Shown here: piece by piece, positions 1 to 64,000 of the stretch
Layout of the letters: each line of letters opens with the position of its first letter
Numbering within the stretch: the first letter of the stretch is position 1
DNA from: a virus
Lineage: Duplodnaviria; Caudoviricetes
Reading direction: 5' to 3' (one strand)
Virus record (IMG/VR): IMGVR_UViG_3300031414_000007
Span: 146,532 to 210,531 of that record
Length of the DNA stretch: 64,000 nucleotides
Notes under the pieces: model-generated
The model's database searches: none
Told to the model about the DNA's origin: nothing
Seen by the model: the letters and a program-made list of their open reading frames with translations, nothing else
Translations under genes and position numbers: made by a program

Positions 1-782
1 ATTTTCAGAGAGGCCAGTACGCGGCTATAACAGCTTGCGTTACCAGCGTGACATTCATCGACGAACAGCGTACCGTAGTTCTCGTTCAGCAACTTGAGTC
101 GCTTCTTCGAGTTCTTACTGTCAGAGATCAGAGACTGATAGGTCACGAGGATGATCTGGAAGTTCTTATAGTCGTCCAGAGTCTTCGGGAATCCATACAG
201 CTTCTTACCGTGCTTCTCTTCCAGCTCAGGCAAGTTCGTCATCGCTTCGATAGTTTCTAAGAAACCATCAAGGAAGTCCTTCTGGTCAGCCATAATGACT
301 GTACGGAATCCAGAGTGACATGCACCAGCAGTACCGATAACTGTCTTACCAGAACGAGGCGGTGCTTTGAATACACCACACAGTTCGCCGAACATCTTCT
401 CGAACGGCTCTTCCTGATATTCACGCAGCTTGCCTGTGAACTTCACTTTGTAGTCGTAAGGCACACGCGACGTACCGTTAACGAACTTCACTTCTTTCAG
501 GCTTAACCCTGCTGTCTTTTCGAAACGGTGCATCTCACCATAAGGAATCGACACATAACGCTTACCCTTAATGTCAGAGTATTTCGCCAGCACGGTTATA
601 TCAAGCAGACCGCCCTTTGAACACTGGCGGCATTCATCGGACGGTCGTATAGAACGAAACTCACAGTTCTTGCACACGGCATTTTCGAACTCATAGTGAG
701 TCATCTTCTTGATGATGTTGTCTGCGTCCACAACCTTAACTGGAATGTGCAGACGGCTATCGACCAATACTTTGGCAGTCAC
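1..782 (-). CDS. uvsW: Superfamily 2 (UvsW-like) DNA helicase, 5' part; runs off the left edge of the window
   Basis: Not in the ORF track; translated by hand from GTG at 782 (TAKVLVDSRLHIP...). Open to base 1. Q-motif LREYQ, Walker A APPRSGKT, Walker B DECH, N-terminal CxxC...CxxC. Confidence 0.8.
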   Translation of the reverse strand, partial: MTAKVLVDSRLHIPVKVVDADNIIKKMTHYEFENAVCKNCEFRSIRPSDECRQCSKGGLLDITVLAKYSDIKGKRYVSIPYGEMHRFEKTAGLSLKEVKFVNGTSRVPYDYKVKFTGKLREYQEEPFEKMFGELCGVFKAPPRSGKTVIGTAGACHSGFRTVIMADQKDFLDGFLETIEAMTNLPELEEKHGKKLYGFPKTLDDYKNFQIILVTYQSLISDSKNSKKRLKLLNENYGTLFVDECHAGNASCYSRVLASLK

Positions 783-784
783 AT

Positions 785-1330
785 CTATTTCCTTGAGTTC
801 GGCAGACCGTACTCACGCTGATTGATGATGTTCATCGTATCGACAAGTGCTCTGTATGCGAAGCCGCACTTATCAATGTCCTTGATATACAGGTCAAGCT
901 CTTCCTTGAGCAACTCAAGCTGATCAGCGTAGCGGTAGTATTCGGCCATAATGTTTCTGACACAACGCTCGCGTTCTTTCGCAGCGCCGACGGCTTTCAG
1001 ATCTTTTGCATACGTGACCGAGGCGTAATCCTGAAACCGTTCCAACATATCATTTAACAGTTTCGAGGCTGTATGGATATGCGTCATAATCTCAGTCATA
1101 CGGCTTCGGTACGATTGATCTTGAATTATCGACTCGGCTACTTTGTTCAGTGCCTGCGGGTCAGAGATGTTTAACGTTCTGACCTTACGCATCTTAAACA
1201 GTTTACGCGCTTCGTCTTGCAGCTCGGCCAAAGGTTGCTGAAAAATATCGTTGGTCTTATAAATATCTCTCAGCTTCTTATAGCGCTTGTCGTTCTTGAC
1301 CTTTATTCGAATGCGCTTTAGGTCGTCCAT
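785..1330 (-). CDS. Helical protein, possible UvsY-like recombination mediator
   Basis: 181 aa, predicted all-helical, directly upstream of the UvsW-like helicase as in T4 gene order. Function is inferred from context only. Confidence 0.35.
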   Translation of the reverse strand: MDDLKRIRIKVKNDKRYKKLRDIYKTNDIFQQPLAELQDEARKLFKMRKVRTLNISDPQALNKVAESIIQDQSYRSRMTEIMTHIHTASKLLNDMLERFQDYASVTYAKDLKAVGAAKERERCVRNIMAEYYRYADQLELLKEELDLYIKDIDKCGFAYRALVDTMNIINQREYGLPNSRK

Positions 1331-1776
1331 TAATCACCTTTGTCAGTTACGAGAATAGGACTCTCAGGAGTCTTGTGTGGCATAGCAAAGAAACTACCAT
1401 GCTCGTCTCGATAAATTAGCAGACCCCCAGAAGGACCTTCGATAGGACAGGTGAAGTTGTATAGTTTTTCGAGCGGAGGCATGTAGCCTACAGTCACTGC
1501 GTTAAACGTACACCACTTCGCGGAGACTTCAAGCAGTGAGCCAACAACAGTGTCGGCTAGGCGCAGATACGATTGCTTGAAGTGGTAGCTATGTTCTATA
1601 GGCGCAACGCTATCAATATCCAGCGAGTCACCATACACAGCTTTATAAATCAGACAGAAACGACGACGCCCGCGCGGGGCATTAGGTATTTCATACAGAA
1701 CATCATGTATGAGCGAACAAACGTCCCCAATGAGGACGTTTTTCTTAATAGCCAGTTTGGCCAGACGTGCCGTCAT
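1330..1776 (-). CDS. Hypothetical protein
   Basis: 148 aa, translationally coupled to both neighbours. Confidence 0.6.
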   Translation of the reverse strand: MTARLAKLAIKKNVLIGDVCSLIHDVLYEIPNAPRGRRRFCLIYKAVYGDSLDIDSVAPIEHSYHFKQSYLRLADTVVGSLLEVSAKWCTFNAVTVGYMPPLEKLYNFTCPIEGPSGGLLIYRDEHGSFFAMPHKTPESPILVTDKGD

Positions 1777-2951
1777 GCTGGCAGATACCCAAAGTACAAC
1801 AGCGTGTGCGTGTCGAACTTATAGTTCAGGCTGAATGCGTTCAGGCTATTGATGTTCGCACCATGGAAGCCCATGTTGTGTCGTTCTTCACGCCCGATGT
1901 TACGCAGCAACTCACGGATGATACGCATGTCAAGCGAGGTACTAAACTCTTTCTCAACAGGCTTCGCCAGCTTCAAGCTGTCCTGCACACTACCGCTATC
2001 GTTACCAAACTTGAGTTTGAACTCTTGCTTCTTAACTAGGAGCTTCGCGTTCGTGTTACCTTTCTTCTCAATCAACGTCGAGATGTTGGCGAACGGTGCA
2101 GACAGGTCACCCTTAATCACACAACCAATCAGCGGCTTGCCGAGCTGTGCAATCATGTTGTCCATGTAACGATAGTCTTCATCGCTTGCCTGAATCGGAG
2201 GCAGTGTCAGAACAAACGACTCCGCTTCGGCTGCGAATGAACTGCTGTCTACGTGGAACGTTACCTTCTCTTCTCCGCAGAAGCGATAAATCAAATCGAA
2301 CATTTCGCCAGTCAGACTGAAACGGAACGGCTTCACTTTCTTTTTCAGTGCAGCGCGATAGCGAGATGAAGTCCAGTGACCAGGACTGACGAGGCTCAGG
2401 CTCTCACCGTCACAGATAACACGACACATCACGGTCTGGCCTGTGATTGTATCTTTCAACCGAGTCAGCTTAACGCCCTGAGTCATCGCGTCGATAACTT
2501 CACGCGTCATCTCATGGCCACCTTCGATATGGTGATGCAGACCCTGTTCGACCATTGGAATCTGCTCGGCCGATACCGGACGCAGTTTCACTTCTGCTTT
2601 GTACTTGCCTTTCTGTTCGCTGATGTTCAACGTCTTACCGTCGAACTCAACGTTCAGCTCTTTACGCTTGCTGATCAGACCGGTCAACTGAATCGGGTCG
2701 ATGTTCATTACCGTGTCAGCGTCGGCGGTCGCGCCGGGAACGAGATAAGCGACGAAGGTATCGGGAGTACGACCCAGAACGAACACGTCGGACTTATACG
2801 TCACCAGCAGGTGGATGTGAGTCAGCTTGTCGTCCGACTCAGAGAAACGCGTTACGCTATCAACACGTTTAAGAATATCTGACAGGAACGTACCGTTCAG
2901 CGTTAGGCTGCATTTCTTAGCGGGGTTCTTCGGCAATCGACAAGTCTTCAT
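1773..2951 (-). CDS. dnaN: DNA polymerase sliding clamp (beta-clamp/DnaN-like)
   Basis: 392 aa with three repeated alpha/beta units of clamp size. It lies downstream of the DNA polymerase and a DnaX-like loader is present in the window. Confidence 0.6.
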   Translation of the reverse strand: MKTCRLPKNPAKKCSLTLNGTFLSDILKRVDSVTRFSESDDKLTHIHLLVTYKSDVFVLGRTPDTFVAYLVPGATADADTVMNIDPIQLTGLISKRKELNVEFDGKTLNISEQKGKYKAEVKLRPVSAEQIPMVEQGLHHHIEGGHEMTREVIDAMTQGVKLTRLKDTITGQTVMCRVICDGESLSLVSPGHWTSSRYRAALKKKVKPFRFSLTGEMFDLIYRFCGEEKVTFHVDSSSFAAEAESFVLTLPPIQASDEDYRYMDNMIAQLGKPLIGCVIKGDLSAPFANISTLIEKKGNTNAKLLVKKQEFKLKFGNDSGSVQDSLKLAKPVEKEFSTSLDMRIIRELLRNIGREERHNMGFHGANINSLNAFSLNYKFDTHTLLYFGYLPA

Positions 2952-3210
2952 CTCTATCCTCTAAAACAAATTGTAGTGTGCCCTGTATATTTACAGCATT
3001 GAGGCGTTTGCCGGATGCTGCAATCAGGCCATTCAGAACGCCAACGAAGTCAGCGCTGTAACAGTCAGGTGCTATCTGGTGAACATAAATATCATCAGGC
3101 ACGTCACCCGGGTTAAGCTGCCAAGCAGTACGCAAGGCAGCACCCATGAATGCCGGACGTTCTACCAGATGCTTGTTCAGGAATGAACATACATCTTCGG
3201 CCGTCATCAT
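2917..3210 (-). CDS. Hypothetical protein
   Basis: 97 aa, coupled to the polymerase stop (ATGA overlap). Confidence 0.55.
   Translation of the reverse strand: MMTAEDVCSFLNKHLVERPAFMGAALRTAWQLNPGDVPDDIYVHQIAPDCYSADFVGVLNGLIAASGKRLNAVNIQGTLQFVLEDRDEDLSIAEEPR
2988..2996 (-). promoter_or_regulatory. CTGTAAATA box upstream of the clamp gene
   Basis: Exact motif about 37 nt before the start. Confidence 0.6.
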
Positions 3211-6200
3211 TTTTTCGCAATCCCCTTAAGAGCAGATTTGAGCATAGACTTACTGAGTTTGATTTTCTTCTTAGGCGCGGCTCCCTCTGTAGATGCAGCG
3301 GCTTTCTTCGCAGCTTCTTCCGCTTTGTACTTCTCGAACGTTTTAATGTTCTTCGGAAGTTCTGCCAGCCACTCCTTGATGTTCTTCTTGTCCTTGTTGG
3401 TGAGAGGATTAACTTTGTCCATGCTACGAATTTTAATATCGTTAGCCCAAAGCTGTTTCTTCATCCAATCGGACATGAGATGATACTGGTCTTCCATAAT
3501 GCTGTCCAGTGTCTTCTCAACATCGAGGTCTTTCTCACCCAGCTCGTCACGCTTAATCTCAAGTCCGTCTTTAATGAGCTTCCTGAGTTGAACGTAAGAG
3601 AAGTTCCAACCCTGCACGTCTTTCTCTGACGCACCGATTTCAAAGTCAATCTCAGGTACGGACGTGAACTCAAACCCTTCGTGACGCTTCTGCACAACTT
3701 CGACCACTGCGCTGGTCATCGCACGTTCGATCATATCGAGCGCAAGGAAGATCCATTTGTAATCGCAGTCAACGGTCAAGGAGTCGTGTACAGATACGTT
3801 CATGTCAAAGTCAGGGTACTCGCCGTTCGCTTTCCAATACTCATACTTCATACGGTCCAGAATACGAATCGCGGACATCATCAGGTCAGAACCGAAGCCC
3901 TGAACTGGACTGTTTACCGCACGGCGGTCACACGCTGCATGAACCATATTGGCTTCACGATGCGACTCAGGTAACATCAGGCCCCATAGATGGCGACGAC
4001 GACCAACCGGCGACTCAACAAAGAAGTTCTCATGTGCAAACTTCTTAATCTTATCGAACCATTTTAAGCCTACCGGGAATCGTGTTAAGAACTTGCCTTT
4101 GATTTCTGCAATCTCAGACACTTCACGCCCTGTTGACTTCGCAAGACCTTTATCACCCTGCTGATAGATCAGGCCGAAGATTACGGTCTTAACCGCGTTA
4201 CGTACGGACTTGGTTACGTCCATTACGTTTGGAATACCGAAGAAGTAAGCGGCGTTGATTTTGTGAACGTCACCCTCAGCTTCGACGCGGTGCTCAATCC
4301 ATGGGTCCGGTACTGTACGGAAACGATGACGCAGCTTACGGCCTTGCTCAAATACGTCTGCAACGCCCTGGTCACCTGAGATGATTGACCAACCACGAAC
4401 TTCGTGCGCCGAGTAGTCGACCTTGATAAGCAGGCGATTCTTACGCGCAATCAGAATACGTTTGATCAACTTACCCATCTCACTACGAGACGGTACCTGT
4501 TGCAAGTTCGGGTCAGACGCTGAGGTACGACCCGTTACAACTCCAAGATAACCATACGTCGGTCTGATTGAACGGTCATGTTTGAAGTCTTCTGATTCAC
4601 CCCAGAGCTTGAGCAGGCTGTTAACGTAGGCGTTCTTGAGCTTGTACGCTTTACCGAGTTTGGTGTAGAGGGACACAAGCGGTATATCAGCATACGCTGC
4701 CTGGAAGTCCTTGTCGAGCTTACCCGCCTTCTTGCCGTTCTCACGTAACTGTTCCCCTTCTTTCAGAGGCTTGAGCTTCATCACATCGAAGAACAGAATC
4801 TGTTTGTGTTCCGACTTCGACATATCGAACTTGGTCACTTCGACTTTGCCCATAAGACCCATCTTAGGAACATTGTCGTCTTTGCAAATAACCTTGTTCG
4901 CAGCCTTAACCTCAGGGCTGTTCATGAACTCACGCTCTACGTTTCGAATTTCTTCGTTGATAGGGCTGTTCGGTAGGTTGAGCTTAAACAGGTAATCAAT
5001 GTCTGCGCCTGCACCTGTCGTTTCAAGAATCGAGAACGCATGAATCTGGTCGGAGATTTGCTCACTGACCATCGACTCATACTTCTTGTATTTAATATCG
5101 TTGGCTCGCTTTTGCTGTTGCTCTGCAATACGGAACGGAACGATAACGTCGAGACCCGCATACTCCTGCACCGATTCGTCGAGGTCAACGTCTGCGATTG
5201 TCGCTCGCATCTCTTTACCGAACGACACTTCGTGGTACACCTGACAACCAAACTGCATCGTCAGGTTAGCCAAGTTATAATAACCGCTACCGGTAACGTT
5301 CAACAACGACTTGGCGTTTTCATCGAACGCAAACTCACCCGCCTGAATATCCCAAACGTTTGCTGCATAACTACGAATGCCGAAGTTAGAGCGCATTACG
5401 TTCAGGTCGAACTTCGCGTTGGTGTAGATTTGATACTTGTTATCGTTGTCCTCGAAATAATCTTTGAACAACTCACTTACCCTACGCAGTTCTTTCGGAC
5501 TGAATGGACTGTCACGGTGATAGATAGGAACAACATACGCCTTCTGACCGTCAGATGATAACTGCACCGTCAAGATTTTATTCTTAATACGATTCAGGTT
5601 CTCTGTTTCGGTATCGACTGCAACCTTCTTGGCGCGCTTCATACGCTTCAAGATTTTCTCAAGTTGCTTGACCTTCGTTACATACACGAGGTCCCAGTTA
5701 CGCTTCTTACCACACGTAACTTCATCGATCTTATAGCGCATCCCCTTGTTAAGCCACGGCAACATCCAGCGAGCCATGTAGCCTAACGTATACGATGAAC
5801 CTTTGATGTGCATCGGGTTCAACACGGTGTGATAGCTGACGTTCGGCACATGGATAAAGCTGTGCTTCTTACCGTCGTACTTCACCTTCGTTGGAATCTC
5901 AACACCGTACCAGTGCTCGTAGTGATCTTTCGAGAACTGTATTTTCTCGCTGTTCAGTGCTTTGAACGGCGCTTTGCCGAAAGTCAGAACATAGTCTGGC
6001 TTGTACTCAACAATCAAATCACGAATACGATCCGCAAACGCTTGGTCTGCGTCTTCTTTGAACTGCTCGCCCTTGTCATACGTCTTGAACATGTTGTACG
6101 AGACAACAAGGAAGTTCCAGTCGTCAAGAGTTGTCTTGGTCGGAAACGTATCTTCAAGATACTGCATCTGATTCAGGAACAACTCACCTTCCGTACTACT

Positions 6201-6377
6201 GAATATTTTGCCGCTACGCAAATCTTCGGTAGGCATATGGTCTAGGACGAGAAGTGCTTTACCACCTTTGGCACTTTTACTTATGTGTTTTAGTATTCGA
6301 ACACCGTCATACGTCTGCTGGTCAGCAAACTGTTCAGGTGGATCGAAGTCAAGAGCTACGTGCTTGATTTTCACCAT
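3207..6377 (-). CDS. polA: Family A DNA polymerase: N-terminal UDG-like domain, 3'-5' exonuclease, polymerase
   Basis: ExoI VAVDTETE; TGRTSASDPNLQQVP; motif A KVDYSAHEVR; motif B RNAVKTVIFGLIY; motif C VHDS. The N-terminal ~200 aa follows a UDG-fold pattern (KPDYVLTFGKAPF, VPNVSYH). Confidence 0.93.
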   Translation of the reverse strand: MVKIKHVALDFDPPEQFADQQTYDGVRILKHISKSAKGGKALLVLDHMPTEDLRSGKIFSSTEGELFLNQMQYLEDTFPTKTTLDDWNFLVVSYNMFKTYDKGEQFKEDADQAFADRIRDLIVEYKPDYVLTFGKAPFKALNSEKIQFSKDHYEHWYGVEIPTKVKYDGKKHSFIHVPNVSYHTVLNPMHIKGSSYTLGYMARWMLPWLNKGMRYKIDEVTCGKKRNWDLVYVTKVKQLEKILKRMKRAKKVAVDTETENLNRIKNKILTVQLSSDGQKAYVVPIYHRDSPFSPKELRRVSELFKDYFEDNDNKYQIYTNAKFDLNVMRSNFGIRSYAANVWDIQAGEFAFDENAKSLLNVTGSGYYNLANLTMQFGCQVYHEVSFGKEMRATIADVDLDESVQEYAGLDVIVPFRIAEQQQKRANDIKYKKYESMVSEQISDQIHAFSILETTGAGADIDYLFKLNLPNSPINEEIRNVEREFMNSPEVKAANKVICKDDNVPKMGLMGKVEVTKFDMSKSEHKQILFFDVMKLKPLKEGEQLRENGKKAGKLDKDFQAAYADIPLVSLYTKLGKAYKLKNAYVNSLLKLWGESEDFKHDRSIRPTYGYLGVVTGRTSASDPNLQQVPSRSEMGKLIKRILIARKNRLLIKVDYSAHEVRGWSIISGDQGVADVFEQGRKLRHRFRTVPDPWIEHRVEAEGDVHKINAAYFFGIPNVMDVTKSVRNAVKTVIFGLIYQQGDKGLAKSTGREVSEIAEIKGKFLTRFPVGLKWFDKIKKFAHENFFVESPVGRRRHLWGLMLPESHREANMVHAACDRRAVNSPVQGFGSDLMMSAIRILDRMKYEYWKANGEYPDFDMNVSVHDSLTVDCDYKWIFLALDMIERAMTSAVVEVVQKRHEGFEFTSVPEIDFEIGASEKDVQGWNFSYVQLRKLIKDGLEIKRDELGEKDLDVEKTLDSIMEDQYHLMSDWMKKQLWANDIKIRSMDKVNPLTNKDKKNIKEWLAELPKNIKTFEKYKAEEAAKKAAASTEGAAPKKKIKLSKSMLKSALKGIAKK

Positions 6378-6416
6378 CTAGTCCTATCAGAGTGTGTAAC
6401 GCAAATCGATGGCTGT

Positions 6417-6425
6417 TATTTACAG
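6417..6425 (-). promoter_or_regulatory. CTGTAAATA box upstream of DNA polymerase
   Basis: Exact motif about 40 nt before the start, just after a terminator. Confidence 0.7.
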
Positions 6426-6436
6426 ATTTAGAAATG

Positions 6437-6463
6437 AAAAAGGGCACCCGAAGGCACCCTTTT
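6437..6463 (-). terminator. Intrinsic terminator, cUUCGg loop
   Basis: GGGTGCC-TTCG-GGTGCCC followed by a T-run on the minus strand. Confidence 0.8.
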
Positions 6464-6472
6464 GGTTAAATA

Positions 6473-7615
6473 TTACAGCGTAGATACGGTCGCACGAAAC
6501 ACCTGATACGCGCTCTGATAATCAGAGAATGTACCCAGCTGCTCAAATGCAGACTTAGGCAGATCGCTCGGTGCGCCCGCGGACGAATCATACTTGGCAA
6601 CAGTGAACGTACCACGACCACGAGCCTGTTTGATAGAGCCAGTCATTGTCGCAGTCGGTCCGAACACAACACCCGTCTTGCTACCGGCACCCATCACAAG
6701 GATGCAATCTTCATCACCACCCATGTTAGCAACGGTAGCAGTCACGCTACGTTTCGGCGCAGGCAGTTGCATGGCTTTGAACATAGCTCTTACGTTCTCA
6801 CCATCACCACCCTTCATCAGCGCAGCATACAGGAAGTCATAGCCGTTAGCGCTCGATGCGTTGCTGGTGCTAGGCATTCGAAGTTCAGCGGCAGTGCGCT
6901 CGCCTTTCTTAGCGGCCGCAGCAATCTCAGCGTCAGTTGCATCTTTGGTGGCCAGCAGTTTGATGACGTTTTTGATTGAACGCAGTTCGCCCAGATGAAT
7001 CTGAACCTTCTTGACCTTTTTAAGATGGTCACCGACGAAGGTCATCAACCAGCCTTTCTGCTGCATGACAACAGCCACTTCCAGTTTCTTATACTGGAAA
7101 GAGAACTGCTTGCCGGAAGCATATAAGAACTTACCAGCACCCGCAACAGGCTCAACAGCGCGGATGAAGTCAGGCGCATAGTCACGCGCATCGCTTCTGA
7201 TCAGACTGGAGTACGCAGGAGAGAACGTGCCTACGGTAGTTACCGGAGCCTGCGGCTTCCCAGCACGAGGCTTAGCGACGACTTTGTTCGGGTCAGTTGC
7301 TTTGATCTTGATTGCACGAAGACCGTTAATGGTAGCCACCAGCGTCTTGGCTTTATACAGGTTCTTCATCGCAGTGACAAGATTCTTGCCAGCAGCTTTC
7401 TTCGCAAGAGCGGTAGTTGCTTCTGCGTCGTTCAGCAGGTCAAGGACAGCGGACAGCTTCGCAGTGTCCAGCTCTTTGATTTTAACCAGCTCGTCAATCT
7501 TCTTAACGATAAGTTTTGCGTTCTTACCGAAAAGGATTTCAGCGTTGGCGATCTGCGTTTTGTTCGCAGCAGAGACCGACACAACAGTGCCGGACGGGAG
7601 AGTGATTTCGTGCAT
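6473..7615 (-). CDS. Probable virion protein, Ala/Lys-rich
   Basis: 380 aa; N-terminal VVSVSAA motif similar to the tag on other putative virion proteins. Confidence 0.5.
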   Translation of the reverse strand: MHEITLPSGTVVSVSAANKTQIANAEILFGKNAKLIVKKIDELVKIKELDTAKLSAVLDLLNDAEATTALAKKAAGKNLVTAMKNLYKAKTLVATINGLRAIKIKATDPNKVVAKPRAGKPQAPVTTVGTFSPAYSSLIRSDARDYAPDFIRAVEPVAGAGKFLYASGKQFSFQYKKLEVAVVMQQKGWLMTFVGDHLKKVKKVQIHLGELRSIKNVIKLLATKDATDAEIAAAAKKGERTAAELRMPSTSNASSANGYDFLYAALMKGGDGENVRAMFKAMQLPAPKRSVTATVANMGGDEDCILVMGAGSKTGVVFGPTATMTGSIKQARGRGTFTVAKYDSSAGAPSDLPKSAFEQLGTFSDYQSAYQVFRATVSTL

Positions 7616-7624
7616 TGCTGTTCC

Positions 7625-8191
7625 TTAACGTTTCTTGTTGGTCCAGTTGTTCTGCTTAACAGGCGCAGGTGAGGTGTTCTCTTCCGTGATTTCGTCGTCG
7701 GCGTCTTCTTCCTCTTCCTCGACGTCATCTACTTCCTGCTCCGGCTCAGGTTGCGGTTCAGCCTGTTTAACAGGAGTAGTCTCCATCACAGACGCAGCGA
7801 GAGGTGCCTGAGACACAGTATTTACAGTAGCAACCGGCTCTGCCTCTACGGCCTGACGCGCTTTAGCTACTTCACCAACAGCGTGTTCGTGAATAACGTC
7901 AGTGGTAAGCAACGCACCCTTATCCTTCAGGATTGCATCTGCTTTCTCTTGATCCCATTGATCCCACAGGATATCAAGAGTCTTGTAGCCATAGTTCATG
8001 CCCTTCGGCAGCTTACCGCGACCATTGAACGGCAGCCCATTAGAAGGAGTAGCTGGCTCGAACTCGTCCATCATCTCCCACTTACGTTTAGCTTCGATAC
8101 ACTTCGGGCCCCAGACGCCATCGCAGGCACCGTCGTACAGACCAAGCATGGTCATGATGACCTGTAGCTTCTGATAGAATTTGTTCAGCAT
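7625..8191 (-). CDS. Peptidoglycan-binding (PG_binding_1-like) protein with acidic low-complexity tail
   Basis: LQVIMTMLGLYDGACDGVWGPKCIEA matches the LQ..L..LG......DG.FG..T..A signature. Confidence 0.6.
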   Translation of the reverse strand: MLNKFYQKLQVIMTMLGLYDGACDGVWGPKCIEAKRKWEMMDEFEPATPSNGLPFNGRGKLPKGMNYGYKTLDILWDQWDQEKADAILKDKGALLTTDVIHEHAVGEVAKARQAVEAEPVATVNTVSQAPLAASVMETTPVKQAEPQPEPEQEVDDVEEEEEDADDEITEENTSPAPVKQNNWTNKKR

Positions 8192-8207
8192 AACGTGTTG
8201 TCCTATT

Positions 8208-8232
8208 AAAGAAGGAGGGGCCGAAGCCCCTT
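8208..8232 (-). terminator. Intrinsic terminator after SNF2 gene
   Basis: AGGGGC-TTCG-GCCCCT. Confidence 0.65.
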
Positions 8233-8237
8233 ACCTT

Positions 8238-11200
8238 TTAGACTGATTTGTTTTTCGACATGGTCAATTTCAACTTGTCGAGTGCGCCAGTGACCTTCTT
8301 GATGTTCGTGACGGTGTAGCCTGCTTTCACGATCTTATTGATACGTGCTTTTGCAGTAGCCGCATTCTTCACGAACCCAATCCACATACCTGGCGCCTGG
8401 TCGAACGTACCGAACTTACGAGTGTTCGGGATTTTCGTGCCGACGAAGCGTTTCATCTGCGGGTTGGTCTTCAGGTCGAACATGATACGCAGTCTGTCTT
8501 CCATGATCATCGGGTATGCCTTGACGTGTTTCTTATCGGAGGCAGACTTGTGACGAACGAGGAAGAACTTCGGCAGTTGCTCTTGACCTTTCGTTGCCAG
8601 CTTGACGTTGAAGCCCATACGCGGAGTAGACTCGTCAAAGAAGTCCAGTACGAACTCCAGACGCTTCTCCGACATACGGTCGAATTCCAGCTTCTTCTTA
8701 ACTTCGATGAAGTCCAGCATCGCTTCAAAGTCAGCGTAGTACGCACAGTCGTAGTAAACGTAATCGCCGAACTCAACGAACTCGAAGTCCTTGAGTGCTT
8801 TCGCATCAGGGTCAGTCGCGTTCGCATACAGTGCCACAAATCCGTTGTACACGGTAGGAGTCAGCTCCAGTGCCATATCAGCACCAGTCGCTTCTGCAAC
8901 AGCTTTCGCACCAGGCTTCATACGAGTCGTAGTGTTAGCCAAAGGAGGCAGGTCAGCAGACTTACGGCGACGAACTTTCTTGGCAGCTTCTTCAACACCT
9001 TCGTTGATTGGCTTACCAGTCTCTTTGTTCGAAGCGCGTTTGGCAGCACGGGCAGCTTTACGCGCCTGAGCTTCAACCTTCTTCTCTGTCTCTTTCGTAT
9101 CAGCCGTCTGCGTTTCATCAGCAACGGTGTCTTCAACTTCAACACGGTTAGCTTCTGCGTTTGCACGTTTGCGATCTTTCTCGTTCGCCCACGGCTTACG
9201 CTGTTCAAAGAAACGTTTCAGGTCGTTCTTGTCTACCTTAGTGGCAATGTGAACTTTGGTCGCAGGAATTGCAACGGTCTCACCAGAGCCAGCCAGACGA
9301 ACACGAACGGTACTGATAGGACTATCGCCACGCAGCTTGCCGTCAACCATACGCACAGTCACAGACACGACAACACCGTTACCGAACTCAGTCACGACAG
9401 GTGCACGATTCAGAGAATCTTTCAGCCCTTCGCCGCTAGTGAAGTTACGGTTACGCGCCCAATCTAACAGACGCTCAGTGCCCCAGCCATTACGATCAGG
9501 GATCTTCTGGTTAGCAACAAGCGGAGTCTGATCCATCACGCGGAAGTCAGTCAGAGCCGGAGTAGCTGGCAGAGCCTGCATTGCTGCAACCGTTGTACGG
9601 CGCATCTCCTGGAACTCTTGAGATTCGATTTCGTTCAGGTCACGCTTCGCAAGGAAGTAGTCACCGAAGTCTTCCATCGTGTTGTTGTCGATCAGCAGCT
9701 TCGCGCTCATTTTGATCGGGTCGAGCTTGTACTGATCGAGTGCTTCGTAACGCTGGTTGCCTTTCTCGTCGAAGCGAGTCTTCTCCAGAGTTTTCCACAT
9801 CAGACGAGCAACCTTACCAACCTCCAAGGTCTTGTTCGTCATAACCCAGTCGATGAACACAACTTCACGAGCCATGTCACCCGGCTTACCGTTCTCGTCC
9901 AGCTTCGCAGCAGCAACGTCAGGACGGAAGATACGCGCAGTAGACTGATCGTAAGTACCCGGTGACCACGGAGTATCGCAGCGGATGATGCGGCTACCCA
10001 TCTGCATGTTGTGGCCTTCGGAGATTGCCTGCTCGTTCGCAATCAGAATCTGGACGTTGTTGTCAGTTTTGAATGCGTCGAGGTTAGCGTCTTTGTTCTG
10101 ACCCAGCTTACCAACTTCACCATGATACACCACAGCAACTTTCTTATAGTTGGCTGGCAGTGCGTTGTAGATGGCGTTTGCTGCACGAACGTAACGCGTA
10201 AAGACAATCAACTTGCCCTGTACTTCTGGCTTCCAGTAGTCCGGATCGTCCGGAGGCGGAACCATTGAAGGCGGCAGCGCTTGACGCTTGAACTCTTCGG
10301 ACTGCTTACGTGCCAGATACTTCTGACCGTTATAGACAGCAATGTCCAGTTCACGCGGCTCTACGCCTGGCTTCCATTCGAAGATCTGTTGCTCGCCGAT
10401 CATGCGGTCGCGTTCTGGCTGCACTTCGAAGTGCTTACGAATACGGTCGATGATGGTCAGCACTTTCGCAGAAACGAAGTTGGTAACGCCAGCGGCTTCA
10501 AACGTCATGCGAGCAACGTCATCACCCATCGGGTCAGTCAGCATCATTTCCATGCGCTGGAAGTACATGTTCAGGTCAGCGTTGCTTGCCAGCAGTGCGC
10601 CTAAATCATCACCCTCTTCGATCTCGTCTTCGTCAATATCGTCAGCGGCCGTGGCTTCTGCACCACCAGCTTCGTCGTCATCGTCATCGCTGCTACCGGC
10701 TTTCTTCTTCGCAGACTTGGCAGCTTCGTCCAACTTCTCCAGCACTTCTGCGTACATTGCGTTATACACTTCCTGGTGCAGCGCAGAGTTTGGAACTGAC
10801 GGATCATCGATCTCAACCTGAATGAAGGTATCAATCGGGTTCGGCAGCATGAACGCCCAATGCTTACGCTTGAACGAGATGAACGCTGTATGGTTTGCCA
10901 TACGTGAGTGCGCACGACGAATCATTTCAATGTCGTCTTTCGCGCCGTCATATGCAACGTCCAGTGAGTCACCGAACATAGCAGGCGTCATCAGTGCAGC
11001 CTGACCAACAATATCACGCACACGGTCAGTTACCAGCGTACCAGTAGCGATACGTGCATAGCGAACGGACGGAGCAGTGAACACCGCTTTGGTGTTGAAG
11101 TGAACCTGAGAGCCAGCCTGACCACCAGAGAAGTTCTTCACTTTATGCGACTCGTCGAGCAGCACATAGCTGAACTTGAAGCGGTTAACGAACTCTACAG

Positions 11201-14087
11201 CACCACGCACACGAACACGCACACCGCCAATGTCAACGTTGAACGTACCAGTTTGCAAATAGCTCAGGCCGACGATGAAGATAGTGTTACGAGGTGACTG
11301 AGAGATCACGTCGTACATACGTTCTTCGCCCCACGTGTTCACGGTATCAGCAGTAATAGGCACTGCGTTCCAGCCGTCAACGATTTTGTGTAGGTCGTCA
11401 CACCAGTTCGCTACGAGGTTGGAAGGACAGATGATCAGAGGGCGAATGCCTTCTTCACCTAAGTCATCCAGCTCTTTGATTGTGGCTGCAATATCAGTCA
11501 GACCGATGATTGTCTTACCACCGCCAGGCGCGATAAAGATTGTTGCAAAGCGCGGACGACGACGCAGAGTTTTGTGCGCTTCGACCTGATGCGGCAGTAA
11601 TGCTGCACCGTCTTTCAGACCTGGGATGCGAATATCATCAATGGTGATACCGCTGTCAGGTTTCAGGCGTTCGATCTCAGTCTCGGCCGATTCGAAAATC
11701 TCAAGAGACTTAGGAATCACATCGCTGTACATCGTAGCGAATGGCAGGATGATCTGTTGCAGACGACCTGAGCCTGGAGCTTGTTCGCTTTCAATCAGAG
11801 AACTAAACAATTTCTTGCGATCGGCGCGTACAAGCGACTGCGCCATTTCACGGTACACCGCACCACCGAAGTAGTTGTTAAGGCGTGCCATGTCAGACAG
11901 CTTGGACTTCTCACCCATCACAAAGTAGTGGGTGTGAGACGGCAGTGATTCGGTGGCAGCCTGAATGCTTCCCATCTCGCTCATGGAAGTTGCAATCAGG
12001 TTAGAACCACGCAGACCAGCAGCATCGTTCAGCACACGAATCATGATACGCAGCATCGTCAGAGCAGGGCGCTCGTTAGACAGGTCTGGTACCGAGAAGT
12101 CGTTAGCGATCAGATTCTCATAGAGGTCTTTGTCCATCGGGCTTTCAGACAGAGCCGCATCTTCTGCGTCCATGCCGATTGCTTTACGTGCATTCTCCAC
12201 CAGCGTTTTCAGGTCAGGAACTTGTTTGTTCTTGAGCATGAACTCGTAGGTCTGGCAGGTCTGCGCGATGATGTTCAGCAGCTCAGGCAGGTTAGAACCT
12301 TCTGTGGAGTTGTATTTGATCGTGGACTCACTCACACTCTCAACCAACTTACCGCTACCGGACTCAACTTTGGCAGCTTCAATCAGCGTGTCATACGACG
12401 GACGGAACAGAGCCATACCACCAGATGCCTGATTGTGATAAATGTTACCAATCACGTTCGCAGCAGAACGGAAGTTAGGCGCTTCACCCGGCTCCGCAAA
12501 GTCGTAGCCGAGAGCATCAGCAACGTCCAGAGAGTTAGGTGACTTCATGCCGACAGTACGAGTTTCGTTAACTGCCAGCCCGCCGCCGTTCGAGGTGTTC
12601 ACGATCAGAGAGAAGTCAGGGTCGATACCGATGCACACGTCACTGAAACGAGACAGTGATTTGGCTTTCGTCTGCACATCACGGTCGAAGTCCAGATTAC
12701 CGTTCTGGATAGCGAACATGTTGGTACGCAGCGTGTCGTGCTCAGTAGATAGCGGCACACCTTTTTCGAACAGGTCTTCGAGGACACCGTTGAGCGTGGT
12801 TTCGTAGGTCTTAACCATCTCAATGTCAATGTCTTCACGACGAGGCAGCACAGCCATCGTACCGTTAGGCATGATAGTCATACCGTGTTCATCAGCAACC
12901 ACGTCGTTAACCACGTAGCCGAATTTCTCACGCAGCTTTTTCAACTCAGGAAGAGAAGTGGCAGAAGTCACATAACGCGGAATACGAGCAGCACGGGTGA
13001 TACCAGTACGAGTAGAACCAGCAACACGGAAGTAGTAGCTCGCCCAACCCTGGAACCAACGATACAGACACATGGTCTGAGTGTCAGCACCCTGAGAGAT
13101 ATACTCCACCAGCTCTTTTTCGAAGTTAACAATCAGGCCACCTTCGACACGAATGTCGGTTGCCAGTGCTACTTCGTTGAAATCGACAGGCGTATCGTGA
13201 CTGATCTTCATCGCTTGCAGCTTGCGATCAATCATCTGTTTGCCGGGGATAGAGCGGATGCCGATTGTCATGAAATCGCCCAGGCCGTCAACTACGGATT
13301 TTTCCAAGTTGCGGAACAGGTCAATATCAATGCCGTTCATTGATGGGTGAATAGAACGCAGAGCAGCGTTATACACAGACCAGTCTTTGTCGAGCGGGAT
13401 ACGAATCATCTTCGTATCGAATGCGTTGGCGTTAGTGCGCTCAGTGCCAAAGATATCCTTATAGATAGTCTTCGCCACACGAATTGCAGACTGCGCAATA
13501 TCGGAGCTGTAGGTACGCAGGTTGGCGCTTTCGAAGTTCGCGTCGTTATCAACACGAGGACGGTCGCTACCCTGATTGTTCAGAACGTTGAAGTTACCGT
13601 TCGAAGCCAGCGGGCTGGTGGGGCACGGAGTACCAGACATGATAATGTCTTTGCCGCCAGGGAAGCGCGTACTGTTTTCGATGATAGCGCCAGAAGATGC
13701 AGACAGATGCTCGGCCAGAGCGGTCTTGATCTCACGACTCAGCTTATCGCCGTTCAACATCATGTTGATTTTCAGCGAGGACGCTTCGACGTTGTTCTTG
13801 ATGCGCTTAACGAAATCGTCAGGAGAGACTTCCAGCATATCTTCGAACTCTGCACCGTTAGTAACGATGTAGTTGATCAGGTCGAAGGCCGCGTAGATGC
13901 GAGCTACGGTAGAAGCGGTGAATACAGCCAGCGCCTCATAGTTACGACGGGACTTCCCTGTCGCGTACATCTTCGACGTCTTGGCGTCGAATTCGGGCGG
14001 CAAGGGCTTGATAGCAAGTGCCTGATTAAACGTATCGGCAATTTGCTGGGTAGCCGTTGCTGACGTACTAATCATCTGATTCATCAT
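8238..14087 (-). CDS. Giant SWI2/SNF2-family ATPase/helicase (1949 aa)
   Basis: LLPHQ, Walker A APGGGKT, DESH, motif V ISEGHNMQ, motif VI PWSPGTYDQSTARIFR; about 800-aa N-terminal extension of unknown function. Confidence 0.85.
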   Translation of the reverse strand: MMNQMISTSATATQQIADTFNQALAIKPLPPEFDAKTSKMYATGKSRRNYEALAVFTASTVARIYAAFDLINYIVTNGAEFEDMLEVSPDDFVKRIKNNVEASSLKINMMLNGDKLSREIKTALAEHLSASSGAIIENSTRFPGGKDIIMSGTPCPTSPLASNGNFNVLNNQGSDRPRVDNDANFESANLRTYSSDIAQSAIRVAKTIYKDIFGTERTNANAFDTKMIRIPLDKDWSVYNAALRSIHPSMNGIDIDLFRNLEKSVVDGLGDFMTIGIRSIPGKQMIDRKLQAMKISHDTPVDFNEVALATDIRVEGGLIVNFEKELVEYISQGADTQTMCLYRWFQGWASYYFRVAGSTRTGITRAARIPRYVTSATSLPELKKLREKFGYVVNDVVADEHGMTIMPNGTMAVLPRREDIDIEMVKTYETTLNGVLEDLFEKGVPLSTEHDTLRTNMFAIQNGNLDFDRDVQTKAKSLSRFSDVCIGIDPDFSLIVNTSNGGGLAVNETRTVGMKSPNSLDVADALGYDFAEPGEAPNFRSAANVIGNIYHNQASGGMALFRPSYDTLIEAAKVESGSGKLVESVSESTIKYNSTEGSNLPELLNIIAQTCQTYEFMLKNKQVPDLKTLVENARKAIGMDAEDAALSESPMDKDLYENLIANDFSVPDLSNERPALTMLRIMIRVLNDAAGLRGSNLIATSMSEMGSIQAATESLPSHTHYFVMGEKSKLSDMARLNNYFGGAVYREMAQSLVRADRKKLFSSLIESEQAPGSGRLQQIILPFATMYSDVIPKSLEIFESAETEIERLKPDSGITIDDIRIPGLKDGAALLPHQVEAHKTLRRRPRFATIFIAPGGGKTIIGLTDIAATIKELDDLGEEGIRPLIICPSNLVANWCDDLHKIVDGWNAVPITADTVNTWGEERMYDVISQSPRNTIFIVGLSYLQTGTFNVDIGGVRVRVRGAVEFVNRFKFSYVLLDESHKVKNFSGGQAGSQVHFNTKAVFTAPSVRYARIATGTLVTDRVRDIVGQAALMTPAMFGDSLDVAYDGAKDDIEMIRRAHSRMANHTAFISFKRKHWAFMLPNPIDTFIQVEIDDPSVPNSALHQEVYNAMYAEVLEKLDEAAKSAKKKAGSSDDDDDEAGGAEATAADDIDEDEIEEGDDLGALLASNADLNMYFQRMEMMLTDPMGDDVARMTFEAAGVTNFVSAKVLTIIDRIRKHFEVQPERDRMIGEQQIFEWKPGVEPRELDIAVYNGQKYLARKQSEEFKRQALPPSMVPPPDDPDYWKPEVQGKLIVFTRYVRAANAIYNALPANYKKVAVVYHGEVGKLGQNKDANLDAFKTDNNVQILIANEQAISEGHNMQMGSRIIRCDTPWSPGTYDQSTARIFRPDVAAAKLDENGKPGDMAREVVFIDWVMTNKTLEVGKVARLMWKTLEKTRFDEKGNQRYEALDQYKLDPIKMSAKLLIDNNTMEDFGDYFLAKRDLNEIESQEFQEMRRTTVAAMQALPATPALTDFRVMDQTPLVANQKIPDRNGWGTERLLDWARNRNFTSGEGLKDSLNRAPVVTEFGNGVVVSVTVRMVDGKLRGDSPISTVRVRLAGSGETVAIPATKVHIATKVDKNDLKRFFEQRKPWANEKDRKRANAEANRVEVEDTVADETQTADTKETEKKVEAQARKAARAAKRASNKETGKPINEGVEEAAKKVRRRKSADLPPLANTTTRMKPGAKAVAEATGADMALELTPTVYNGFVALYANATDPDAKALKDFEFVEFGDYVYYDCAYYADFEAMLDFIEVKKKLEFDRMSEKRLEFVLDFFDESTPRMGFNVKLATKGQEQLPKFFLVRHKSASDKKHVKAYPMIMEDRLRIMFDLKTNPQMKRFVGTKIPNTRKFGTFDQAPGMWIGFVKNAATAKARINKIVKAGYTVTNIKKVTGALDKLKLTMSKNKSV

Positions 14088-14578
14088 TCACCCAGTTTGG
14101 TATAGTTGTCAATCATAGACTGCCACACGCTCGGTACAGGCAAGCGACGGTCTGCGGCGATATCCGATAGCACAACGGCTAATGCGTAAGCACGAAGAGG
14201 ACTAAGCCCTTCGAACTTGTCGCGCGTAAACACAGACGTGAGTTGTTCGTTGGTCAGTGTCTGATACTGCGCACGATACTCGGACAGATACGTGCCGTAC
14301 TTACCGTCATCAACCGGCATGGTATCAGGGATGCTCTGAATAGACAACAATGCTTTCGCAAGAGCGTCCATAATCAGAAGCAGGTCAGCCTGATCATACG
14401 GTGTGATATCCGGCACGTTTGAACGACCCAGCAGTTCGATGACTGACTGCGGAAGTTGGATAGGCTCTCGCGCTTGAGAGATGGACTTCATGATTCCTTC
14501 GGCAGCACCAGCATACAGCTTACCGCTATCTGCGATGCCCTTCAAAAGAGTATGAAGCCGCGAGTTTACGTCAATCAC
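14084..14578 (-). CDS. Hypothetical protein
   Basis: Start moved from 14638 to GTG at 14578, which follows an AGGAG RBS and removes the overlap with the upstream gene. Confidence 0.6.
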   Translation of the reverse strand: MIDVNSRLHTLLKGIADSGKLYAGAAEGIMKSISQAREPIQLPQSVIELLGRSNVPDITPYDQADLLLIMDALAKALLSIQSIPDTMPVDDGKYGTYLSEYRAQYQTLTNEQLTSVFTRDKFEGLSPLRAYALAVVLSDIAADRRLPVPSVWQSMIDNYTKLGE

Positions 14579-14588
14579 GGTTCTTCTC

Positions 14589-15371
14589 CTAAATAAAAAT
14601 GCTCTTGACCAAAGTGTTGAGCCTCTTCTCCACAGCATGACGTTTGTACGTGGACAGGAAGCAGGTTAGCCTGCGCGATTGCAGATGCAGCGCAATAGCG
14701 TTACCCTTAACCCGCGCACAGTCAACTCCCAAATCAATACTCCACGGATGCCAAGCACGAGGCGCAAGCATCACTTGTTGAATTGTTGGGTAAGTGTCTG
14801 GCACAACAGGCAGAGGAGACTTTGCCAGTTTCTTCGTCAAATTATCAGTTTTGAACAAGGCTTTAGGCTGTTTGTTCGAAAACCAGTAAGGAACCTGCTT
14901 GTGCAGTATCTCACCTACTTTCGGAATACCACCACGCGTTGTCTGCGGTACATACACCAGATAAATATCGATCGTGGTGTTGATGCAGTTAGCAACCCGA
15001 TTGTAGTCGCTGTTGGTTCGACTATGCACCTCAGCCAGCCTGAACTTATTGCTGAACTCAATACGTTGCAGCCATCTTTTCAAGTCAGCCTGTTGGACCT
15101 TGAGAAGCGCTTTTGCCTGCTCAAGAGAGTGCTTGGTGATCGGTGGGATAGGACGTAACAGGTACGTTGTGCTGCTACGAGCCAGAGAAGAAATAAACCC
15201 TTCTACAACGCGCTGCATACCAAGAGGTTGTGGTAGCGAATGAAAGAGGTCAACCGCTGTTTGTGTTGAGATGTACGCACCCCAAGCCTCGATGTACTCA
15301 GGGCTAACGCAGTCAGGAAAGTTGCGTAAGTCCAATCCCACGTCTGAGCCATATTTCTGCAAACGACTCAC
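14589..15371 (-). CDS. Hypothetical protein
   Basis: 260 aa, coupled to the HNH gene stop. Confidence 0.65.
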   Translation of the reverse strand: MSRLQKYGSDVGLDLRNFPDCVSPEYIEAWGAYISTQTAVDLFHSLPQPLGMQRVVEGFISSLARSSTTYLLRPIPPITKHSLEQAKALLKVQQADLKRWLQRIEFSNKFRLAEVHSRTNSDYNRVANCINTTIDIYLVYVPQTTRGGIPKVGEILHKQVPYWFSNKQPKALFKTDNLTKKLAKSPLPVVPDTYPTIQQVMLAPRAWHPWSIDLGVDCARVKGNAIALHLQSRRLTCFLSTYKRHAVEKRLNTLVKSIFI

Positions 15372-15733
15372 CGTCTACCTCCATGCAGCAGTCTTGAACC
15401 ACGTCGGTTGTTACTGCCGATCTGATTGTTATCGCAGTCATAGCAAAGCAGTTCGAGGTTATGTTTCATATTCGAACCACCCTGCGCATGACCAACTTTG
15501 TGGTTGAGAATGAGTTGTGGAGTACGAGTACCACAGCGCTCACATTGTTGTCCACGCTCGTCGATGATGCTCATTTTGAGACGTGTCCAATCACTCCTGT
15601 CCATGCGAACGTGAGTACCAGCGCGAGCACGTTCAAATCCCGTAACACCAGCAAGACGTTGAGAAGTGGACATACTTCTTCCACGACCACCCATAGTTCT
15701 TGCTGCAATACCGCCTTTTGGTCTGTATGCCAT
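15368..15733 (-). CDS. Small HNH endonuclease-like protein
   Basis: CERCG...LNHKV...GGSNMKHNLELLCYDCD (zinc-binding HNH pattern). Confidence 0.75.
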   Translation of the reverse strand: MAYRPKGGIAARTMGGRGRSMSTSQRLAGVTGFERARAGTHVRMDRSDWTRLKMSIIDERGQQCERCGTRTPQLILNHKVGHAQGGSNMKHNLELLCYDCDNNQIGSNNRRGSRLLHGGRR

Positions 15734-15755
15734 GATGATCTCCTAAATACAGTTC

Positions 15756-15764
15756 TATTTACAG
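15756..15764 (-). promoter_or_regulatory. CTGTAAATA box upstream of the HNH gene
   Basis: Exact motif. Confidence 0.65.
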
Positions 15765-15766
15765 AC

Positions 15767-16591
15767 TTAGGCGCTCGCGCTAAATATCTGAACTGTCTTC
15801 GATAGACCCGCCTGATAGGCTTGCTCAATATCTTTCGCAGCGTTACGAATGATCGTTTGCGTCTGATTCTGCGCACCAGCAATCATTTCAACAGGCAGAT
15901 TCTTTTTATTCCATGCGTTAATCTGGTGGAATACGCCAACCAGAATTGTACCAGCAGACTCAGCGAAAGGTCCCATGACTTCTTCGTTGAGAATCTCTGC
16001 CAGTTGCGACACGTCACGCAGCGCACGAAGGTCAGCGATAATCTCACGCATCTGGTTATAGAGTTGCATCAGTGCGTAAATATCACGGCTCTGCTTCTTG
16101 TCCTTATAGGCGTCTTCACAGATACGTGCCATTGACTGACACTGCTTGAACATCGTCATGTACTCGGCAATCTGGTCGTTCTCTTGTTTGATAACGTCAG
16201 GCACATCAGCCATAACCTCAAGGAACTGACCCTCAAGAGCAACCATATCGGTGCTCAAACTCCGTGACTCTTTCTTCTTCTTTTTCTTTTTGATGGTATC
16301 TACTGCATTCTCTTTCTTTTTCTTAGCTTTCTTGGGCTTTGGTTCATCCAGAGACTGCATTGCCTTTTGAGATGCTGCAATATCCGAATAGAAGTCATCG
16401 GGATCAATGTGTTTAGGCAGCACGTCTTTCGAAGGGTCGGACTTCTTTTTCTTCTTGACCTTAACGCCTTTGCTAACTGTCTTAGCTTTCTTGACGGTGG
16501 TCTTAGCTTTAACTTTCGCTTTACTCTTTTTCGCAGATGCTTTTGCAGGCTGGGCGAAAGAGCCAATGTCATCCAAGCTTATGGCCGCCAT
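15767..16591 (-). CDS. Hypothetical protein with Lys-rich N-terminus and helical C-terminus
   Basis: 274 aa with poly-Lys stretches and RBS GAGGA upstream. Confidence 0.65.
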   Translation of the reverse strand: MAAISLDDIGSFAQPAKASAKKSKAKVKAKTTVKKAKTVSKGVKVKKKKKSDPSKDVLPKHIDPDDFYSDIAASQKAMQSLDEPKPKKAKKKKENAVDTIKKKKKKKESRSLSTDMVALEGQFLEVMADVPDVIKQENDQIAEYMTMFKQCQSMARICEDAYKDKKQSRDIYALMQLYNQMREIIADLRALRDVSQLAEILNEEVMGPFAESAGTILVGVFHQINAWNKKNLPVEMIAGAQNQTQTIIRNAAKDIEQAYQAGLSKTVQIFSASA

Positions 16592-16613
16592 GTGAAAATC
16601 CTCAGTAGAAACG

Positions 16614-16640
16614 AAAAAGGGAACCCCGCGAGGCTCCCTT
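16614..16640 (-). terminator. Intrinsic terminator
   Basis: GGGAGCC...GGTTCCC followed by TTTTT. Confidence 0.7.
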
Positions 16641-16650
16641 TAGGGTTTGT

Positions 16651-17457
16651 TTAGAAGCTGTGACCTTTGATGATAGCAGCAATCTTGCCGAAGTAGTCCG
16701 GGCTGTAGCGGAACATCTTGGCATAGTAGTCCAGCAGCTTGTTAACGTCAACGCCAGCAGCGGCAGACACTGAATCAACCTGCGGGAAGTGTTTCTCGTC
16801 CAACTCGTCGCCAGACAGAACAGCTACCATGCTCATGGAAGTAATCTGCTCTTCCTGACCCTGATCGTCAACAACGATGAAGCTGTTGTCGTCAGTTACG
16901 TTAGCAGCAACGAAGCCAACTTTCAACGCACCTGAGTTAGACACGAAGCTAACCATATCACCGCCAACAACGCTGGACAGTTCCAGATTGTGGCGAGCAA
17001 CGGCCTGAGCCAGAGTAGGCATAGACGCCTGCAGGTTAACAGTAGCCGCGCCTGACACAGAACGAATCATGTCGATCAGTTCAGAGTTGTCGTTCGCGTT
17101 GCTTTCGCGTACCAGAACGTCTTCACCGCTTTCGCTACGGCGAACGGCCCACATGCGCTCGGACTTGTCCATGTACATGTTTTTCGACAGAGCCTGGAAC
17201 TCGTCACCCATCTGCGACACAGGGATAACGTCCTGCATACGGCTGAGGATGGTACGAACGAAGCTGGTGGTTTTACCCTGCTCGATCATAGAAGACGCAC
17301 CTTCAACAGGCATGTATTCACGATTGCAGGAAGCGCTTACGATGGCGCCGAAGTTGTCTGCGATATTCTCGCCGACGTTGTGAGTTACTTGCACGATGGC
17401 CACGCTCTGGTTGTCGTTGAGCTGGTCAATCTGTTTGATGAAAGCCTTCATTGTCAT
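16651..17457 (-). CDS. Probable virion structural protein
   Basis: 268 aa, preceded by the CTAATTT motif; internal SVSG/SVSA motifs. Confidence 0.55.
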   Translation of the reverse strand: MTMKAFIKQIDQLNDNQSVAIVQVTHNVGENIADNFGAIVSASCNREYMPVEGASSMIEQGKTTSFVRTILSRMQDVIPVSQMGDEFQALSKNMYMDKSERMWAVRRSESGEDVLVRESNANDNSELIDMIRSVSGAATVNLQASMPTLAQAVARHNLELSSVVGGDMVSFVSNSGALKVGFVAANVTDDNSFIVVDDQGQEEQITSMSMVAVLSGDELDEKHFPQVDSVSAAAGVDVNKLLDYYAKMFRYSPDYFGKIAAIIKGHSF

Positions 17458-17480
17458 CTCCTGAATGTTTCGACAATATG

Positions 17481-17487
17481 AAATTAG
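17481..17487 (-). promoter_or_regulatory. CTAATTT late-type box
   Basis: Intergenic, 24 nt before 17457. Confidence 0.55.
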
Positions 17488-17499
17488 TAAACTTAGGGT

Positions 17500-18696
17500 T
17501 TAGCCTGTCACGCGATACCGCGCATTGACCCAGATACTGCGGTTACCAACAGTAGCCCATTTGGTTGTTGGGCTGTTTGTGATGCCGAGCTTGCCAAGTG
17601 CGCGAGCACCGTCAATCGCACCAGAACCCTGAGAACCATCACCGTCGTTGATTCCGGCCTTAGACAGTTTGTTCTTCAAGTTCGTAACAGGACCTTGAAT
17701 CTGCGTTTCAAGTCTGCCTAAAGCAGCCTCAATCGAAGGTGTTCGGTCCATGTTTAAGTTGACGACTTGCCCCGTAAAGTCGAATGCCATTTGCCCTTCT
17801 GCCTGTAACTGAGCAGCGAGCGCATAGTAGCAACTACAGGTAATCCAGCCATCTAAGATTGTGCCTTGCATGTTCGTGCCACTAAAGCCAGTAACACGCG
17901 GGCCAATCATATTGAACAGCGCAAGACCACGATAGAGATAACCAATCAGGTCAGCTTGCGTGTACTCCAGTTCAGGAATAACGTTATGCTGACGTGCTTT
18001 GTTGATGTGGTCTTCCACCAGCGATGCAGCAATAAGAACCTGAGGCGTCACTGCCCAGAGCTTATATGTCAGCATCTTGGTTGTCTTGCGTGTCGCAGAG
18101 GTGTAGTGCGCGATTAAACTAATCGGCTCAAGGCGACGAGTAGCAACCCACACAGGCACCTGAAACACGCAGGTCTTTGCACGGTTCACAATCATCTTCA
18201 CACCCGCATCGCCGGAGTCGATATCGGATGCAACGATTTGGTTATTGAGTGCGAGCTGGAATCTCAGCTTATCGCCACGAGTATCGAAGTGGAACGGCAA
18301 CGTCAGTTCAAACGTTTCGTTATCACCGAACAACGTAACGATATCCGTAACACGGTTTTCAGTCAGTGGTTCAACAATGAGTTCCTGACTGGACTGCATG
18401 ATCCCTTCTTCGGAATCATAACGCCATTTGACTGTCAGACGTTTATCGTCCACCAGCCCCATGTTAGGAATCGCAACATCAGCAGTCCAATAGCCAGGAA
18501 CTTCTCCCGGCGTTGCGACTACTTGAGCCAGCACCGATTTATCGTCAGGGTCAATGAGGCTTACGACAGGCCCCATATCGTCTGACTGCGGATAAACGGG
18601 CTGGTCTAGATCATCGAAGAAACTCTCCTCGAGGACCAGTACGTTACCTTCTGTTGTGCGCATATCAGTCTGCCTTAGTGAGTCCCAGATACTCAA
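17500..18696 (-). CDS. Probable virion structural protein (possible head-tail adaptor)
   Basis: 398 aa with a beta-rich N-half and helical C-half, in the late cluster. The specific role is a guess. Confidence 0.4.
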   Translation of the reverse strand: MSIWDSLRQTDMRTTEGNVLVLEESFFDDLDQPVYPQSDDMGPVVSLIDPDDKSVLAQVVATPGEVPGYWTADVAIPNMGLVDDKRLTVKWRYDSEEGIMQSSQELIVEPLTENRVTDIVTLFGDNETFELTLPFHFDTRGDKLRFQLALNNQIVASDIDSGDAGVKMIVNRAKTCVFQVPVWVATRRLEPISLIAHYTSATRKTTKMLTYKLWAVTPQVLIAASLVEDHINKARQHNVIPELEYTQADLIGYLYRGLALFNMIGPRVTGFSGTNMQGTILDGWITCSCYYALAAQLQAEGQMAFDFTGQVVNLNMDRTPSIEAALGRLETQIQGPVTNLKNKLSKAGINDGDGSQGSGAIDGARALGKLGITNSPTTKWATVGNRSIWVNARYRVTG

Positions 18697-19771
18697 TCAG
18701 ATTGCGTAGCTGGTCGTTATACCCACCTTCGATTAGCGCTCGCGCCATTGCGACGTGGTTCGAGTTAATCGTCCGCACCACTTTAGCCTGATACTCAGGA
18801 ACGTTCTGCATGTTCTGACTCAGGTTGTAGAAGTAACTACGAACGAAGTTGGTTCGTTCCACGTTGCTCGCTTCCATATCGCTTGTGTCCTGCGTAGGAG
18901 TTAGCAGCAGGTAGAGCGCAGCAAGTAGTTCCGGACTCTGGTCAACTATAGGAGATACCAACGAGGCAGCAATCTTCGTCAGTCCTTTCGCAACAAAATC
19001 AACCACAGTCTTCTCGATGAACGCTGTACCAGCTTTACCTACGTTTGGCAAATACAAGCCAGGCAGGATGTAGATGCAGAAGTAAAGCGGAAAGTCTTTG
19101 CGCATCACGTCAGAGATAAGCATCTCCGAGTAGTCTTTCCAGATGTTGACGTTGAAGTGCCATTCATCGTAAGGCACGGTACGCATCAGGTTCGACACTG
19201 ACAGATCTTTCACTTGGTTCGCCTGAGATGCAAGATCGCGAGCGCTTTGCGAAGGGCCAAGATTCGAACTTGATACCAGCTGGACGTAGTTGCGTGTAAC
19301 AGCACCAACAGTGTTGTACACAACGTTCAGCATTTCAACACCATTACCGTTCAGTGCAAAGATAACCGAACGAGGAAGACCGATAGTGATGTACTCGTTA
19401 TTATTGTCAACGCCCCACAAGCGCCAGTAACGCCCGCGACCGAGTTGAGTCATCGGCTGCGGGAGAATACGATTAGCGCGAGGTTTCAGGCAGAACGTGA
19501 AGCAGATACCGCTGTCAATCATGATCACTGAATCATCAGGACGATTCGAATAACCCATCGACATATCGTTATCCGTCGAGTACACGTTCACCAGAGTGAA
19601 GTTCAGCGACTTGGTGAAAGGCATCTGAGCTTCAATCAAATAGGCGAGGACTTGACGAATGATAGTATCAAGCACATAAGGAGAAGCGCTACGCATTTGT
19701 TGTGGCCGATACTGACCACCATACGTATTCTCCTTAAATGTGCGATCTACCTTGAAATGCGTTAACGCCAT
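18665..19771 (-). CDS. Hypothetical protein (late cluster)
   Basis: 368 aa, coupled to the upstream gene. Confidence 0.6.
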   Translation of the reverse strand: MALTHFKVDRTFKENTYGGQYRPQQMRSASPYVLDTIIRQVLAYLIEAQMPFTKSLNFTLVNVYSTDNDMSMGYSNRPDDSVIMIDSGICFTFCLKPRANRILPQPMTQLGRGRYWRLWGVDNNNEYITIGLPRSVIFALNGNGVEMLNVVYNTVGAVTRNYVQLVSSSNLGPSQSARDLASQANQVKDLSVSNLMRTVPYDEWHFNVNIWKDYSEMLISDVMRKDFPLYFCIYILPGLYLPNVGKAGTAFIEKTVVDFVAKGLTKIAASLVSPIVDQSPELLAALYLLLTPTQDTSDMEASNVERTNFVRSYFYNLSQNMQNVPEYQAKVVRTINSNHVAMARALIEGGYNDQLRNLIEYLGLTKAD

Positions 19772-21060
19772 TACTTGACCGACTGTTTCAGCAGGCGTTT
19801 CTGTTGCGGGTTCAGGCCCATAACATCTGCAATCTCGTCGATCTTACGCAGAGTCAGGACGCCTTTCGCAGTACCACCAGAACCGGTCAGAGAGATCTTA
19901 ATGAACTCACGACCGTTACGGCCGCTGACCATCTGATGCACAACGCTGTTCTTACCACCACGTCCTGCACGAAGCGCAGTAGAGGCCATGCCCAGGATTT
20001 CAGTAACAGCTTCTTTCTTCTCGGTCGGGCTGAGGCCAGGAACGAGACGCACATACAGGCTATCATTCTGAACACGCACGTTGTCGAAGATTTCTTTCTT
20101 ACGACCGCGAATTGTGTGCTGTTGCAGACCCAGCGTAGTGGTATCACGCAGGTTCTGAGTAGAACGGTTGATTGGCTTACGCTCACTGTAGTTCAGGAAG
20201 CCGTCGAGAGCCATCAGGTGGTTGATGGTACGCTTCATTTCAGGAGCAGTAGCAATCTGACGACCCATCGGGAAGCTACCTGGAACTTTCTCGTCAACGA
20301 TTGACGTCAGGAAGTTTTCGCTGATACCGTTAGCGACCGCGATTGTGGTAGACAGTACCAGAGCATAGTTCGGGTAGTGCATACCGTCAGAGTTCACGAA
20401 GTTGTCGATGAACACATAGGTCTGGAAACAGATCGGGTCAGTACCGGACGCGATGAAAGTACGAGTACGAATCTTCGAATAGTCTTCTTTATTCAGAATC
20501 TTCGACAGGTAGTTGGCGATGGTTGCAGCCAACTTGGTATGTTCTTTCGGCGCGCCGTTTTTAACGTCGATGCTCATGAGCTTAACCAGTTTGGTCTGCT
20601 GGTCTTTTGCCTGAGTAATAACGTTGAGCAGAGACTTAGCGGCTGCGTTCTGATCTTTGAATGCGCTGAAAGTCTTGCTGTTAAGAATCTGGTAGGCAAC
20701 GGACAGTTCACCAATTGCCTGAGACAGTTGGCTTACCTGCTGGTTGTATTGAGCTTTGCTCTTAACGTCAGAAATATCGATCTTAGACAGGTCGATAACT
20801 TGGTTCAGGTCAATCGCTTTTGCCTGTTTGCCTTTGATTGAGCCTTCGATATCGGAAAGTTCGATGGCCTTAGCGCTGACGGACAGGAGTTTCTGCGGGA
20901 TTGTAACTGACGTGGCGTTTGCGATAACTTTATCGAGTACGTTACGGAACTCTTTCGCTGTGCGGGCACCACGTAAGGCAGTCATGTTCCCAGAGCTATA
21001 GTCAACAGATGCGCTGATACTGCTAACTTCATTGTTTTTGGCAGTCTTAGCCATGATCAT
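19771..21060 (-). CDS. Probable virion structural protein
   Basis: 429 aa, CTAATTT motif upstream, N-terminal VSSISAS motif. Confidence 0.55.
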   Translation of the reverse strand: MIMAKTAKNNEVSSISASVDYSSGNMTALRGARTAKEFRNVLDKVIANATSVTIPQKLLSVSAKAIELSDIEGSIKGKQAKAIDLNQVIDLSKIDISDVKSKAQYNQQVSQLSQAIGELSVAYQILNSKTFSAFKDQNAAAKSLLNVITQAKDQQTKLVKLMSIDVKNGAPKEHTKLAATIANYLSKILNKEDYSKIRTRTFIASGTDPICFQTYVFIDNFVNSDGMHYPNYALVLSTTIAVANGISENFLTSIVDEKVPGSFPMGRQIATAPEMKRTINHLMALDGFLNYSERKPINRSTQNLRDTTTLGLQQHTIRGRKKEIFDNVRVQNDSLYVRLVPGLSPTEKKEAVTEILGMASTALRAGRGGKNSVVHQMVSGRNGREFIKISLTGSGGTAKGVLTLRKIDEIADVMGLNPQQKRLLKQSVK

Positions 21061-21090
21061 CCTCTACTGGGTCTAGTAATCATATCGAAT

Positions 21091-21099
21091 AAAAATTAG
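21091..21099 (-). promoter_or_regulatory. CTAATTTTT late-type box
   Basis: Intergenic, before 21060. Confidence 0.6.
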
Positions 21100-21167
21100 C
21101 GACTCAGGCGTGTTTTGTCCGATATAGTGTTCGCACTGACTTTACAAATTTTGGTCGCTATAGACGC

Positions 21168-21197
21168 AAAAAGGGGCAGCCGAAGCCACCCCTTTTT
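21168..21197 (-). terminator. Intrinsic terminator after the H1-like gene
   Basis: GGGGTGGC-TTCG-GCTGCCCC followed by TTTTT. Confidence 0.8.
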
Positions 21198-21229
21198 GTT
21201 TCGTAGTAATGTCTTACCGACCAGGTCGA

Positions 21230-21907
21230 TTAAACAGTTACTTTACCTTTTTTCTTGGTCTTTGCTGCTTTTTTCGCGCCGGCTTTCTGAGCTGCGGTAC
21301 CTTTGTGGTGTACCTGCTTCTGGGTAGTTTCTTTACCCTTTTTCAGACGCGGCAGCGGTTTCAGCTTCGGCTTAACCAGAGTTACTGCTTTCGGAGCGAC
21401 TTTCGGCGTTACCAGTTTGCCGTCTTTGATCATCGGCTTACGAGCTTTACGCGCGGCCAGACGAGCTTTCTGCTTCGCAACCAGGTTGCGGTAGCCGGCT
21501 TTCTGTTTGGCTTTCAGGTTGCTCAGAGCGATGGTCTGACGTTTCAGCAGCAGCTTACGTACCGCGCCCTGAGAGCTTGCGGTAGTTTTCAGGCCGGCCT
21601 GATATTTAGCCAGACGCTCTTTCAGACGCTGTTCGATAGACTTCGCTTTGCCTTTAGCTTTCTGCTTACGCAGGTGCGTGGCGCGCTCGTTGTCGAACTT
21701 TTTGTCCGCAGTGGTTTTCTTCGCAGCAGGCTTTTTAGCTTTAGCAGCTTTCGGAGCCTTTGCAGCTTTAGGTGCTTTCGCAGCCTTAGGCGCTTTGGTG
21801 GTTTTCGCCTTTTTGGTACCAGTAGCTTTGGTAGCTTTCGCTTTCTTAGCTTTGGAACCGCCTTTAACCGGATCGGTCGGAGATGCAAGTTTGCGTTTTA
21901 CGGCCAT
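21230..21907 (-). CDS. Histone H1-like Lys/Ala-rich DNA-binding protein
   Basis: 225 aa, extremely basic, (KAPKAA)x3 plus KKPAAKK; has its own promoter motif and terminator. Confidence 0.7.
   Translation of the reverse strand: MAVKRKLASPTDPVKGGSKAKKAKATKATGTKKAKTTKAPKAAKAPKAAKAPKAAKAKKPAAKKTTADKKFDNERATHLRKQKAKGKAKSIEQRLKERLAKYQAGLKTTASSQGAVRKLLLKRQTIALSNLKAKQKAGYRNLVAKQKARLAARKARKPMIKDGKLVTPKVAPKAVTLVKPKLKPLPRLKKGKETTQKQVHHKGTAAQKAGAKKAAKTKKKGKVTV
21743..21796 (-). repeat. Three tandem 18-bp coding repeats (KAPKAA)
   Basis: Codons 38-55 of the H1-like ORF. Confidence 0.8.
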
Positions 21908-21972
21908 GATTATATCCTCAAGTTACAATTGAACTTTCGTCCTGTGGACATTAAGTTTTGAAATCAGCATGT

Positions 21973-21981
21973 AAAAATTAG
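21973..21981 (-). promoter_or_regulatory. CTAATTTTT late-type box
   Basis: Intergenic, before the H1-like gene. Confidence 0.55.
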
Positions 21982-22023
21982 TATATTCCCTAATACTTTC
22001 GTCAGGAATTTTCCTAAATCTTT

Positions 22024-23097
22024 TTACATAGCAGCATACCCTATTTCAGATAACACCGCGTTAAGTTCCTTGCGAGCACGGATGCGCAAGGACTTTTTAA
22101 TCCCAGAAGCCTTCAGGTAATCCTTTAGGCCATCTCGTGGGTCAATGTCCGCAAGCGCCAGCTCACTAACATCAACTGTATCTATATTATCGAGATCGAC
22201 ACGTTTATTCGTGGAATTTATTTGGGAAATGTTTGGGACGCGAGTACGGATATCTGCTGGGATCGACACGGTATCTTTAACAACAAGACGGTAGCGAATC
22301 GCAGGGTTTACTTCCAGACGTGACCAGTCTTTCTGATTTTCAATTGCAACTGTTTCCAATCTAAACCCAGGCTTGCTGTCAACAAACTTCTGTTGTACCA
22401 CCAGCTCACCTTTCTTATAATGCACACGGATATGAATGAATCCTTTCGGCAGTGCTTCGCCAAACGTTTTCTGATACGGCGACCCGCAGTAAGTGAAACG
22501 TTTCTTTTCCAGAACCTGATGCAGGTGGATGTGTCCGCTGATTGTATAATCACGCGGGTCTACTTTGATATCCTTCTTTGTTTTAAGAGGGCGTCCGTTA
22601 TCGCCAAGCGCGCCTACAGCTTCAACGTGACAGAAGTTGAGGCAAGGCTTCTTATGCTTGATGCTTTCTTTCGCAGGGTGTGGCAGGAAGTTAACAACGA
22701 TGCCGTCAATCTCAACCTGCTTTGGTCGGAGATAGATATGCAACGACTTGAGGAAGTCCCATTCGCAGAATGTCTTGATCAAGTCCATGCTGGTGCTCGA
22801 CATATCGGCCCAGTCGTGGTTGCCACCACAGTACCACGTTTCGATAACGCCTTCGTATTTGAGGAAGAACTGGAGCAGCTTGCGCTTTGTCTCGTCATCC
22901 ATTTTAAACTTGTCGGTTATGTCACCAGGAACAAAGATGTGACGAATGCCATGCTCTACAGCGTACTGATAAATACGGTCGATCGTTTCAAGCTGACGGT
23001 CAACGTGATCAGTAGGGAAATGATTAGCAAGCCCCTCGAAGTGCCAGTCAGCGGTCACCAGAGCCTCTAACATCTCAGATACTTTTTTCTTTTTCAT
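22024..23097 (-). CDS. sbcD: SbcD/Mre11-like nuclease subunit
   Basis: Motifs DWH, GDITD, GNHD, H, GHIH. Start moved to ATG 23097 because a promoter motif and terminator lie inside the track's N-terminal extension. Confidence 0.9.
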   Translation of the reverse strand: MKKKKVSEMLEALVTADWHFEGLANHFPTDHVDRQLETIDRIYQYAVEHGIRHIFVPGDITDKFKMDDETKRKLLQFFLKYEGVIETWYCGGNHDWADMSSTSMDLIKTFCEWDFLKSLHIYLRPKQVEIDGIVVNFLPHPAKESIKHKKPCLNFCHVEAVGALGDNGRPLKTKKDIKVDPRDYTISGHIHLHQVLEKKRFTYCGSPYQKTFGEALPKGFIHIRVHYKKGELVVQQKFVDSKPGFRLETVAIENQKDWSRLEVNPAIRYRLVVKDTVSIPADIRTRVPNISQINSTNKRVDLDNIDTVDVSELALADIDPRDGLKDYLKASGIKKSLRIRARKELNAVLSEIGYAAM

Positions 23098-23126
23098 CAA
23101 TACAATCCACGAGTTTCTTTGACTGC

Positions 23127-23135
23127 TATTTACAG
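23127..23135 (-). promoter_or_regulatory. CTGTAAATA box upstream of sbcD
   Basis: Exact motif between the terminator and ATG 23097. Confidence 0.7.
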
Positions 23136-23145
23136 AATCAAAATG

Positions 23146-23171
23146 AAAACGGGCAGCATAAGCCACCCGTT
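23146..23171 (-). terminator. Intrinsic terminator
   Basis: CGGGTGGC-TTAT-GCTGCCCG followed by TTTT. Confidence 0.75.
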
Positions 23172-23175
23172 AGGT

Positions 23176-25062
23176 TTACTTCATTTTAGCGAGGCGTTCA
23201 CGACGTGCTTTAGCTTCCTCACGCATGTAGACGGCTTCTTCTTTTGCTTCTGCAAGAGCTATTTCAAGCGCACGATCACAGATGGCTTGAATTACATGCT
23301 CCGGAGATTCACTTGGCTCAACCAGAAAATTACCGCTACGCGATAGCACCTCAGTATCAGGATAGAGTTCCTCTCTGGCCTGAGTTATACACAGCTCCTC
23401 GTCGATGCGGTAGATTAACGTGGCCAGCTCGGTCTTCTTGAACTTGTTCTCCTTACGCTCAAACAGAGGACGCAGTTTAGGGTGGAAGTCTCTGCGAGCA
23501 TCAATAGCCACATACTTCCACCCATCAAATACCTTCTGCGCACATTCATAGTAGCGAGCATCTACACTGTCCTTGTATCGCTCAAGGCTTGCGCGTGTTG
23601 CAGCAGGGCAGATAGGAGACATGTTGGCGAGTGAGCCGATGGCGGGAGCAAGCACGTACTCGTCTCTATAGCTATCACCTACCACGTATTCTTCGTCTAC
23701 ATATTTGGTCTGCACTTCGCCTGTATTAACGCGGCACGCATTGTACCAGAATGCACTTTCAGGATTTTTGGTATACTTAACGAACGACCAAATCTGCGAG
23801 AGTGCGGCAGGATATGACCAGTTCTGGATGTTCTCTTCCCTGTTTCCGTAGAAGTCCACATCACCAAGATTCGCGTCCAAGAAGTTCTGACGTTTTGTGT
23901 GAGGCAGCTTGTCAATGAAGATTTCCATAGCTCTAGGCCTATGCGTCAGGTACTGCCACAACTTGATCACAGTCGGGTCTTCAACACCAAGTGTATCAAA
24001 AACTATATCGAGATAGTCGCCGAACTCTTGGTAGTGTTTATTCACAAGCAGCTCGGTAGCGGTGCGCACATAAAACATAGGCTGCCCCCACTTCTCACGC
24101 GCGAGCGCAAGAGCAATGCTCGGATATCGGTCCATATAACTCCGTGCAATGTCTTCTCCGTCTTTAGTGCGCTTTGCAGCAATCAAACGTTTAACAAACG
24201 TGTTGACGTCACCATGAATAAGAGGACTTTCGAGATCATAGTCAAACTCCTCCCAGCGGCGATCTGGATAGAGCTTGCTGCTTAGTTCGTATATGCCTTT
24301 ACGTTCAGTTGTTGCTAGGAACGGATTGATGTGCTCGTCAAGCCACTCCTGCAGCACGTGGACGAAAGGCATCTTAGCATCAGGATAGGCAAACTCGACC
24401 AGATAAAGAGCGTTCACCTTTTCAGAGCCTACGAATCGATCGGACGCTTTAATCTTAGCCTTCTTCTCAAAGTAAGGCTTAGCTAGGCAGCGACCAATAG
24501 GCTTGTTGATGTTCTTGTCTGATGGGTCAATCAGATAGGCAACCAGAGTACCACCAGCGATATCCTGTTTGACATACTTCTTGTTCGAACCTGTCTTCAC
24601 GTTCATGCAGCTAACCCAACCACGATCGGTGGACATACCTGCAATGTCGTATGGGTGCATTGAGATACAAATGAGTTGACGATTACGCGTAGCATTCACA
24701 ATAGACTTACGGTTCGGGTCAGAGTCGAACATCTTTTTGAGTTCTGGATTGTTCGACAACACACGACCAATCTTAACGATTCGACCATGCTTGTCCTTTC
24801 CTGCACCTGTCAGGTAATCGACGAGAACAATATCTTTCTCTGCCAGCGCGTCTACGATCTGAATCGGCGGCTTGACGTTTTGCGCAACGTTTTTGATCAC
24901 GTTGTCGCTCTTTGCGTCTATATAGATACGCATGGCCTTGTGGCCTTTCTTACCGCTAATCTTTTCGAAAAGATTGAGCAAAGTCGTATTAGGCTTCCAA
25001 CCTTTTCTGTACTTGCGGTACAACGAAGGAGGGAGAGCGGACAGACTGACTTGAATTTCCAT
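23176..25062 (-). CDS. Tagged probable virion/internal protein of unknown function
   Basis: 628 aa, starts MEIQVSLSA, CTAATTT upstream; motif SMHPYDIAGMSTDRGWVSCM. Confidence 0.6.
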   Translation of the reverse strand: MEIQVSLSALPPSLYRKYRKGWKPNTTLLNLFEKISGKKGHKAMRIYIDAKSDNVIKNVAQNVKPPIQIVDALAEKDIVLVDYLTGAGKDKHGRIVKIGRVLSNNPELKKMFDSDPNRKSIVNATRNRQLICISMHPYDIAGMSTDRGWVSCMNVKTGSNKKYVKQDIAGGTLVAYLIDPSDKNINKPIGRCLAKPYFEKKAKIKASDRFVGSEKVNALYLVEFAYPDAKMPFVHVLQEWLDEHINPFLATTERKGIYELSSKLYPDRRWEEFDYDLESPLIHGDVNTFVKRLIAAKRTKDGEDIARSYMDRYPSIALALAREKWGQPMFYVRTATELLVNKHYQEFGDYLDIVFDTLGVEDPTVIKLWQYLTHRPRAMEIFIDKLPHTKRQNFLDANLGDVDFYGNREENIQNWSYPAALSQIWSFVKYTKNPESAFWYNACRVNTGEVQTKYVDEEYVVGDSYRDEYVLAPAIGSLANMSPICPAATRASLERYKDSVDARYYECAQKVFDGWKYVAIDARRDFHPKLRPLFERKENKFKKTELATLIYRIDEELCITQAREELYPDTEVLSRSGNFLVEPSESPEHVIQAICDRALEIALAEAKEEAVYMREEAKARRERLAKMK

Positions 25063-25089
25063 TGGGGATCTCTGTGTTCGGGTGATGAT

Positions 25090-25098
25090 AAAAATTAG
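25090..25098 (-). promoter_or_regulatory. CTAATTTTT late-type box
   Basis: Intergenic, before 25062. Confidence 0.6.
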
Positions 25099-25120
25099 CG
25101 TAGAAACGACAAACGCCCCT

Positions 25121-25630
25121 TCAGGAGCGTCTATTGAATTTTAGCCAGTCTTTCCACCAATACGTAACGGGCTTGTTTTGCTTGAGCGCGTAGTCAATAC
25201 AGTTCTGTGTTCCTGATGGTGCACCACAACATAATGAAATCAGACGATCTGTTTCATCAACCATGTAGTGATTGCGTTTGTTGAGTGCGAAGCCTGCTTG
25301 ACCGTCCATGTGAAGCCAGTCTTCTTTTGATGTGACTATTCTTACTTCGTGGCTTTTATTAAGAAGACCGTCAAGTTCAATCACGCTACTGATTGGCCAG
25401 CGAGCATTGAACCCAGGATAAGGTAGACAGGAAACAACTTTATGTCCTTGGGATATTGCGGCAGTCGCTACAGCCATATCAAAGCCAAGAGCGCACCCGA
25501 CGTAGATGATTGCATCGTCGTCCAGTGCGAGTAATCTGCGATGTGCGAAAGTATACAGGCGATCTTTTGCCTTAGGGCTGAATCCACCCAACGATTGTGG
25601 GCGATGACCAGTGAAGGATATCTTTTCCAT
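25121..25630 (-). CDS. SLOG-superfamily (YspA/DUF1273-like) nucleotide-binding protein
   Basis: ISFTGHRP, GCALGFD, RNHYMVD, SGTQNCIDYA match the YspA-like SLOG pattern. Confidence 0.8.
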   Translation of the reverse strand: MEKISFTGHRPQSLGGFSPKAKDRLYTFAHRRLLALDDDAIIYVGCALGFDMAVATAAISQGHKVVSCLPYPGFNARWPISSVIELDGLLNKSHEVRIVTSKEDWLHMDGQAGFALNKRNHYMVDETDRLISLCCGAPSGTQNCIDYALKQNKPVTYWWKDWLKFNRRS

Positions 25631-25636
25631 ACAGAG

Positions 25637-25645
25637 TATTTACAG
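25637..25645 (-). promoter_or_regulatory. CTGTAAATA box upstream of the SLOG gene
   Basis: Exact motif only 6 nt from the ATG. Confidence 0.6.
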
Positions 25646-25669
25646 AAGCACGTCCGTGTGCCGATACAA

Positions 25670-26035
25670 TTAGACCGTTACTTCGAGGTCATGATCGCCT
25701 GAGTTCCATACGAGTTCGCGGATGTTACGAGGCATGATGATACAACCCGAAGAGGCAGTACCCGGAGCCTTGATGCTATCGCCGTGCATCTGAAATGCAG
25801 AGCGACCGAACATCTCGTTCTCTTTTGCAGGAGTCAGGTCCATAGCATACGGTCCTGTCTTCTGGCTGGTACGAGGTTTGTTCAGAGTGTAGCGTCCCAC
25901 AGGCAAAGGGCCCATGCCAACTACGTTCTGAGACTCGTGTTTGTTTTTGTGTTCGCCTTTACCTGCATAGCCACGAGCGACCAGCTGGTGTTGAGCGTTG
26001 AACAGTTCACCTGTCGTTTGTTTATAAATCCACAT
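25670..26035 (-). CDS. DUF2778/Tlde1-like L,D-transpeptidase-fold protein
   Basis: GPLPVGRY, GRSAFQMHGD, ASSGCI (catalytic His...Cys). Start set at ATG 26035 after AAGGAG. Confidence 0.75.
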   Translation of the reverse strand: MWIYKQTTGELFNAQHQLVARGYAGKGEHKNKHESQNVVGMGPLPVGRYTLNKPRTSQKTGPYAMDLTPAKENEMFGRSAFQMHGDSIKAPGTASSGCIIMPRNIRELVWNSGDHDLEVTV

Positions 26036-26075
26036 ACGATGCTCCTTACATTTTGATGTGGTTTTCAACTAAAGT

Positions 26076-26108
26076 AAAAATGGGCCAACACCTTTCGATG
26101 TAAGCCCA
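26076..26108 (-). terminator. Intrinsic terminator after the ART-like gene
   Basis: TGGGC...GAAA...GCCCA followed by TTTTT. Confidence 0.6.
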
Positions 26109-26117
26109 AGATCACGA

Positions 26118-26627
26118 TCATTCCTTAATCATCTTGACGCGTGTGTGATCAAAGATGCCGAAGGTAGGCACATCGTTGTGCTCACCCTCATTACCTTTAA
26201 TCGAGTCATACCCAGCAAGTTTGAGTATCTTGCTGATCTCGGTATACTCGTCCCACCACATATAAACCCTTTTGTGTTGCGATGAAGGGATTAGGTTGTT
26301 GAGCGCGTCTAATCGTTTGACAAGAGTTATCGCCTCATCTTTGCCTACCAAATGCAACTGGAAGGCTTCCATGATAAGTTGTTTAACCCTTCTATAAATC
26401 TCAGCGAACTTTACTTCCGTCCACAGAGAACGGAACTTCAAGGTAGCATAGTGACCAGGGTCCGCATGAAACTTGTAGAGACGCCCACCTTCTGCGTACA
26501 GTTCGGCATACGCACGATCTGGAGTTACCCAAGTCATGTGTTGCTTCTTCGCACGTTCCTCATTCCAGTCTTCTGCAAGACCTCGATAGTAGGTGGTGGG
26601 CGCACTCAGACTGACAAAGATCTGCAT
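26118..26627 (-). CDS. Tagged ADP-ribosyltransferase-like protein
   Basis: Starts MQIFVSLSA; YYRG...WVTPDRAYAELYA...GYDSIK..E...FGIFD resembles ART-fold strands. Confidence 0.5.
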   Translation of the reverse strand: MQIFVSLSAPTTYYRGLAEDWNEERAKKQHMTWVTPDRAYAELYAEGGRLYKFHADPGHYATLKFRSLWTEVKFAEIYRRVKQLIMEAFQLHLVGKDEAITLVKRLDALNNLIPSSQHKRVYMWWDEYTEISKILKLAGYDSIKGNEGEHNDVPTFGIFDHTRVKMIKE

Positions 26628-26630
26628 CTG

Positions 26631-27593
26631 TTACCAGTTGGTGTCTTTGATATTCGACTCGCCCAGAGCACGTTTGAAAGAGTCAGGCGTCAGGCCGTAT
26701 TTAGCCATATCAGATTTCTTAACCACCAGCTTCTGACCACGCTTGTTGGTAAAGACGCCTTTGCCTTTCTCAACAGTACCAGTCCACCCAGCAGCAGAAG
26801 TGATAGGCTTACCGCCATTCAGTTCTTTCAGCATACGCTTGGACATACGCGTATCTTTATCCCACTGCTTGGACTGACCTGCCAGATGCTTGTTTGCCGC
26901 ATCATCAATCTGGCCAGGAGTTCTGTGGCGAGTACCGCCGGTCAGAGCTTTTTCGCGTTGAGCTTTGATGGCTTTCTTCTTCTCAGGAGTGAACGCACCA
27001 GTAATAGCACCTTTCATTTTCTTGATAGGAGCTTTAGCCGCAGCTTTGGTTGTGGTCTTGCTGCCCAGCGCGTCGAAAGCGGCTTCTTTAACAAACTTAG
27101 GCTTGAATGCACCACGTTTGCCTGTGATACCAAACTCGGTCAGCTTAGTGCTACGAATCTGTTTAAGCGCAGCAGCAGAGCCAACACCTGTTTTAATGTC
27201 AGCAGCAGACAGAGGCAGATTCAGTCCACCAAGACCATGTTTCTTGGCGTGAGAGTTCGCTTCACGAATCAGAGCTTTCGCCTGTTTAATGTCTGCGGTA
27301 GCTTTGGTCTTCTCAGTCTTGCGAGTTTCCATCAGCGCAGTACGCTTAGGACCTTTAGCAGTCTGACGCGCTTTGGTGGAAGCAGTATTCGATTTGATGC
27401 TGGCGGTGATGCCAGAGACTGCGGCAGTTTTAGCTTTCTTCAACAGACCGAGAACAGCTTGCAGTTCTGCTTTCTTCGCGGAGTTAACAACCAGAGTCTG
27501 AACGCCACCGACTTTAGCGATCTTGTACGAAGGTTTCTTTGCGGCAGACTCGGACGCTACAGTCTGCTCAACGTTGATTTTGATAAGTGCCAT
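26631..27593 (-). CDS. Basic Lys/Ala-rich probable internal virion protein
   Basis: Start set at ATG 27593 (MALIKINVEQTVASESAA), which removes the overlap with the upstream gene. Confidence 0.6.
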   Translation of the reverse strand: MALIKINVEQTVASESAAKKPSYKIAKVGGVQTLVVNSAKKAELQAVLGLLKKAKTAAVSGITASIKSNTASTKARQTAKGPKRTALMETRKTEKTKATADIKQAKALIREANSHAKKHGLGGLNLPLSAADIKTGVGSAAALKQIRSTKLTEFGITGKRGAFKPKFVKEAAFDALGSKTTTKAAAKAPIKKMKGAITGAFTPEKKKAIKAQREKALTGGTRHRTPGQIDDAANKHLAGQSKQWDKDTRMSKRMLKELNGGKPITSAAGWTGTVEKGKGVFTNKRGQKLVVKKSDMAKYGLTPDSFKRALGESNIKDTNW

Positions 27594-27603
27594 TTTGGGT
27601 TCC

Positions 27604-28206
27604 TCAAACCAGGGCTCTGCCTGGGAGTTCGAAGTTCTTACCGGCTGAGTAATCACCCAGCGCCTGATAGAGAGAGTTGCGCAACATCTGATTGATGATG
27701 TCCGAGTTATGTGCCGAAGCGTCTTTGAAAGCCACCTCGATCGATTCGTTTCTCGGATTCAATACAGCATAACGCAGCGGGCAGATCTTTTGCGCTTCAC
27801 ACCACGCGTCGATTTTAATCTGCAAATCAGGCGTGATTGGAATACGAAAGTCTGACAGTTGAAACACAACGCTCTGGATAGGAGGAGGTGATGACTCTGA
27901 CTTAACAGTGTCAGTGCCTAGCTTCTCCATAGCCATCGCCGCGTTATACACGGAGGAGAACTTGGTCTTCAACGTGTTTGTTTCGACGAGCTTATAGCTA
28001 TTCGCCGCAAGCCCTTGACGACGCAACTTGGCAATCTTAACAACATAATCACCTGAGTCGTCAGAAGCAAATGCAACGTAAGCGTAGAACGCAAAGCCAG
28101 ACGCTTCACGCAGCAACTTATGATCTAAGGCGCGGTCGCCTATGATAACATTCAGTTGTTGCAGACCCATCTGGACTTCGCGTGACAGTGAAACGTAGAT
28201 TTGCAT
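27604..28206 (-). CDS. Tagged hypothetical protein
   Basis: 200 aa, starts MQIYVSLSR. Confidence 0.65.
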   Translation of the reverse strand: MQIYVSLSREVQMGLQQLNVIIGDRALDHKLLREASGFAFYAYVAFASDDSGDYVVKIAKLRRQGLAANSYKLVETNTLKTKFSSVYNAAMAMEKLGTDTVKSESSPPPIQSVVFQLSDFRIPITPDLQIKIDAWCEAQKICPLRYAVLNPRNESIEVAFKDASAHNSDIINQMLRNSLYQALGDYSAGKNFELPGRALV

Positions 28207-28544
28207 TAGCGCAGACGAGCGAGAGCCTGTTTAGCTTTTGCCAGAGTCTGTTCGTAGTTCGCTTCGTCGTCGAACTCAGGCTCCATACGAATCTCGATGC
28301 CAGAGATATTGAACCCAACATCTTCGTCTTCGTCTTTGGTCACCATGCCGAAACGTGCAACGCCGTTTTTGTAGCTGATGAAACGGAAGTCGAGAATATC
28401 TTCCGGGCCACCCAGGTCAGACGGCATGCCGTCGTCCAGCAGATCGAAGAACTCTTTCTTCGTCAGTTTGCTGAACACTGCATTGATAGCAGAGGCCGAT
28501 TCTGACTTAACAGCTTCTTCGAGATTCAGTTTGATAAGGGACAT
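28206..28544 (-). CDS. Small acidic probable virion protein
   Basis: 112 aa, starts MSLIKLNLEEAVKSESASA. Confidence 0.6.
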   Translation of the reverse strand: MSLIKLNLEEAVKSESASAINAVFSKLTKKEFFDLLDDGMPSDLGGPEDILDFRFISYKNGVARFGMVTKDEDEDVGFNISGIEIRMEPEFDDEANYEQTLAKAKQALARLR

Positions 28545-28546
28545 GG

Positions 28547-29119
28547 TTAGTGTACTCCAACTTGTTTAGTGATTGTGATAACACGCTGGTACCAACCATA
28601 GATGTTATCTTCCTGAGTTTCATCTGCCTTTGCAATGTTCTTCAACTTCGCAATACGGCAGCCGTTGTAGGCATAAGCCAATACTTTAATGTCGCGTACT
28701 TTGACATAGGCAGCAAGAGCAGCCAGCGTCTTCGGACCAACATTCGCAGCGGGAGTAAAGTCAGGATAGAGTTTGCCTCGGCCGTTTAAGATGTTCAGTT
28801 GGTCTTGCAGTTCAGCGATTGCTGCTGGTGGGCCTGAATTAACAGCGTAGTCGAATACCCACAGTGCCAACTCTTGGCTGTACTTCGCAATTTCATCACA
28901 CTTGCAGAAATCCCAGAAGTTAGCGCTGTAGATCTTATACGCAATCTCATAAGGCAGGTCTTGCATCGCACCCTTGTAACCATAGGCACGAGCGTTCTTT
29001 TCAGTGACGCCCCAACGAGTAGGACCGCCACGGTCAGCAGCACGGTTAGTGTACTTCGAGCCACCTTCGCGATCAATAACCTCAGCGATAGCGTTCTTTC
29101 TAAACGTCAATGCGTCCAT
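28547..29119 (-). CDS. Endolysin, glycoside hydrolase family 108 with PG_binding_3 domain
   Basis: REGG..YTNRAADRGGPTRWGVT; DYAVNSGP; DG/VGPKTL-like motif; C-terminal GWYQR. Confidence 0.88.
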   Translation of the reverse strand: MDALTFRKNAIAEVIDREGGSKYTNRAADRGGPTRWGVTEKNARAYGYKGAMQDLPYEIAYKIYSANFWDFCKCDEIAKYSQELALWVFDYAVNSGPPAAIAELQDQLNILNGRGKLYPDFTPAANVGPKTLAALAAYVKVRDIKVLAYAYNGCRIAKLKNIAKADETQEDNIYGWYQRVITITKQVGVH

Positions 29120-29144
29120 AATAAAGCCCTCTGTTAGACAGACT

Positions 29145-29152
29145 AAAATTAG
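29145..29152 (-). promoter_or_regulatory. CTAATTTT late-type box
   Basis: Intergenic, before the endolysin. Confidence 0.6.
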
Positions 29153-29154
29153 CG

Positions 29155-29997
29155 TTAGATGAACAAGTTTGTCTTCTTAAACTTCATCTTAGGGCGAGTG
29201 CCTGGGTCAGACACGATAGCCTCAAAATCGGTCGTATCGAGTTTGCAAAACGCACGGAAGTGAGGGCTGTAGAAGAACGCTTTGTCCAGCACAGGAGATT
29301 CATCAACACCTGTTTGAGTCTGAGCAAATACGCCATCATAAGACGGGAACGAAATGCCTGGCTGTCCATTAGCCCCACTTACCGTAGTAGATGTTGGGAG
29401 ACCCATCAACGCATACCCGAAATTTGGTGTTTCTGCGGCTGCGTATGTTCTGAATGTACAAGCACCAGTAGACCCACCAGCTGAGGCAGTAGTGGCCGCA
29501 GTCTCACCTGTCGCCCTTACATATCTAATACCGATGAATCCTGTAGCATACTGACCGTACGGGCAGTTACCGTCATGCAAATTCATTGGAGGTAATTGAA
29601 TCGGCTGCCCAGCAATCATACCGCTTGTCAAAAAGATAGTTGTTAGTCCACCTGACACAAGCAGCGAATAGGACTGAGCCGCAGCAATGCTACTGTTACC
29701 ACTAAGACCCCATGCGGTGTTCTGTTGAACAATATCCGTGTCATTGGTTAGGGCGACGGATGTGGCCTGTATGTATTTCAAGCAGGTGAAGTGGTACTTG
29801 TTTGACTTGCGGCCTCGAATGGGATTGAGAAATCCATTGAAGCCTAATACAGCCCGCGCCGTTCTGGCGAGTGCGTTGGCTTTTGTCATGTCTGTAAGCG
29901 TTGAGAAGTCTGAGGGTTCTCGACTATCATACAGAAAGACGTTTGGCATAGTGGGTGAGGGCCCAGCTAAGCCAGCGAATGAAGATATGTACTGCAT
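29155..29997 (-). CDS. Probable tail fibre/structural protein
   Basis: 280 aa rich in Gly/Thr/Ser/Ala; CTAATTT upstream. Confidence 0.4.
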   Translation of the reverse strand: MQYISSFAGLAGPSPTMPNVFLYDSREPSDFSTLTDMTKANALARTARAVLGFNGFLNPIRGRKSNKYHFTCLKYIQATSVALTNDTDIVQQNTAWGLSGNSSIAAAQSYSLLVSGGLTTIFLTSGMIAGQPIQLPPMNLHDGNCPYGQYATGFIGIRYVRATGETAATTASAGGSTGACTFRTYAAAETPNFGYALMGLPTSTTVSGANGQPGISFPSYDGVFAQTQTGVDESPVLDKAFFYSPHFRAFCKLDTTDFEAIVSDPGTRPKMKFKKTNLFI

Positions 29998-30044
29998 AGT
30001 TTCTACCTCGGGTAGGTTGTTAACAAGGTGCTACGCTCTAAGGT

Positions 30045-30052
30045 AAAATTAG
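30045..30052 (-). promoter_or_regulatory. CTAATTTT late-type box
   Basis: Intergenic, after a terminator and before 29997. Confidence 0.6.
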
Positions 30053-30065
30053 TGCCAAGATCGAC

Positions 30066-30085
30066 AAAAGGGGCCGAAGCCCCTT
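30066..30085 (-). terminator. Intrinsic terminator ending the sbcC operon
   Basis: AAGGGGC-TTCG-GCCCCTTTT. Confidence 0.8.
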
Positions 30086-30425
30086 AGAATGTCCAACGTG
30101 TTAACCAAGCGATTAAACCTGAGAGAATACCAATGTGAGACAGATACGCATACTGCAACACGTAACCCTTTACGTAGTGTTTGAGTCCACCAGCATACAT
30201 CCCATCATAAACGGCAGCTATTATGGTGAACGACATTACGTAGGTGAATACGTGCCACTTCGTCATCTCCATTACTTCATTGCAGAACACAATCAGAAAG
30301 AGAGCGACGGCCATGAGGTATACAGTGCGTTTGATTTCCGTCAGGTTGATACCAAGCACGACAGGACGCATCAGAAACGCAGCGAGTATCGACACCCAGA
30401 TTAACGTTTCGTAATCGGTTGACAT
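30084..30425 (-). CDS. Small integral membrane protein (about 4 hydrophobic segments)
   Basis: Hydrophobic stretches TLIWVSILAAFL, YLMAVALFLIVFC, VFTYVMSFTIIAAVY, IGILSGLIAWL; start at ATG 30425 abuts the upstream stop. Confidence 0.65.
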   Translation of the reverse strand: MSTDYETLIWVSILAAFLMRPVVLGINLTEIKRTVYLMAVALFLIVFCNEVMEMTKWHVFTYVMSFTIIAAVYDGMYAGGLKHYVKGYVLQYAYLSHIGILSGLIAWLTRWTF

Positions 30426-30426
30426 A

Positions 30427-31140
30427 TTAGACACCCTGATTAGCAAGATAGGTATCGGTAATGTTCGAGGTCTTCTCTACGTTACCACGAATGTAACCTA
30501 TCTCGAATACCTGAACGTTGTGTTTGACAACAGCTTCACCAACTGTTTCACACGCGCCGCTATTTAGATCGAGGAAGGCCTGACACAAACGCTCTGCTAC
30601 AGGCTTGGCCAAGATCTTCATCAGCGTGTGCTTTTGGATTGCAGTCAGCTTGATAGGCAGTGCGTCGATCTCACGCTCGATATTCTTACGACCGCCGTGA
30701 TAAATCCAACGACAGATAGTTGCAGTCAAAGGCTTTTGGTGAGTCTTCGAAGGCAACGTGTAGATGTAAGTCATCAGTCGGTAGAACAGGCTGCCGTCGA
30801 TTGCGCGTTTCTTGAGGTCATCAAGATACTTACCGACAGGACTCAGCTTGCCTTTCTGTGGTTCCATCTGGTCAAGTTTGAGATCAACGTCAAGTCCATA
30901 TCGACGCAGCGTTTCAGAATGGCCGAACACAAAGACAATGTGATCAGGCATATCACGAATAGCAACAGCGTTACGGCTATACTCTTTCTCGCCGACAACG
31001 AACATGTACTTACGATATTTCTTGGCAGGGTCAATGACACCACCAAGTGGAACGAAGGTCACACGATCGGCCTGACCTTTCTTTCTCAGCCAGCCCAGCA
31101 CCTGCTCAGGGCTTTGCCGCGTTACTGCGATTACAGGCAT
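30427..31140 (-). CDS. Hypothetical protein
   Basis: 237 aa in the SbcC operon. Confidence 0.65.
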   Translation of the reverse strand: MPVIAVTRQSPEQVLGWLRKKGQADRVTFVPLGGVIDPAKKYRKYMFVVGEKEYSRNAVAIRDMPDHIVFVFGHSETLRRYGLDVDLKLDQMEPQKGKLSPVGKYLDDLKKRAIDGSLFYRLMTYIYTLPSKTHQKPLTATICRWIYHGGRKNIEREIDALPIKLTAIQKHTLMKILAKPVAERLCQAFLDLNSGACETVGEAVVKHNVQVFEIGYIRGNVEKTSNITDTYLANQGV

Positions 31141-31142
31141 CG

Positions 31143-31466
31143 TTACTCCACCGTGTTAAGGGCTTGTGCCGTGTACTCACGCAGAGTACGTTCGATATTC
31201 TGCGCCAGCGTCGGGTGACAGATAAGCTGGTGGTCTTTCATGTACACACGCAGCGAAGGACGCATCACCTTGCGAACCTGTGGATAGAGACCGAAGATTT
31301 TATGCAGAGGAGTCTTGTAATAAAACTCCTCCTGCTCGTCCATGCAGTTAATGTTTGCCACAACTTCGTACTTGGCAAAGATAGCTGGGTTACGATTGAT
31401 GTACGCAGGTTCAATCGGCACACCGCCTTTCTCGTGATCGCTATTGAGATTACCGAAGATCATCAC
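31143..31466 (-). CDS. Hypothetical protein
   Basis: 107 aa, coupled to the sbcC stop. Confidence 0.6.
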   Translation of the reverse strand: MMIFGNLNSDHEKGGVPIEPAYINRNPAIFAKYEVVANINCMDEQEEFYYKTPLHKIFGLYPQVRKVMRPSLRVYMKDHQLICHPTLAQNIERTLREYTAQALNTVE

Positions 31467-33793
31467 ATTACCTTACGCGTTAACTTAGACACACCACCCT
31501 GCTTGGTGATAGTCCATTGATTGTCAGAGAAGTGCTCAACGTCCAGAGGAGTAATCCAATAAACGTTAGGAATGATTTGCTTGAGAATCGGGAGGAAATT
31601 CTTCACGATATGATCGCGTGTCGCATCACTACATGAGTTCTCAGGTTCATCGAGCACAATAAAGTTTGTACGTCGATTAGCAGGAATGAATGGCATGATC
31701 GCAACAGCAAACAACAAGCGGAAACAGTTTGTCTCTGCACCACTCATGATTGCAATGTCAGTCGTCTTCTTCGACACCAGACGAGTAACGGTTGCACCAA
31801 CACCCTGCTTGGTAGTAAACAGTTCGAAGTGCATAGGCTCAGGGAACACCAGACCAGAGTATTCGTTCAGCTTCTTCTCAATCTGTTTGAGACGGCCTTC
31901 AACCGCTTTCAGTTTGAGAGCATTGTTGCTGTACGCCTTATACAGGACTTCGAATACCTTGCGCTTGTCGATCAGAGGTTGCAGGTCTGCGAGCTTGTTG
32001 CGAAGTTCACGTAACGTTTCTTCGTAGTGTTCGTGCTCCTGAATGCGCATCTGGATGTTCTGCGCCTTACGCTCTTTCTTCTCAATGTCTGCGATCAGCT
32101 TCTCAACTTCGCCGCTAACCTTTTTGTACTCACCATCAATCAGATAGAACTCACGGTCAGGCTTACCAACGCCTTTGATTGCAGCACGAAGGTCTTTCAG
32201 AATCTCAAGATCCTTGATTCGGTTCTTGATTGTCTTACGGGCTTTCTTAGGCTGCTTAACCGCTTTAGGTTTCTTGAGCGCATCACGCTTGGCCACCAGC
32301 TTCTCATACTTCTTCGCTGTCTCGAACTGTTCTTCGATTTCATCCAGCTTAGTGCCGACTGCATTGAGTTGCTTTTCAAGGTCTTTACGTTTATGCTTCG
32401 GCTTCTTGACCTTCTCTGCCTGCAATTCAGTGAGCTGGTCATTCAGCTTGTAGTAGTCGAGAGCTTCGATGCACTCGTCAATGATCGACTGAGCTTTCGT
32501 TGCAGCGCGAGCCATAGCTTTAAGGTCAACATCTTGCCCACAGGTAGGACATGAGTTGCCGTCGTGATCGTGTTCCTGAAACGCACGATACGCCTGAACT
32601 ATTGCTTTGGATTCTGCGCGGGCATCTTGTGCCTCTTCCTGAGTTCGTTTAGGAGCTTTGAGCTTAGACAGCTTTTTACTGAGCTTGTCCACGGCTTCTC
32701 GCCAGTCGTCGTACTCTTCCTGTTGTTCATCGACTTTCTCCAGTAACGCTTCGAGGCTCTCTTCCTCTTTTATCAGTGCTCCGTGCTTCTTACGCAGCTT
32801 CTTGTTGTCAAGCGCCGCAACGTCACCGAGTGCTTTGATTTTCTTTTTGACTTCTGATAGCTCGGACTGATATTCGTCCAGTGCTTCCACAAAGTCATCG
32901 TAACGGTCATGCTCAATCAACAGACCACGTAAGGTATTCAGTTCACCTTTGAGATCGTCCGTCTCGATACCTAACGTGTCGAGTTCATGCTTGAGCTTCT
33001 CGTACTTCTTCGCGGTTGTGCGCTGAGTACCTAGTTCAATCAGGAGTTCCGACAGTTCGTTACGTTTGGCTTTCATCTTATCCGACTGCTTGATGATTGC
33101 AGTCAGCGTGTTCTTTTCTTCGGCGTGAATCGACAGCGCATTTTGTTTACGCTGTGTAACGTCCAGCATGTCCGCCAGACCTTTCGATTCTGTCTCGGCA
33201 TCTTTAGCCAAGTCCAGTTTCTTCTTCAACGCCGCACGAATGTTATCGAACACATCCAGATTGAATAACGAGGTCAGGTATTTTAAACGATCAGCAGGTT
33301 GCGCACGTTGGAAGGGATGCGGTATCTGCGACTGAATGTAGGCATAGCTGTAGAACTCGTCTTTCGACAACGGCCAATGCTTTGAGATCCACGAACGCGC
33401 TACGTCCTGACGACCTACCTTCTGGTCTTCACCGTTGTAATAAACTTTGTAGCTCTTGGCTGTTTGCTCGATACGAACAATACCGCCCAACGGAGATTGC
33501 CATGACAGATCGATAACGCTGCCCTTACTGAGCATGTTACCCTTGTCTTTCTTTTTCAGAGCGAGAGGGTCAGCTTCGTAAAGCAGCGTAGGTATTGCAC
33601 CGAACAGGAGACTTTTGCCTACGCCGTTCGTATTGTCTTTAACGTTTGGACTGTCGAGGTTTCTGCCGCAGATAGTTGCGAAGCCTTCACTGTCCAATGT
33701 GTCAATATCAAGTTCTTTGTACACACCAACATCGCGGAGATGAATCTCTTTTAATCCGATGCCGTGGTTCTGCTTTTGCTTCGCTTTGGCCAT
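31463..33793 (-). CDS. sbcC: SbcC/Rad50-like SMC ATPase
   Basis: Walker A NGVGKS, coiled coils, zinc hook CPTCG, signature MSGAE, Walker B IVLDEPE. Confidence 0.92.
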   Translation of the reverse strand: MAKAKQKQNHGIGLKEIHLRDVGVYKELDIDTLDSEGFATICGRNLDSPNVKDNTNGVGKSLLFGAIPTLLYEADPLALKKKDKGNMLSKGSVIDLSWQSPLGGIVRIEQTAKSYKVYYNGEDQKVGRQDVARSWISKHWPLSKDEFYSYAYIQSQIPHPFQRAQPADRLKYLTSLFNLDVFDNIRAALKKKLDLAKDAETESKGLADMLDVTQRKQNALSIHAEEKNTLTAIIKQSDKMKAKRNELSELLIELGTQRTTAKKYEKLKHELDTLGIETDDLKGELNTLRGLLIEHDRYDDFVEALDEYQSELSEVKKKIKALGDVAALDNKKLRKKHGALIKEEESLEALLEKVDEQQEEYDDWREAVDKLSKKLSKLKAPKRTQEEAQDARAESKAIVQAYRAFQEHDHDGNSCPTCGQDVDLKAMARAATKAQSIIDECIEALDYYKLNDQLTELQAEKVKKPKHKRKDLEKQLNAVGTKLDEIEEQFETAKKYEKLVAKRDALKKPKAVKQPKKARKTIKNRIKDLEILKDLRAAIKGVGKPDREFYLIDGEYKKVSGEVEKLIADIEKKERKAQNIQMRIQEHEHYEETLRELRNKLADLQPLIDKRKVFEVLYKAYSNNALKLKAVEGRLKQIEKKLNEYSGLVFPEPMHFELFTTKQGVGATVTRLVSKKTTDIAIMSGAETNCFRLLFAVAIMPFIPANRRTNFIVLDEPENSCSDATRDHIVKNFLPILKQIIPNVYWITPLDVEHFSDNQWTITKQGGVSKLTRKVM

Positions 33794-33996
33794 TAGATAT
33801 ACTCGAAGGTTTCTTCCTGAATAAGACCTTTACCGTGAATCTGCTCGAACACTTCGATCTCGTCATCGGTATACGGCTCGGCTGCTTCTGCAATCACATC
33901 GTAACTGACAGATTCGTCTTTGCGGCCTTCACCGTAGTAATGAACAGGCTTGACGATGCGCCAGACAGGGACTTGGATTAGTTCGCGCTTTAACAT
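33793..33996 (-). CDS. Hypothetical protein
   Basis: 67 aa, translationally coupled on both sides. Confidence 0.55.
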   Translation of the reverse strand: MLKRELIQVPVWRIVKPVHYYGEGRKDESVSYDVIAEAAEPYTDDEIEVFEQIHGKGLIQEETFEYI

Positions 33997-34205
33997 TAGT
34001 GGAATACCGCAGTTGGTTCAACCCACAATTCAGCAGCGTTATACTTTTTACGCAGCTCGTTCAGTACGGTATCAGACACAGGGCTGGTGGACGAGAAGAT
34101 GCACTGAGGCACTTTCTCTTCCTGTCCTGTTACCGGATTAATATCGTGGTCGTGACGCATTACGTTCCAGCGTTTGCTTACGTGGATATTGATAGTGTGT
34201 TCCAT
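33996..34205 (-). CDS. Hypothetical protein
   Basis: 69 aa, first gene after a CTGTAAATA motif. Confidence 0.55.
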   Translation of the reverse strand: MEHTINIHVSKRWNVMRHDHDINPVTGQEEKVPQCIFSSTSPVSDTVLNELRKKYNAAELWVEPTAVFH

Positions 34206-34241
34206 AGTTGTATGCCCAGGTTTGGTATGAAAGATACTGCT

Positions 34242-34250
34242 TATTTACAG
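34242..34250 (-). promoter_or_regulatory. CTGTAAATA box heading the sbcC operon
   Basis: Exact motif after a terminator. Confidence 0.7.
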
Positions 34251-34267
34251 TTTCTAGGCGTATAGAC

Positions 34268-34304
34268 AAAAAGAAGGGCCACCAGCAATGGCAGCCCCGT
34301 CTTT
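34268..34304 (-). terminator. Intrinsic terminator
   Basis: GC-rich stem followed by TTCTTTTT. Confidence 0.6.
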
Positions 34305-34752
34305 AATAGCGTCTTGGTTTCTTCGGCTTCTTAATCTTGACCGACTTCGGACGTTTGATACGCTGCAAGGCCTTACGTGCCTCAGCAATCTGACCAGACA
34401 GAGTAGCACGTTGTTTCTTCACGGCATCCGTATCTTGGTCTGTGCCTTTCAGTTTATCAAGGCGGTTCCATTCTTTGACCAAACGATCAACGACAGCAGC
34501 ACGACTGACACGTTGCTGGTTGGTACGCACAATATCCTGCTGCGTCTTTACCGAGCGTTGCGCTTCTAATACTTTGGCACGTCCTGACTCAATGCCTTTC
34601 GTATCACCGTCAGACTGTTTTTCGTTGAGCGTCTTACGTGCCACGGTTGCTCTGCGTTGTGCTCCTTTCAGATCATCACGCGAGTTCTCTAAACTGACTT
34701 TCGTTTCTTCAAGTGGGCTGGTACGCGCACTCAAGCTAATGAGGATTTTCAT
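34303..34752 (-). CDS. Tagged basic coiled-coil protein
   Basis: 149 aa, starts MKILISLSA; GGAG RBS. Confidence 0.65.
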   Translation of the reverse strand: MKILISLSARTSPLEETKVSLENSRDDLKGAQRRATVARKTLNEKQSDGDTKGIESGRAKVLEAQRSVKTQQDIVRTNQQRVSRAAVVDRLVKEWNRLDKLKGTDQDTDAVKKQRATLSGQIAEARKALQRIKRPKSVKIKKPKKPRRY

Positions 34753-34768
34753 AACGGCTCCAGAAATG

Positions 34769-34795
34769 AAAAAGGGCAGCCGAAGCCACCCTTTT
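34769..34795 (-). terminator. Intrinsic terminator
   Basis: GGGTGGC-TTCG-GCTGCCC followed by TTTTT. Confidence 0.8.
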
Positions 34796-34883
34796 GTAGA
34801 ATGGCGCGCTATGCACCCGACTGTTAAGTCTACTACGGTTATTTTACCTCGCAGTAGTCAGCGAGGAGATTGGGATCACCTCC

Positions 34884-35420
34884 TCATGCTGATTGAAGAT
34901 CGACAACTTCCTCGTCTTCTATATCAGCGGCAGACCACGAACGAAGCACGGACGCATTGCCGCGATTGCCCGTCAGCATAGATTTAACTGCTGGTTTGGC
35001 ATCGCGCTCTGCATAGTAGTTGCTAAGAGCGTTCTCATTAGCGAACCACAAAATGGAGTGACCACCTTTAGGGCAGATCAGGAATTGTGCTGGACGCTGC
35101 GGAACGTTCAACGTCATATAAAAATCACCAGCACCAGTAGGACCCATCATAGGCATGGGTTTCATGATCTGCATAAAATCGTTGGCATCTTTAAGGCGAG
35201 TATCGCCTAACAGCCAGAGAGCACCTTCTTCACCTTCACGCACGGCAGACAATGTACCTTTGCGAGTAGTGATTGAACCGAATACATCCTGATCAAATCG
35301 AGCCAGACCAAAGATAAGCGATGCGAGTTTCTTTAAATCAGGAGTGGTGCATGGGCTATCAATTTTCGCCATGCCCTCAGACCCAATTGTAATCTTCGAC
35401 AGTGATACAAAGATTTCCAT
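34884..35420 (-). CDS. Tagged hypothetical protein
   Basis: 178 aa, starts MEIFVSLSK. Confidence 0.65.
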   Translation of the reverse strand: MEIFVSLSKITIGSEGMAKIDSPCTTPDLKKLASLIFGLARFDQDVFGSITTRKGTLSAVREGEEGALWLLGDTRLKDANDFMQIMKPMPMMGPTGAGDFYMTLNVPQRPAQFLICPKGGHSILWFANENALSNYYAERDAKPAVKSMLTGNRGNASVLRSWSAADIEDEEVVDLQSA

Positions 35421-35488
35421 TTATTGTCTTCCAGAGCTGTATGATTAATTGTAGTTAAAATTATCGTTCAGTCAGACATTTCTGAAAT

Positions 35489-35520
35489 AAAAATGGGCAG
35501 CACTTTGGCCACCCATTTTT
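35489..35520 (-). terminator. Intrinsic terminator after dnaX
   Basis: ATGGGTGGC...GCTGCCCAT followed by TTTT. Confidence 0.7.
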
Positions 35521-35530
35521 CACTTATTTA

Positions 35531-36814
35531 TCACTTCTTCTTTTTCTTTTTCTTCTTAGGCTCGTCGTCTTCTTCGTCGTCGTTGCCTAAATCAACAGTC
35601 AACTTACCGCTGTAGATGTTCGCCATCACTTCGGTAATTCCAGTCTCCAGCATAATATCTGCCGGCACCGAAGTTGAGTTGAATGCCACTTCTGCATCAG
35701 CCAGAGCTTTCTGCAAATACACCAAACTGACCAGATTGACTTTGATGTTGTCTTTCTTGATCATGTTCATGAACATCTTGAGGCCCGCAGACTGCCACTT
35801 GTTCGTTTCGGCGTAATGCCCCAACACACCGTGAATAATCCAACGAGCTTTCGCTACGATTGCACGAGGGTTGTTTGCTTCCCGCAGGAACTGAATAACG
35901 CCTATCAGGTCCATACTGAGATAAGCACCGATCATCTGAACGGCTTTCGCTTCCATGTCGATTTCTGGATCAGCAGCAGCCAGTTCAGCAACGAGGTTCT
36001 TATCAAAGTCTTCACCACCACGAACAGAGGCGTAGATGTTTTGCAGCATGGTGATTGCACCACGCATTTGTCCACCAGCGTACTCTGCTACCTGATGAAG
36101 TGCCGCTTCTGCTTTATCACGCGCCTTGTCTTTCTTCGGCAGGATATCAAGCTGACCACTGATCTCAATCAGGCGTTTATGAATCACGTCAGTTGCAATC
36201 GGTCTGATCGGCAGTTGCGTCATACGACTGATCATCGTGCCTTTCATCTTCTCAGGGTTCGTTGTTACGAAGATGAAGACTACGTGCGCTGGAGGCTGTT
36301 CGGTAATCTTGAGCAGCTTGGATTCAGCAGCACTGGACATGAGGTGCGATTCATCGAAGATGAACACACGACGTTTGAACATAGGGCTTAACGGGGCCGA
36401 GTCAACAATCTTCTGTGAGCCTTCAACTTTACCTGCATCGCCGCCCATATCGAACTCTTGTTCGTCAGGATGTGCGCCACGGTCGTGCATCTCACACGAA
36501 CGACACTTACCGCAGGCGGAGAACGAATCGCAGTTGATGTACTTCGCAACCAGACGTGCGAACGTTGTCTTGCCTGAACCGAGATGACCTGTGATGATCA
36601 TTGTTGACGGAATCGTTTTCGACTTCTGCCAACCTTTCATGATCTTCACGATGTGGTCTTGACCAACGTAATCTTCGATACGCTTCGGTCGGAACTGATC
36701 TGCAAAGTTAACCGTGGTCAACTCAACAGACTCGGAAGAACCGCTTTTCTTTTTCGATGGCTTATCGTCACCGAACGAACGCGACTTCTTCTTTTTCTTT
36801 TCTTCTTTCGCCAT
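35531..36814 (-). CDS. dnaX: Clamp-loader ATPase, DNA Pol III gamma/tau-like
   Basis: QFRPKRIEDYVGQ, Walker A GHLGSGKTT, zinc site C...CGKCRSC, DESH, AESKLLKITEQPP. Confidence 0.9.
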   Translation of the reverse strand: MAKEEKKKKKSRSFGDDKPSKKKSGSSESVELTTVNFADQFRPKRIEDYVGQDHIVKIMKGWQKSKTIPSTMIITGHLGSGKTTFARLVAKYINCDSFSACGKCRSCEMHDRGAHPDEQEFDMGGDAGKVEGSQKIVDSAPLSPMFKRRVFIFDESHLMSSAAESKLLKITEQPPAHVVFIFVTTNPEKMKGTMISRMTQLPIRPIATDVIHKRLIEISGQLDILPKKDKARDKAEAALHQVAEYAGGQMRGAITMLQNIYASVRGGEDFDKNLVAELAAADPEIDMEAKAVQMIGAYLSMDLIGVIQFLREANNPRAIVAKARWIIHGVLGHYAETNKWQSAGLKMFMNMIKKDNIKVNLVSLVYLQKALADAEVAFNSTSVPADIMLETGITEVMANIYSGKLTVDLGNDDEEDDEPKKKKKKKK

Positions 36815-36850
36815 TTTACTTCGCCCTTTATTTTGATGCGTTACACCAGT

Positions 36851-36859
36851 AATTTACAG
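36851..36859 (-). promoter_or_regulatory. CTGTAAATT box upstream of dnaX
   Basis: One-mismatch motif after a terminator. Confidence 0.6.
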
Positions 36860-36868
36860 ATTTTAGAC

Positions 36869-36906
36869 AAAAAGAAAGGACCACATCTCAAAGTGAGAGG
36901 GTCCTT
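36869..36906 (-). terminator. Intrinsic terminator
   Basis: AAGGACC...GGTCCTT followed by TCTTTTT. Confidence 0.6.
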
Positions 36907-36953
36907 ATTTATAAGGTGTTGGATGATAACACATCGGCAGTGGGCGCTGACGA

Positions 36954-37151
36954 TTAGGCAAAGCACATTTCCCAGCGTGGTACAACGCGGAAGAACTGCT
37001 TAAAGTTGGACGGCGGATTCTTCTTGATTGATTCAAGTTTCTGTTCCACTACGTCATAATCTTTTATGCCACTCTCTACGGTGTGAGTGGTGAATGTACC
37101 GTCAGCCTGAATCAAGTCGGCGACAACACGGTAGCTTGGTTTACGAAGCAT
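36954..37151 (-). CDS. Hypothetical protein
   Basis: 65 aa, AGGAG RBS and CTGTAAACA motif upstream. Confidence 0.6.
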   Translation of the reverse strand: MLRKPSYRVVADLIQADGTFTTHTVESGIKDYDVVEQKLESIKKNPPSNFKQFFRVVPRWEMCFA

Positions 37152-37191
37152 CTATTCTCCTGTGTAAAAATTTTCTCGTTCTTCTGAATTA

Positions 37192-37200
37192 TGTTTACAG
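37192..37200 (-). promoter_or_regulatory. CTGTAAACA box upstream of the 65-aa ORF
   Basis: One-mismatch motif. Confidence 0.55.
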
Positions 37201-37580
37201 TTTACTGTGAGTAGTCACACAAGGATAAAGTCAGACAAATCTTAAACTCCAATAGGCTCTCAATCAAGAACATATTGGAGTCCACCCTAGCCAGATGACG
37301 GTCTAGCCAGGGCTTTCTCCCCGTGTCTTTCAATTGCACCGACACGGTAGCGCTCGCGGTCTTACGCTCTCTGCGGCTTGCGAACATATCGGCAGGTAGC
37401 AGGGTTCGCAGCCTAGAGCAGCCGCTTTCGGCCATTAGCGATAACGCGGTGTTACGCTAGTTGGCCTGACTCTGTGGCCGAGTCTGTACAAAAAAGAGTT
37501 CGGCCTATCCCCAAATTCGGCAAAAGAAACAGGCCGAACTAAACAGTCAGCGCAAACTCCCTATGCACTGTTTTGTACTG
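37200..37580 (-). ncRNA. Candidate large structured non-coding RNA (about 380 nt)
   Basis: At least eight stems in a gene-free gap; G-U pairs fit the minus strand; CTAATTT motif at 37585-37591 just upstream. Confidence 0.55.
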
Positions 37581-37584
37581 TAAC

Positions 37585-37591
37585 AAATTAG
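37585..37591 (-). promoter_or_regulatory. CTAATTT late-type box before the candidate ncRNA
   Basis: No ORF follows; the structured region begins about 7 nt downstream. Confidence 0.5.
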
Positions 37592-37619
37592 AAACATCCT
37601 GCAATAAATCAGACAATTC

Positions 37620-38207
37620 TTAGTCTAACATTGGAATAAGATTTTGCAGGAAATGCTCACGATCAAACGACGAAATTCTGTGCGGATGATCGATGTGCAT
37701 GTTCCATGGTTTGTTAAACAACAGGACGCTACGAGGCAGCACCAGTTGTTCACCGACGCGAGTGAACTTGTCACGCACGGCAGTAACAGGATTATCATCG
37801 ACAAGGACGTAGGTACCTTCGCCGTGTACTTCGTTCAGGTACGCAATCTTGTCAGGATGCTGGCGGCTATCCAAAACATGAATGTGATCGAACAACGACA
37901 GGTGCTTCTCCAAAGACTTGCGCGTGTTGCGCTCACCTTTATCATGATAGCCTCGATGCGTACAAATGCCTGCACTGAAACCATCACGTACCAACATCGC
38001 AACTGTCTGGATGAAGTAGTCACGCATGTTGGCTTCAAGCATAAAGCGTCCGTCTTCCAACATATCAATAAACGGCTGCTTACCATTCTCAGGCGTGATG
38101 TAGGAATCGGTGCCTGGATAGATCCCCCAGTTCATCAGATAACACAACATAAAGTTATGCGTGTCGAATGCTGTGTCGTCCATGTCGAAGAAAATCTTCT
38201 TAATCAT
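37620..38207 (-). CDS. HAD-family 5'(3')-deoxyribonucleotidase-like phosphatase
   Basis: Motif I FFDMDDT, motif II CTHR, K, motif IV LVDDNP, FNKPWN. Confidence 0.8.
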   Translation of the reverse strand: MIKKIFFDMDDTAFDTHNFMLCYLMNWGIYPGTDSYITPENGKQPFIDMLEDGRFMLEANMRDYFIQTVAMLVRDGFSAGICTHRGYHDKGERNTRKSLEKHLSLFDHIHVLDSRQHPDKIAYLNEVHGEGTYVLVDDNPVTAVRDKFTRVGEQLVLPRSVLLFNKPWNMHIDHPHRISSFDREHFLQNLIPMLD

Positions 38208-38551
38208 TAGTGCCTCGTACTTTTGACAACCAAAGGAATGTCATTGATGAAAGCGAGAGTTAGCAACTCACCGTTATGGCGCAATCGCATTTCATCGGCA
38301 TTCATTACGACAACAATATCGGCGAGAGGATCTACCTTGAACGTTGGGACTTCGATAAGCTGTGCTTCCACTTCGCTTTCTTCGTCGTCAACAACGTAAT
38401 AGCCTCCATACATTAATACAGTGTCACCCGAATCTACAAGATGACCAACGATACACTCGTCACCATCAATAACCATATGCAGTGGTTGATCGATGTAGTA
38501 ACCGTTACCGTCATCTGAGTCGAACTCAAAGTCGAAGTCCTCGTCGCCCAT
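38207..38551 (-). CDS. Acidic hypothetical protein
   Basis: 114 aa, coupled to the HAD gene. Confidence 0.6.
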   Translation of the reverse strand: MGDEDFDFEFDSDDGNGYYIDQPLHMVIDGDECIVGHLVDSGDTVLMYGGYYVVDDEESEVEAQLIEVPTFKVDPLADIVVVMNADEMRLRHNGELLTLAFINDIPLVVKSTRH

Positions 38552-38554
38552 AGT

Positions 38555-39130
38555 CTATGCCCTCAAATCAACCAAGATAGATGCAGACAAATCTCGGAGC
38601 ATGTCACGACCGAGAGGTGTGTACATTGTTTGGGAAACTACAATTCGTTCAAGGAAGAGGCGAGAACTGATAACGTCCTGCCCTGTGCGCTGTTGAACGA
38701 AATCAATGATGGCTGATGGTGGTTGAATGAGGAACGTTAAGATCTCAGCGTCGTGCAGGACGCTACCCATCTCTGTAACAGGACGCATCTCTGTTTCCTG
38801 ATCGAGAATGTATGAGATCACACGGTCTTCATTACCAATATTGCGATGTGTTTTAAAGAACTTGCGAGCAGCACTCACGGTGCGCATAAAATCGTAGTCC
38901 GAAGAAGTCGGCATACGGAGAAAGAGTGAAGCTAAGAGCAGGTTTATTTCTAACTGCGGGCCTTGCTCGATGTTTAACATGGCATGAGAGGTCAGTACCA
39001 CATCTAACGAGAAGTCACGAGTGTAGAGCGGGTGAGAGTTCGCTGTCTGATCAAAGTAGTCGAGAGCCATGTGCAGCCCTCGACGTTTTAACAGGTGCTC
39101 TGCCTTGATACGGTTCAGGCGGTGCATCAC
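38555..39130 (-). CDS. Hypothetical protein, possible degenerate HD-domain fold
   Basis: Helical; LLLASLF and LHDAE at HD-like spacing, but the HD dyad is missing. Confidence 0.4.
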   Translation of the reverse strand: MMHRLNRIKAEHLLKRRGLHMALDYFDQTANSHPLYTRDFSLDVVLTSHAMLNIEQGPQLEINLLLASLFLRMPTSSDYDFMRTVSAARKFFKTHRNIGNEDRVISYILDQETEMRPVTEMGSVLHDAEILTFLIQPPSAIIDFVQQRTGQDVISSRLFLERIVVSQTMYTPLGRDMLRDLSASILVDLRA

Positions 39131-40101
39131 TCGGCGCCACGAATCTCTTTGAGAGAGTTCTTGATCGCTTTACGCAGCGTCTTACCAGTGTCGATGCCGT
39201 CGATGTGACGAGCGAACACATTCGCAAACAACGTGGTAGGATTCTTCATGATTGCTTTGTCGAGATCAGGACGACCCTCAGCAATCTGAATCTCACCAGG
39301 CCAGAGTTCAGCAACTGCCTGACTGTCGTTAGCGGCAATCAGCTCCAGCTCACGGACCGAGATACTGTTCTGGCGAGCAATCGTACGGAAGATCATGTCA
39401 ACGAAAGGAAGCAGGTCTTCGGACACAACGTTCTTCACGTCTTTCGCATCACCAGCTCGCTGGAAATCTTCCAGCAGACCTTCGAGGTGAGTCTGCGTGA
39501 TCTTCTGGACGTTACGCAGTTTCTTGAACAGCATCATCCAGCGCACTTTGCGTTTGGAACTCAGCAGGTGAGTCCACACTGATTCGCCTAAGGCAATCAT
39601 CAGTTTGTTGTAGACGTCAACCGATACGCAATCACGATCAACAAAGACCGTGATCTCGTCATGCCACTCGTCCTTCTTGAACTTGGTTCGGAAGGAGTGA
39701 GTCTTCGACCCTGACTGCTGGACGAAGTTGATTTGCTTGCAGCGACGAATAGCTTCCTGAAGGCCATACTTAGCAATCACCTTCGGAAGTTTTTTCACTG
39801 CCAGACGACAGGCTTTAGCGACTTCTGCTTCGCGCCCGTAGAGAGCGAGGCGAGGCAGACCACCATAGACAGGCATTGATGCGTAAGGTCGGACAGTGAC
39901 GCCACACACGGACATACCCGGCTCAGGGTCTGGACCCAAGACCGCAAGCACGTCACCTGCCTTAGGACTGAACTTGATCGTTTCTGTTTCCGGCGCACCA
40001 AGCGTGTTAGCCAGAATGCCAACAGTGTTGCCGGTTGCCAGAACAAGATGATTCTTATTACCCTGCCTTACGACAAGGTAATCATTTTCACTATGTTTCA
40101 T
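39127..40101 (-). CDS. Hypothetical protein
   Basis: 324 aa with phage-typical codon usage. Confidence 0.7.
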   Translation of the reverse strand: MKHSENDYLVVRQGNKNHLVLATGNTVGILANTLGAPETETIKFSPKAGDVLAVLGPDPEPGMSVCGVTVRPYASMPVYGGLPRLALYGREAEVAKACRLAVKKLPKVIAKYGLQEAIRRCKQINFVQQSGSKTHSFRTKFKKDEWHDEITVFVDRDCVSVDVYNKLMIALGESVWTHLLSSKRKVRWMMLFKKLRNVQKITQTHLEGLLEDFQRAGDAKDVKNVVSEDLLPFVDMIFRTIARQNSISVRELELIAANDSQAVAELWPGEIQIAEGRPDLDKAIMKNPTTLFANVFARHIDGIDTGKTLRKAIKNSLKEIRGAE

Positions 40102-40109
40102 AACGGCCT

Positions 40110-40628
40110 TTAAAAGATTGAGTCAGCGATATTGTAGGTGTGGACTTCCGCGGTATGCTGACGGAAGATACGACCTTCGGATTGCTCGAACGTTGCAGGA
40201 CGCCAGTCTTCTTTGGCTTCAATGGAGACGATGACTTGCTCGTCCCACATATCACCATCTTCGAGAGTCCCGGCGATCATACGAAGCGCAGCAGGTCGGT
40301 CTTTGCCGAGATGCGCCAGCTCCGCAATCATGACACGCGGCTTGGTACGATCACCAAGTTCATCGAGCGCCCAGCCAAGCTCAGACAGAGAACGAATCTG
40401 GTACGCTTCGACTTGAGCGTTACCACGATACTCGTCTGGTCCGAAATAAACAATTTCAAAATCGTTGACGTCGGTTTGACTGACAAAGAAGTGAGGTGCG
40501 TCCACCATAATAGAAGGTGAGGCGCACATCTGGAGCATGCCCATATATGGATTAGGAATCTCACGGGCTTCTACCGAACAGGACTTCCCAGCAAAACTTT
40601 GGATTATGCTGTGTGCGAGATTATTCAT
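40110..40628 (-). CDS. Hypothetical protein
   Basis: Start moved to ATG 40628 (MNNLAHS) after GAGG; removes the overlap with the 64-aa ORF. Confidence 0.6.
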   Translation of the reverse strand: MNNLAHSIIQSFAGKSCSVEAREIPNPYMGMLQMCASPSIMVDAPHFFVSQTDVNDFEIVYFGPDEYRGNAQVEAYQIRSLSELGWALDELGDRTKPRVMIAELAHLGKDRPAALRMIAGTLEDGDMWDEQVIVSIEAKEDWRPATFEQSEGRIFRQHTAEVHTYNIADSIF

Positions 40629-40635
40629 TGTAACC

Positions 40636-40830
40636 TCAGTTCTCAGGAGTAGGTTTGGCAGGGCTTGGCGTATACATAAAACCATAGCCCACCATTTTGT
40701 TTTGTTGACGCTTTGCTTGCTGCTTGCGTTTGATCTCGGCGTCACGCTTGTCCAGCTCGTCAAAGATACCTACGCGGCGAGCATAACGAAACTTCGGATG
40801 TACGGAGATATGTTTGACGATAGCTGTCAT
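40636..40830 (-). CDS. Small basic hypothetical protein
   Basis: 64 aa, GAGGA RBS and CTGTAAA motif upstream. Confidence 0.55.
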   Translation of the reverse strand: MTAIVKHISVHPKFRYARRVGIFDELDKRDAEIKRKQQAKRQQNKMVGYGFMYTPSPAKPTPEN

Positions 40831-40858
40831 GCGTTATTCCTCTATGTTGATTGCTGTT

Positions 40859-40867
40859 AGTTTACAG
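40859..40867 (-). promoter_or_regulatory. CTGTAAACT box upstream of the 64-aa ORF
   Basis: Core CTGTAAA retained. Confidence 0.5.
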
Positions 40868-40869
40868 TA

Positions 40870-41394
40870 TCAATCACTCTTGCCCATTTGGCGTTCGAGC
40901 ACGTAAGCCAGATAGTCATCCCACGTAGCGAAACCATCTTTGGCCAACATACGGTCAAACTCGCGGTCAGACTTAGATCCCTTAGGAAAGCGAATCTTGT
41001 TGGACAATCGTTGCAGTCGGTCGTACATGAACCGAGACTGTTTGACAATCGGGTTCTTTTCCGGCAAGTGATTTTGCAACAGCTTGTAACTGAACACCAA
41101 CGGAAAATCTTTGTTAGGTACTGTCTCTCCTAGCAAACGATGCACCGTGTTCAGGTACTGCTCGATTTGCGCGTGACATTCCTGGTGAGCGTAGTACCAG
41201 TCGTCCAGTGATGCAAGTCCATAAGTTTCCTCATAAACCATTGCGTCATACATGACCATGAGAATCGGCTTCTCTTCCTTCTTTTCTTTGTACGCCTGAA
41301 ACAAAACTGGGCAAGTCCCATATTTGTTTTGCAGCATCGTTTCCAAGATTGCTGCGAAGCGTACAACTTCATATTCGGTAAGTACCTTACTCAT
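40870..41394 (-). CDS. Hypothetical protein
   Basis: 174 aa, GGAG RBS. Confidence 0.65.
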   Translation of the reverse strand: MSKVLTEYEVVRFAAILETMLQNKYGTCPVLFQAYKEKKEEKPILMVMYDAMVYEETYGLASLDDWYYAHQECHAQIEQYLNTVHRLLGETVPNKDFPLVFSYKLLQNHLPEKNPIVKQSRFMYDRLQRLSNKIRFPKGSKSDREFDRMLAKDGFATWDDYLAYVLERQMGKSD

Positions 41395-41397
41395 ACT

Positions 41398-43014
41398 TCA
41401 CTCCGAGAATATCTTTTTGTCAGAAAACTTCTTGAGCACAAACTCGGCACAATCGCTCGTCACGCTGTCTCCATCAACGCAGAGTAGCGCACCGTCATGC
41501 TCAAGGGAATACACACCCTTGACGTTCGGACAATTAAGAATAGCATCGAACAAATACAAACTCTCCCAGCCAGACAGCATGTGGTTGAGAATGCGTTTGT
41601 CAATCTTCTTGCCTGTGTCGTCAGGATCAGGATCGTAGTTAGATCCTGTCGGGCACTGGAGTACCCCATACTCGGGTCTTCGTGCATTTTTATTCTTGCG
41701 GAACTTAGACCGATACACGTTAAGCAATTCTTTGATCGCAAGATACAGAGGAGTCATCCTCGTGTTCCAGTCTAAGATTTCCTCTTTCACTCTCGAAGCT
41801 GGTACGAAGCGAGCTAACTCTTTATAGACGTTGCTGTACTTCGTTGGTTCAAGTTGACCTGCCGAAAAAATTGTACCATACAAACAAACCTTGGCTGCGC
41901 GTCTGTCAAGTTTCATAATGCGGCTAATGTCGTCAACAGAACTAATCTGGTCGAACATCGCACACGCAATACCGTAAGCGTCAAACTCCCTACGCAACAC
42001 GTTGAACTGGCTGGACTTCATATCCCAGTTAGTGCCAATCGTGTAGCACTGCTCCTTCAAGTCCGAAGGTAAGTTCTGGAACCCACCACCGACCTCGAAC
42101 AATCGCCCGCCAATCTGAGACAGCCTATACTTCGGCCAGTAGCGAACGACAAGAGGTTTCTCGCTAACGATCTGAACAGGACCCGACACTATGGTATCGA
42201 GTAACGTTTTCACCTGCAGGTATTGCTTCTTCGCCTTGTGATTAGCAATCAACGATTTGTCTTCTAAATAAGCAAGTATAGGGTCGATGTTCACTTCATT
42301 AGGCATCAGCTTATCAAGTACCTGTCGATAAAGAGCACGGCCACTAAGCACCTTAGAGTTTCCTCTGTCTCGGTTGCGATCAAGCGAACTAAGATCGTGC
42401 GTAGGGCGTTTGAAAGGCAGCTTAGAATTTTTCTGAATCTGTGACCACACTGTCACACCATAATCCTCTCTTAAAATTTTAAGAGGACTATAGAAACGAA
42501 TGCGGTACAAAATATCGTAATGCGACTGCGGCTTAAAATGCCCGTACATCCCGTCTAAGATTTCAGGACGCATCCTAAACTCCCGACTAAGGCCCTTTTC
42601 TTTGTTGTAAGGCTTCGTTTCAAATACGTTAGCCATCAACCACTCAAGGGACCTACCGTACGTGCCTTTTTTAGACTTGGCATATCGCCCGACAGCAACA
42701 TTATCGCCACCTCGCTTGTGTCCGAAGACCATCGGTAGCTTTTCTTTTCCTAATGAGCTTGGAAACGGCACCCAGACCCGTCCAAACTTCTTTTTCTTGT
42801 GTTTACGTGCAGGATAAAGACTGCATTGAAGAATGTGCCAGAAGAATAAGTTCAATTGAGCACGAAACTCAGATCGCTCGCTCTCGGGGCCGTCGTAGGG
42901 ACAGGCATCAAGAACATGTTTTCGCACCCACAAAACAACTTCCTTCTCCTGGTAAGAGGGGTTCGTGATTAATACTGGCCCCTGACCGGAAACGATTCGT
43001 TTTTTCATGTTCAC
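41398..43014 (-). CDS. Minimal superfamily-A polymerase-fold protein (no exonuclease domain)
   Basis: GGRLF..GGGFQNLP, motif A WDMKSSQ, motif B RRAAKVCLYGTIF, motif C LEHDG, in correct order and spacing. Confidence 0.6.
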   Translation of the reverse strand: MNMKKRIVSGQGPVLITNPSYQEKEVVLWVRKHVLDACPYDGPESERSEFRAQLNLFFWHILQCSLYPARKHKKKKFGRVWVPFPSSLGKEKLPMVFGHKRGGDNVAVGRYAKSKKGTYGRSLEWLMANVFETKPYNKEKGLSREFRMRPEILDGMYGHFKPQSHYDILYRIRFYSPLKILREDYGVTVWSQIQKNSKLPFKRPTHDLSSLDRNRDRGNSKVLSGRALYRQVLDKLMPNEVNIDPILAYLEDKSLIANHKAKKQYLQVKTLLDTIVSGPVQIVSEKPLVVRYWPKYRLSQIGGRLFEVGGGFQNLPSDLKEQCYTIGTNWDMKSSQFNVLRREFDAYGIACAMFDQISSVDDISRIMKLDRRAAKVCLYGTIFSAGQLEPTKYSNVYKELARFVPASRVKEEILDWNTRMTPLYLAIKELLNVYRSKFRKNKNARRPEYGVLQCPTGSNYDPDPDDTGKKIDKRILNHMLSGWESLYLFDAILNCPNVKGVYSLEHDGALLCVDGDSVTSDCAEFVLKKFSDKKIFSE

Positions 43015-43406
43015 ATCATGATTACCTGATTTTTCTATCGTTTCTTTACAGTTTCAGACAACTCTTAACCCGAAAGCTACTACAGCGCTAATGCTAGGAA
43101 GGCTAAGGCTACAGCAGGCTTGCTACAACGCTCATGGCATGCTTCAACAATAGTTCTACAGGTACATCTTTAGGCGGCACGTTTCAGAGACATAGAAAAT
43201 AAAGAAACCATGTCCTCAGCAGCCCGAACTATAGTCCATACGCACTATAGGCAGCGATCTAGCGGAAATCCCTAGGTCGTCTAAACCGTGTAAATTTTCC
43301 GTCAAAAACAGTCCGTTTTTTAACCAAACGCCCTTTTTGACTCTGAAAATGAGGAAAATCCGAGAAAAATCAAGGACTTTCCCCTCTTTTGAAACGAAAA
43401 ATCAGA
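43015..43406. other. Non-coding locus with short repeats and helically phased A/T tracts; candidate replication origin or packaging site
   Basis: Six GCTA copies in 43076-43125, ACTATAG twice, eleven A/T tracts about 10.4 bp apart in 43292-43401. Confidence 0.45.
43043..43051 (-). promoter_or_regulatory. CTGTAAAGA box upstream of the PolA-fold gene
   Basis: Core CTGTAAA retained. Confidence 0.5.
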
Positions 43407-44066
43407 TCACTTTTTCTGTGAGACGCGTTTTCCGAGCTTAATCCCGATTTGAGTCAGAATTTTCTTAACTGTTTCACCGTCATGCTCTTCCATAGCAGTG
43501 GCTAGGCGTTCGCCCTGTTCGCGCGATAGCTCAGGCATAACCATTTTAAGCATCTGCGAACGCAGTTTTGCGCTCTTTGATTTGCCTTTCGAGACAGACA
43601 CGCCTTCATTCGCCTTAAGCGCACTGCTAATCGCTTTCTGCACACGACGATCACCAAAAATGTCGCCGAATATGTCACCGAACAGGTCCTTGAACGACAA
43701 TCCGCCGCCCATAATGTCGTCTTTCGTGAAACGAACAGGCACACCCAGCGCATTCACTTTATTGCAATGCACCGATTCAACCTGATTCGTTGTACGTCCA
43801 CCGGCAAGGAAGTTCTCGTCAGGGCGTGACGCTTTGCCCTCAGCGCCCGGCTTACTATTGCCGTTGCGTAAATCCGGGTCGCCTTCAACCTGTTTGTTTT
43901 GATCAAACATATCGTCGGCTGTTTCGCTTTGATTTGGGTCGAACGGGATCTTGCCTGTCAGCTTGTTTGCGTCAGGCCAGCTATCAGGAATATCAGAAGC
44001 AGGCTGTGCCTTGTTCGTCATATCACCGTTCGCTTCACCACTCAAACTGATCTTAATACGAGCCAT
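43407..44066 (-). CDS. Tagged probable virion protein
   Basis: 219 aa, starts MARIKISLSG; internal VSVSK. Confidence 0.6.
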   Translation of the reverse strand: MARIKISLSGEANGDMTNKAQPASDIPDSWPDANKLTGKIPFDPNQSETADDMFDQNKQVEGDPDLRNGNSKPGAEGKASRPDENFLAGGRTTNQVESVHCNKVNALGVPVRFTKDDIMGGGLSFKDLFGDIFGDIFGDRRVQKAISSALKANEGVSVSKGKSKSAKLRSQMLKMVMPELSREQGERLATAMEEHDGETVKKILTQIGIKLGKRVSQKK

Positions 44067-44075
44067 GCTAATCTC

Positions 44076-45185
44076 CTATCGAATTTTATAGCCTTTGAAA
44101 ATGTTATACGCAATCTCTTTGCGCTGTACGGGACGAGTGACGCACACCCATTCCCACTGATCGTTTTTCGCTGTGCGTTTCTTCGGTGCTTCCATAACTT
44201 TCAGCACGTAGTTTTTGAAAGGCAGAACGAGAATGTCTTCCGGCTCAATCGCGCCGCTGCGAGCAGGCAGAACTACCGTGATGTTGCCGACAGTCAGTTC
44301 CTGATCGTAGTTGAGCACGTTTGCTTCTTCGCTGATGTTGCCTTTAACAGGCGGAACACCTAAGTCAAAGATCATGGTGCAGTGCGTGAATGCCTCAATG
44401 CCTTTGACGCGAATCGTTACATGCTTGCCGCGCCAGCGTTCCAGATTCTCTGCTGTCAGATCGACTTCAACGCCGTTCACTAGCAGCATAGGACGTGGGA
44501 AAGCAGGAAGCAGAGTTTCATTCAGACGTACCGAATAAGTCGCCTGCGTAAAGTATTTTGGAATAAGCTGATCAAAATCAGCGTAGCCGTCTTTACGTAC
44601 CTGCCTGAATGTTGCGGGGCTGGTGGACTGATCAAGAGTATAGCCAGTCAGCTCTTTAATGTGATGATGCGTAGCGATGTTGTAGACAAAGCCAGTGCTG
44701 ATAAAGCCGGGCACAACACCCTGACGGAAACAGATACCGCAGTTCGCAACGTTGCCGCCGTCCCATTTAACGTCGAACTCCTCACCTGAGTCTACGCCCA
44801 TGATATCGGCTGCGTCCATAACGGCGTTCATGCCATCATCAATATCGTCGAGGGTTACTGCTTGACGTCCACCGCCAAACATGCCCTTGCCTACGGTATC
44901 GATCTTAACGCCGCCTGACATTGAATCAGATTCTCGGCCAAGGCTTTTCATGCCTGCCGGAATATTGTCCATAATGTCGTTCTCAACCTTGTTGCAACTA
45001 CAGGTGAGACCCATCTTCGCTTTCTTGAAGATGACAATATCGGTGGCGTCAACCGCAAGCGCCTGTTCGACTTTGGATTGCACGACCTTCTGAATACTGT
45101 CGAGGCGTTGCTGGACACGTTCAGTTTCGTAGGTCTTGTGCCTGTCATAGGTATTTCGTGGTCTCCCACGTTCAATCCAGCTCAT
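44076..45185 (-). CDS. Probable virion structural protein with CxC/CxxC motifs (possible neck/head-closure)
   Basis: 369 aa; CSC...CGICFRQG; CTAATTT upstream. Confidence 0.45.
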   Translation of the reverse strand: MSWIERGRPRNTYDRHKTYETERVQQRLDSIQKVVQSKVEQALAVDATDIVIFKKAKMGLTCSCNKVENDIMDNIPAGMKSLGRESDSMSGGVKIDTVGKGMFGGGRQAVTLDDIDDGMNAVMDAADIMGVDSGEEFDVKWDGGNVANCGICFRQGVVPGFISTGFVYNIATHHHIKELTGYTLDQSTSPATFRQVRKDGYADFDQLIPKYFTQATYSVRLNETLLPAFPRPMLLVNGVEVDLTAENLERWRGKHVTIRVKGIEAFTHCTMIFDLGVPPVKGNISEEANVLNYDQELTVGNITVVLPARSGAIEPEDILVLPFKNYVLKVMEAPKKRTAKNDQWEWVCVTRPVQRKEIAYNIFKGYKIR

Positions 45186-45208
45186 AAAAGTTCTCCTCTG
45201 TGTGCTTG

Positions 45209-45215
45209 AAATTAG
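45209..45215 (-). promoter_or_regulatory. CTAATTT late-type box
   Basis: Intergenic, before 45185. Confidence 0.55.
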
Positions 45216-45284
45216 TGACTAAGAATTTAGGACCTTCTGCCTAGCAAATACTTATTTATAGCATGTTAAATCACGGAGCCTAAC

Positions 45285-45833
45285 ATGCGTATTCTTTCAG
45301 GCGACCCGGGAAAGGTTAACTTCGCGTTGTCTGTTCAGGAGTTTAAGGACAATCGCATTAACATACTCGGCACCCGGATGTTTCAGCATCCTATTCAAAA
45401 CCTGCATTACGATATGCGCCAGCCGGTCAAAGAGTTCATGAAGGAACTCGAAGACATATGGAAGCGCTATGGACCGTTTGATGCGATGTGCTTTGAACGA
45501 TTCCAGTCGCGCGGATTGGGCGGCAACACCATTGAAGCAATCAGTCTTATGCTTGGTGTGCTGTCAATGTTCGCGCTGAAAAAGAATTGCCCGATCGATT
45601 TGATCACGGCCAGTCAGTGGAAGAACGCGTTTAACCGCACTATGGACCTAAAGGGCTATTACGCGGAATACAATCTGACTTCGAAAAAGAGCCGCAAAGC
45701 GATTCACGAATTTGACGCAAGCCTTATTGGCATGTATACCTTCTACCGACAGACGAATCGGAAACCTTTTGTGGGCTTCAACAGAATCGTTGACGTTTAC
45801 GTTCCGAAGTTCTTGGCAGCACCTGTACTGTGA
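45285..45833 (+). CDS. ruvC: RuvC-like Holliday junction resolvase
   Basis: ILSGDPG, CFERFQ, TASQWK, HEFDASLIG (RNase H fold acidic tetrad). Confidence 0.85.
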   Translation: MRILSGDPGKVNFALSVQEFKDNRINILGTRMFQHPIQNLHYDMRQPVKEFMKELEDIWKRYGPFDAMCFERFQSRGLGGNTIEAISLMLGVLSMFALKKNCPIDLITASQWKNAFNRTMDLKGYYAEYNLTSKKSRKAIHEFDASLIGMYTFYRQTNRKPFVGFNRIVDVYVPKFLAAPVL

Positions 45834-45840
45834 GGCAAAC

Positions 45841-46206
45841 ATGAAACACGAACAACTGCTCGCTCTCGTTAAAGATGTAGTGTCTGAATTTGGCACTCCT
45901 GTATACCTCGATCGTGGTCAGGTTGGCGAGAACAGCCGCACGTATGCCACTATCGAAACTCTGATCAACGTTCAGTCCGACGCACAAGGCACGACGCTGC
46001 TGCAAGATCTGAAAGCGAAGATCGCAGAGTATGTTGAACTGCTGCGTACCGAAGGCACGACGCGCTCTATTGACGGAGCCGTTCAGCGCCTGGAACCTGT
46101 TACTCAGGGTCAGAAGTTTACCTACCGCGACCCGATGGTAAACGAAATTCCCAACGGTGTGCTGTACTCTGTCTCCATTGGTTTTCCCATGTTTGTGGCC
46201 AATTAA
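45841..46206 (+). CDS. Hypothetical protein
   Basis: Start moved to ATG 45841 (MKHEQLL) after GAGG. Confidence 0.6.
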   Translation: MKHEQLLALVKDVVSEFGTPVYLDRGQVGENSRTYATIETLINVQSDAQGTTLLQDLKAKIAEYVELLRTEGTTRSIDGAVQRLEPVTQGQKFTYRDPMVNEIPNGVLYSVSIGFPMFVAN

Positions 46207-46207
46207 T

Positions 46208-46216
46208 CTGTAAATA
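46208..46216 (+). promoter_or_regulatory. CTGTAAATA box upstream of 46253
   Basis: Exact motif. Confidence 0.65.
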
Positions 46217-46252
46217 TCCTTACTTGGTTAACATGGCTCGTGGGATATAGAA

Positions 46253-46945
46253 ATGGCGAAGTTGAAGAAAGAACAAAAGACAGTTGTGGCTAAAAAACCT
46301 GCGAAGGTCAAGCAGTCCAAAGCCGTCAAAACAAATAAAGGAAAAGCAGTAGCTATTCATGTTGTTCAGGACACGCGTCCGATTGTGCATTGCCCTGAAA
46401 TGGAAGACAAGCCTCAACCGTTTCGTTTTCGTGGCCAGTGCCCGATCACAACATGTCAGTATTGCACCCGCGAAACGCCCAACGGCTGCATGGCGCTTGA
46501 CCGCAAAGAAGCTGCCGACCGTTCAATCTCTAATAGGGAGATCGCTTATTACAAACGTGGCCTCTTCCCAGAACTCAAAGAGATGGATCAAAAGCAGTTG
46601 GACAATACGATTCGACGCGCACAAAATCGTACCCGTACTGCTATCTGTCTTACTATGTTTATTGCCGGGATTGATGATAGTGATTGCGATAGGTCTTTTC
46701 AGTATGTAGAAGGCCGCAGTCGCATTGTCGATCAGGTTCATAACTATCTGGTGCAAACGTTCAATGACTACCGTCCGTGGATGCTGGCGTATCTCGACGA
46801 CGAAGAACGTTTCTCTCAGATGGTAGGCAAGATAACCAATTCTGACTTTAATTTAGGTATGGCACTGCGGTTAACGCCTCGTAAGTATCAGACGTTCTGC
46901 CAGTCGCTGCAAAACCTTAAACAATCTGGAGACTCAAATGAGTGA
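46253..46945 (+). CDS. Hypothetical protein with Lys-rich N-terminus and Cys cluster
   Basis: 230 aa; CPITTCQYC...GC; CTGTAAATA upstream. Confidence 0.65.
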   Translation: MAKLKKEQKTVVAKKPAKVKQSKAVKTNKGKAVAIHVVQDTRPIVHCPEMEDKPQPFRFRGQCPITTCQYCTRETPNGCMALDRKEAADRSISNREIAYYKRGLFPELKEMDQKQLDNTIRRAQNRTRTAICLTMFIAGIDDSDCDRSFQYVEGRSRIVDQVHNYLVQTFNDYRPWMLAYLDDEERFSQMVGKITNSDFNLGMALRLTPRKYQTFCQSLQNLKQSGDSNE

Positions 46946-48707
46946 AATTTTCTCTCTCGATCAGTATCGCGCTATGATTAAGCGCAACATCCTGAGCGAG
47001 CCTCAGATGCTGGTGAAGAACCAAACCCAACCGCTGGGCCAAATCTCTTTCCAGTGCCCTGGTGACAACTTCAAAATGAAGGACGTCATCATCCCAGCAA
47101 CTCGTAACGCCGTTGACCTGACTCAACAGGCACCGTTGGAAAATCTGCTGGCGTGTAGCCAACTGAAATCTCTGATTCAGTTGCAGCGCATCGCGCTGCT
47201 TAACCCTGAAGAGATGCCGCAGCCGGGTGAAGGTATCTCTCAGCCTTCTCTGTCTCAGCCGCCTGTCGCTGGCGCGCTGTCTGTTGACGGCACAACTATC
47301 CCGAACGCTGTTGTGATTGTTGAGCAGAACGGTAACGTTTGGACCAGCACTTCTAACGGCAGCGGTGTCTTCACTGTTGACGTGTCTGGTCTGGAAGAAG
47401 GCCCGTTCTCTATCACTGTAACTGCGACCGGTTATACTCCTGCGCGTTTCGACTACGAAGCAGGTCCGCAACCACGGCAGCCAATGCCTGAACCGACTGT
47501 ACATGCTGTCTTTAAAGAGACGACTGTTTCGGGAACGACTGTTGCGAATGCTAATATCGTTGTATCTGTGGCGAGCAAACAGTTCACGGGTCAGGCTGAC
47601 GATGCTGGTGCGTTCTCTGTGAACGTTGACCCGCTGCCGTTTGGCACTATCTACCTGACGCTCACTGCTGATGGATATCTGGACAAGCAGGTTGATGTTG
47701 TTGTCGATAGTGTTGCCGGACTGGCTCAGATTGATGCAACCGCATTCCTGGCTACTGACCTGTCTGGTAAAGCAAACCCTAACGGTGAAGTCGAAATCAT
47801 GATCGACGGCCAGTCCAATCAGTTCGCTACTGCTGATGCACAGGGCAACTGGACTGCAACTGTCGGCGCGATTAAAGGCGCTGTGTCTATTCGTGCTCTG
47901 GAAATTGATGGGTACGATGAAGCGACTGCAACCATGCAACCGACCAAGCGTCAGTTTGGTGCAATCGTTGTTGATGACGCTGATGCGTTCGGCGAGACCC
48001 GTACCGAAGTCACAGGTAGTATTGCTGGTCTGAATGCCGAAGCGAATGACATTGCTGTTACCGTAACAGTTCAGGCTGGCGTGTACGAAGGTACTGTCAA
48101 TCTGGCTTCTGGCACTTTCAACATCTCTGGTGTTGATGCAAAAGCTGGTGTGGGTTCTACTGGTGTGGTCAACGTTACCTCTGCGTTCTACGAAGATGGT
48201 TCAACGTCGTTCACTATTCTGGAAGAGTTCTCTCCGCCTACGTTGCAGCAAGCACAGGATGGCCAGACTGTGGTAGTCGGCGATACAGCCGCTTCTACTC
48301 AGGTTAAAATCACGATGAACGGCGAAACCAAAACTGCGTCTTCAAATGCGCAGGGTGCGTTCAGCGTTGGCGGCTTCACTAACGTTGTCCCAGGTCCGGT
48401 CACCATCGAACTGTCTCGCGCTCAATATCTGACTGCAGCCTTCCAGGTCACTCAGGTAGTTCAAGCGCTGGCGCAACTCGACGCTGATCTGAAAGCTGGT
48501 GAAGAGACTGTTGCAGGTCAAGCAACTCCTGGCTCCAATGTTACCTTGACGCAGGGTAGCGTTACTGGTGACGCAGTAGCAGATGCAAGCACTGGTGAGT
48601 TCATTATTACGCTGTCCGGCCCTCTGGTTGAAGGTCAGGCTCAGCTTGTGGCGCAACATGCTGGTTATGTTGACTACACCGACACCTTAGCTGTCGCGGC
48701 AGCTTAA
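46938..48707 (+). CDS. Ig-like repeat virion decoration protein (Hoc-like architecture)
   Basis: About six repeats of a ~80-aa beta-sandwich pattern (G.T...A.V.V......G.F...) after a ~90-aa N-terminal domain. Confidence 0.7.
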   Translation: MSEIFSLDQYRAMIKRNILSEPQMLVKNQTQPLGQISFQCPGDNFKMKDVIIPATRNAVDLTQQAPLENLLACSQLKSLIQLQRIALLNPEEMPQPGEGISQPSLSQPPVAGALSVDGTTIPNAVVIVEQNGNVWTSTSNGSGVFTVDVSGLEEGPFSITVTATGYTPARFDYEAGPQPRQPMPEPTVHAVFKETTVSGTTVANANIVVSVASKQFTGQADDAGAFSVNVDPLPFGTIYLTLTADGYLDKQVDVVVDSVAGLAQIDATAFLATDLSGKANPNGEVEIMIDGQSNQFATADAQGNWTATVGAIKGAVSIRALEIDGYDEATATMQPTKRQFGAIVVDDADAFGETRTEVTGSIAGLNAEANDIAVTVTVQAGVYEGTVNLASGTFNISGVDAKAGVGSTGVVNVTSAFYEDGSTSFTILEEFSPPTLQQAQDGQTVVVGDTAASTQVKITMNGETKTASSNAQGAFSVGGFTNVVPGPVTIELSRAQYLTAAFQVTQVVQALAQLDADLKAGEETVAGQATPGSNVTLTQGSVTGDAVADASTGEFIITLSGPLVEGQAQLVAQHAGYVDYTDTLAVAAA

Positions 48708-48759
48708 TCCTTTTACAGGGGCTTCGGCCCCTAATAGAAATGAAATTCGGAGATTTACA

Positions 48760-49413
48760 ATGAGCAAGCAAAAGACTACCGTACAGCCGATTACTCTCGC
48801 AACCTATAACGAGCGCTACGGCAAAGACACAGTTGCACCGATGTATGTCGCTAACCGTACCGAGCCGCGTGGCAACGTAATGTTCAGCGCGAAAGACGAT
48901 CTCGGCCAGCCAGTGCCTGTACTCGTACCTGCAACTTTCATCCCGATCGATCTGACCCAGCAGGCTACTAAAGACAGCCTGTTGCAGTCTACTCACCTGC
49001 GTCGCGCCCTGACTATGGGCCAGCTGGTTATCATCGACACCAAGAGCGCCGAAGAGTATCTGCGTAACAGCAAGATCGCTCAGACCGAGATGCGTAATCT
49101 GAATAAGATGAACGCGTCTATCGCTGCTGACCTGGGCGAAGAAACTGGCGAACTGGCTGCAATCGATCTGGGCGGCGGTAGCAAGAAGAAAGAGATCCTG
49201 TTCGAAGACGGTGATCAGTATTCTTCTAACCAGTTCGTTAACGCATTCATCATGCGAGCGCAAGAAGACAGCGGCGAGTCCGACGACAATCTGGAACGTG
49301 AATTCCTGTCTCGCGGTCTCGGCCTGCCTGTGTCTGAGCTGAACATTCTGCGCGAGCATATCACTCGTCCGGCAATCGTTGAGCTGATCGTTCAGGCGCT
49401 TGACGACGCGTAA
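48760..49413 (+). CDS. Protein sharing the N-terminal domain of the Ig-repeat protein
   Basis: V.N.T.P.G...F.......V..PAT....DLTQQA....LL....L aligns with residues 25-88 of the upstream ORF. Confidence 0.65.
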   Translation: MSKQKTTVQPITLATYNERYGKDTVAPMYVANRTEPRGNVMFSAKDDLGQPVPVLVPATFIPIDLTQQATKDSLLQSTHLRRALTMGQLVIIDTKSAEEYLRNSKIAQTEMRNLNKMNASIAADLGEETGELAAIDLGGGSKKKEILFEDGDQYSSNQFVNAFIMRAQEDSGESDDNLEREFLSRGLGLPVSELNILREHITRPAIVELIVQALDDA

Positions 49414-49428
49414 TCCAAAGCTACAAAC

Positions 49429-49467
49429 AAAAAAAATGGGAGGCCCCGAAAGGAGTCTCCCATTTTT
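49429..49467. terminator. Bidirectional terminator between convergent genes
   Basis: A-run, ATGGGAG...CTCCCAT stem, T-run. Confidence 0.8.
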
Positions 49468-49468
49468 A

Positions 49469-49639
49469 TTACTGCTGCTGTTCTCTCATGCGATCAAGAA
49501 ACGCTTTACCTGCGCCTGGCACAAGCACTCGCGGCTCGAAAGGAATCTTATTGATTCTGCGCTGCATGTTACGGCGAAAGCGTTCACGTAGTGCCTGAAC
49601 GGTGTGTTGCTTAAACTGTGATCTGAATTTCAAAGCCAT
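49469..49639 (-). CDS. Small basic protein (56 aa), missed by the ORF track
   Basis: Hand translation MALKFRSQFKQHTVQALRERFRRNMQRRINKIPFEPRVLVPGAGKAFLDRMREQQQ; AGGA RBS; fills the gap between primase and the terminator. Confidence 0.6.
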   Translation of the reverse strand: MALKFRSQFKQHTVQALRERFRRNMQRRINKIPFEPRVLVPGAGKAFLDRMREQQQ

Positions 49640-49640
49640 T

Positions 49641-50699
49641 CTACTTTCCTTTCTTCTCTATTGCCTTTGGTCTATTCCACCCAAGTTCTTTCGCAGGCAT
49701 GATGCACTTCTTACCGTGAATATCACGCAGCGTCATACGAACTTCTTTGATCAACTTGAATGGTGCGTTGTCGGGGTCGAGCTTAATCAGCTTGCCGTCT
49801 TCATCAAACTCACGAGGTAGTTTAAAGTGCTTGACCGGTACTGGTGAGTTACGTTCAAATTCATCTTTGATCTTTGTGCGCAACAACTTCCCACCACCAT
49901 CGTTATCTGTCATCGTATAGACAACACTCACGCCAAGCATTTCAATCGTTCTGCGTTTCGTTTCACCAAACTGCTCTGCACCGAGAACAGCCAGCGCTGG
50001 TATTCCGTATGACAGGAGAGCCAGAGCATCTCGCGGACCTTCGACAAGAACGATGTAGCGCAACTTGTACTTCTTCAAACACTCTTTGACCAGAGGCAGT
50101 GGGAACAGGCCTTTGTCTTTTGCCCAATCGCCTTGCGAGTTCACATAGCTGGTGCCGTTCATTTGCTTACGCAGATAAGCTGCAATCCCACCTATGTATT
50201 TCGTTCCATGCTTACACGGAAAGAAACAAACGTTTGTGCCTGTATGCTGCGCATTAAGCAGACCACCAGCAGCACGAACAAGCGCACCCGGATATCCACG
50301 CCACTCAACATCAAGCGGCCACTCCATGTATGACTTACGTCCGAGTGCTTTCATCAATAGACCGACAGACGGATAGGTACCAATCTTCGAGCCAATCTGA
50401 TCATACGTTTTAAGCAAGGCACTGAGCGAGTTCGTTCCTGCGTCTTTTAACGCCCAGCCTTTGATCTCTTGCAGTCGAGCGTGAGCCGCTAATTTATTCC
50501 AGCCGCCTTTCTCGCCACAGCCGAAGCAGTGAAAGAATCCGAGTGGTATCTCCATGCCTACAGAAGTGTAAATACCACAACTAGGAGTCTTATCACTGTG
50601 GAACGGACAGCACACCATAACAGTGTCGCCGTTATATTTCTTCTCGCCCGGCAGTTTACCTATTTCGTCAAGAATTATCTGATGAACGTCTTCTGCCAT
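49641..50699 (-). CDS. dnaG: DnaG-type DNA primase
   Basis: Zinc finger CPFHSDKTPSC...CFGC; TOPRIM LVEGPRD and DNDGGG. Confidence 0.9.
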   Translation of the reverse strand: MAEDVHQIILDEIGKLPGEKKYNGDTVMVCCPFHSDKTPSCGIYTSVGMEIPLGFFHCFGCGEKGGWNKLAAHARLQEIKGWALKDAGTNSLSALLKTYDQIGSKIGTYPSVGLLMKALGRKSYMEWPLDVEWRGYPGALVRAAGGLLNAQHTGTNVCFFPCKHGTKYIGGIAAYLRKQMNGTSYVNSQGDWAKDKGLFPLPLVKECLKKYKLRYIVLVEGPRDALALLSYGIPALAVLGAEQFGETKRRTIEMLGVSVVYTMTDNDGGGKLLRTKIKDEFERNSPVPVKHFKLPREFDEDGKLIKLDPDNAPFKLIKEVRMTLRDIHGKKCIMPAKELGWNRPKAIEKKGK

Positions 50700-50738
50700 A
50701 CCATCCTCTGTCTATTTCGTAATTTACGCATATAAGCA

Positions 50739-50747
50739 TATTTACAG
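50739..50747 (-). promoter_or_regulatory. CTGTAAATA box upstream of primase
   Basis: Exact motif. Confidence 0.7.
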
Positions 50748-50764
50748 ATATAGGGATAACTAGA

Positions 50765-51100
50765 ATGGGTAACCAGCATCGTTATGTAGCTTCGGTAGAA
50801 CGTCGCTTTTATGGACCTCAATGGTTGGCGCTATGCGACCTGATTAAGGTAGAGCCTCAGACGTGTGGTGCGTTCGCAAAGAACGGCCATATGATGGGAC
50901 TGACTCTGCCTAAAGAGTTTGATGTTGAAGCTGCAACAAAGAGCCTGCGCCTTGTCTACGCAGTCAAGGAAGAAGACGTGGCCGTGCGCTGTTACCTGTT
51001 CGGTACTCGCTACTACAAGTTCGTTTTCTTTGAACAAACAATTGCCGTAAGCGAGGATGATTATGAGAACGTTCGCAAACGTACCAGCGCGAGTCAATGA
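50765..51100 (+). CDS. Hypothetical protein
   Basis: 111 aa, divergent from primase. Confidence 0.55.
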   Translation: MGNQHRYVASVERRFYGPQWLALCDLIKVEPQTCGAFAKNGHMMGLTLPKEFDVEAATKSLRLVYAVKEEDVAVRCYLFGTRYYKFVFFEQTIAVSEDDYENVRKRTSASQ

Positions 51101-52148
51101 TACCCGCGCTCTGTCTCGCATAGGCAAGATGATCGATGCGGCACTCGACGTAAAAAATCAAGAGAAGCGCTGGCCAAAGAAACGCGTCAGCCCTTCAATG
51201 TTTCCTATCTGCGCGATTCAAGAAACTGCCAAACTGATTTACCAGAAGCACAACAAGTGCATGACAGGTGAGTCTGGTACGTTGCTGAACATCTTTGCGA
51301 AAGCAGGGACAGGGATGCACGAATCGTTACAGAACGCACTGGGTCATAGTGGTCAGATGGTTGGCCACTGGAAATGTACGAACGAAAAATGCCCTGAATA
51401 CCCAAAGACCAAAGGTAAAATGGTTGACGGTAAATATAAGAAGGGCAAGTACACGCGAACTCGAAGCACGAACAATCGCTGTCCGACGTGTGATAAACCC
51501 ATGGCTTATGCAGAACTAAAAGTCCTGTATAAGTCACTCAAGGGTTACGTCGATGGACTGATTGATAATCTTGATGGCACGTATAGCCTGATCGATTTGA
51601 AATCGACTATGGTGACCAAAGCTGCTGACGGATCTTTCTTCGTTAAGTATCACCGCTTCCAGATCGCAACATACGCATACCTGCTGAAAAAACGTTACGG
51701 CTACAACATCGTGGACTATACCCTGGTTTACGTGCCACGCGACAACCCGAAGAAGTTTGTCGAAAAGACCTTTGTGTTTGACGAGGCAGAGTCGAAACGT
51801 GCCAAAGACTTTATGATGGAACAAATACGCGCATGGGATGCTGCGGTAAAATCGGCGCGCACTGGTGATCTGCTGCCAGCTATTAAACGAAAGCCGTGCA
51901 AGAGCGCTGAGTATTATTGGGACGAGTTCCACGGATATGACACATGCCCTTTTGTTGACTATTGCTTTATTCAATCACACATGATTGACTTCATGAAGAA
52001 GTTAGAGCAGCGAATCATGGCCAACCCCGACCTAACTTATATGGAAATTGTAAGCACTGGTCGGAAAACTCAACAACAAGGTCTGCTGCCGGACAAGCCG
52101 AAGAAGTCGCAACGTCCGAAGCATATCGTAAAAACATTTGAGCTATGA
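51057..52148 (+). CDS. Cas4/RecB-like PD-(D/E)xK exonuclease with Fe-S cysteines
   Basis: SPSMFPIC, GYVDG...IDLKS, QIATY, C-terminal C...CPFVDYC. Confidence 0.8.
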   Translation: MIMRTFANVPARVNDTRALSRIGKMIDAALDVKNQEKRWPKKRVSPSMFPICAIQETAKLIYQKHNKCMTGESGTLLNIFAKAGTGMHESLQNALGHSGQMVGHWKCTNEKCPEYPKTKGKMVDGKYKKGKYTRTRSTNNRCPTCDKPMAYAELKVLYKSLKGYVDGLIDNLDGTYSLIDLKSTMVTKAADGSFFVKYHRFQIATYAYLLKKRYGYNIVDYTLVYVPRDNPKKFVEKTFVFDEAESKRAKDFMMEQIRAWDAAVKSARTGDLLPAIKRKPCKSAEYYWDEFHGYDTCPFVDYCFIQSHMIDFMKKLEQRIMANPDLTYMEIVSTGRKTQQQGLLPDKPKKSQRPKHIVKTFEL

Positions 52149-52555
52149 GCATACAAAAAGATTATGAACGATCACTGCGCCGACTTAAGGAGTCTGTCTA
52201 TCGCACTGAACAGTTAGGTTATGTTGTGCCTCGCTGTGTTGATATTGTTCTCTCAAAGTTGAAGCCGCCTGAGACTGTATCGTCTAGGAAGTATCTGGTC
52301 ATGTTGCTGCTGTTTAGTCAGACCTGTGACAACCTACGATCTGCTTTGACAATGAGAGAGCAACTGGTAGTCAAGATGGCCATACTCAGTCGCAAACACC
52401 CAACGCCAGAGATTCAACGTCGCATCAGACGTCTTGAAGAACTGGTCAATAATCAGGATAGGAATATCGAAAGTCAGAGGCTGCTGCTTGATTACAGAGC
52501 AAACGTCCTGCTGGATATCCTTGACGGGAAAGAACCCAACTCACGATACACTTGA
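52145..52555 (+). CDS. Hypothetical helical protein
   Basis: 136 aa, coupled to the upstream stop. Confidence 0.6.
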   Translation: MSIQKDYERSLRRLKESVYRTEQLGYVVPRCVDIVLSKLKPPETVSSRKYLVMLLLFSQTCDNLRSALTMREQLVVKMAILSRKHPTPEIQRRIRRLEELVNNQDRNIESQRLLLDYRANVLLDILDGKEPNSRYT

Positions 52556-52562
52556 GGTACTC

Positions 52563-53039
52563 ATGGAAATTTATGTAAGCCTGAGTCAGGACTCTACAGA
52601 CAAGAACCGCAACAAGGTATCGAGTCCGGAGTCCAACACCGGCCGCGTTGACGTGTCTGAATATGCGTCACTGGAAAAGAAACTGCGTCTACGTGAAGAA
52701 GCTGTCGATAAAGAGAAACTCGCTCAGAAGGCTGGTGGCGGGGATTCTGTAAAGGGTAAGAAAGGCGCCAAGAAGAAAGGCGATGACAAACCCGAAGAAG
52801 ACGATACTGACATTGATACCGACACTGATACAGATGGAGGCGATGATGATACAGATGACTCTTCCGATGACAGTGGAGACGACTCCGATGGAGACGCTAA
52901 AGCTAAGAAAGGTGGAAAGAAATCTAACAAGTCTGGAGATGCGGACGACGAAGACGCAGAAGACCCTGACGCAGACGAACCCGAAAGTGATGACGGGGAT
53001 GCAGATGCTGAAAGCATTGATGACGAGGACCTCGAATAG
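52563..53039 (+). CDS. Tagged, highly acidic low-complexity protein
   Basis: Start moved to ATG 52563 (MEIYVSLSQ) after GAGG; Asp-rich C-half. Confidence 0.65.
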   Translation: MEIYVSLSQDSTDKNRNKVSSPESNTGRVDVSEYASLEKKLRLREEAVDKEKLAQKAGGGDSVKGKKGAKKKGDDKPEEDDTDIDTDTDTDGGDDDTDDSSDDSGDDSDGDAKAKKGGKKSNKSGDADDEDAEDPDADEPESDDGDADAESIDDEDLE

Positions 53040-53535
53040 CGATCCCGTCGATGTGCCGAAGACGCATGATGCGATGATCGAAGTTCTGATCGCTATTCGC
53101 TACATGTGCACCAAGCGGATGATCTATCCTGTAGTTGCTGCTACCATAGAACAGCGTAACGACTTTCTGGTGATGAACAAGCTGACTTTCCAGATGAAGC
53201 CGAGCATGTTCTACAGCGCTATTCAGGATAGCAACTGCAAAGTGAATGTGTGTTGGCTTATGCGAGCCTTCACACGCACTGCACTGCATTTTGGTCTGAT
53301 GCCAATCATCGCGGACAGAAGCGGTGACTTCCAGCCTCTGGTGAGTCGCTTCTTCACTCAGGACGATCCTGATTTTGCGTATCGACGTTTCTATGACGTG
53401 CGTAAGCTGCCGTCAGTAACAGACATTCGTAAGCCCCGCCTGTATACGCTTAACGGAGTTAACTATGGCGTACAAGTCACAAGCCAAGAAACCGAAGAAG
53501 TCAAAAGCTGCGAAAGAAGCAGATACTCGGAATAA
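53020..53535 (+). CDS. Hypothetical protein (start uncertain: 53020 or 53074)
   Basis: Globular C-terminal part of track ORF 52783..53535; the upstream part is a shadow of the acidic gene. Confidence 0.5.
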   Translation: MTRTSNSDPVDVPKTHDAMIEVLIAIRYMCTKRMIYPVVAATIEQRNDFLVMNKLTFQMKPSMFYSAIQDSNCKVNVCWLMRAFTRTALHFGLMPIIADRSGDFQPLVSRFFTQDDPDFAYRRFYDVRKLPSVTDIRKPRLYTLNGVNYGVQVTSQETEEVKSCERSRYSE

Positions 53536-54121
53536 GGCACACAAGCAAGCGAAGCGCGGTAAGCTCGCTCAGGCAGTGAAGACTCTCAGTGCTGCATCTG
53601 CCAAATCGCGCCGCATGACTAAAGGTGAGAAACGTGCAATTCAGTTGCAGCCGTTCAAACCTCAGATTGTGCCTCAGCCTCCGAAAACTCCTCTGATGGA
53701 AAAAGGTCTGTCGCTTACTGCGCTTATGCGCTCGACACCTCGCCTGATGAAAGAGAACGCGATGGAGTGTTACGTTAACACTGTGAAACGCGGTAAGACT
53801 AACAAAGGTCTGCCGATGATCATGGCTAACGTTCGACACAAAGATCCACTGCGCCCTAATAAAACAGTGCGCATTCACAAGCCGATGATTATCGGTCTGG
53901 ATGACCCGTACAAGCCTATCTCAAAACAAAAGCGTGTGCTGGTCAGTTGTCCTTGTGAGAACTTTGTTTTCATGTGGGAGTATGCGAACGCCGAACACGG
54001 CTGTGCGCGAATCATTTACGGTAATGGCGAACCGCCGGACTTCACTAACCCCGGTCATGCGCCCGGTCTGTGCAAACATCTGATGGCTTTGGCCGATCAA
54101 GTCAAACGCAATGGAGATTAG
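53465..54121 (+). CDS. SWIM-type zinc-finger protein with basic N-terminus
   Basis: VSCPCENF...CKHL. Confidence 0.65.
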   Translation: MAYKSQAKKPKKSKAAKEADTRNKAHKQAKRGKLAQAVKTLSAASAKSRRMTKGEKRAIQLQPFKPQIVPQPPKTPLMEKGLSLTALMRSTPRLMKENAMECYVNTVKRGKTNKGLPMIMANVRHKDPLRPNKTVRIHKPMIIGLDDPYKPISKQKRVLVSCPCENFVFMWEYANAEHGCARIIYGNGEPPDFTNPGHAPGLCKHLMALADQVKRNGD

Positions 54122-54123
54122 TT

Positions 54124-54657
54124 TTGAATATCTTCACATCTGATACGCACTACGGAGCCGAACGCACTCTTCAATTTAGTCGCCGCCCATTTGGCAGTGT
54201 TCTTGAGATGGATAAAACCATGCTCGACCGCTGCAATGAGATAGCTACTGAAAAAGATACACTGTACCACGTAGGTGACTTTGGTTCCTATGAGATGGTG
54301 CAACATATCTGTGCGCCTGTCATTTTGATTTGCGGTAACTACGAGATCAATGACATGCACAAACAGTTTGCTTCGGACTTCGATGCTTTCCGTGCGCACC
54401 TGATGCGTTTGGGTTTTGTTGACGTTGTTCGAGACAGTCTGGAAGTGGATGGAATGTATCTCAACCACTACCCAACTAAGCGCCGCGTTGACCAGTTCAG
54501 CCTGTTCGGTCATATTCACGGATTACAGATGGTCAAACGCAATGCGTTAAACGTTGGCGTTGACTGTCATCATTACGCGCCTGTTGATGCAGAGCGCCTA
54601 CAGTTCTTCCGTAATGCAATCGAAAATCATTACGACGAAGACGTGTTTGGTTCATAA
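54124..54657 (+). CDS. Calcineurin-like metallophosphoesterase
   Basis: FTSDTH, VGDF, GNYE, H, GHIH; probable TTG start at 54124 after GGAG. Confidence 0.8.
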   Translation: MNIFTSDTHYGAERTLQFSRRPFGSVLEMDKTMLDRCNEIATEKDTLYHVGDFGSYEMVQHICAPVILICGNYEINDMHKQFASDFDAFRAHLMRLGFVDVVRDSLEVDGMYLNHYPTKRRVDQFSLFGHIHGLQMVKRNALNVGVDCHHYAPVDAERLQFFRNAIENHYDEDVFGS

Positions 54658-54666
54658 GGAGATTGC

Positions 54667-54942
54667 ATGTTCTTTAAAAATCCTGCCATGGGCGTTGTGC
54701 CCAATCAGCCGATCATTCACTCTATTACGGAGATGCACCGTCGTGTTGCAGAACTGAACGGTGAGCTGATTGCTGCTGGCTGTACTGTGGTCGAGAACTG
54801 CGGTGAGATGTTGATTGAAGTACCTGCTGGAGCATCCGCCACTGTTGACGGAATTATGCAGCGTCACATCGACATGTTCAAAGGCCCGATTATCAGCCGC
54901 CCTGCGCGTTTGCAAATCGGAGGTGAAGATGCAGAAGCGTAA
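54667..54942 (+). CDS. Hypothetical protein
   Basis: 91 aa, AAGGAG RBS. Confidence 0.6.
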   Translation: MFFKNPAMGVVPNQPIIHSITEMHRRVAELNGELIAAGCTVVENCGEMLIEVPAGASATVDGIMQRHIDMFKGPIISRPARLQIGGEDAEA

Positions 54943-55363
54943 GTTCGATCCGAACGAACCTTACTCAGTATCTCTGTCGTTTGGTCCGCATATCGTTCAC
55001 GGCCATGCGCAAGACAGCGCGTTTGGTCAGGTGATGCAGAACATGTTGCTGCGCGAGATCAACAAATCATGCGAAGCGATGTTCAAGACTCTGGCTGATG
55101 TTCCTGTCGCTGCTGCTCCTACGTTTGATTGTGCCGAAGTAGAGGCAAGCAACATTCTTGCGGCTGTTCAACGTTGGCACGAAATGATTGCCAATGAGCC
55201 ACTCGTGAAAGAGTTCGAACCGTGCTTTGTGCCAGACTGGATGCGTCCTGGTCTTCGTGCTAAAGGCATGACTGATGAACAGATTGATAAGATCGTTATC
55301 ACTGGCATCGAGCCTTCGTTTGAAGATCGCCCAGGCATCGTATTCAAAACGGTGAGTGCCTAA
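54929..55363 (+). CDS. Hypothetical protein
   Basis: Start moved to ATG 54929 after GGAGG. Confidence 0.6.
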   Translation: MQKRKFDPNEPYSVSLSFGPHIVHGHAQDSAFGQVMQNMLLREINKSCEAMFKTLADVPVAAAPTFDCAEVEASNILAAVQRWHEMIANEPLVKEFEPCFVPDWMRPGLRAKGMTDEQIDKIVITGIEPSFEDRPGIVFKTVSA

Positions 55364-55578
55364 TGGCCTGCGCCGGTTGTGGCCGTCGTAGCTCTCGCAT
55401 TAGCTATCACGGCGCCTCTGCTCCTCAAGTTGAAATCGAAGAGGACGATACGTTAAGCGCTGCGCGTTTAACTCCAATGGGTTGGGTACGCACCTGCGTT
55501 AAATGCGGGAAAGTATCTGAGCCTTCACCCTTTGCAGAAAACATCAATAAGCCATGTGACTGCACTTTAGACGAGTGA
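55363..55578 (+). CDS. Small Cys-rich (zinc-ribbon-like) protein
   Basis: CAGC, CVKC, CDC in 71 aa; TAATG coupling. Confidence 0.55.
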   Translation: MACAGCGRRSSRISYHGASAPQVEIEEDDTLSAARLTPMGWVRTCVKCGKVSEPSPFAENINKPCDCTLDE

Positions 55579-56309
55579 TCATGATGAACAATCTCGTTGG
55601 AACAGCGTGTGCCTTAGACTCCTGCCGCTTCTATGCAGAGAATATGGTGCACATACAATTCGGCAGTTCTCTTTGTCCTGTGTCGCCTCAACCGCCATAC
55701 AATCAACCTGTCAATAATCGCAATCTGCATTCGTGGATTGAAAGTATTGAACTGGCGTTTGACAATGCAATCAGTCGTACCGATCTGCAATTCCAGTACG
55801 CAGGCATTCTCTATCGTTTCCGTTCTATCTACGGGAACTATGTGGCCCAATACCGCGATGACATTTCGGCTGGTCGTCAGTATCGTGCGAAAGTAGGAAC
55901 TCCGTTGGATGCGGTGCCGGAGCGGATTGAGGGCGAACATGCGAAAGAGTTTGCTTCTCGCTTCTTCAACTACACGGCAGGCCAAGTGACCGCGTTCTTA
56001 TACATGGTCTGTCTCGATCAGTATGCTCGTGAACAAACAGACTGCTATCTACCTGACCCACCACGAGCATTCGATTTGCCTCAGAACATCTTCAACGAAA
56101 GCCCTACCGCTTTCACGAAGACACACGACGTTCTGGTTAATCATCTGATGGAAGCGATGTTGCAGACGCATAGCGATACGCTGGACATTCATGTGTCGTT
56201 GCGTGATTACGGTCTGTCTGTTATCTTCCCGCTGGTGGCTGAGTGTCGCAATGTGATTTACGCCACCTGGCCAATCCCTAATGCCAAAGGACAAAAAGCA
56301 AATGTCTGA
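55575..56309 (+). CDS. Hypothetical protein
   Basis: 244 aa in the operon. Confidence 0.6.
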   Translation: MIMMNNLVGTACALDSCRFYAENMVHIQFGSSLCPVSPQPPYNQPVNNRNLHSWIESIELAFDNAISRTDLQFQYAGILYRFRSIYGNYVAQYRDDISAGRQYRAKVGTPLDAVPERIEGEHAKEFASRFFNYTAGQVTAFLYMVCLDQYAREQTDCYLPDPPRAFDLPQNIFNESPTAFTKTHDVLVNHLMEAMLQTHSDTLDIHVSLRDYGLSVIFPLVAECRNVIYATWPIPNAKGQKANV

Positions 56310-56835
56310 TGTTATTCTGTTTGACAATCAGAAAGACTGGGAAGACTTCGGTAGCGCGGTCTACGAAGAATTTCGTCTGAACGTGATGACAGGCAGTAGC
56401 AGCGCCAGTCAGATTCCTACAGTCGCACCGTTCGAAGACGTGAAACACCAACTCAGTTATTCGAACATTCTGCCTGAGGGTGAGCAATCGCCTATCGTTG
56501 TGCTGGACATCCTGATCATGGAAGTTGAACTGGCCGAAGGTGAATCGCGCAACTATAATGCAGACAGTCTGGACGAAGCTGTGCGCAAAGTTGTATCACT
56601 GTATCAGGCTCGCGCTCGTGATCTAGACTGCCACCTGACTGGTAACTTCATTACTGCCGATCATAAAGTTAATGGTGCGCTGTTGCGTATCTACCGTAAT
56701 CAGGACTTCGTGTGCAAAGGCCATCCTGAACTTCTGCACGGACGTCCTCTGGGCATGTTCCATTGTGACAAGTGCGGTGAGATGCAAATGGCCGGAGCAT
56801 TCCACTTGCCTAAAGAGGAAACTCAAAATGGTTAA
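56281..56835 (+). CDS. Hypothetical protein with C-terminal CxxC
   Basis: 184 aa; the start may be ATG 56302 (MSDVILF). Confidence 0.6.
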   Translation: MPKDKKQMSDVILFDNQKDWEDFGSAVYEEFRLNVMTGSSSASQIPTVAPFEDVKHQLSYSNILPEGEQSPIVVLDILIMEVELAEGESRNYNADSLDEAVRKVVSLYQARARDLDCHLTGNFITADHKVNGALLRIYRNQDFVCKGHPELLHGRPLGMFHCDKCGEMQMAGAFHLPKEETQNG

Positions 56836-57295
56836 AGGCGGACTGTGGCGCGTCTTCCCTGATTACGACTCAGAGGAGATGCTGCTCAAACTCGGTGCTG
56901 CTATCGGTATCGACCGTGACAGTGATGACGTGCCTGATGAATTGCACGTTACTCTGGCTTACGATGAATCGAACCCTGACGTTGAAGCAGAGCAAAACGA
57001 TGCGGGCCAGTTCTTTGGCACCGTTGCCTCTGCTGAATTGTTCGGCGAAGGTCAAGATAAGATTCTGGTGCTCGTACTCGAATCGCCTGACCTGCAACAG
57101 GAACACGCTCGTATTCATGCGTGTGGTGCTGCCAAGTTTGCGCACACTCCATACCGCCCGCATGTGACGTTACTCAAACATGCAAAAGACAGCCAAGCTG
57201 AATATCTCAACCAGATCATTCAGCATCCGGGCCGTCCTCCAATCACTCTGCGCTTCATCGAAGAAGATCGCAAGGTGCTGGAGAAGCGTAGCTAA
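56828..57295 (+). CDS. acb1: 2H phosphoesterase, Acb1/T4 gp57B-like anti-CBASS nuclease
   Basis: Two HxT motifs (LHVTLAY, PHVTL) and LVLVLESPDL...H....GA...PY.PH, matching T4 gp57B LVLVLDSEYL..RH...GA...Y.PHITL as recalled; start at ATG 56828. Confidence 0.75.
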   Translation: MVKGGLWRVFPDYDSEEMLLKLGAAIGIDRDSDDVPDELHVTLAYDESNPDVEAEQNDAGQFFGTVASAELFGEGQDKILVLVLESPDLQQEHARIHACGAAKFAHTPYRPHVTLLKHAKDSQAEYLNQIIQHPGRPPITLRFIEEDRKVLEKRS

Positions 57296-57299
57296 AACC

Positions 57300-57326
57300 T
57301 AGCGGTGGCCTTGGGCTGCCGCTTTT
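57300..57326 (+). terminator. Intrinsic terminator after acb1
   Basis: AGCGGTGGCC-TT-GGGCTGCCGCT followed by TTT. Confidence 0.65.
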
Positions 57327-57346
57327 GTCATTCTGGAGAAATTTCT

Positions 57347-57664
57347 ATGAAAATCTATGTAAGCCTTTCCCATGAGATTCGCGTTGGTCGTCAAGACTCT
57401 GATCAAGTTGATGTGCTTGAAACAACTGATGGCCAGAGACGTGCTGTTGAGCAACAAGAGAAAGAGCGCATTGTTGAAGAATATGGCATCGACACCCCTA
57501 AGGAGGAGATTGACGAAAAAGAGAAGGAACGCATTGAGCGCGAAGAGGAAAAGCGCGACGAAAACAAGACCAAAGCACCGGAAGATTTGGGTCAGCGTAA
57601 GCCGGAATCTGAACTCACTGGTTCTGAGATTCAAGACCAGCATGATAACCTGACAAAGATCTAG
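57347..57664 (+). CDS. Tagged small acidic protein
   Basis: Start moved to ATG 57347 (MKIYVSLSH) after GGAG; Glu-rich. Confidence 0.65.
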   Translation: MKIYVSLSHEIRVGRQDSDQVDVLETTDGQRRAVEQQEKERIVEEYGIDTPKEEIDEKEKERIEREEEKRDENKTKAPEDLGQRKPESELTGSEIQDQHDNLTKI

Positions 57665-57668
57665 GAAT

Positions 57669-57677
57669 CTGTAAATA
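57669..57677 (+). promoter_or_regulatory. CTGTAAATA box upstream of the sigma factor
   Basis: Exact motif. Confidence 0.7.
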
Positions 57678-57697
57678 AGAGTCAAAGCAACTAACAG

Positions 57698-58747
57698 GTG
57701 TATTTGACCATGAACAATAAGTCGAATCTCACAGGCGGTCAGATAGAAAGCGTCATGGACACAATGCTTCATGACTGCCTGCGTGAGATTGTTGAGAACA
57801 CGGACATATTCGATGTGCAACTGACCTATCTGTTGAACATGATTACGTCGAATAAAAAGCGAAAGCCGTACAACGCTGAGACGCGGGACCGTGCTATCAG
57901 CCTTCTGATTAAGGCGCTGTCTGTGCCTCGCGATCAGAAAATGATTTATATCCAGGAGCTTAAAATGGAGCGTAACTTCATTTACGTCTTCCTGGAAAAT
58001 GTAATTAAGCGATACTACACAACGTATGTAGATCTCTATCGGGGTTTCATTTCGACGCAAGATGCTGTTAAGCGCGAAGCGTATTCGAAACGCCTGAATG
58101 CCTACGTGAAGATGTTTGGGGCAGAGTCTCGCTCCAAACTCTTTATCGCGTTGTGTCGTTTGAACGATCTTCTGCCGCAGTTCATGGAATACTTCCACTC
58201 GGTAGTTGCTGACTTCTATAGACTATGCAGCAAGCAAACAAAATTTTATGTTGATACGAACCGCGGTAAGCTGTATGACAGCAAAGACGTGCGCCAGAAC
58301 TTCCTGCGCAACGTTATCGTGGCTATCAACAAGTATGACTCCTCTCGCGGTGCGATTGTGAGTTATACGAAGTGGTGGATCTTGAACGCCCAAACCTGTA
58401 GTAGCAGCGAGCATGAATACGGCATCGCTTATACTATTCCCCAGACTCAACGTAAGAAACTGGCGACAGGTGAAGATACCACTTCTCTGAATTTCTCGGT
58501 AAGTCTCGATACTCCTGCGAACGAATCTGATGAAGGTGCGGACGCGTCCCTACATCAAAAAGTGAGTGACCATCATCACTTAGAAGATCACGTAGATAGT
58601 GAAAGACGTACTGAAAAACTGAGGCTGCTTATTAAGCGCGTAGACCCACTCGGCGTTGCACGATTGACGATGGATGTGGGTGAGGAGTTCGATAAGTTCG
58701 AACTTGATATGATGCGCAAACATATGCAGGCTCAAGGGCTAGCCTAA
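57698..58747 (+). CDS. Phage sigma70-family factor lacking region 4
   Basis: DVRQNFLRNVIVAINKYDSSRGAIVSYTKWWI matches region 2.2-2.4; SLDTP matches the region 3.2 entry; the protein ends about 75 aa later with no HTH. Start may be ATG 57710. Confidence 0.75.
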   Translation: MYLTMNNKSNLTGGQIESVMDTMLHDCLREIVENTDIFDVQLTYLLNMITSNKKRKPYNAETRDRAISLLIKALSVPRDQKMIYIQELKMERNFIYVFLENVIKRYYTTYVDLYRGFISTQDAVKREAYSKRLNAYVKMFGAESRSKLFIALCRLNDLLPQFMEYFHSVVADFYRLCSKQTKFYVDTNRGKLYDSKDVRQNFLRNVIVAINKYDSSRGAIVSYTKWWILNAQTCSSSEHEYGIAYTIPQTQRKKLATGEDTTSLNFSVSLDTPANESDEGADASLHQKVSDHHHLEDHVDSERRTEKLRLLIKRVDPLGVARLTMDVGEEFDKFELDMMRKHMQAQGLA

Positions 58748-58749
58748 AA

Positions 58750-58758
58750 CTGTAAACA
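58750..58758 (+). promoter_or_regulatory. CTGTAAACA box upstream of SSB-recA
   Basis: One-mismatch motif. Confidence 0.6.
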
Positions 58759-58796
58759 GTGATCACATAAGCACAACTCAATATTGAGGAACAACA

Positions 58797-60059
58797 ATGG
58801 CACGTGGATTTGGTGACATTCAAGATAACAGCAAACGCGATAGTTTGCGTGAATCAGAAATCTTTGAAATCTTCCCGCTGGCGAAGAAAGCAAACGGCAA
58901 CTGGGTTTCAATTCGTCTGTTAGATCTCGACCTGCTTCCGATTAAGAAGCACTGGATCAAGATCATGGGCGGGAAAGACAAAGACAAAGAGATCAAAATC
59001 CCGCGCATGTGCGTTAGCTTCGACCCGGACAATCAGAACAAACCTCTGAACGGTATGAAGTGTCCGTACTGCGGCATCGCTCACGGCAACGACGAATCTG
59101 GTGCACCGGCGCAGTACGACTATAAGTGGTACGCACAGGCAATCATTCGTGACGAGCAGGCTGCTGCGCCGCGTAAAATGCCGAAGATGACCAAGAAAGA
59201 AGAGAAGTCCGGCAAGAAAGAAATGGGCAGCGAGTCTTGGACTCCTGTGCAGTGTATTCCTCTGTCTAACTCTCTGGCTGGTAAAATCCGCGAGCTGGGT
59301 GAACGTAATATTCACACGGTCAAAGACAAAAAGTCTGGCAAGAAGTCTAAGCAGGCGTTTCAGGTTAACCATCCGAAGTATGGCTGCGATATTGAAATCA
59401 AATACAACGCCAAAAAATCTCCGGCAGAGCGTTACACCATCGAACGTGGCGATCATACTCCACTGACGAAAGAAGAACAGGCGTACCTGACCTGGGACTT
59501 CGACAACTGGAACGAAATCTACGACATGCTGGGCCGTCTGAACGAAGAAGCTGCTATGGCTGACTTCAAGAAGATGGACGTTATCGGCGTTAACACCAAC
59601 GATTCTGACGATGGTGATGACGATGACGATGACGACGATGCTATGGCGCTGGGCCGCAAAAAGAAAGGCGGCAAAGCGGACAAGAAAAAACGTCGCAGCG
59701 ATGATGACGATGACGACGAAGATGACGACGATGATGAAGATGATCGTCCTTCCAAGAAGTCTAAAAAGGCGACCAAGTCTCGTAAGATGTTAGACGATGA
59801 CGAGGACGATGACGACGAAGACGACGAAGATGATCGTCCGTCGAAGAAAAAGAAATCTTCGAAAGACAAAAAGTCCTCGAAGGTTAAGTCTAAGAAGTCT
59901 AAGAAGTCAGATGATGACGACGAAGACGACGAAGACGAAAAGCCTAAGAAGAAGAAAAAGTCTTCTGACAAGGTGAAGTCTTCCGTTAAGAAGAAAAAGA
60001 AATCTTCTGACGACGATGACGACGACGCGCCGAAGAAAAAGAAGAAAAAGAAAAAGTAA
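58797..60059 (+). CDS. T4 gp32-like single-stranded DNA-binding protein with long Asp/Lys block tail
   Basis: IRLL, KKHWIK, C...CPYC, WYAQAIIRD, YGCDIEIK; sits between sigma and recA. Confidence 0.7.
   Translation: MARGFGDIQDNSKRDSLRESEIFEIFPLAKKANGNWVSIRLLDLDLLPIKKHWIKIMGGKDKDKEIKIPRMCVSFDPDNQNKPLNGMKCPYCGIAHGNDESGAPAQYDYKWYAQAIIRDEQAAAPRKMPKMTKKEEKSGKKEMGSESWTPVQCIPLSNSLAGKIRELGERNIHTVKDKKSGKKSKQAFQVNHPKYGCDIEIKYNAKKSPAERYTIERGDHTPLTKEEQAYLTWDFDNWNEIYDMLGRLNEEAAMADFKKMDVIGVNTNDSDDGDDDDDDDDAMALGRKKKGGKADKKKRRSDDDDDDEDDDDDEDDRPSKKSKKATKSRKMLDDDEDDDDEDDEDDRPSKKKKSSKDKKSSKVKSKKSKKSDDDDEDDEDEKPKKKKKSSDKVKSSVKKKKKSSDDDDDDAPKKKKKKKK
59601..60056 (+). repeat. Low-complexity coding region of alternating poly-Asp/Glu and poly-Lys blocks
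   Basis: GAY-rich and AAG-rich blocks; DDEDDRPSKK occurs twice. Confidence 0.85.
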
Positions 60060-60067
60060 TGTGAAAC

Positions 60068-60094
60068 AGGGTGGCTAACGCCGCCCTTTCTTTT
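60068..60094 (+). terminator. Intrinsic terminator after SSB
   Basis: GGGTGGC-TAAC-GCCGCCC followed by TTTCTTTT. Confidence 0.7.
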
Positions 60095-60116
60095 CTCTAA
60101 TCTGGACCACCCAACA

Positions 60117-62645
60117 ATGGCGAAAACGAACAACAAGGCTGAGAAGAAAGCTGAGAAGAAAGCTAAAGTCAAAGCCGGTAAGACAAAAGGCAAAGCAGTC
60201 GCCTCTGATGATATTGGCGGCGTAGAAGTAGCAGGCTTTGACCTTGGTAGTCTGATGGACGATGTGCTCGACGGCATCGAGAAGAAAACGAAAGTAAGCT
60301 CACAGGACGCAGCGCGACACGCACCTCGTATCTCTACTGGTGTGCTTGCGCTTGATATGTACCTTGACGGCGGCATCGTACCTGGCGGCTGGTATACTTT
60401 CAGCGGCGGTGAGCAGTCCTGTAAGTCAACAATGACCATGAGTATCATGGCGAGCCTGATTCGTCTGAAATACTCTGGCATTAGCGTAGTGTTCGACTAC
60501 GAAGGTTCTACTGATGCTGACTACGTTGCTGGCCAGCTCAAAACGTTTGGCGTTACTGTTGACGCGAAGACCATCTTTGGTGTGCGTGACGGTGACGACG
60601 GCAACTGGATTATCAAACCGCGTATTCGCTACTACGCGCCGGACAACGGTGAGCGCTTCTTCGATTATATGTCGATGTTGCGTCGTCGTCTGCCTGATAA
60701 GATCGTCGATAAAGACGGTAGCTCGTACTACATCTTTGAGAACAACAAAGAGAACGCCAAGAAGGTTGCTGGCAAGTACGATAAGAAGTGGTTCAGCCGT
60801 AACAACCAGTTCAAAGTTCCTGCGTCTGACGGTCACATGCAGGCTATGGTTATCGTTGACTCCTATCCTGCGATGATGCCGGATCAGGTCGATGATGACG
60901 ATGGCTCAAAAGCAATGGCACTGCAAGCGCGTATGTTCTCTGACGGCATCAAACGTTTCCGTGGCGGTATGCGTCGTAAGATGATGACTATCGTTGGCGT
61001 TAACCAGTTGCGTCAGAAACCTGCTGTGATGTTCGGTAGCCCTGAGTATGAGCCAGGCGGTGATGCGTTGAAGTTCTATTGCTTCGACCGTGACACTCTG
61101 ATTCGTACCAACCACGGCGTGATGACTGCCCCTGATATTGCGCAACTGCTGAAAGACGGCGTTAAAGTTTGCGTTGAATCGTTCGATGGTTATCAGCAAA
61201 TCAATGGCGCATGGAAAGTTGAAGACGCCCCGTTCCCAATCGAACTGTCTGCTGGCGGCCATAGTTACATCGGTAGTGCGGAGCACCGTCAGTTTGTTCT
61301 GGTACCTGGCGTAACTGCTGATGGCACGAATGTGTTCTATCCTGAGTGGCGTACTCTGAACGAGATGGCTACTGGTGGGCACGAAGGCGTATACGCTGGT
61401 CTGCGTGTCCCGCCTGTCAAAGAACTGAAACAGAACGTACCTGATGCGTTCGATGAAGCAAGCCAGCTTGTAAGCAGTCTGCTTGCTAACTGCGATCCGG
61501 TAAGCGTTCAACTGCCTCTGGCTGCGCACGGTGATACTACCTATGCAGCGAACGTGCTGACCATTGACGTAGTTGGTGAGAGCACTGATTCTTCCGACTT
61601 CTCGTTCTGGGCTAAGAAGCTGCTGGACATTGGCGTATTCGCTTACGCTGATGAACGTGGTATTCACATGCCTGGTCTGAACAAGCATGAGCTGGAAGAA
61701 GCTGTTGCGCAGGATGCTGACGGTGCGTTCCGTGGTCTGTCTTATGCCGCCACCTGTCGTCAACGTCAAACGCAGATGCTGATTGCTATTGCTGATCGCT
61801 TCCCGGAACTGACTCGCTATGTTCTGGACTATCAGTTGCAGGTAGGCGAAGCTAAAATCTATCTGGCTCCAGAGAACGACTTTGCCGAAGCGCTTGACCT
61901 GATTCTGCATCGTGAGATTGACGGGTACGATGACCTGTACGATCTGCTGATGCAGCAACTGGCTTACGTTGAAGACTGGTACAACTTCGATAGCTCTATC
62001 TTGCCTGTGCCGTTCTCGCTGAAAGTGCTGAACAAAGAAGTTGAGTTCTGGGATGTTAACGTTGCCGAGACTTCTGTGGTTATCACCAACGGCTTCGTAT
62101 CGCATAATAGTGATGTGCGCGTTCGTCTGGCTTCTCGTGCAGTACCTGATGCAGGCTGGACAAAACTCAAAGACGCACCTGGTGTTGTCGGTGAGAAGTC
62201 TGTCACTATTGAGGGCGGTACTGACCGCTATCGTTTCATTGCTGCTAAGACCATCAAGAACAAGATGGGTGGCATCCCGAACCAGCAGACTTGGTTGCGT
62301 CTGTGGGAAGCTGACGGTAATGGTGAAGCGCGCGGCTTCGACCCTGTGTTCGATACGTGGCACTATCTGAAAGTTCTCGGCCTGATCAACGGCACACGTA
62401 AGAGCTTTAAGATCAAAGCGCCTTGCCCTCTGGCTTCCGAAGTCAAGATGGACTGGGATGACTTCCGCACTCTTATCAACGGCACCAAGACACAAGTTGT
62501 CGATGTGTGTAAGAAGCTGAAAGTCAAACCTGCCGGCCTGCGTCTGTGGTGCTTCAAGTTCGTGCAATCTGCGAAAGGCAAAGAAATGTTGAAAGCGTCT
62601 ATCAGTAAGTCTGCGAAGACTTCTGGTGATGAAGACGACGAGTAA
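60117..62645 (+). CDS. recA: RecA/UvsX recombinase containing an intein
   Basis: ISTGVLALD, GGEQSCKST, VIVDS, VNQLRQK, GGDALKFY / SDVRVRL, KTIKNK. Confidence 0.9.
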   Translation: MAKTNNKAEKKAEKKAKVKAGKTKGKAVASDDIGGVEVAGFDLGSLMDDVLDGIEKKTKVSSQDAARHAPRISTGVLALDMYLDGGIVPGGWYTFSGGEQSCKSTMTMSIMASLIRLKYSGISVVFDYEGSTDADYVAGQLKTFGVTVDAKTIFGVRDGDDGNWIIKPRIRYYAPDNGERFFDYMSMLRRRLPDKIVDKDGSSYYIFENNKENAKKVAGKYDKKWFSRNNQFKVPASDGHMQAMVIVDSYPAMMPDQVDDDDGSKAMALQARMFSDGIKRFRGGMRRKMMTIVGVNQLRQKPAVMFGSPEYEPGGDALKFYCFDRDTLIRTNHGVMTAPDIAQLLKDGVKVCVESFDGYQQINGAWKVEDAPFPIELSAGGHSYIGSAEHRQFVLVPGVTADGTNVFYPEWRTLNEMATGGHEGVYAGLRVPPVKELKQNVPDAFDEASQLVSSLLANCDPVSVQLPLAAHGDTTYAANVLTIDVVGESTDSSDFSFWAKKLLDIGVFAYADERGIHMPGLNKHELEEAVAQDADGAFRGLSYAATCRQRQTQMLIAIADRFPELTRYVLDYQLQVGEAKIYLAPENDFAEALDLILHREIDGYDDLYDLLMQQLAYVEDWYNFDSSILPVPFSLKVLNKEVEFWDVNVAETSVVITNGFVSHNSDVRVRLASRAVPDAGWTKLKDAPGVVGEKSVTIEGGTDRYRFIAAKTIKNKMGGIPNQQTWLRLWEADGNGEARGFDPVFDTWHYLKVLGLINGTRKSFKIKAPCPLASEVKMDWDDFRTLINGTKTQVVDVCKKLKVKPAGLRLWCFKFVQSAKGKEMLKASISKSAKTSGDEDDE
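61080..62108 (+). mobile_element. Intein (343 aa) inserted after ALKFY of RecA
   Basis: Starts CFDRDTLIRT (Cys1); block B SAEH; block F/G FWDVNV...TNGFVSHN followed by Ser+1. Confidence 0.88.
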
Positions 62646-62652
62646 TAAACGC

Positions 62653-62677
62653 GGGAGGGCTTCGGCTCTCCCTTTAT
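62653..62677 (+). terminator. Intrinsic terminator after recA
   Basis: GGGAGGGC-TTCG-GCTCTCCC followed by TTTATT. Confidence 0.75.
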
Positions 62678-62694
62678 TCGTGTAAGGAGAACCA

Positions 62695-63117
62695 ATGCGT
62701 ACTCAAATCTTTACCGCTGATATTGTTAACCTGCAAACGACCACAACCAACGAAGAAACAGGCGAAGAGATTGTCACACAAACAATCGTGCCTAACGTCG
62801 AAGGTGAACTGACAATCAGTGTTGGTGAACTGTCTCGTCTGTCTGAAAGTCTGAGCGAGCCTACCGACGCTGACTGCCGCCTGATTGTTATCGTGTCTCC
62901 TGATGCGACACCTGTGTTCTACGACGAAGCGCTGTCCAGTTACTTCGACCCAATCGAGCGCGTCGCTGATATTCAGGCAGGCAACATCGGCACCATCAAC
63001 GGTCTGCAAGTCATCCGCGGCCTGCAGGGCGATCACCCTTACGTTGCAGTTGTCGAAGTACGTGACGCTGATACCGTAGAGATCGTTCGCTACAACGCGT
63101 CTGTAGTAAAACTGTAA
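62695..63117 (+). CDS. Hypothetical protein
   Basis: 140 aa, AAGGAG RBS. Confidence 0.65.
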   Translation: MRTQIFTADIVNLQTTTTNEETGEEIVTQTIVPNVEGELTISVGELSRLSESLSEPTDADCRLIVIVSPDATPVFYDEALSSYFDPIERVADIQAGNIGTINGLQVIRGLQGDHPYVAVVEVRDADTVEIVRYNASVVKL

Positions 63118-63120
63118 ATA
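63112..63120 (+). promoter_or_regulatory. CTGTAAATA box upstream of the repeat-containing leader
   Basis: Exact motif overlapping the upstream stop. Confidence 0.6.
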
Positions 63121-63155
63121 CTAAGTGGGAGTCATACTCCCACGTTCTCTGGCTT

Positions 63156-63207
63156 GATAGGCAATGCGCCACAAGCAAAACAAACTAACTCGATAGGCAA
63201 TGCGCCA
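63156..63207 (+). repeat. Perfect 16-bp direct repeat GATAGGCAATGCGCCA, two copies, 20-bp spacer
   Basis: Copies at 63156-63171 and 63192-63207; the second abuts the RBS of the next gene. Confidence 0.85.
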
Positions 63208-63217
63208 GGAGTGATTT

Positions 63218-63919
63218 ATGAAAAAGATTCAGACTAACATTTTACCCACCGAAGCCCTGCACGGACTAATCCACGGGTACGCGCGTCACGCCAAACAGCC
63301 TGACGCTGCGAACAAGACGTTGTTCTATGTTGACGTCACTGAACGCAGTGCTAACGATGCACTGTACTCTATTCTTCGCCGCGATATTCCTTCAAACATC
63401 ATCGGTACTGCCTACGATTGTCTTGTTGGTTTCCGTGGACATACAGCTCCTGCTCAACTTCCCATCGTGCTGTCGGAGAGTTTATATCACATAGGTTTGG
63501 ATAGACTCGCTAGTTCCCTGGCTGGAATTTTTGACGCTCTCGGCCGTACCGTGCATACTAACGACACGCAGATCACTATTTACGGTGAACCTGCAATTGA
63601 GAAACTTCTGTCTATTGTTCGAGATACGCAGTTTAAGAGTTTCTTGGAAGTGTGCAACCCTGAACTTGCTTGTGGTGACTTCGACCTACAGTCCAATATC
63701 ACTGTAGACAACTTTGTGTCTATGGCAATCGACCCGGACTTTGAAAAGCGTATTCCTGATAGCCCCGGGACCACCTATACATTTGGTCGTGACTTCATGT
63801 TTATGCACTATGAAGACCTGCATAAAGTTATTCAGATGCTGCGTAAATATAAAAAGAATTGCACCCTGCATCCTGATTTGATGCGCTACTATTTCATGAA
63901 CGTAATCTGTAAATACTGA
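63218..63919 (+). CDS. Hypothetical protein
   Basis: 233 aa, AGGAG RBS. Confidence 0.65.
   Translation: MKKIQTNILPTEALHGLIHGYARHAKQPDAANKTLFYVDVTERSANDALYSILRRDIPSNIIGTAYDCLVGFRGHTAPAQLPIVLSESLYHIGLDRLASSLAGIFDALGRTVHTNDTQITIYGEPAIEKLLSIVRDTQFKSFLEVCNPELACGDFDLQSNITVDNFVSMAIDPDFEKRIPDSPGTTYTFGRDFMFMHYEDLHKVIQMLRKYKKNCTLHPDLMRYYFMNVICKY
63907..63915 (+). promoter_or_regulatory. CTGTAAATA box at the end of the last gene
   Basis: Exact motif followed by hairpins and a terminator. Confidence 0.5.
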
Positions 63920-63967
63920 TCAACAACCGAACACAATTGCTGTGTGTAGTCTCGCCCGACTTGGGCA

Positions 63968-64000
63968 GGGGAGAGCCGGATGGCCTCCCCATTTTTTTTT
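63968..64000 (+). terminator. Intrinsic terminator
   Basis: GGGGAG..GCC-GGAT-GGC.CTCCCC followed by a T9 run. Confidence 0.7.

Follow-up and report, generated by a model that had tools for sequence, protein, structure and literature searches.

Two putative single-box promoter classes and two sigma-like proteins suggest a middle and late transcription programme in an Alexandravirus

To our knowledge, most jumbo phages lack an RNA polymerase of their own, and the way in which they program the host enzyme has scarcely been studied beyond T4. This question is raised by a stretch of viral DNA of 64,000 nucleotides (hereafter the window, part of a contig of 210 kb), where a gene for a sigma-like protein, here termed sigma1, stands behind a short box that recurs ahead of other genes. 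Which boxes would guide the host polymerase to which genes, and which sigma would read them? The phage belongs to the genus Alexandravirus and shares 97% identity with Erwinia phage pEa_SNUABM_30; 7.5% of the window is intergenic, Rfam and tRNA scans of the window returned no match, and no phage RNA polymerase was found in the annotated relative. The sequencing runs found to contain the sequence are all wastewater libraries in the form of assembled contigs, which do not reveal transcript starts, strand or level. We propose, giving the proposal about an even chance, that two -10-type single-box classes (A and B) and two phage sigma-like proteins act on host RNA polymerase, with sigma1 directed to box B. 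The layout of two boxes and two sigma-like proteins is common to a broad clade of giant phages.

A preliminary description of this DNA had suggested a MEME search of the intergenic regions; an unbiased k-mer enrichment that took in every upstream region in the 210-kb contig ranked box A and box B as the top two signals. Box A, CTGTAAATA (full consensus aaTCTGTAAATA), has 12 exact copies in the window against 0.37 expected, and none of 100 shuffles reached 12; the preliminary description had counted 11 by eye, with 0.5 expected by chance. The full contig holds 24 copies. Ten of the 12 lie 12-110 nt upstream of a start on the same strand, and eight fall in intergenic DNA, which is 7.5% of the window (binomial P = 4e-7). 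Five near-matches, also reported at that time, were recovered as one-mismatch copies in promoter position (36851-36859, 37192-37200, 40859-40867, 43043-43051 and 58750-58758), and a further variant, CTATAAATA, is located at 45253-45261. An A is enriched 7 nt downstream of the box. The A-class genes of the window encode the clamp, DNA polymerase, SbcD, SbcC, clamp loader, primase, SSB and UvsX, in addition to sigma1. Apart from the sigma1 locus, which is given below, the sites are as follows.

2988-2996, minus strand: box A, 45 nt upstream of the sliding-clamp (processivity factor) gene at 1773-2951
6417-6425, minus strand: box A just past a terminator, 48 nt upstream of the DNA polymerase gene at 3207-6377
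15756-15764, minus strand: box A, 31 nt upstream of an HNH-endonuclease gene at 15368-15733
23127-23135, minus strand: box A past a terminator, 38 nt upstream of an SbcD-like gene at 22024-23097
25637-25645, minus strand: box A upstream of the gene for a GTP-binding-domain protein at 25121-25630
34242-34250, minus strand: box A heading an operon whose last gene is SbcC-like (31463-33793)
36851-36859, minus strand: box A variant CTGTAAATT, 45 nt upstream of the clamp-loader gene at 35531-36814
46208-46216, plus strand: box A, 45 nt upstream of the gene at 46253-46945
50739-50747, minus strand: box A, 48 nt upstream of the primase gene at 49641-50699
63112-63120, plus strand: box A, 106 nt upstream of the gene at 63218-63919
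63907-63915: a further copy of box A

Box B has the form cgCTAATTT, with TAATTT as its core. The number of CTAATTT copies in the window is not significant (10 against 6.4 expected; 15 of 100 shuffles get to 10). Eight of the ten are nevertheless intergenic (P = 4e-8), though intergenic DNA makes up 7.5% of the window, which confirms the eight intergenic positions of the preliminary description; all eight are on the minus strand, as are the next downstream genes. Within the window the B class consists of the endolysin and uncharacterised proteins, and outside it of PAAR, portal, major capsid, and tail or tail-tube operons. The two single-box classes proposed earlier thus precede distinct gene sets, replication and recombination on the one hand and virion and lysis on the other.

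17481-17487, minus strand: box B, 36 nt upstream of the gene at 16651-17451
21093-21099, minus strand: box B, 45 nt upstream of the gene at 19771-21054, where an operon starts that extends into a gene annotated as head-tail connector in pEa_SNUABM_30
21975-21981, minus strand: box B upstream of the gene at 21230-21907
25092-25098, minus strand: box B past a terminator, 36 nt upstream of the gene at 23176-25062
29146-29152, minus strand: box B CGCTAATTT, CTAATTT core 33 nt upstream of the endolysin gene at 28547-29119
30046-30052, minus strand: box B past a terminator, upstream of the gene at 29155-29997
37585-37591, minus strand: box B heading an ORF-free segment of roughly 380 nt, a candidate non-coding RNA
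45209-45215, minus strand: box B, 30 nt upstream of the gene at 44076-45185 (PHROG 21298)
50719-50727, plus strand: B-like box GTAATTTAC, back to back with the box A of the primase gene (50739-50747, minus strand)

Both boxes are co-oriented with the next gene and typically lie 30-50 nt ahead of its start (median about 45 nt for A and about 37 nt for B), and several are found immediately downstream of intrinsic terminator hairpins. Across seven genomes the positions upstream of either box have zero information content and therefore hold no -35 element, in agreement with what had been noticed by eye; dyad enrichment for a third, two-part (-35/-10) promoter class gave terminator hairpins only. 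Among sites that precede a gene start, the smallest distance from box to ATG is 26 nt. Because this leaves no space for another -10 element downstream, the boxes themselves would be the -10-type element. Both open with TAA, which would occupy -12 to -10, and continue with A/T-rich bases. The TAATTT of box B retains T-12, A-11 and T-7 of the sigma70 consensus, whereas box A (TGTAAATA) has no T at the -7-equivalent of a sigma70-type hexamer; its TGTAAA is, we presume, similar to the -10 element of E. coli sigmaE. From motifs, positions, conservation and gene classes, we infer that box A and box B are promoters and that they mark timing classes. It is very improbable that they are instead signals of 5' leaders that act in the RNA, for example as processing or translational-repressor sites, or in the DNA in some other way. 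Such a role would suit their fairly constant distance to the start codon, but many boxes come right after intrinsic terminators, where a fresh transcription start is needed, and they are A/T-rich, -10-like, strictly co-oriented with genes and divided by gene function. Moreover, the annotated relative has no RNA polymerase of its own, and sigma-like proteins need cognate promoters.

Conservation of both core sequences extends to Dickeya JA29, NCTB and the Pseudomonas phages Lu11 and PaBG; it is weaker in Vibrio GR7B. Enrichment of k-mers found both cores unprompted in JA29, NCTB, Lu11 and PaBG; in GR7B it recovered the A core, and a B-like ACTAATT was enriched. Box A is still present in Xanthomonas PhiXhv-12, as TCCTGTAAATA, where a TAATTT box is not evident. 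In Lu11, NCTB and PaBG, the regions upstream of genes are enriched in the TAATTT core preceded by G/C-T; an apparent non-conservation of box B in these three genomes, from counts of exact CTAATTT, was an artefact of an over-strict pattern. Orthologous genes retain their box class across the genomes compared. An A box is found at -34 to -46 of the DNA polymerase orthologues in JA29, Lu11, PaBG and GR7B and also precedes the SSB orthologues in JA29, NCTB and GR7B, while a B box is found at -36 of the JA29 endolysin orthologue, at -35 to -38 of the orthologues of gene 16651-17451 in JA29, NCTB and Lu11, and at -27 to -71 of the orthologues of the PHROG 21298 gene in six of six genomes compared.

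The CTGTAAATA box is not new, since the GenBank record of Lu11 (JQ768459) already labels it "putative middle/late promoter"; in Lu11 the box AAAACTGTAAATAC has 33 copies, against 2 for a reversed control. That record has the same box, an orthologous sigma1 and the same sigma-SSB-RecA order as the window phage, but it merges middle and late into one class, where we distinguish two. In the literature that could be searched, no phage paper was found to give the box sequence, and a separate TAATTT class, the split by gene class and the conservation across genera are likewise undescribed there. An RpoD-like sigma of the Lu11/PaBG/Y3 group has been described (PMC7412058, PMC7824862).

The sigma1 gene lies in the following order of features.

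57301-57323, plus strand: strong intrinsic-terminator-like hairpin (10-bp stem, T run), ending the upstream plus-strand operon
57347-57664, plus strand: small, very acidic ORF of 105 aa, directly upstream of sigma1
57666-57677, plus strand: box A AATCTGTAAATA, directly past the stop codon of the small ORF, with the CTGTAAATA core at 57669-57677
57710-58747, plus strand: sigma1, sigma70-family, 345 aa, with an alternative GTG start at 57698
58750-58758, plus strand: box A variant CTGTAAACA, 47 nt upstream of the SSB gene
58797-60059, plus strand: SSB gene, A class
60117-62645, plus strand: UvsX/RecA-like recombinase gene, downstream in the same A-driven unit as SSB

As first described, the sigma gene stands behind a CTGTAAATA box, the copy at 57669-57677, which begins 41 nt before the ATG at 57710. 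The same arrangement is found in pEa_SNUABM_30, JA29 and Yoloswag; Yoloswag and JA29 also have an annotated small ORF in the corresponding position upstream of sigma1, and the one in the window has no Pfam or PHROG match. In Alexandravirus, Yoloswag and JA29 this A box, insulated by the terminator (57301-57323 in the window), is the sole evident sigma1 promoter. In NCTB and PaBG, no A box serving sigma1 occurs within 7 kb, so a promoter directly ahead of the gene is not universal. The gene order sigma-SSB-UvsX is kept in Yoloswag, JA29, NCTB, PaBG and Lu11.

Profile comparison and predicted fold both identify sigma1 clearly as a sigma70-family protein; its domain 2, the part for -10 recognition and melting, is complete. 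A region 1.2/NCR-like part and regions 2.1-2.4 are connected through an acidic, disordered stretch (residues about 232-289) to a short module of three helices at the C-terminus, and the protein matches PHROG 17569 (E = 6e-156). Its Pfam Sigma70_r2 match falls below threshold (E = 0.052; 13.8 bits vs 24), and a profile of 38 homologues searched against the PDB matched region 2 only of SigA, HrdB and SigB (best E = 1.4e-3). With hhalign, sigma1 161-238 aligns to E. coli RpoD 375-449 (E = 9e-5), where the alignment ends, and sigma70 residues Y430, W433, W434 and T440 are conserved in it, the tryptophan pair being among the aromatic residues of promoter melting. Residues 4-234 of the AF2 model (pLDDT 80.5) superimpose on E. 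coli sigma70 111-446 (Z 12-16; rmsd 3.3-4.5 for some 223 residues). The segment KWWILNAQT of region 2.3-2.4 is almost invariant in the homologue alignment (A1).

The region-4 helix-turn-helix of sigma1 was not detected by Pfam or by the hhalign comparison with RpoD; neither the contig nor the complete relative has a match to Pfam region 4 (PF04545), and the genome has no second match to Pfam Sigma70_r2 or r4. The C-terminal 55 residues are modelled as three short helices, and the GR7B and Peetri homologues terminate still earlier. Protein-atlas features of residues 236-345 lean to viral r3/r4 clusters (0.86), which is a lead only, and the module is possibly a truncated remnant of region 4.1. 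The term "region-4-less", used for sigma1 in the preliminary description, therefore applies insofar as no -35-reading region 4 is recognisable, but sigma1 is not simply region-4-less, because it retains this short, conserved C-terminal helical module.

That description had also anticipated a second sigma elsewhere in the genome, and a probable counterpart is the following gene.

G000 7539-8678: second sigma-like protein, AF2 pLDDT 92

VIA-align matched two segments of this protein to numerous sigma factors, residues 148-237 to their domain 2 and residues 288-379 to their domain 4; the Z scores of 6-7 are under the tool's comfort line of 8. Foldseek placed ECF sigmas on top, but with E = 0.2; protein-atlas features gave 0.95 to viral Sigma70_r2 clusters, and sequence profiles matched no sigma. 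An identity as a sigma is moderately supported, and domain 2 would be followed by a region-4-like helix-turn-helix domain 4 in an ECF-like layout; for the homologue in PaBG, gp112, HHpred similarity to SigmaE has been reported (PMC7412058). The presence of a region-4-like helix-turn-helix runs counter to both box classes being without a -35 element. Mean column identity in this family is 28%, and identity to JA29, NCTB and Lu11 is 46, 21 and 29%, against 71, 40 and 35% (35-36% for Lu11) for sigma1. The two genes co-occur in nine of nine genomes examined, including the distant Peetri and PhiXhv-12, and because both are present in every genome tested, phyletic pattern cannot assign a sigma to a box. 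The operon of the second sigma has a perfect extended -10 element, TGATATAAT (G000 4578); in the complete relative, intergenic TGnTAnAAT matches occur only in a small-gene region at 210-255 kb.

Together, these observations appear to suggest a programme in which extended -10 promoters would let host sigma70 transcribe the early genes first, among them the operon of the second sigma. The second sigma-like protein would then bring core RNA polymerase to A boxes, where the middle class would start, with genes for replication, recombination and repair as well as the sigma1 gene. Since it would be transcribed from an A box read by the second sigma, sigma1 would be a middle-phase product, and it would in turn bring core to B boxes, so that virion and lysis genes, along with some for non-coding RNAs, are transcribed as the late class. 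That sigma1 has no region-4 helix-turn-helix fits promoters that have no -35 element. The assignment of sigma1 to the late box B is inferred and evenly poised, with box A as its target rated clearly lower. We favour this order, in which, as originally suggested, the sigma is made from box A and then fires box B, on indirect grounds, because the A-box promoter of sigma1 is insulated, box B keeps T-12, A-11 and T-7, and the operon of the second sigma has a host-type promoter. T4 gene 55 is expressed ahead of the onset of late transcription; since the synthesis of a late sigma does not have to wait for the late phase, the promoter ahead of a sigma gene is weak evidence of that sigma's target.

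Counter to the favoured assignment, conservation is higher for sigma1 than for the second sigma, and box A is the more deeply conserved box, which fits sigma1 reading box A equally well. We consider it doubtful, though a serious alternative, that the assignment is reversed, so that sigma1 reads box A in a self-boosting loop after a host-driven trickle or read-through and the second sigma reads box B. Box A and sigma1 would then be the most conserved partners, the A core being found in Lu11, PaBG, NCTB, GR7B and PhiXhv-12 and KWWILNAQT being near-invariant against the divergent family of the second sigma, and the sigma1 genes of NCTB and PaBG that have no nearby A box would be accommodated. However, a bootstrapping problem would arise in Alexandravirus, Yoloswag and JA29, because the sole evident sigma1 promoter there is an A box behind a terminator. 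The missing T at the -7-equivalent of box A, present in box B, also speaks against the reversed order, as does the host-type promoter, which belongs to the operon of the other sigma.

It is unlikely that one phage sigma reads both boxes through a shared TAAWTW core while the second sigma-like protein has another role. The classes would then be split by their extensions (aatCTG vs acgC) together with another factor or a DNA state, for instance a T4-like activation coupled to replication. The common TAA start and A/T-rich continuation of the boxes would suit a single reader, as would the only moderate support for the second protein as a sigma and the clamp and clamp loader encoded in the A class. 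On the other side, the two sigma-like genes are found together in all nine genomes, which fits one reader per class, and a search with PHROG 254 found no gp33-like co-activator.

Rather tentatively, we suggest that a large clade of giant phages of Erwinia, Dickeya, Pseudomonas, Vibrio and Xanthomonas runs middle and late transcription with a fixed sigma pair and two single-box classes, sigma1 having a primary-sigma-like domain 2 and a region 4 shrunk to a module that does not read DNA. On the same tentative reading, sigma1 would act like gp55 and gp33 fused, and would have evolved independently from an RpoD-like ancestor. The system is compact and directly testable: it consists of a pair of short boxes and a pair of sigma-like proteins, its targets are clear (DNA polymerase vs endolysin), and its sequence features are conserved between hosts as distant as Erwinia and Pseudomonas. 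With the promoters known, a temporal map could be drawn for hundreds of uncharacterised genes in phages that are used against fire blight. The system may also offer portable -35-independent promoter/sigma pairs and a natural case of a primary-type sigma losing -35 recognition.

Late transcription in T4 likewise relies on a phage sigma without region 4 (gp55) that acts with host core on a lone A/T-rich -10-type box, and both boxes described here are of this gp55-type form, with no -35 element. The T4 late box TATAAATA differs from box A (TGTAAATA) at one position, although in the window phage the T4-like box marks replication genes and not virion genes. Sigma1 has 345 aa, with a sigma70 group-1-like region 1.2, NCR and region 2 and a C-terminal module, whereas T4 gp55 has 185 aa. 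Kinship between the two did not hold up, as hhalign of A1 against T4 gp55 gave a probability of 0.4%, and the gp55 families PHROG 234 and 12791 had no match in G000 or in the complete relative NC_061446. T4 late transcription also uses the gp33 co-activator and the gp45 sliding clamp. The gp33 family PHROG 254 had no match in the genome, in the complete relative or across four related genomes, gp33-like proteins being small and divergent; gp33 orthologues have been reported generally in 'group 2' jumbo phages (Iyer et al., PMC7824862). The clamp of the window phage belongs to PHROG 947 ('DNA polymerase processivity factor'), and its PaBG counterpart was described as DNA polymerase III beta (PMC7412058). 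For the coupling of sigma1 to the clamp, which the preliminary description had raised as a possibility, no support emerged; a complex prediction for the clamp dimer (1773-2951) with sigma1 286-345, run without controls, scored 0.00, a value that speaks on neither side.

The cascade of SPO1, in which successive phage sigmas (gp28 for middle, gp33/gp34 for late) take the place of the host sigma, is closest in logic to the proposed programme. SPO1 middle and late promoters are, however, two-box (-35 and -10), whereas both classes described here are single-box. Extended -10 promoters of bacterial sigma70 also start transcription without -35 contact, using bases just upstream of the hexamer. In box A (TGTAAATA) the TG directly abuts the TAAATA hexamer, unlike in TGnTATAAT, and its reader is presumably a phage protein. 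Genuine TGnTAnAAT sites are found elsewhere, in the region presumed to be early.

The window is the final 64 kb of a 210.5-kb viral contig and shares 96.8% identity with Erwinia phage pEa_SNUABM_30 (genus Alexandravirus, 259.8 kb); identity to other Alexandraviruses and to Dickeya phage AD1 is 84-87%. No RNA polymerase genes appear in the RefSeq annotation of this complete relative, so phage transcription presumably relies on the host enzyme.

The preliminary description had proposed two single-box promoter motifs, referred to here as box A (CTGTAAATA) and box B (CTAATTT). Box A is over-represented, with 12 copies in the window versus 0.37 expected, a number attained in 0 of 100 shuffles, and with 24 copies across the ~210-kb contig. 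Eight of the 12 window copies are intergenic (P = 4e-7, against a baseline of 7.5% intergenic DNA in the window), and 10 lie 12-110 nt upstream of a same-strand start codon. In contrast, the raw count of CTAATTT is not over-represented (10 copies versus 6.4 expected); its signal is instead one of position, with 8 of 10 copies intergenic (P = 4e-8) and on the strand of the next downstream gene. When the 70 nt ahead of every gene were searched for enriched k-mers without knowledge of these motifs, the two top signals were (A)ATCTGTAAATA and (C)GCTAATTT, followed by terminator hairpin loops and T-runs.

Aligned sites contain no information upstream of the boxes past three adjacent bases, indicating that neither box has a -35 element, and no two-part motif emerged from a dyad search; the boxes do stand alone, as was originally noted. 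Several are located a few bases 3' of an intrinsic terminator. Among sites preceding a gene start, the minimum spacing from box to ATG is 26 nt, which leaves no space for a further downstream -10 element and suggests, at the level of sequence, that boxes A and B are -10-type elements in their own right. An A is also enriched 7 nt past box A, the expected start-site position, and we consider it highly improbable that the boxes are not promoters at all.

The division of gene classes between the boxes was correctly recognized at the outset, with replication-type genes at A and endolysin and virion genes at B:

Box A, in the window: genes for the sliding clamp, DNA polymerase, HNH endonuclease, SbcD, the SbcC operon, clamp loader, primase, sigma1 (the sigma70-family protein encoded at 57710-58747, +) and SSB/UvsX.
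Box B, in the window: the endolysin gene and eight genes or regions without known function.
Box B, outside the window (from box positions and annotation tables): the PAAR gene and the portal, capsid-region and tail-tube operons.

Virion genes behind CTAATTT are thus documented, but mainly outside the window. A back-to-back promoter pair lies at 50719-50747, where GTAATTTAC (+, B-like) and CTGTAAATA (-, before the primase gene) are 12 nt apart. The former is 45 nt upstream of gene 50765-51100, so the long + strand operon ending at the terminator ahead of sigma1 may belong to the late class. Elsewhere, a perfect T4 late-promoter box, TATAAATA, is embedded in CTATAAATA at 45253-45261 (-); this sequence and a B box 38 nt further downstream (45209-45215) precede the same gene. 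Directly behind the B box at 37585-37591 is a G+C-rich, ORF-free stretch of ~380 nt (37200-37590, -), which has no Rfam match and terminates at an A-box variant (37192-37200).

We repeated the blind k-mer analysis in five related complete genomes (Dickeya JA29, phage NCTB, Pseudomonas Lu11, Pseudomonas PaBG and Vibrio GR7B), whose sigma1 orthologues are merely 26-71% identical to that of the window. The CTGTAAA and TAATTT cores were both top-ranked in JA29, NCTB, Lu11 and PaBG; in GR7B the A core was top-ranked, whereas for B only a B-like ACTAATT was enriched. Orthologous genes maintain their box class between genomes: box A precedes DNA polymerase at -34 to -48 and primase at -26 to -56 (each in 5/6 genomes), and box B precedes the PAAR gene at -29 to -45 (5/5) and the homologue of window gene 44076-45185 at -27 to -71 (6/6). 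Farther afield, box A remains TCCTGTAAATA in Xanthomonas PhiXhv-12 and is altered to GGTAAAT(A/G) in P. putida Peetri; no TAATTT box is obvious in either. Besides its A-like boxes, GR7B (MT366760.1) has a third, strongly repeated upstream motif, TTCTGGTATAATGGAAG, of extended -10 type (6-9 copies), probably its early-promoter mark.

Sigma1 is only marginally recognized by Pfam (Sigma70_r2, E = 0.052, below cut-off), a match unconvincing alone. Its family comprises 229 homologues, many from contigs of 200-310 kb, and a 38-member profile matched the PDB solely in region 2 of primary sigma factors. By hhalign, residues 161-238 correspond to E. coli RpoD 375-449, with RpoD Y430, W433, W434 and T440 conserved. 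In the AlphaFold model (pLDDT 80.5), residues 4-234 align with sigma70 residues 111-446 (Z 12-16, the top rows all being sigma70 chains), spanning region 1.2, a reduced non-conserved region and regions 2.1-2.4. There follow an acidic, low-confidence linker (residues 232-289) with a conserved NFSVSLD...LH stretch and, in the final 55 residues, three short confident helices with a conserved LLxKxVDPxGxARL motif; the GR7B and Peetri orthologues stop after DPxGxAR. No region-4 helix-turn-helix was detected by Pfam, hhalign or inspection, supporting a predicted lack of the -35-reading part. To call the protein region-4-less is nevertheless over-simplified, and protein-atlas features of the C-terminal third point toward viral region-3/4 clusters at merely 0.86, a lead only. 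The likeness drawn to T4 gp55 does not extend to sequence, in which the two are unrelated: by ancestry sigma1 is RpoD-like, in trimmed form, rather than a gp55.

A second sigma elsewhere in the genome had also been predicted, and probably exists. A doubtful one was mentioned for PaBG (gene 112; PMC7412058), whose homologue is encoded at contig positions 7539-8678 (pEa_SNUABM_30 gp329). Sequence profiles gave no sigma match for this protein. Its very confident model (pLDDT 92, from an alignment of 79 relatives) matches sigma domain 2 at residues 148-237 and domain 4 at residues 288-379 in many sigma factors (ECF sigmas, sigma28, SigA domain 4 and 1sig), with modest Z (6-7). It scores 0.95 in the protein atlas to viral clusters carrying Sigma70_r2, its C-terminal consensus LAxWLxVSVxxVxxGLxTLRxxL looks by inspection like a region 4.2 recognition helix, and it co-occurs with sigma1 in 9/9 genomes checked.

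Which sigma reads which box is more finely balanced; we give roughly an even chance to sigma1 reading B. In Alexandravirus, Yoloswag and JA29, its sole evident promoter is an A box ~40 nt upstream, which in the window is separated by a strong terminator (57301-57323) from the operon ahead of it, so that sigma1 as the only A reader would face a bootstrapping problem. In addition to an A box (contig 4518), the second sigma operon has an extended -10 element that matches perfectly, TGATATAAT (4578), which we also count in favor of sigma1 reading B; these promoter-like elements and a ~290-nt ORF-less leader occupy contig 4518-4870, ahead of the operon's topoisomerase-like and second sigma-like genes. 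In PaBG, TTGACT-N-TGCTACAAT precedes the corresponding operon. Intergenic TGnTAnAAT sites, of the host-type extended -10 kind, are otherwise restricted to 210-255 kb of pEa_SNUABM_30 (NC_061446.1), where all seven fall in a + strand block of small genes, likely the early region and mostly absent from the 210-kb contig. The three best-conserved positions of the sigma70 -10 element are T-12, A-11 and T-7; TAATTT has all three and sigma1 the corresponding residues, again favoring B. We consider the reversed assignment, sigma1 reading A, less likely. In its favor, sigma1 and box A are the better conserved sigma and box, and T4 gene 55 illustrates that expression of a late sigma can precede the late phase; the bootstrapping problem weighs against it. 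That one sigma reads both boxes seems unlikely.

The closest parallel in logic is the SPO1 sigma cascade, and the promoter architecture is similar to that of T4 late promoters. Sliding clamp (processivity factor, PHROG 947) and clamp loader are both phage-encoded and A class; a PHROG-model search turned up no gp33-like gene. The coupling of the sigma to the clamp suggested in the preliminary description gained no support. Already on record were the sigma annotation, the doubtful PaBG sigma and box A, since the Lu11 GenBank record labels AAAACTGTAAATAC sites 'putative middle/late promoter' (33 exact copies versus 2 for the reversed control). We found no description of a separate B class or an A/B split in the searchable literature. 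Added here are the B class, the division of genes by function and its conservation between genera, the domain anatomy of sigma1, model-based structural evidence in support of a second sigma, and the consistent co-occurrence of both sigma-like proteins.

Downstream of sigma1, the SSB gene (58797-60059, +) encodes a ~150-residue C-terminal tail of alternating poly-Asp/Glu and poly-Lys runs, opposite which is a long spurious poly-Ser/Phe ORF (59519-60481). The UvsX/RecA-like gene (60117-62645, +) encodes 842 aa versus ~500 aa in JA29, NCTB, PaBG and Lu11, and its RecA match falls in two separate stretches; the insert, starting ...KFYCFDRDT and ending ...GFVSHNS, looks like an intein. The Yoloswag gene is of similar extra length.
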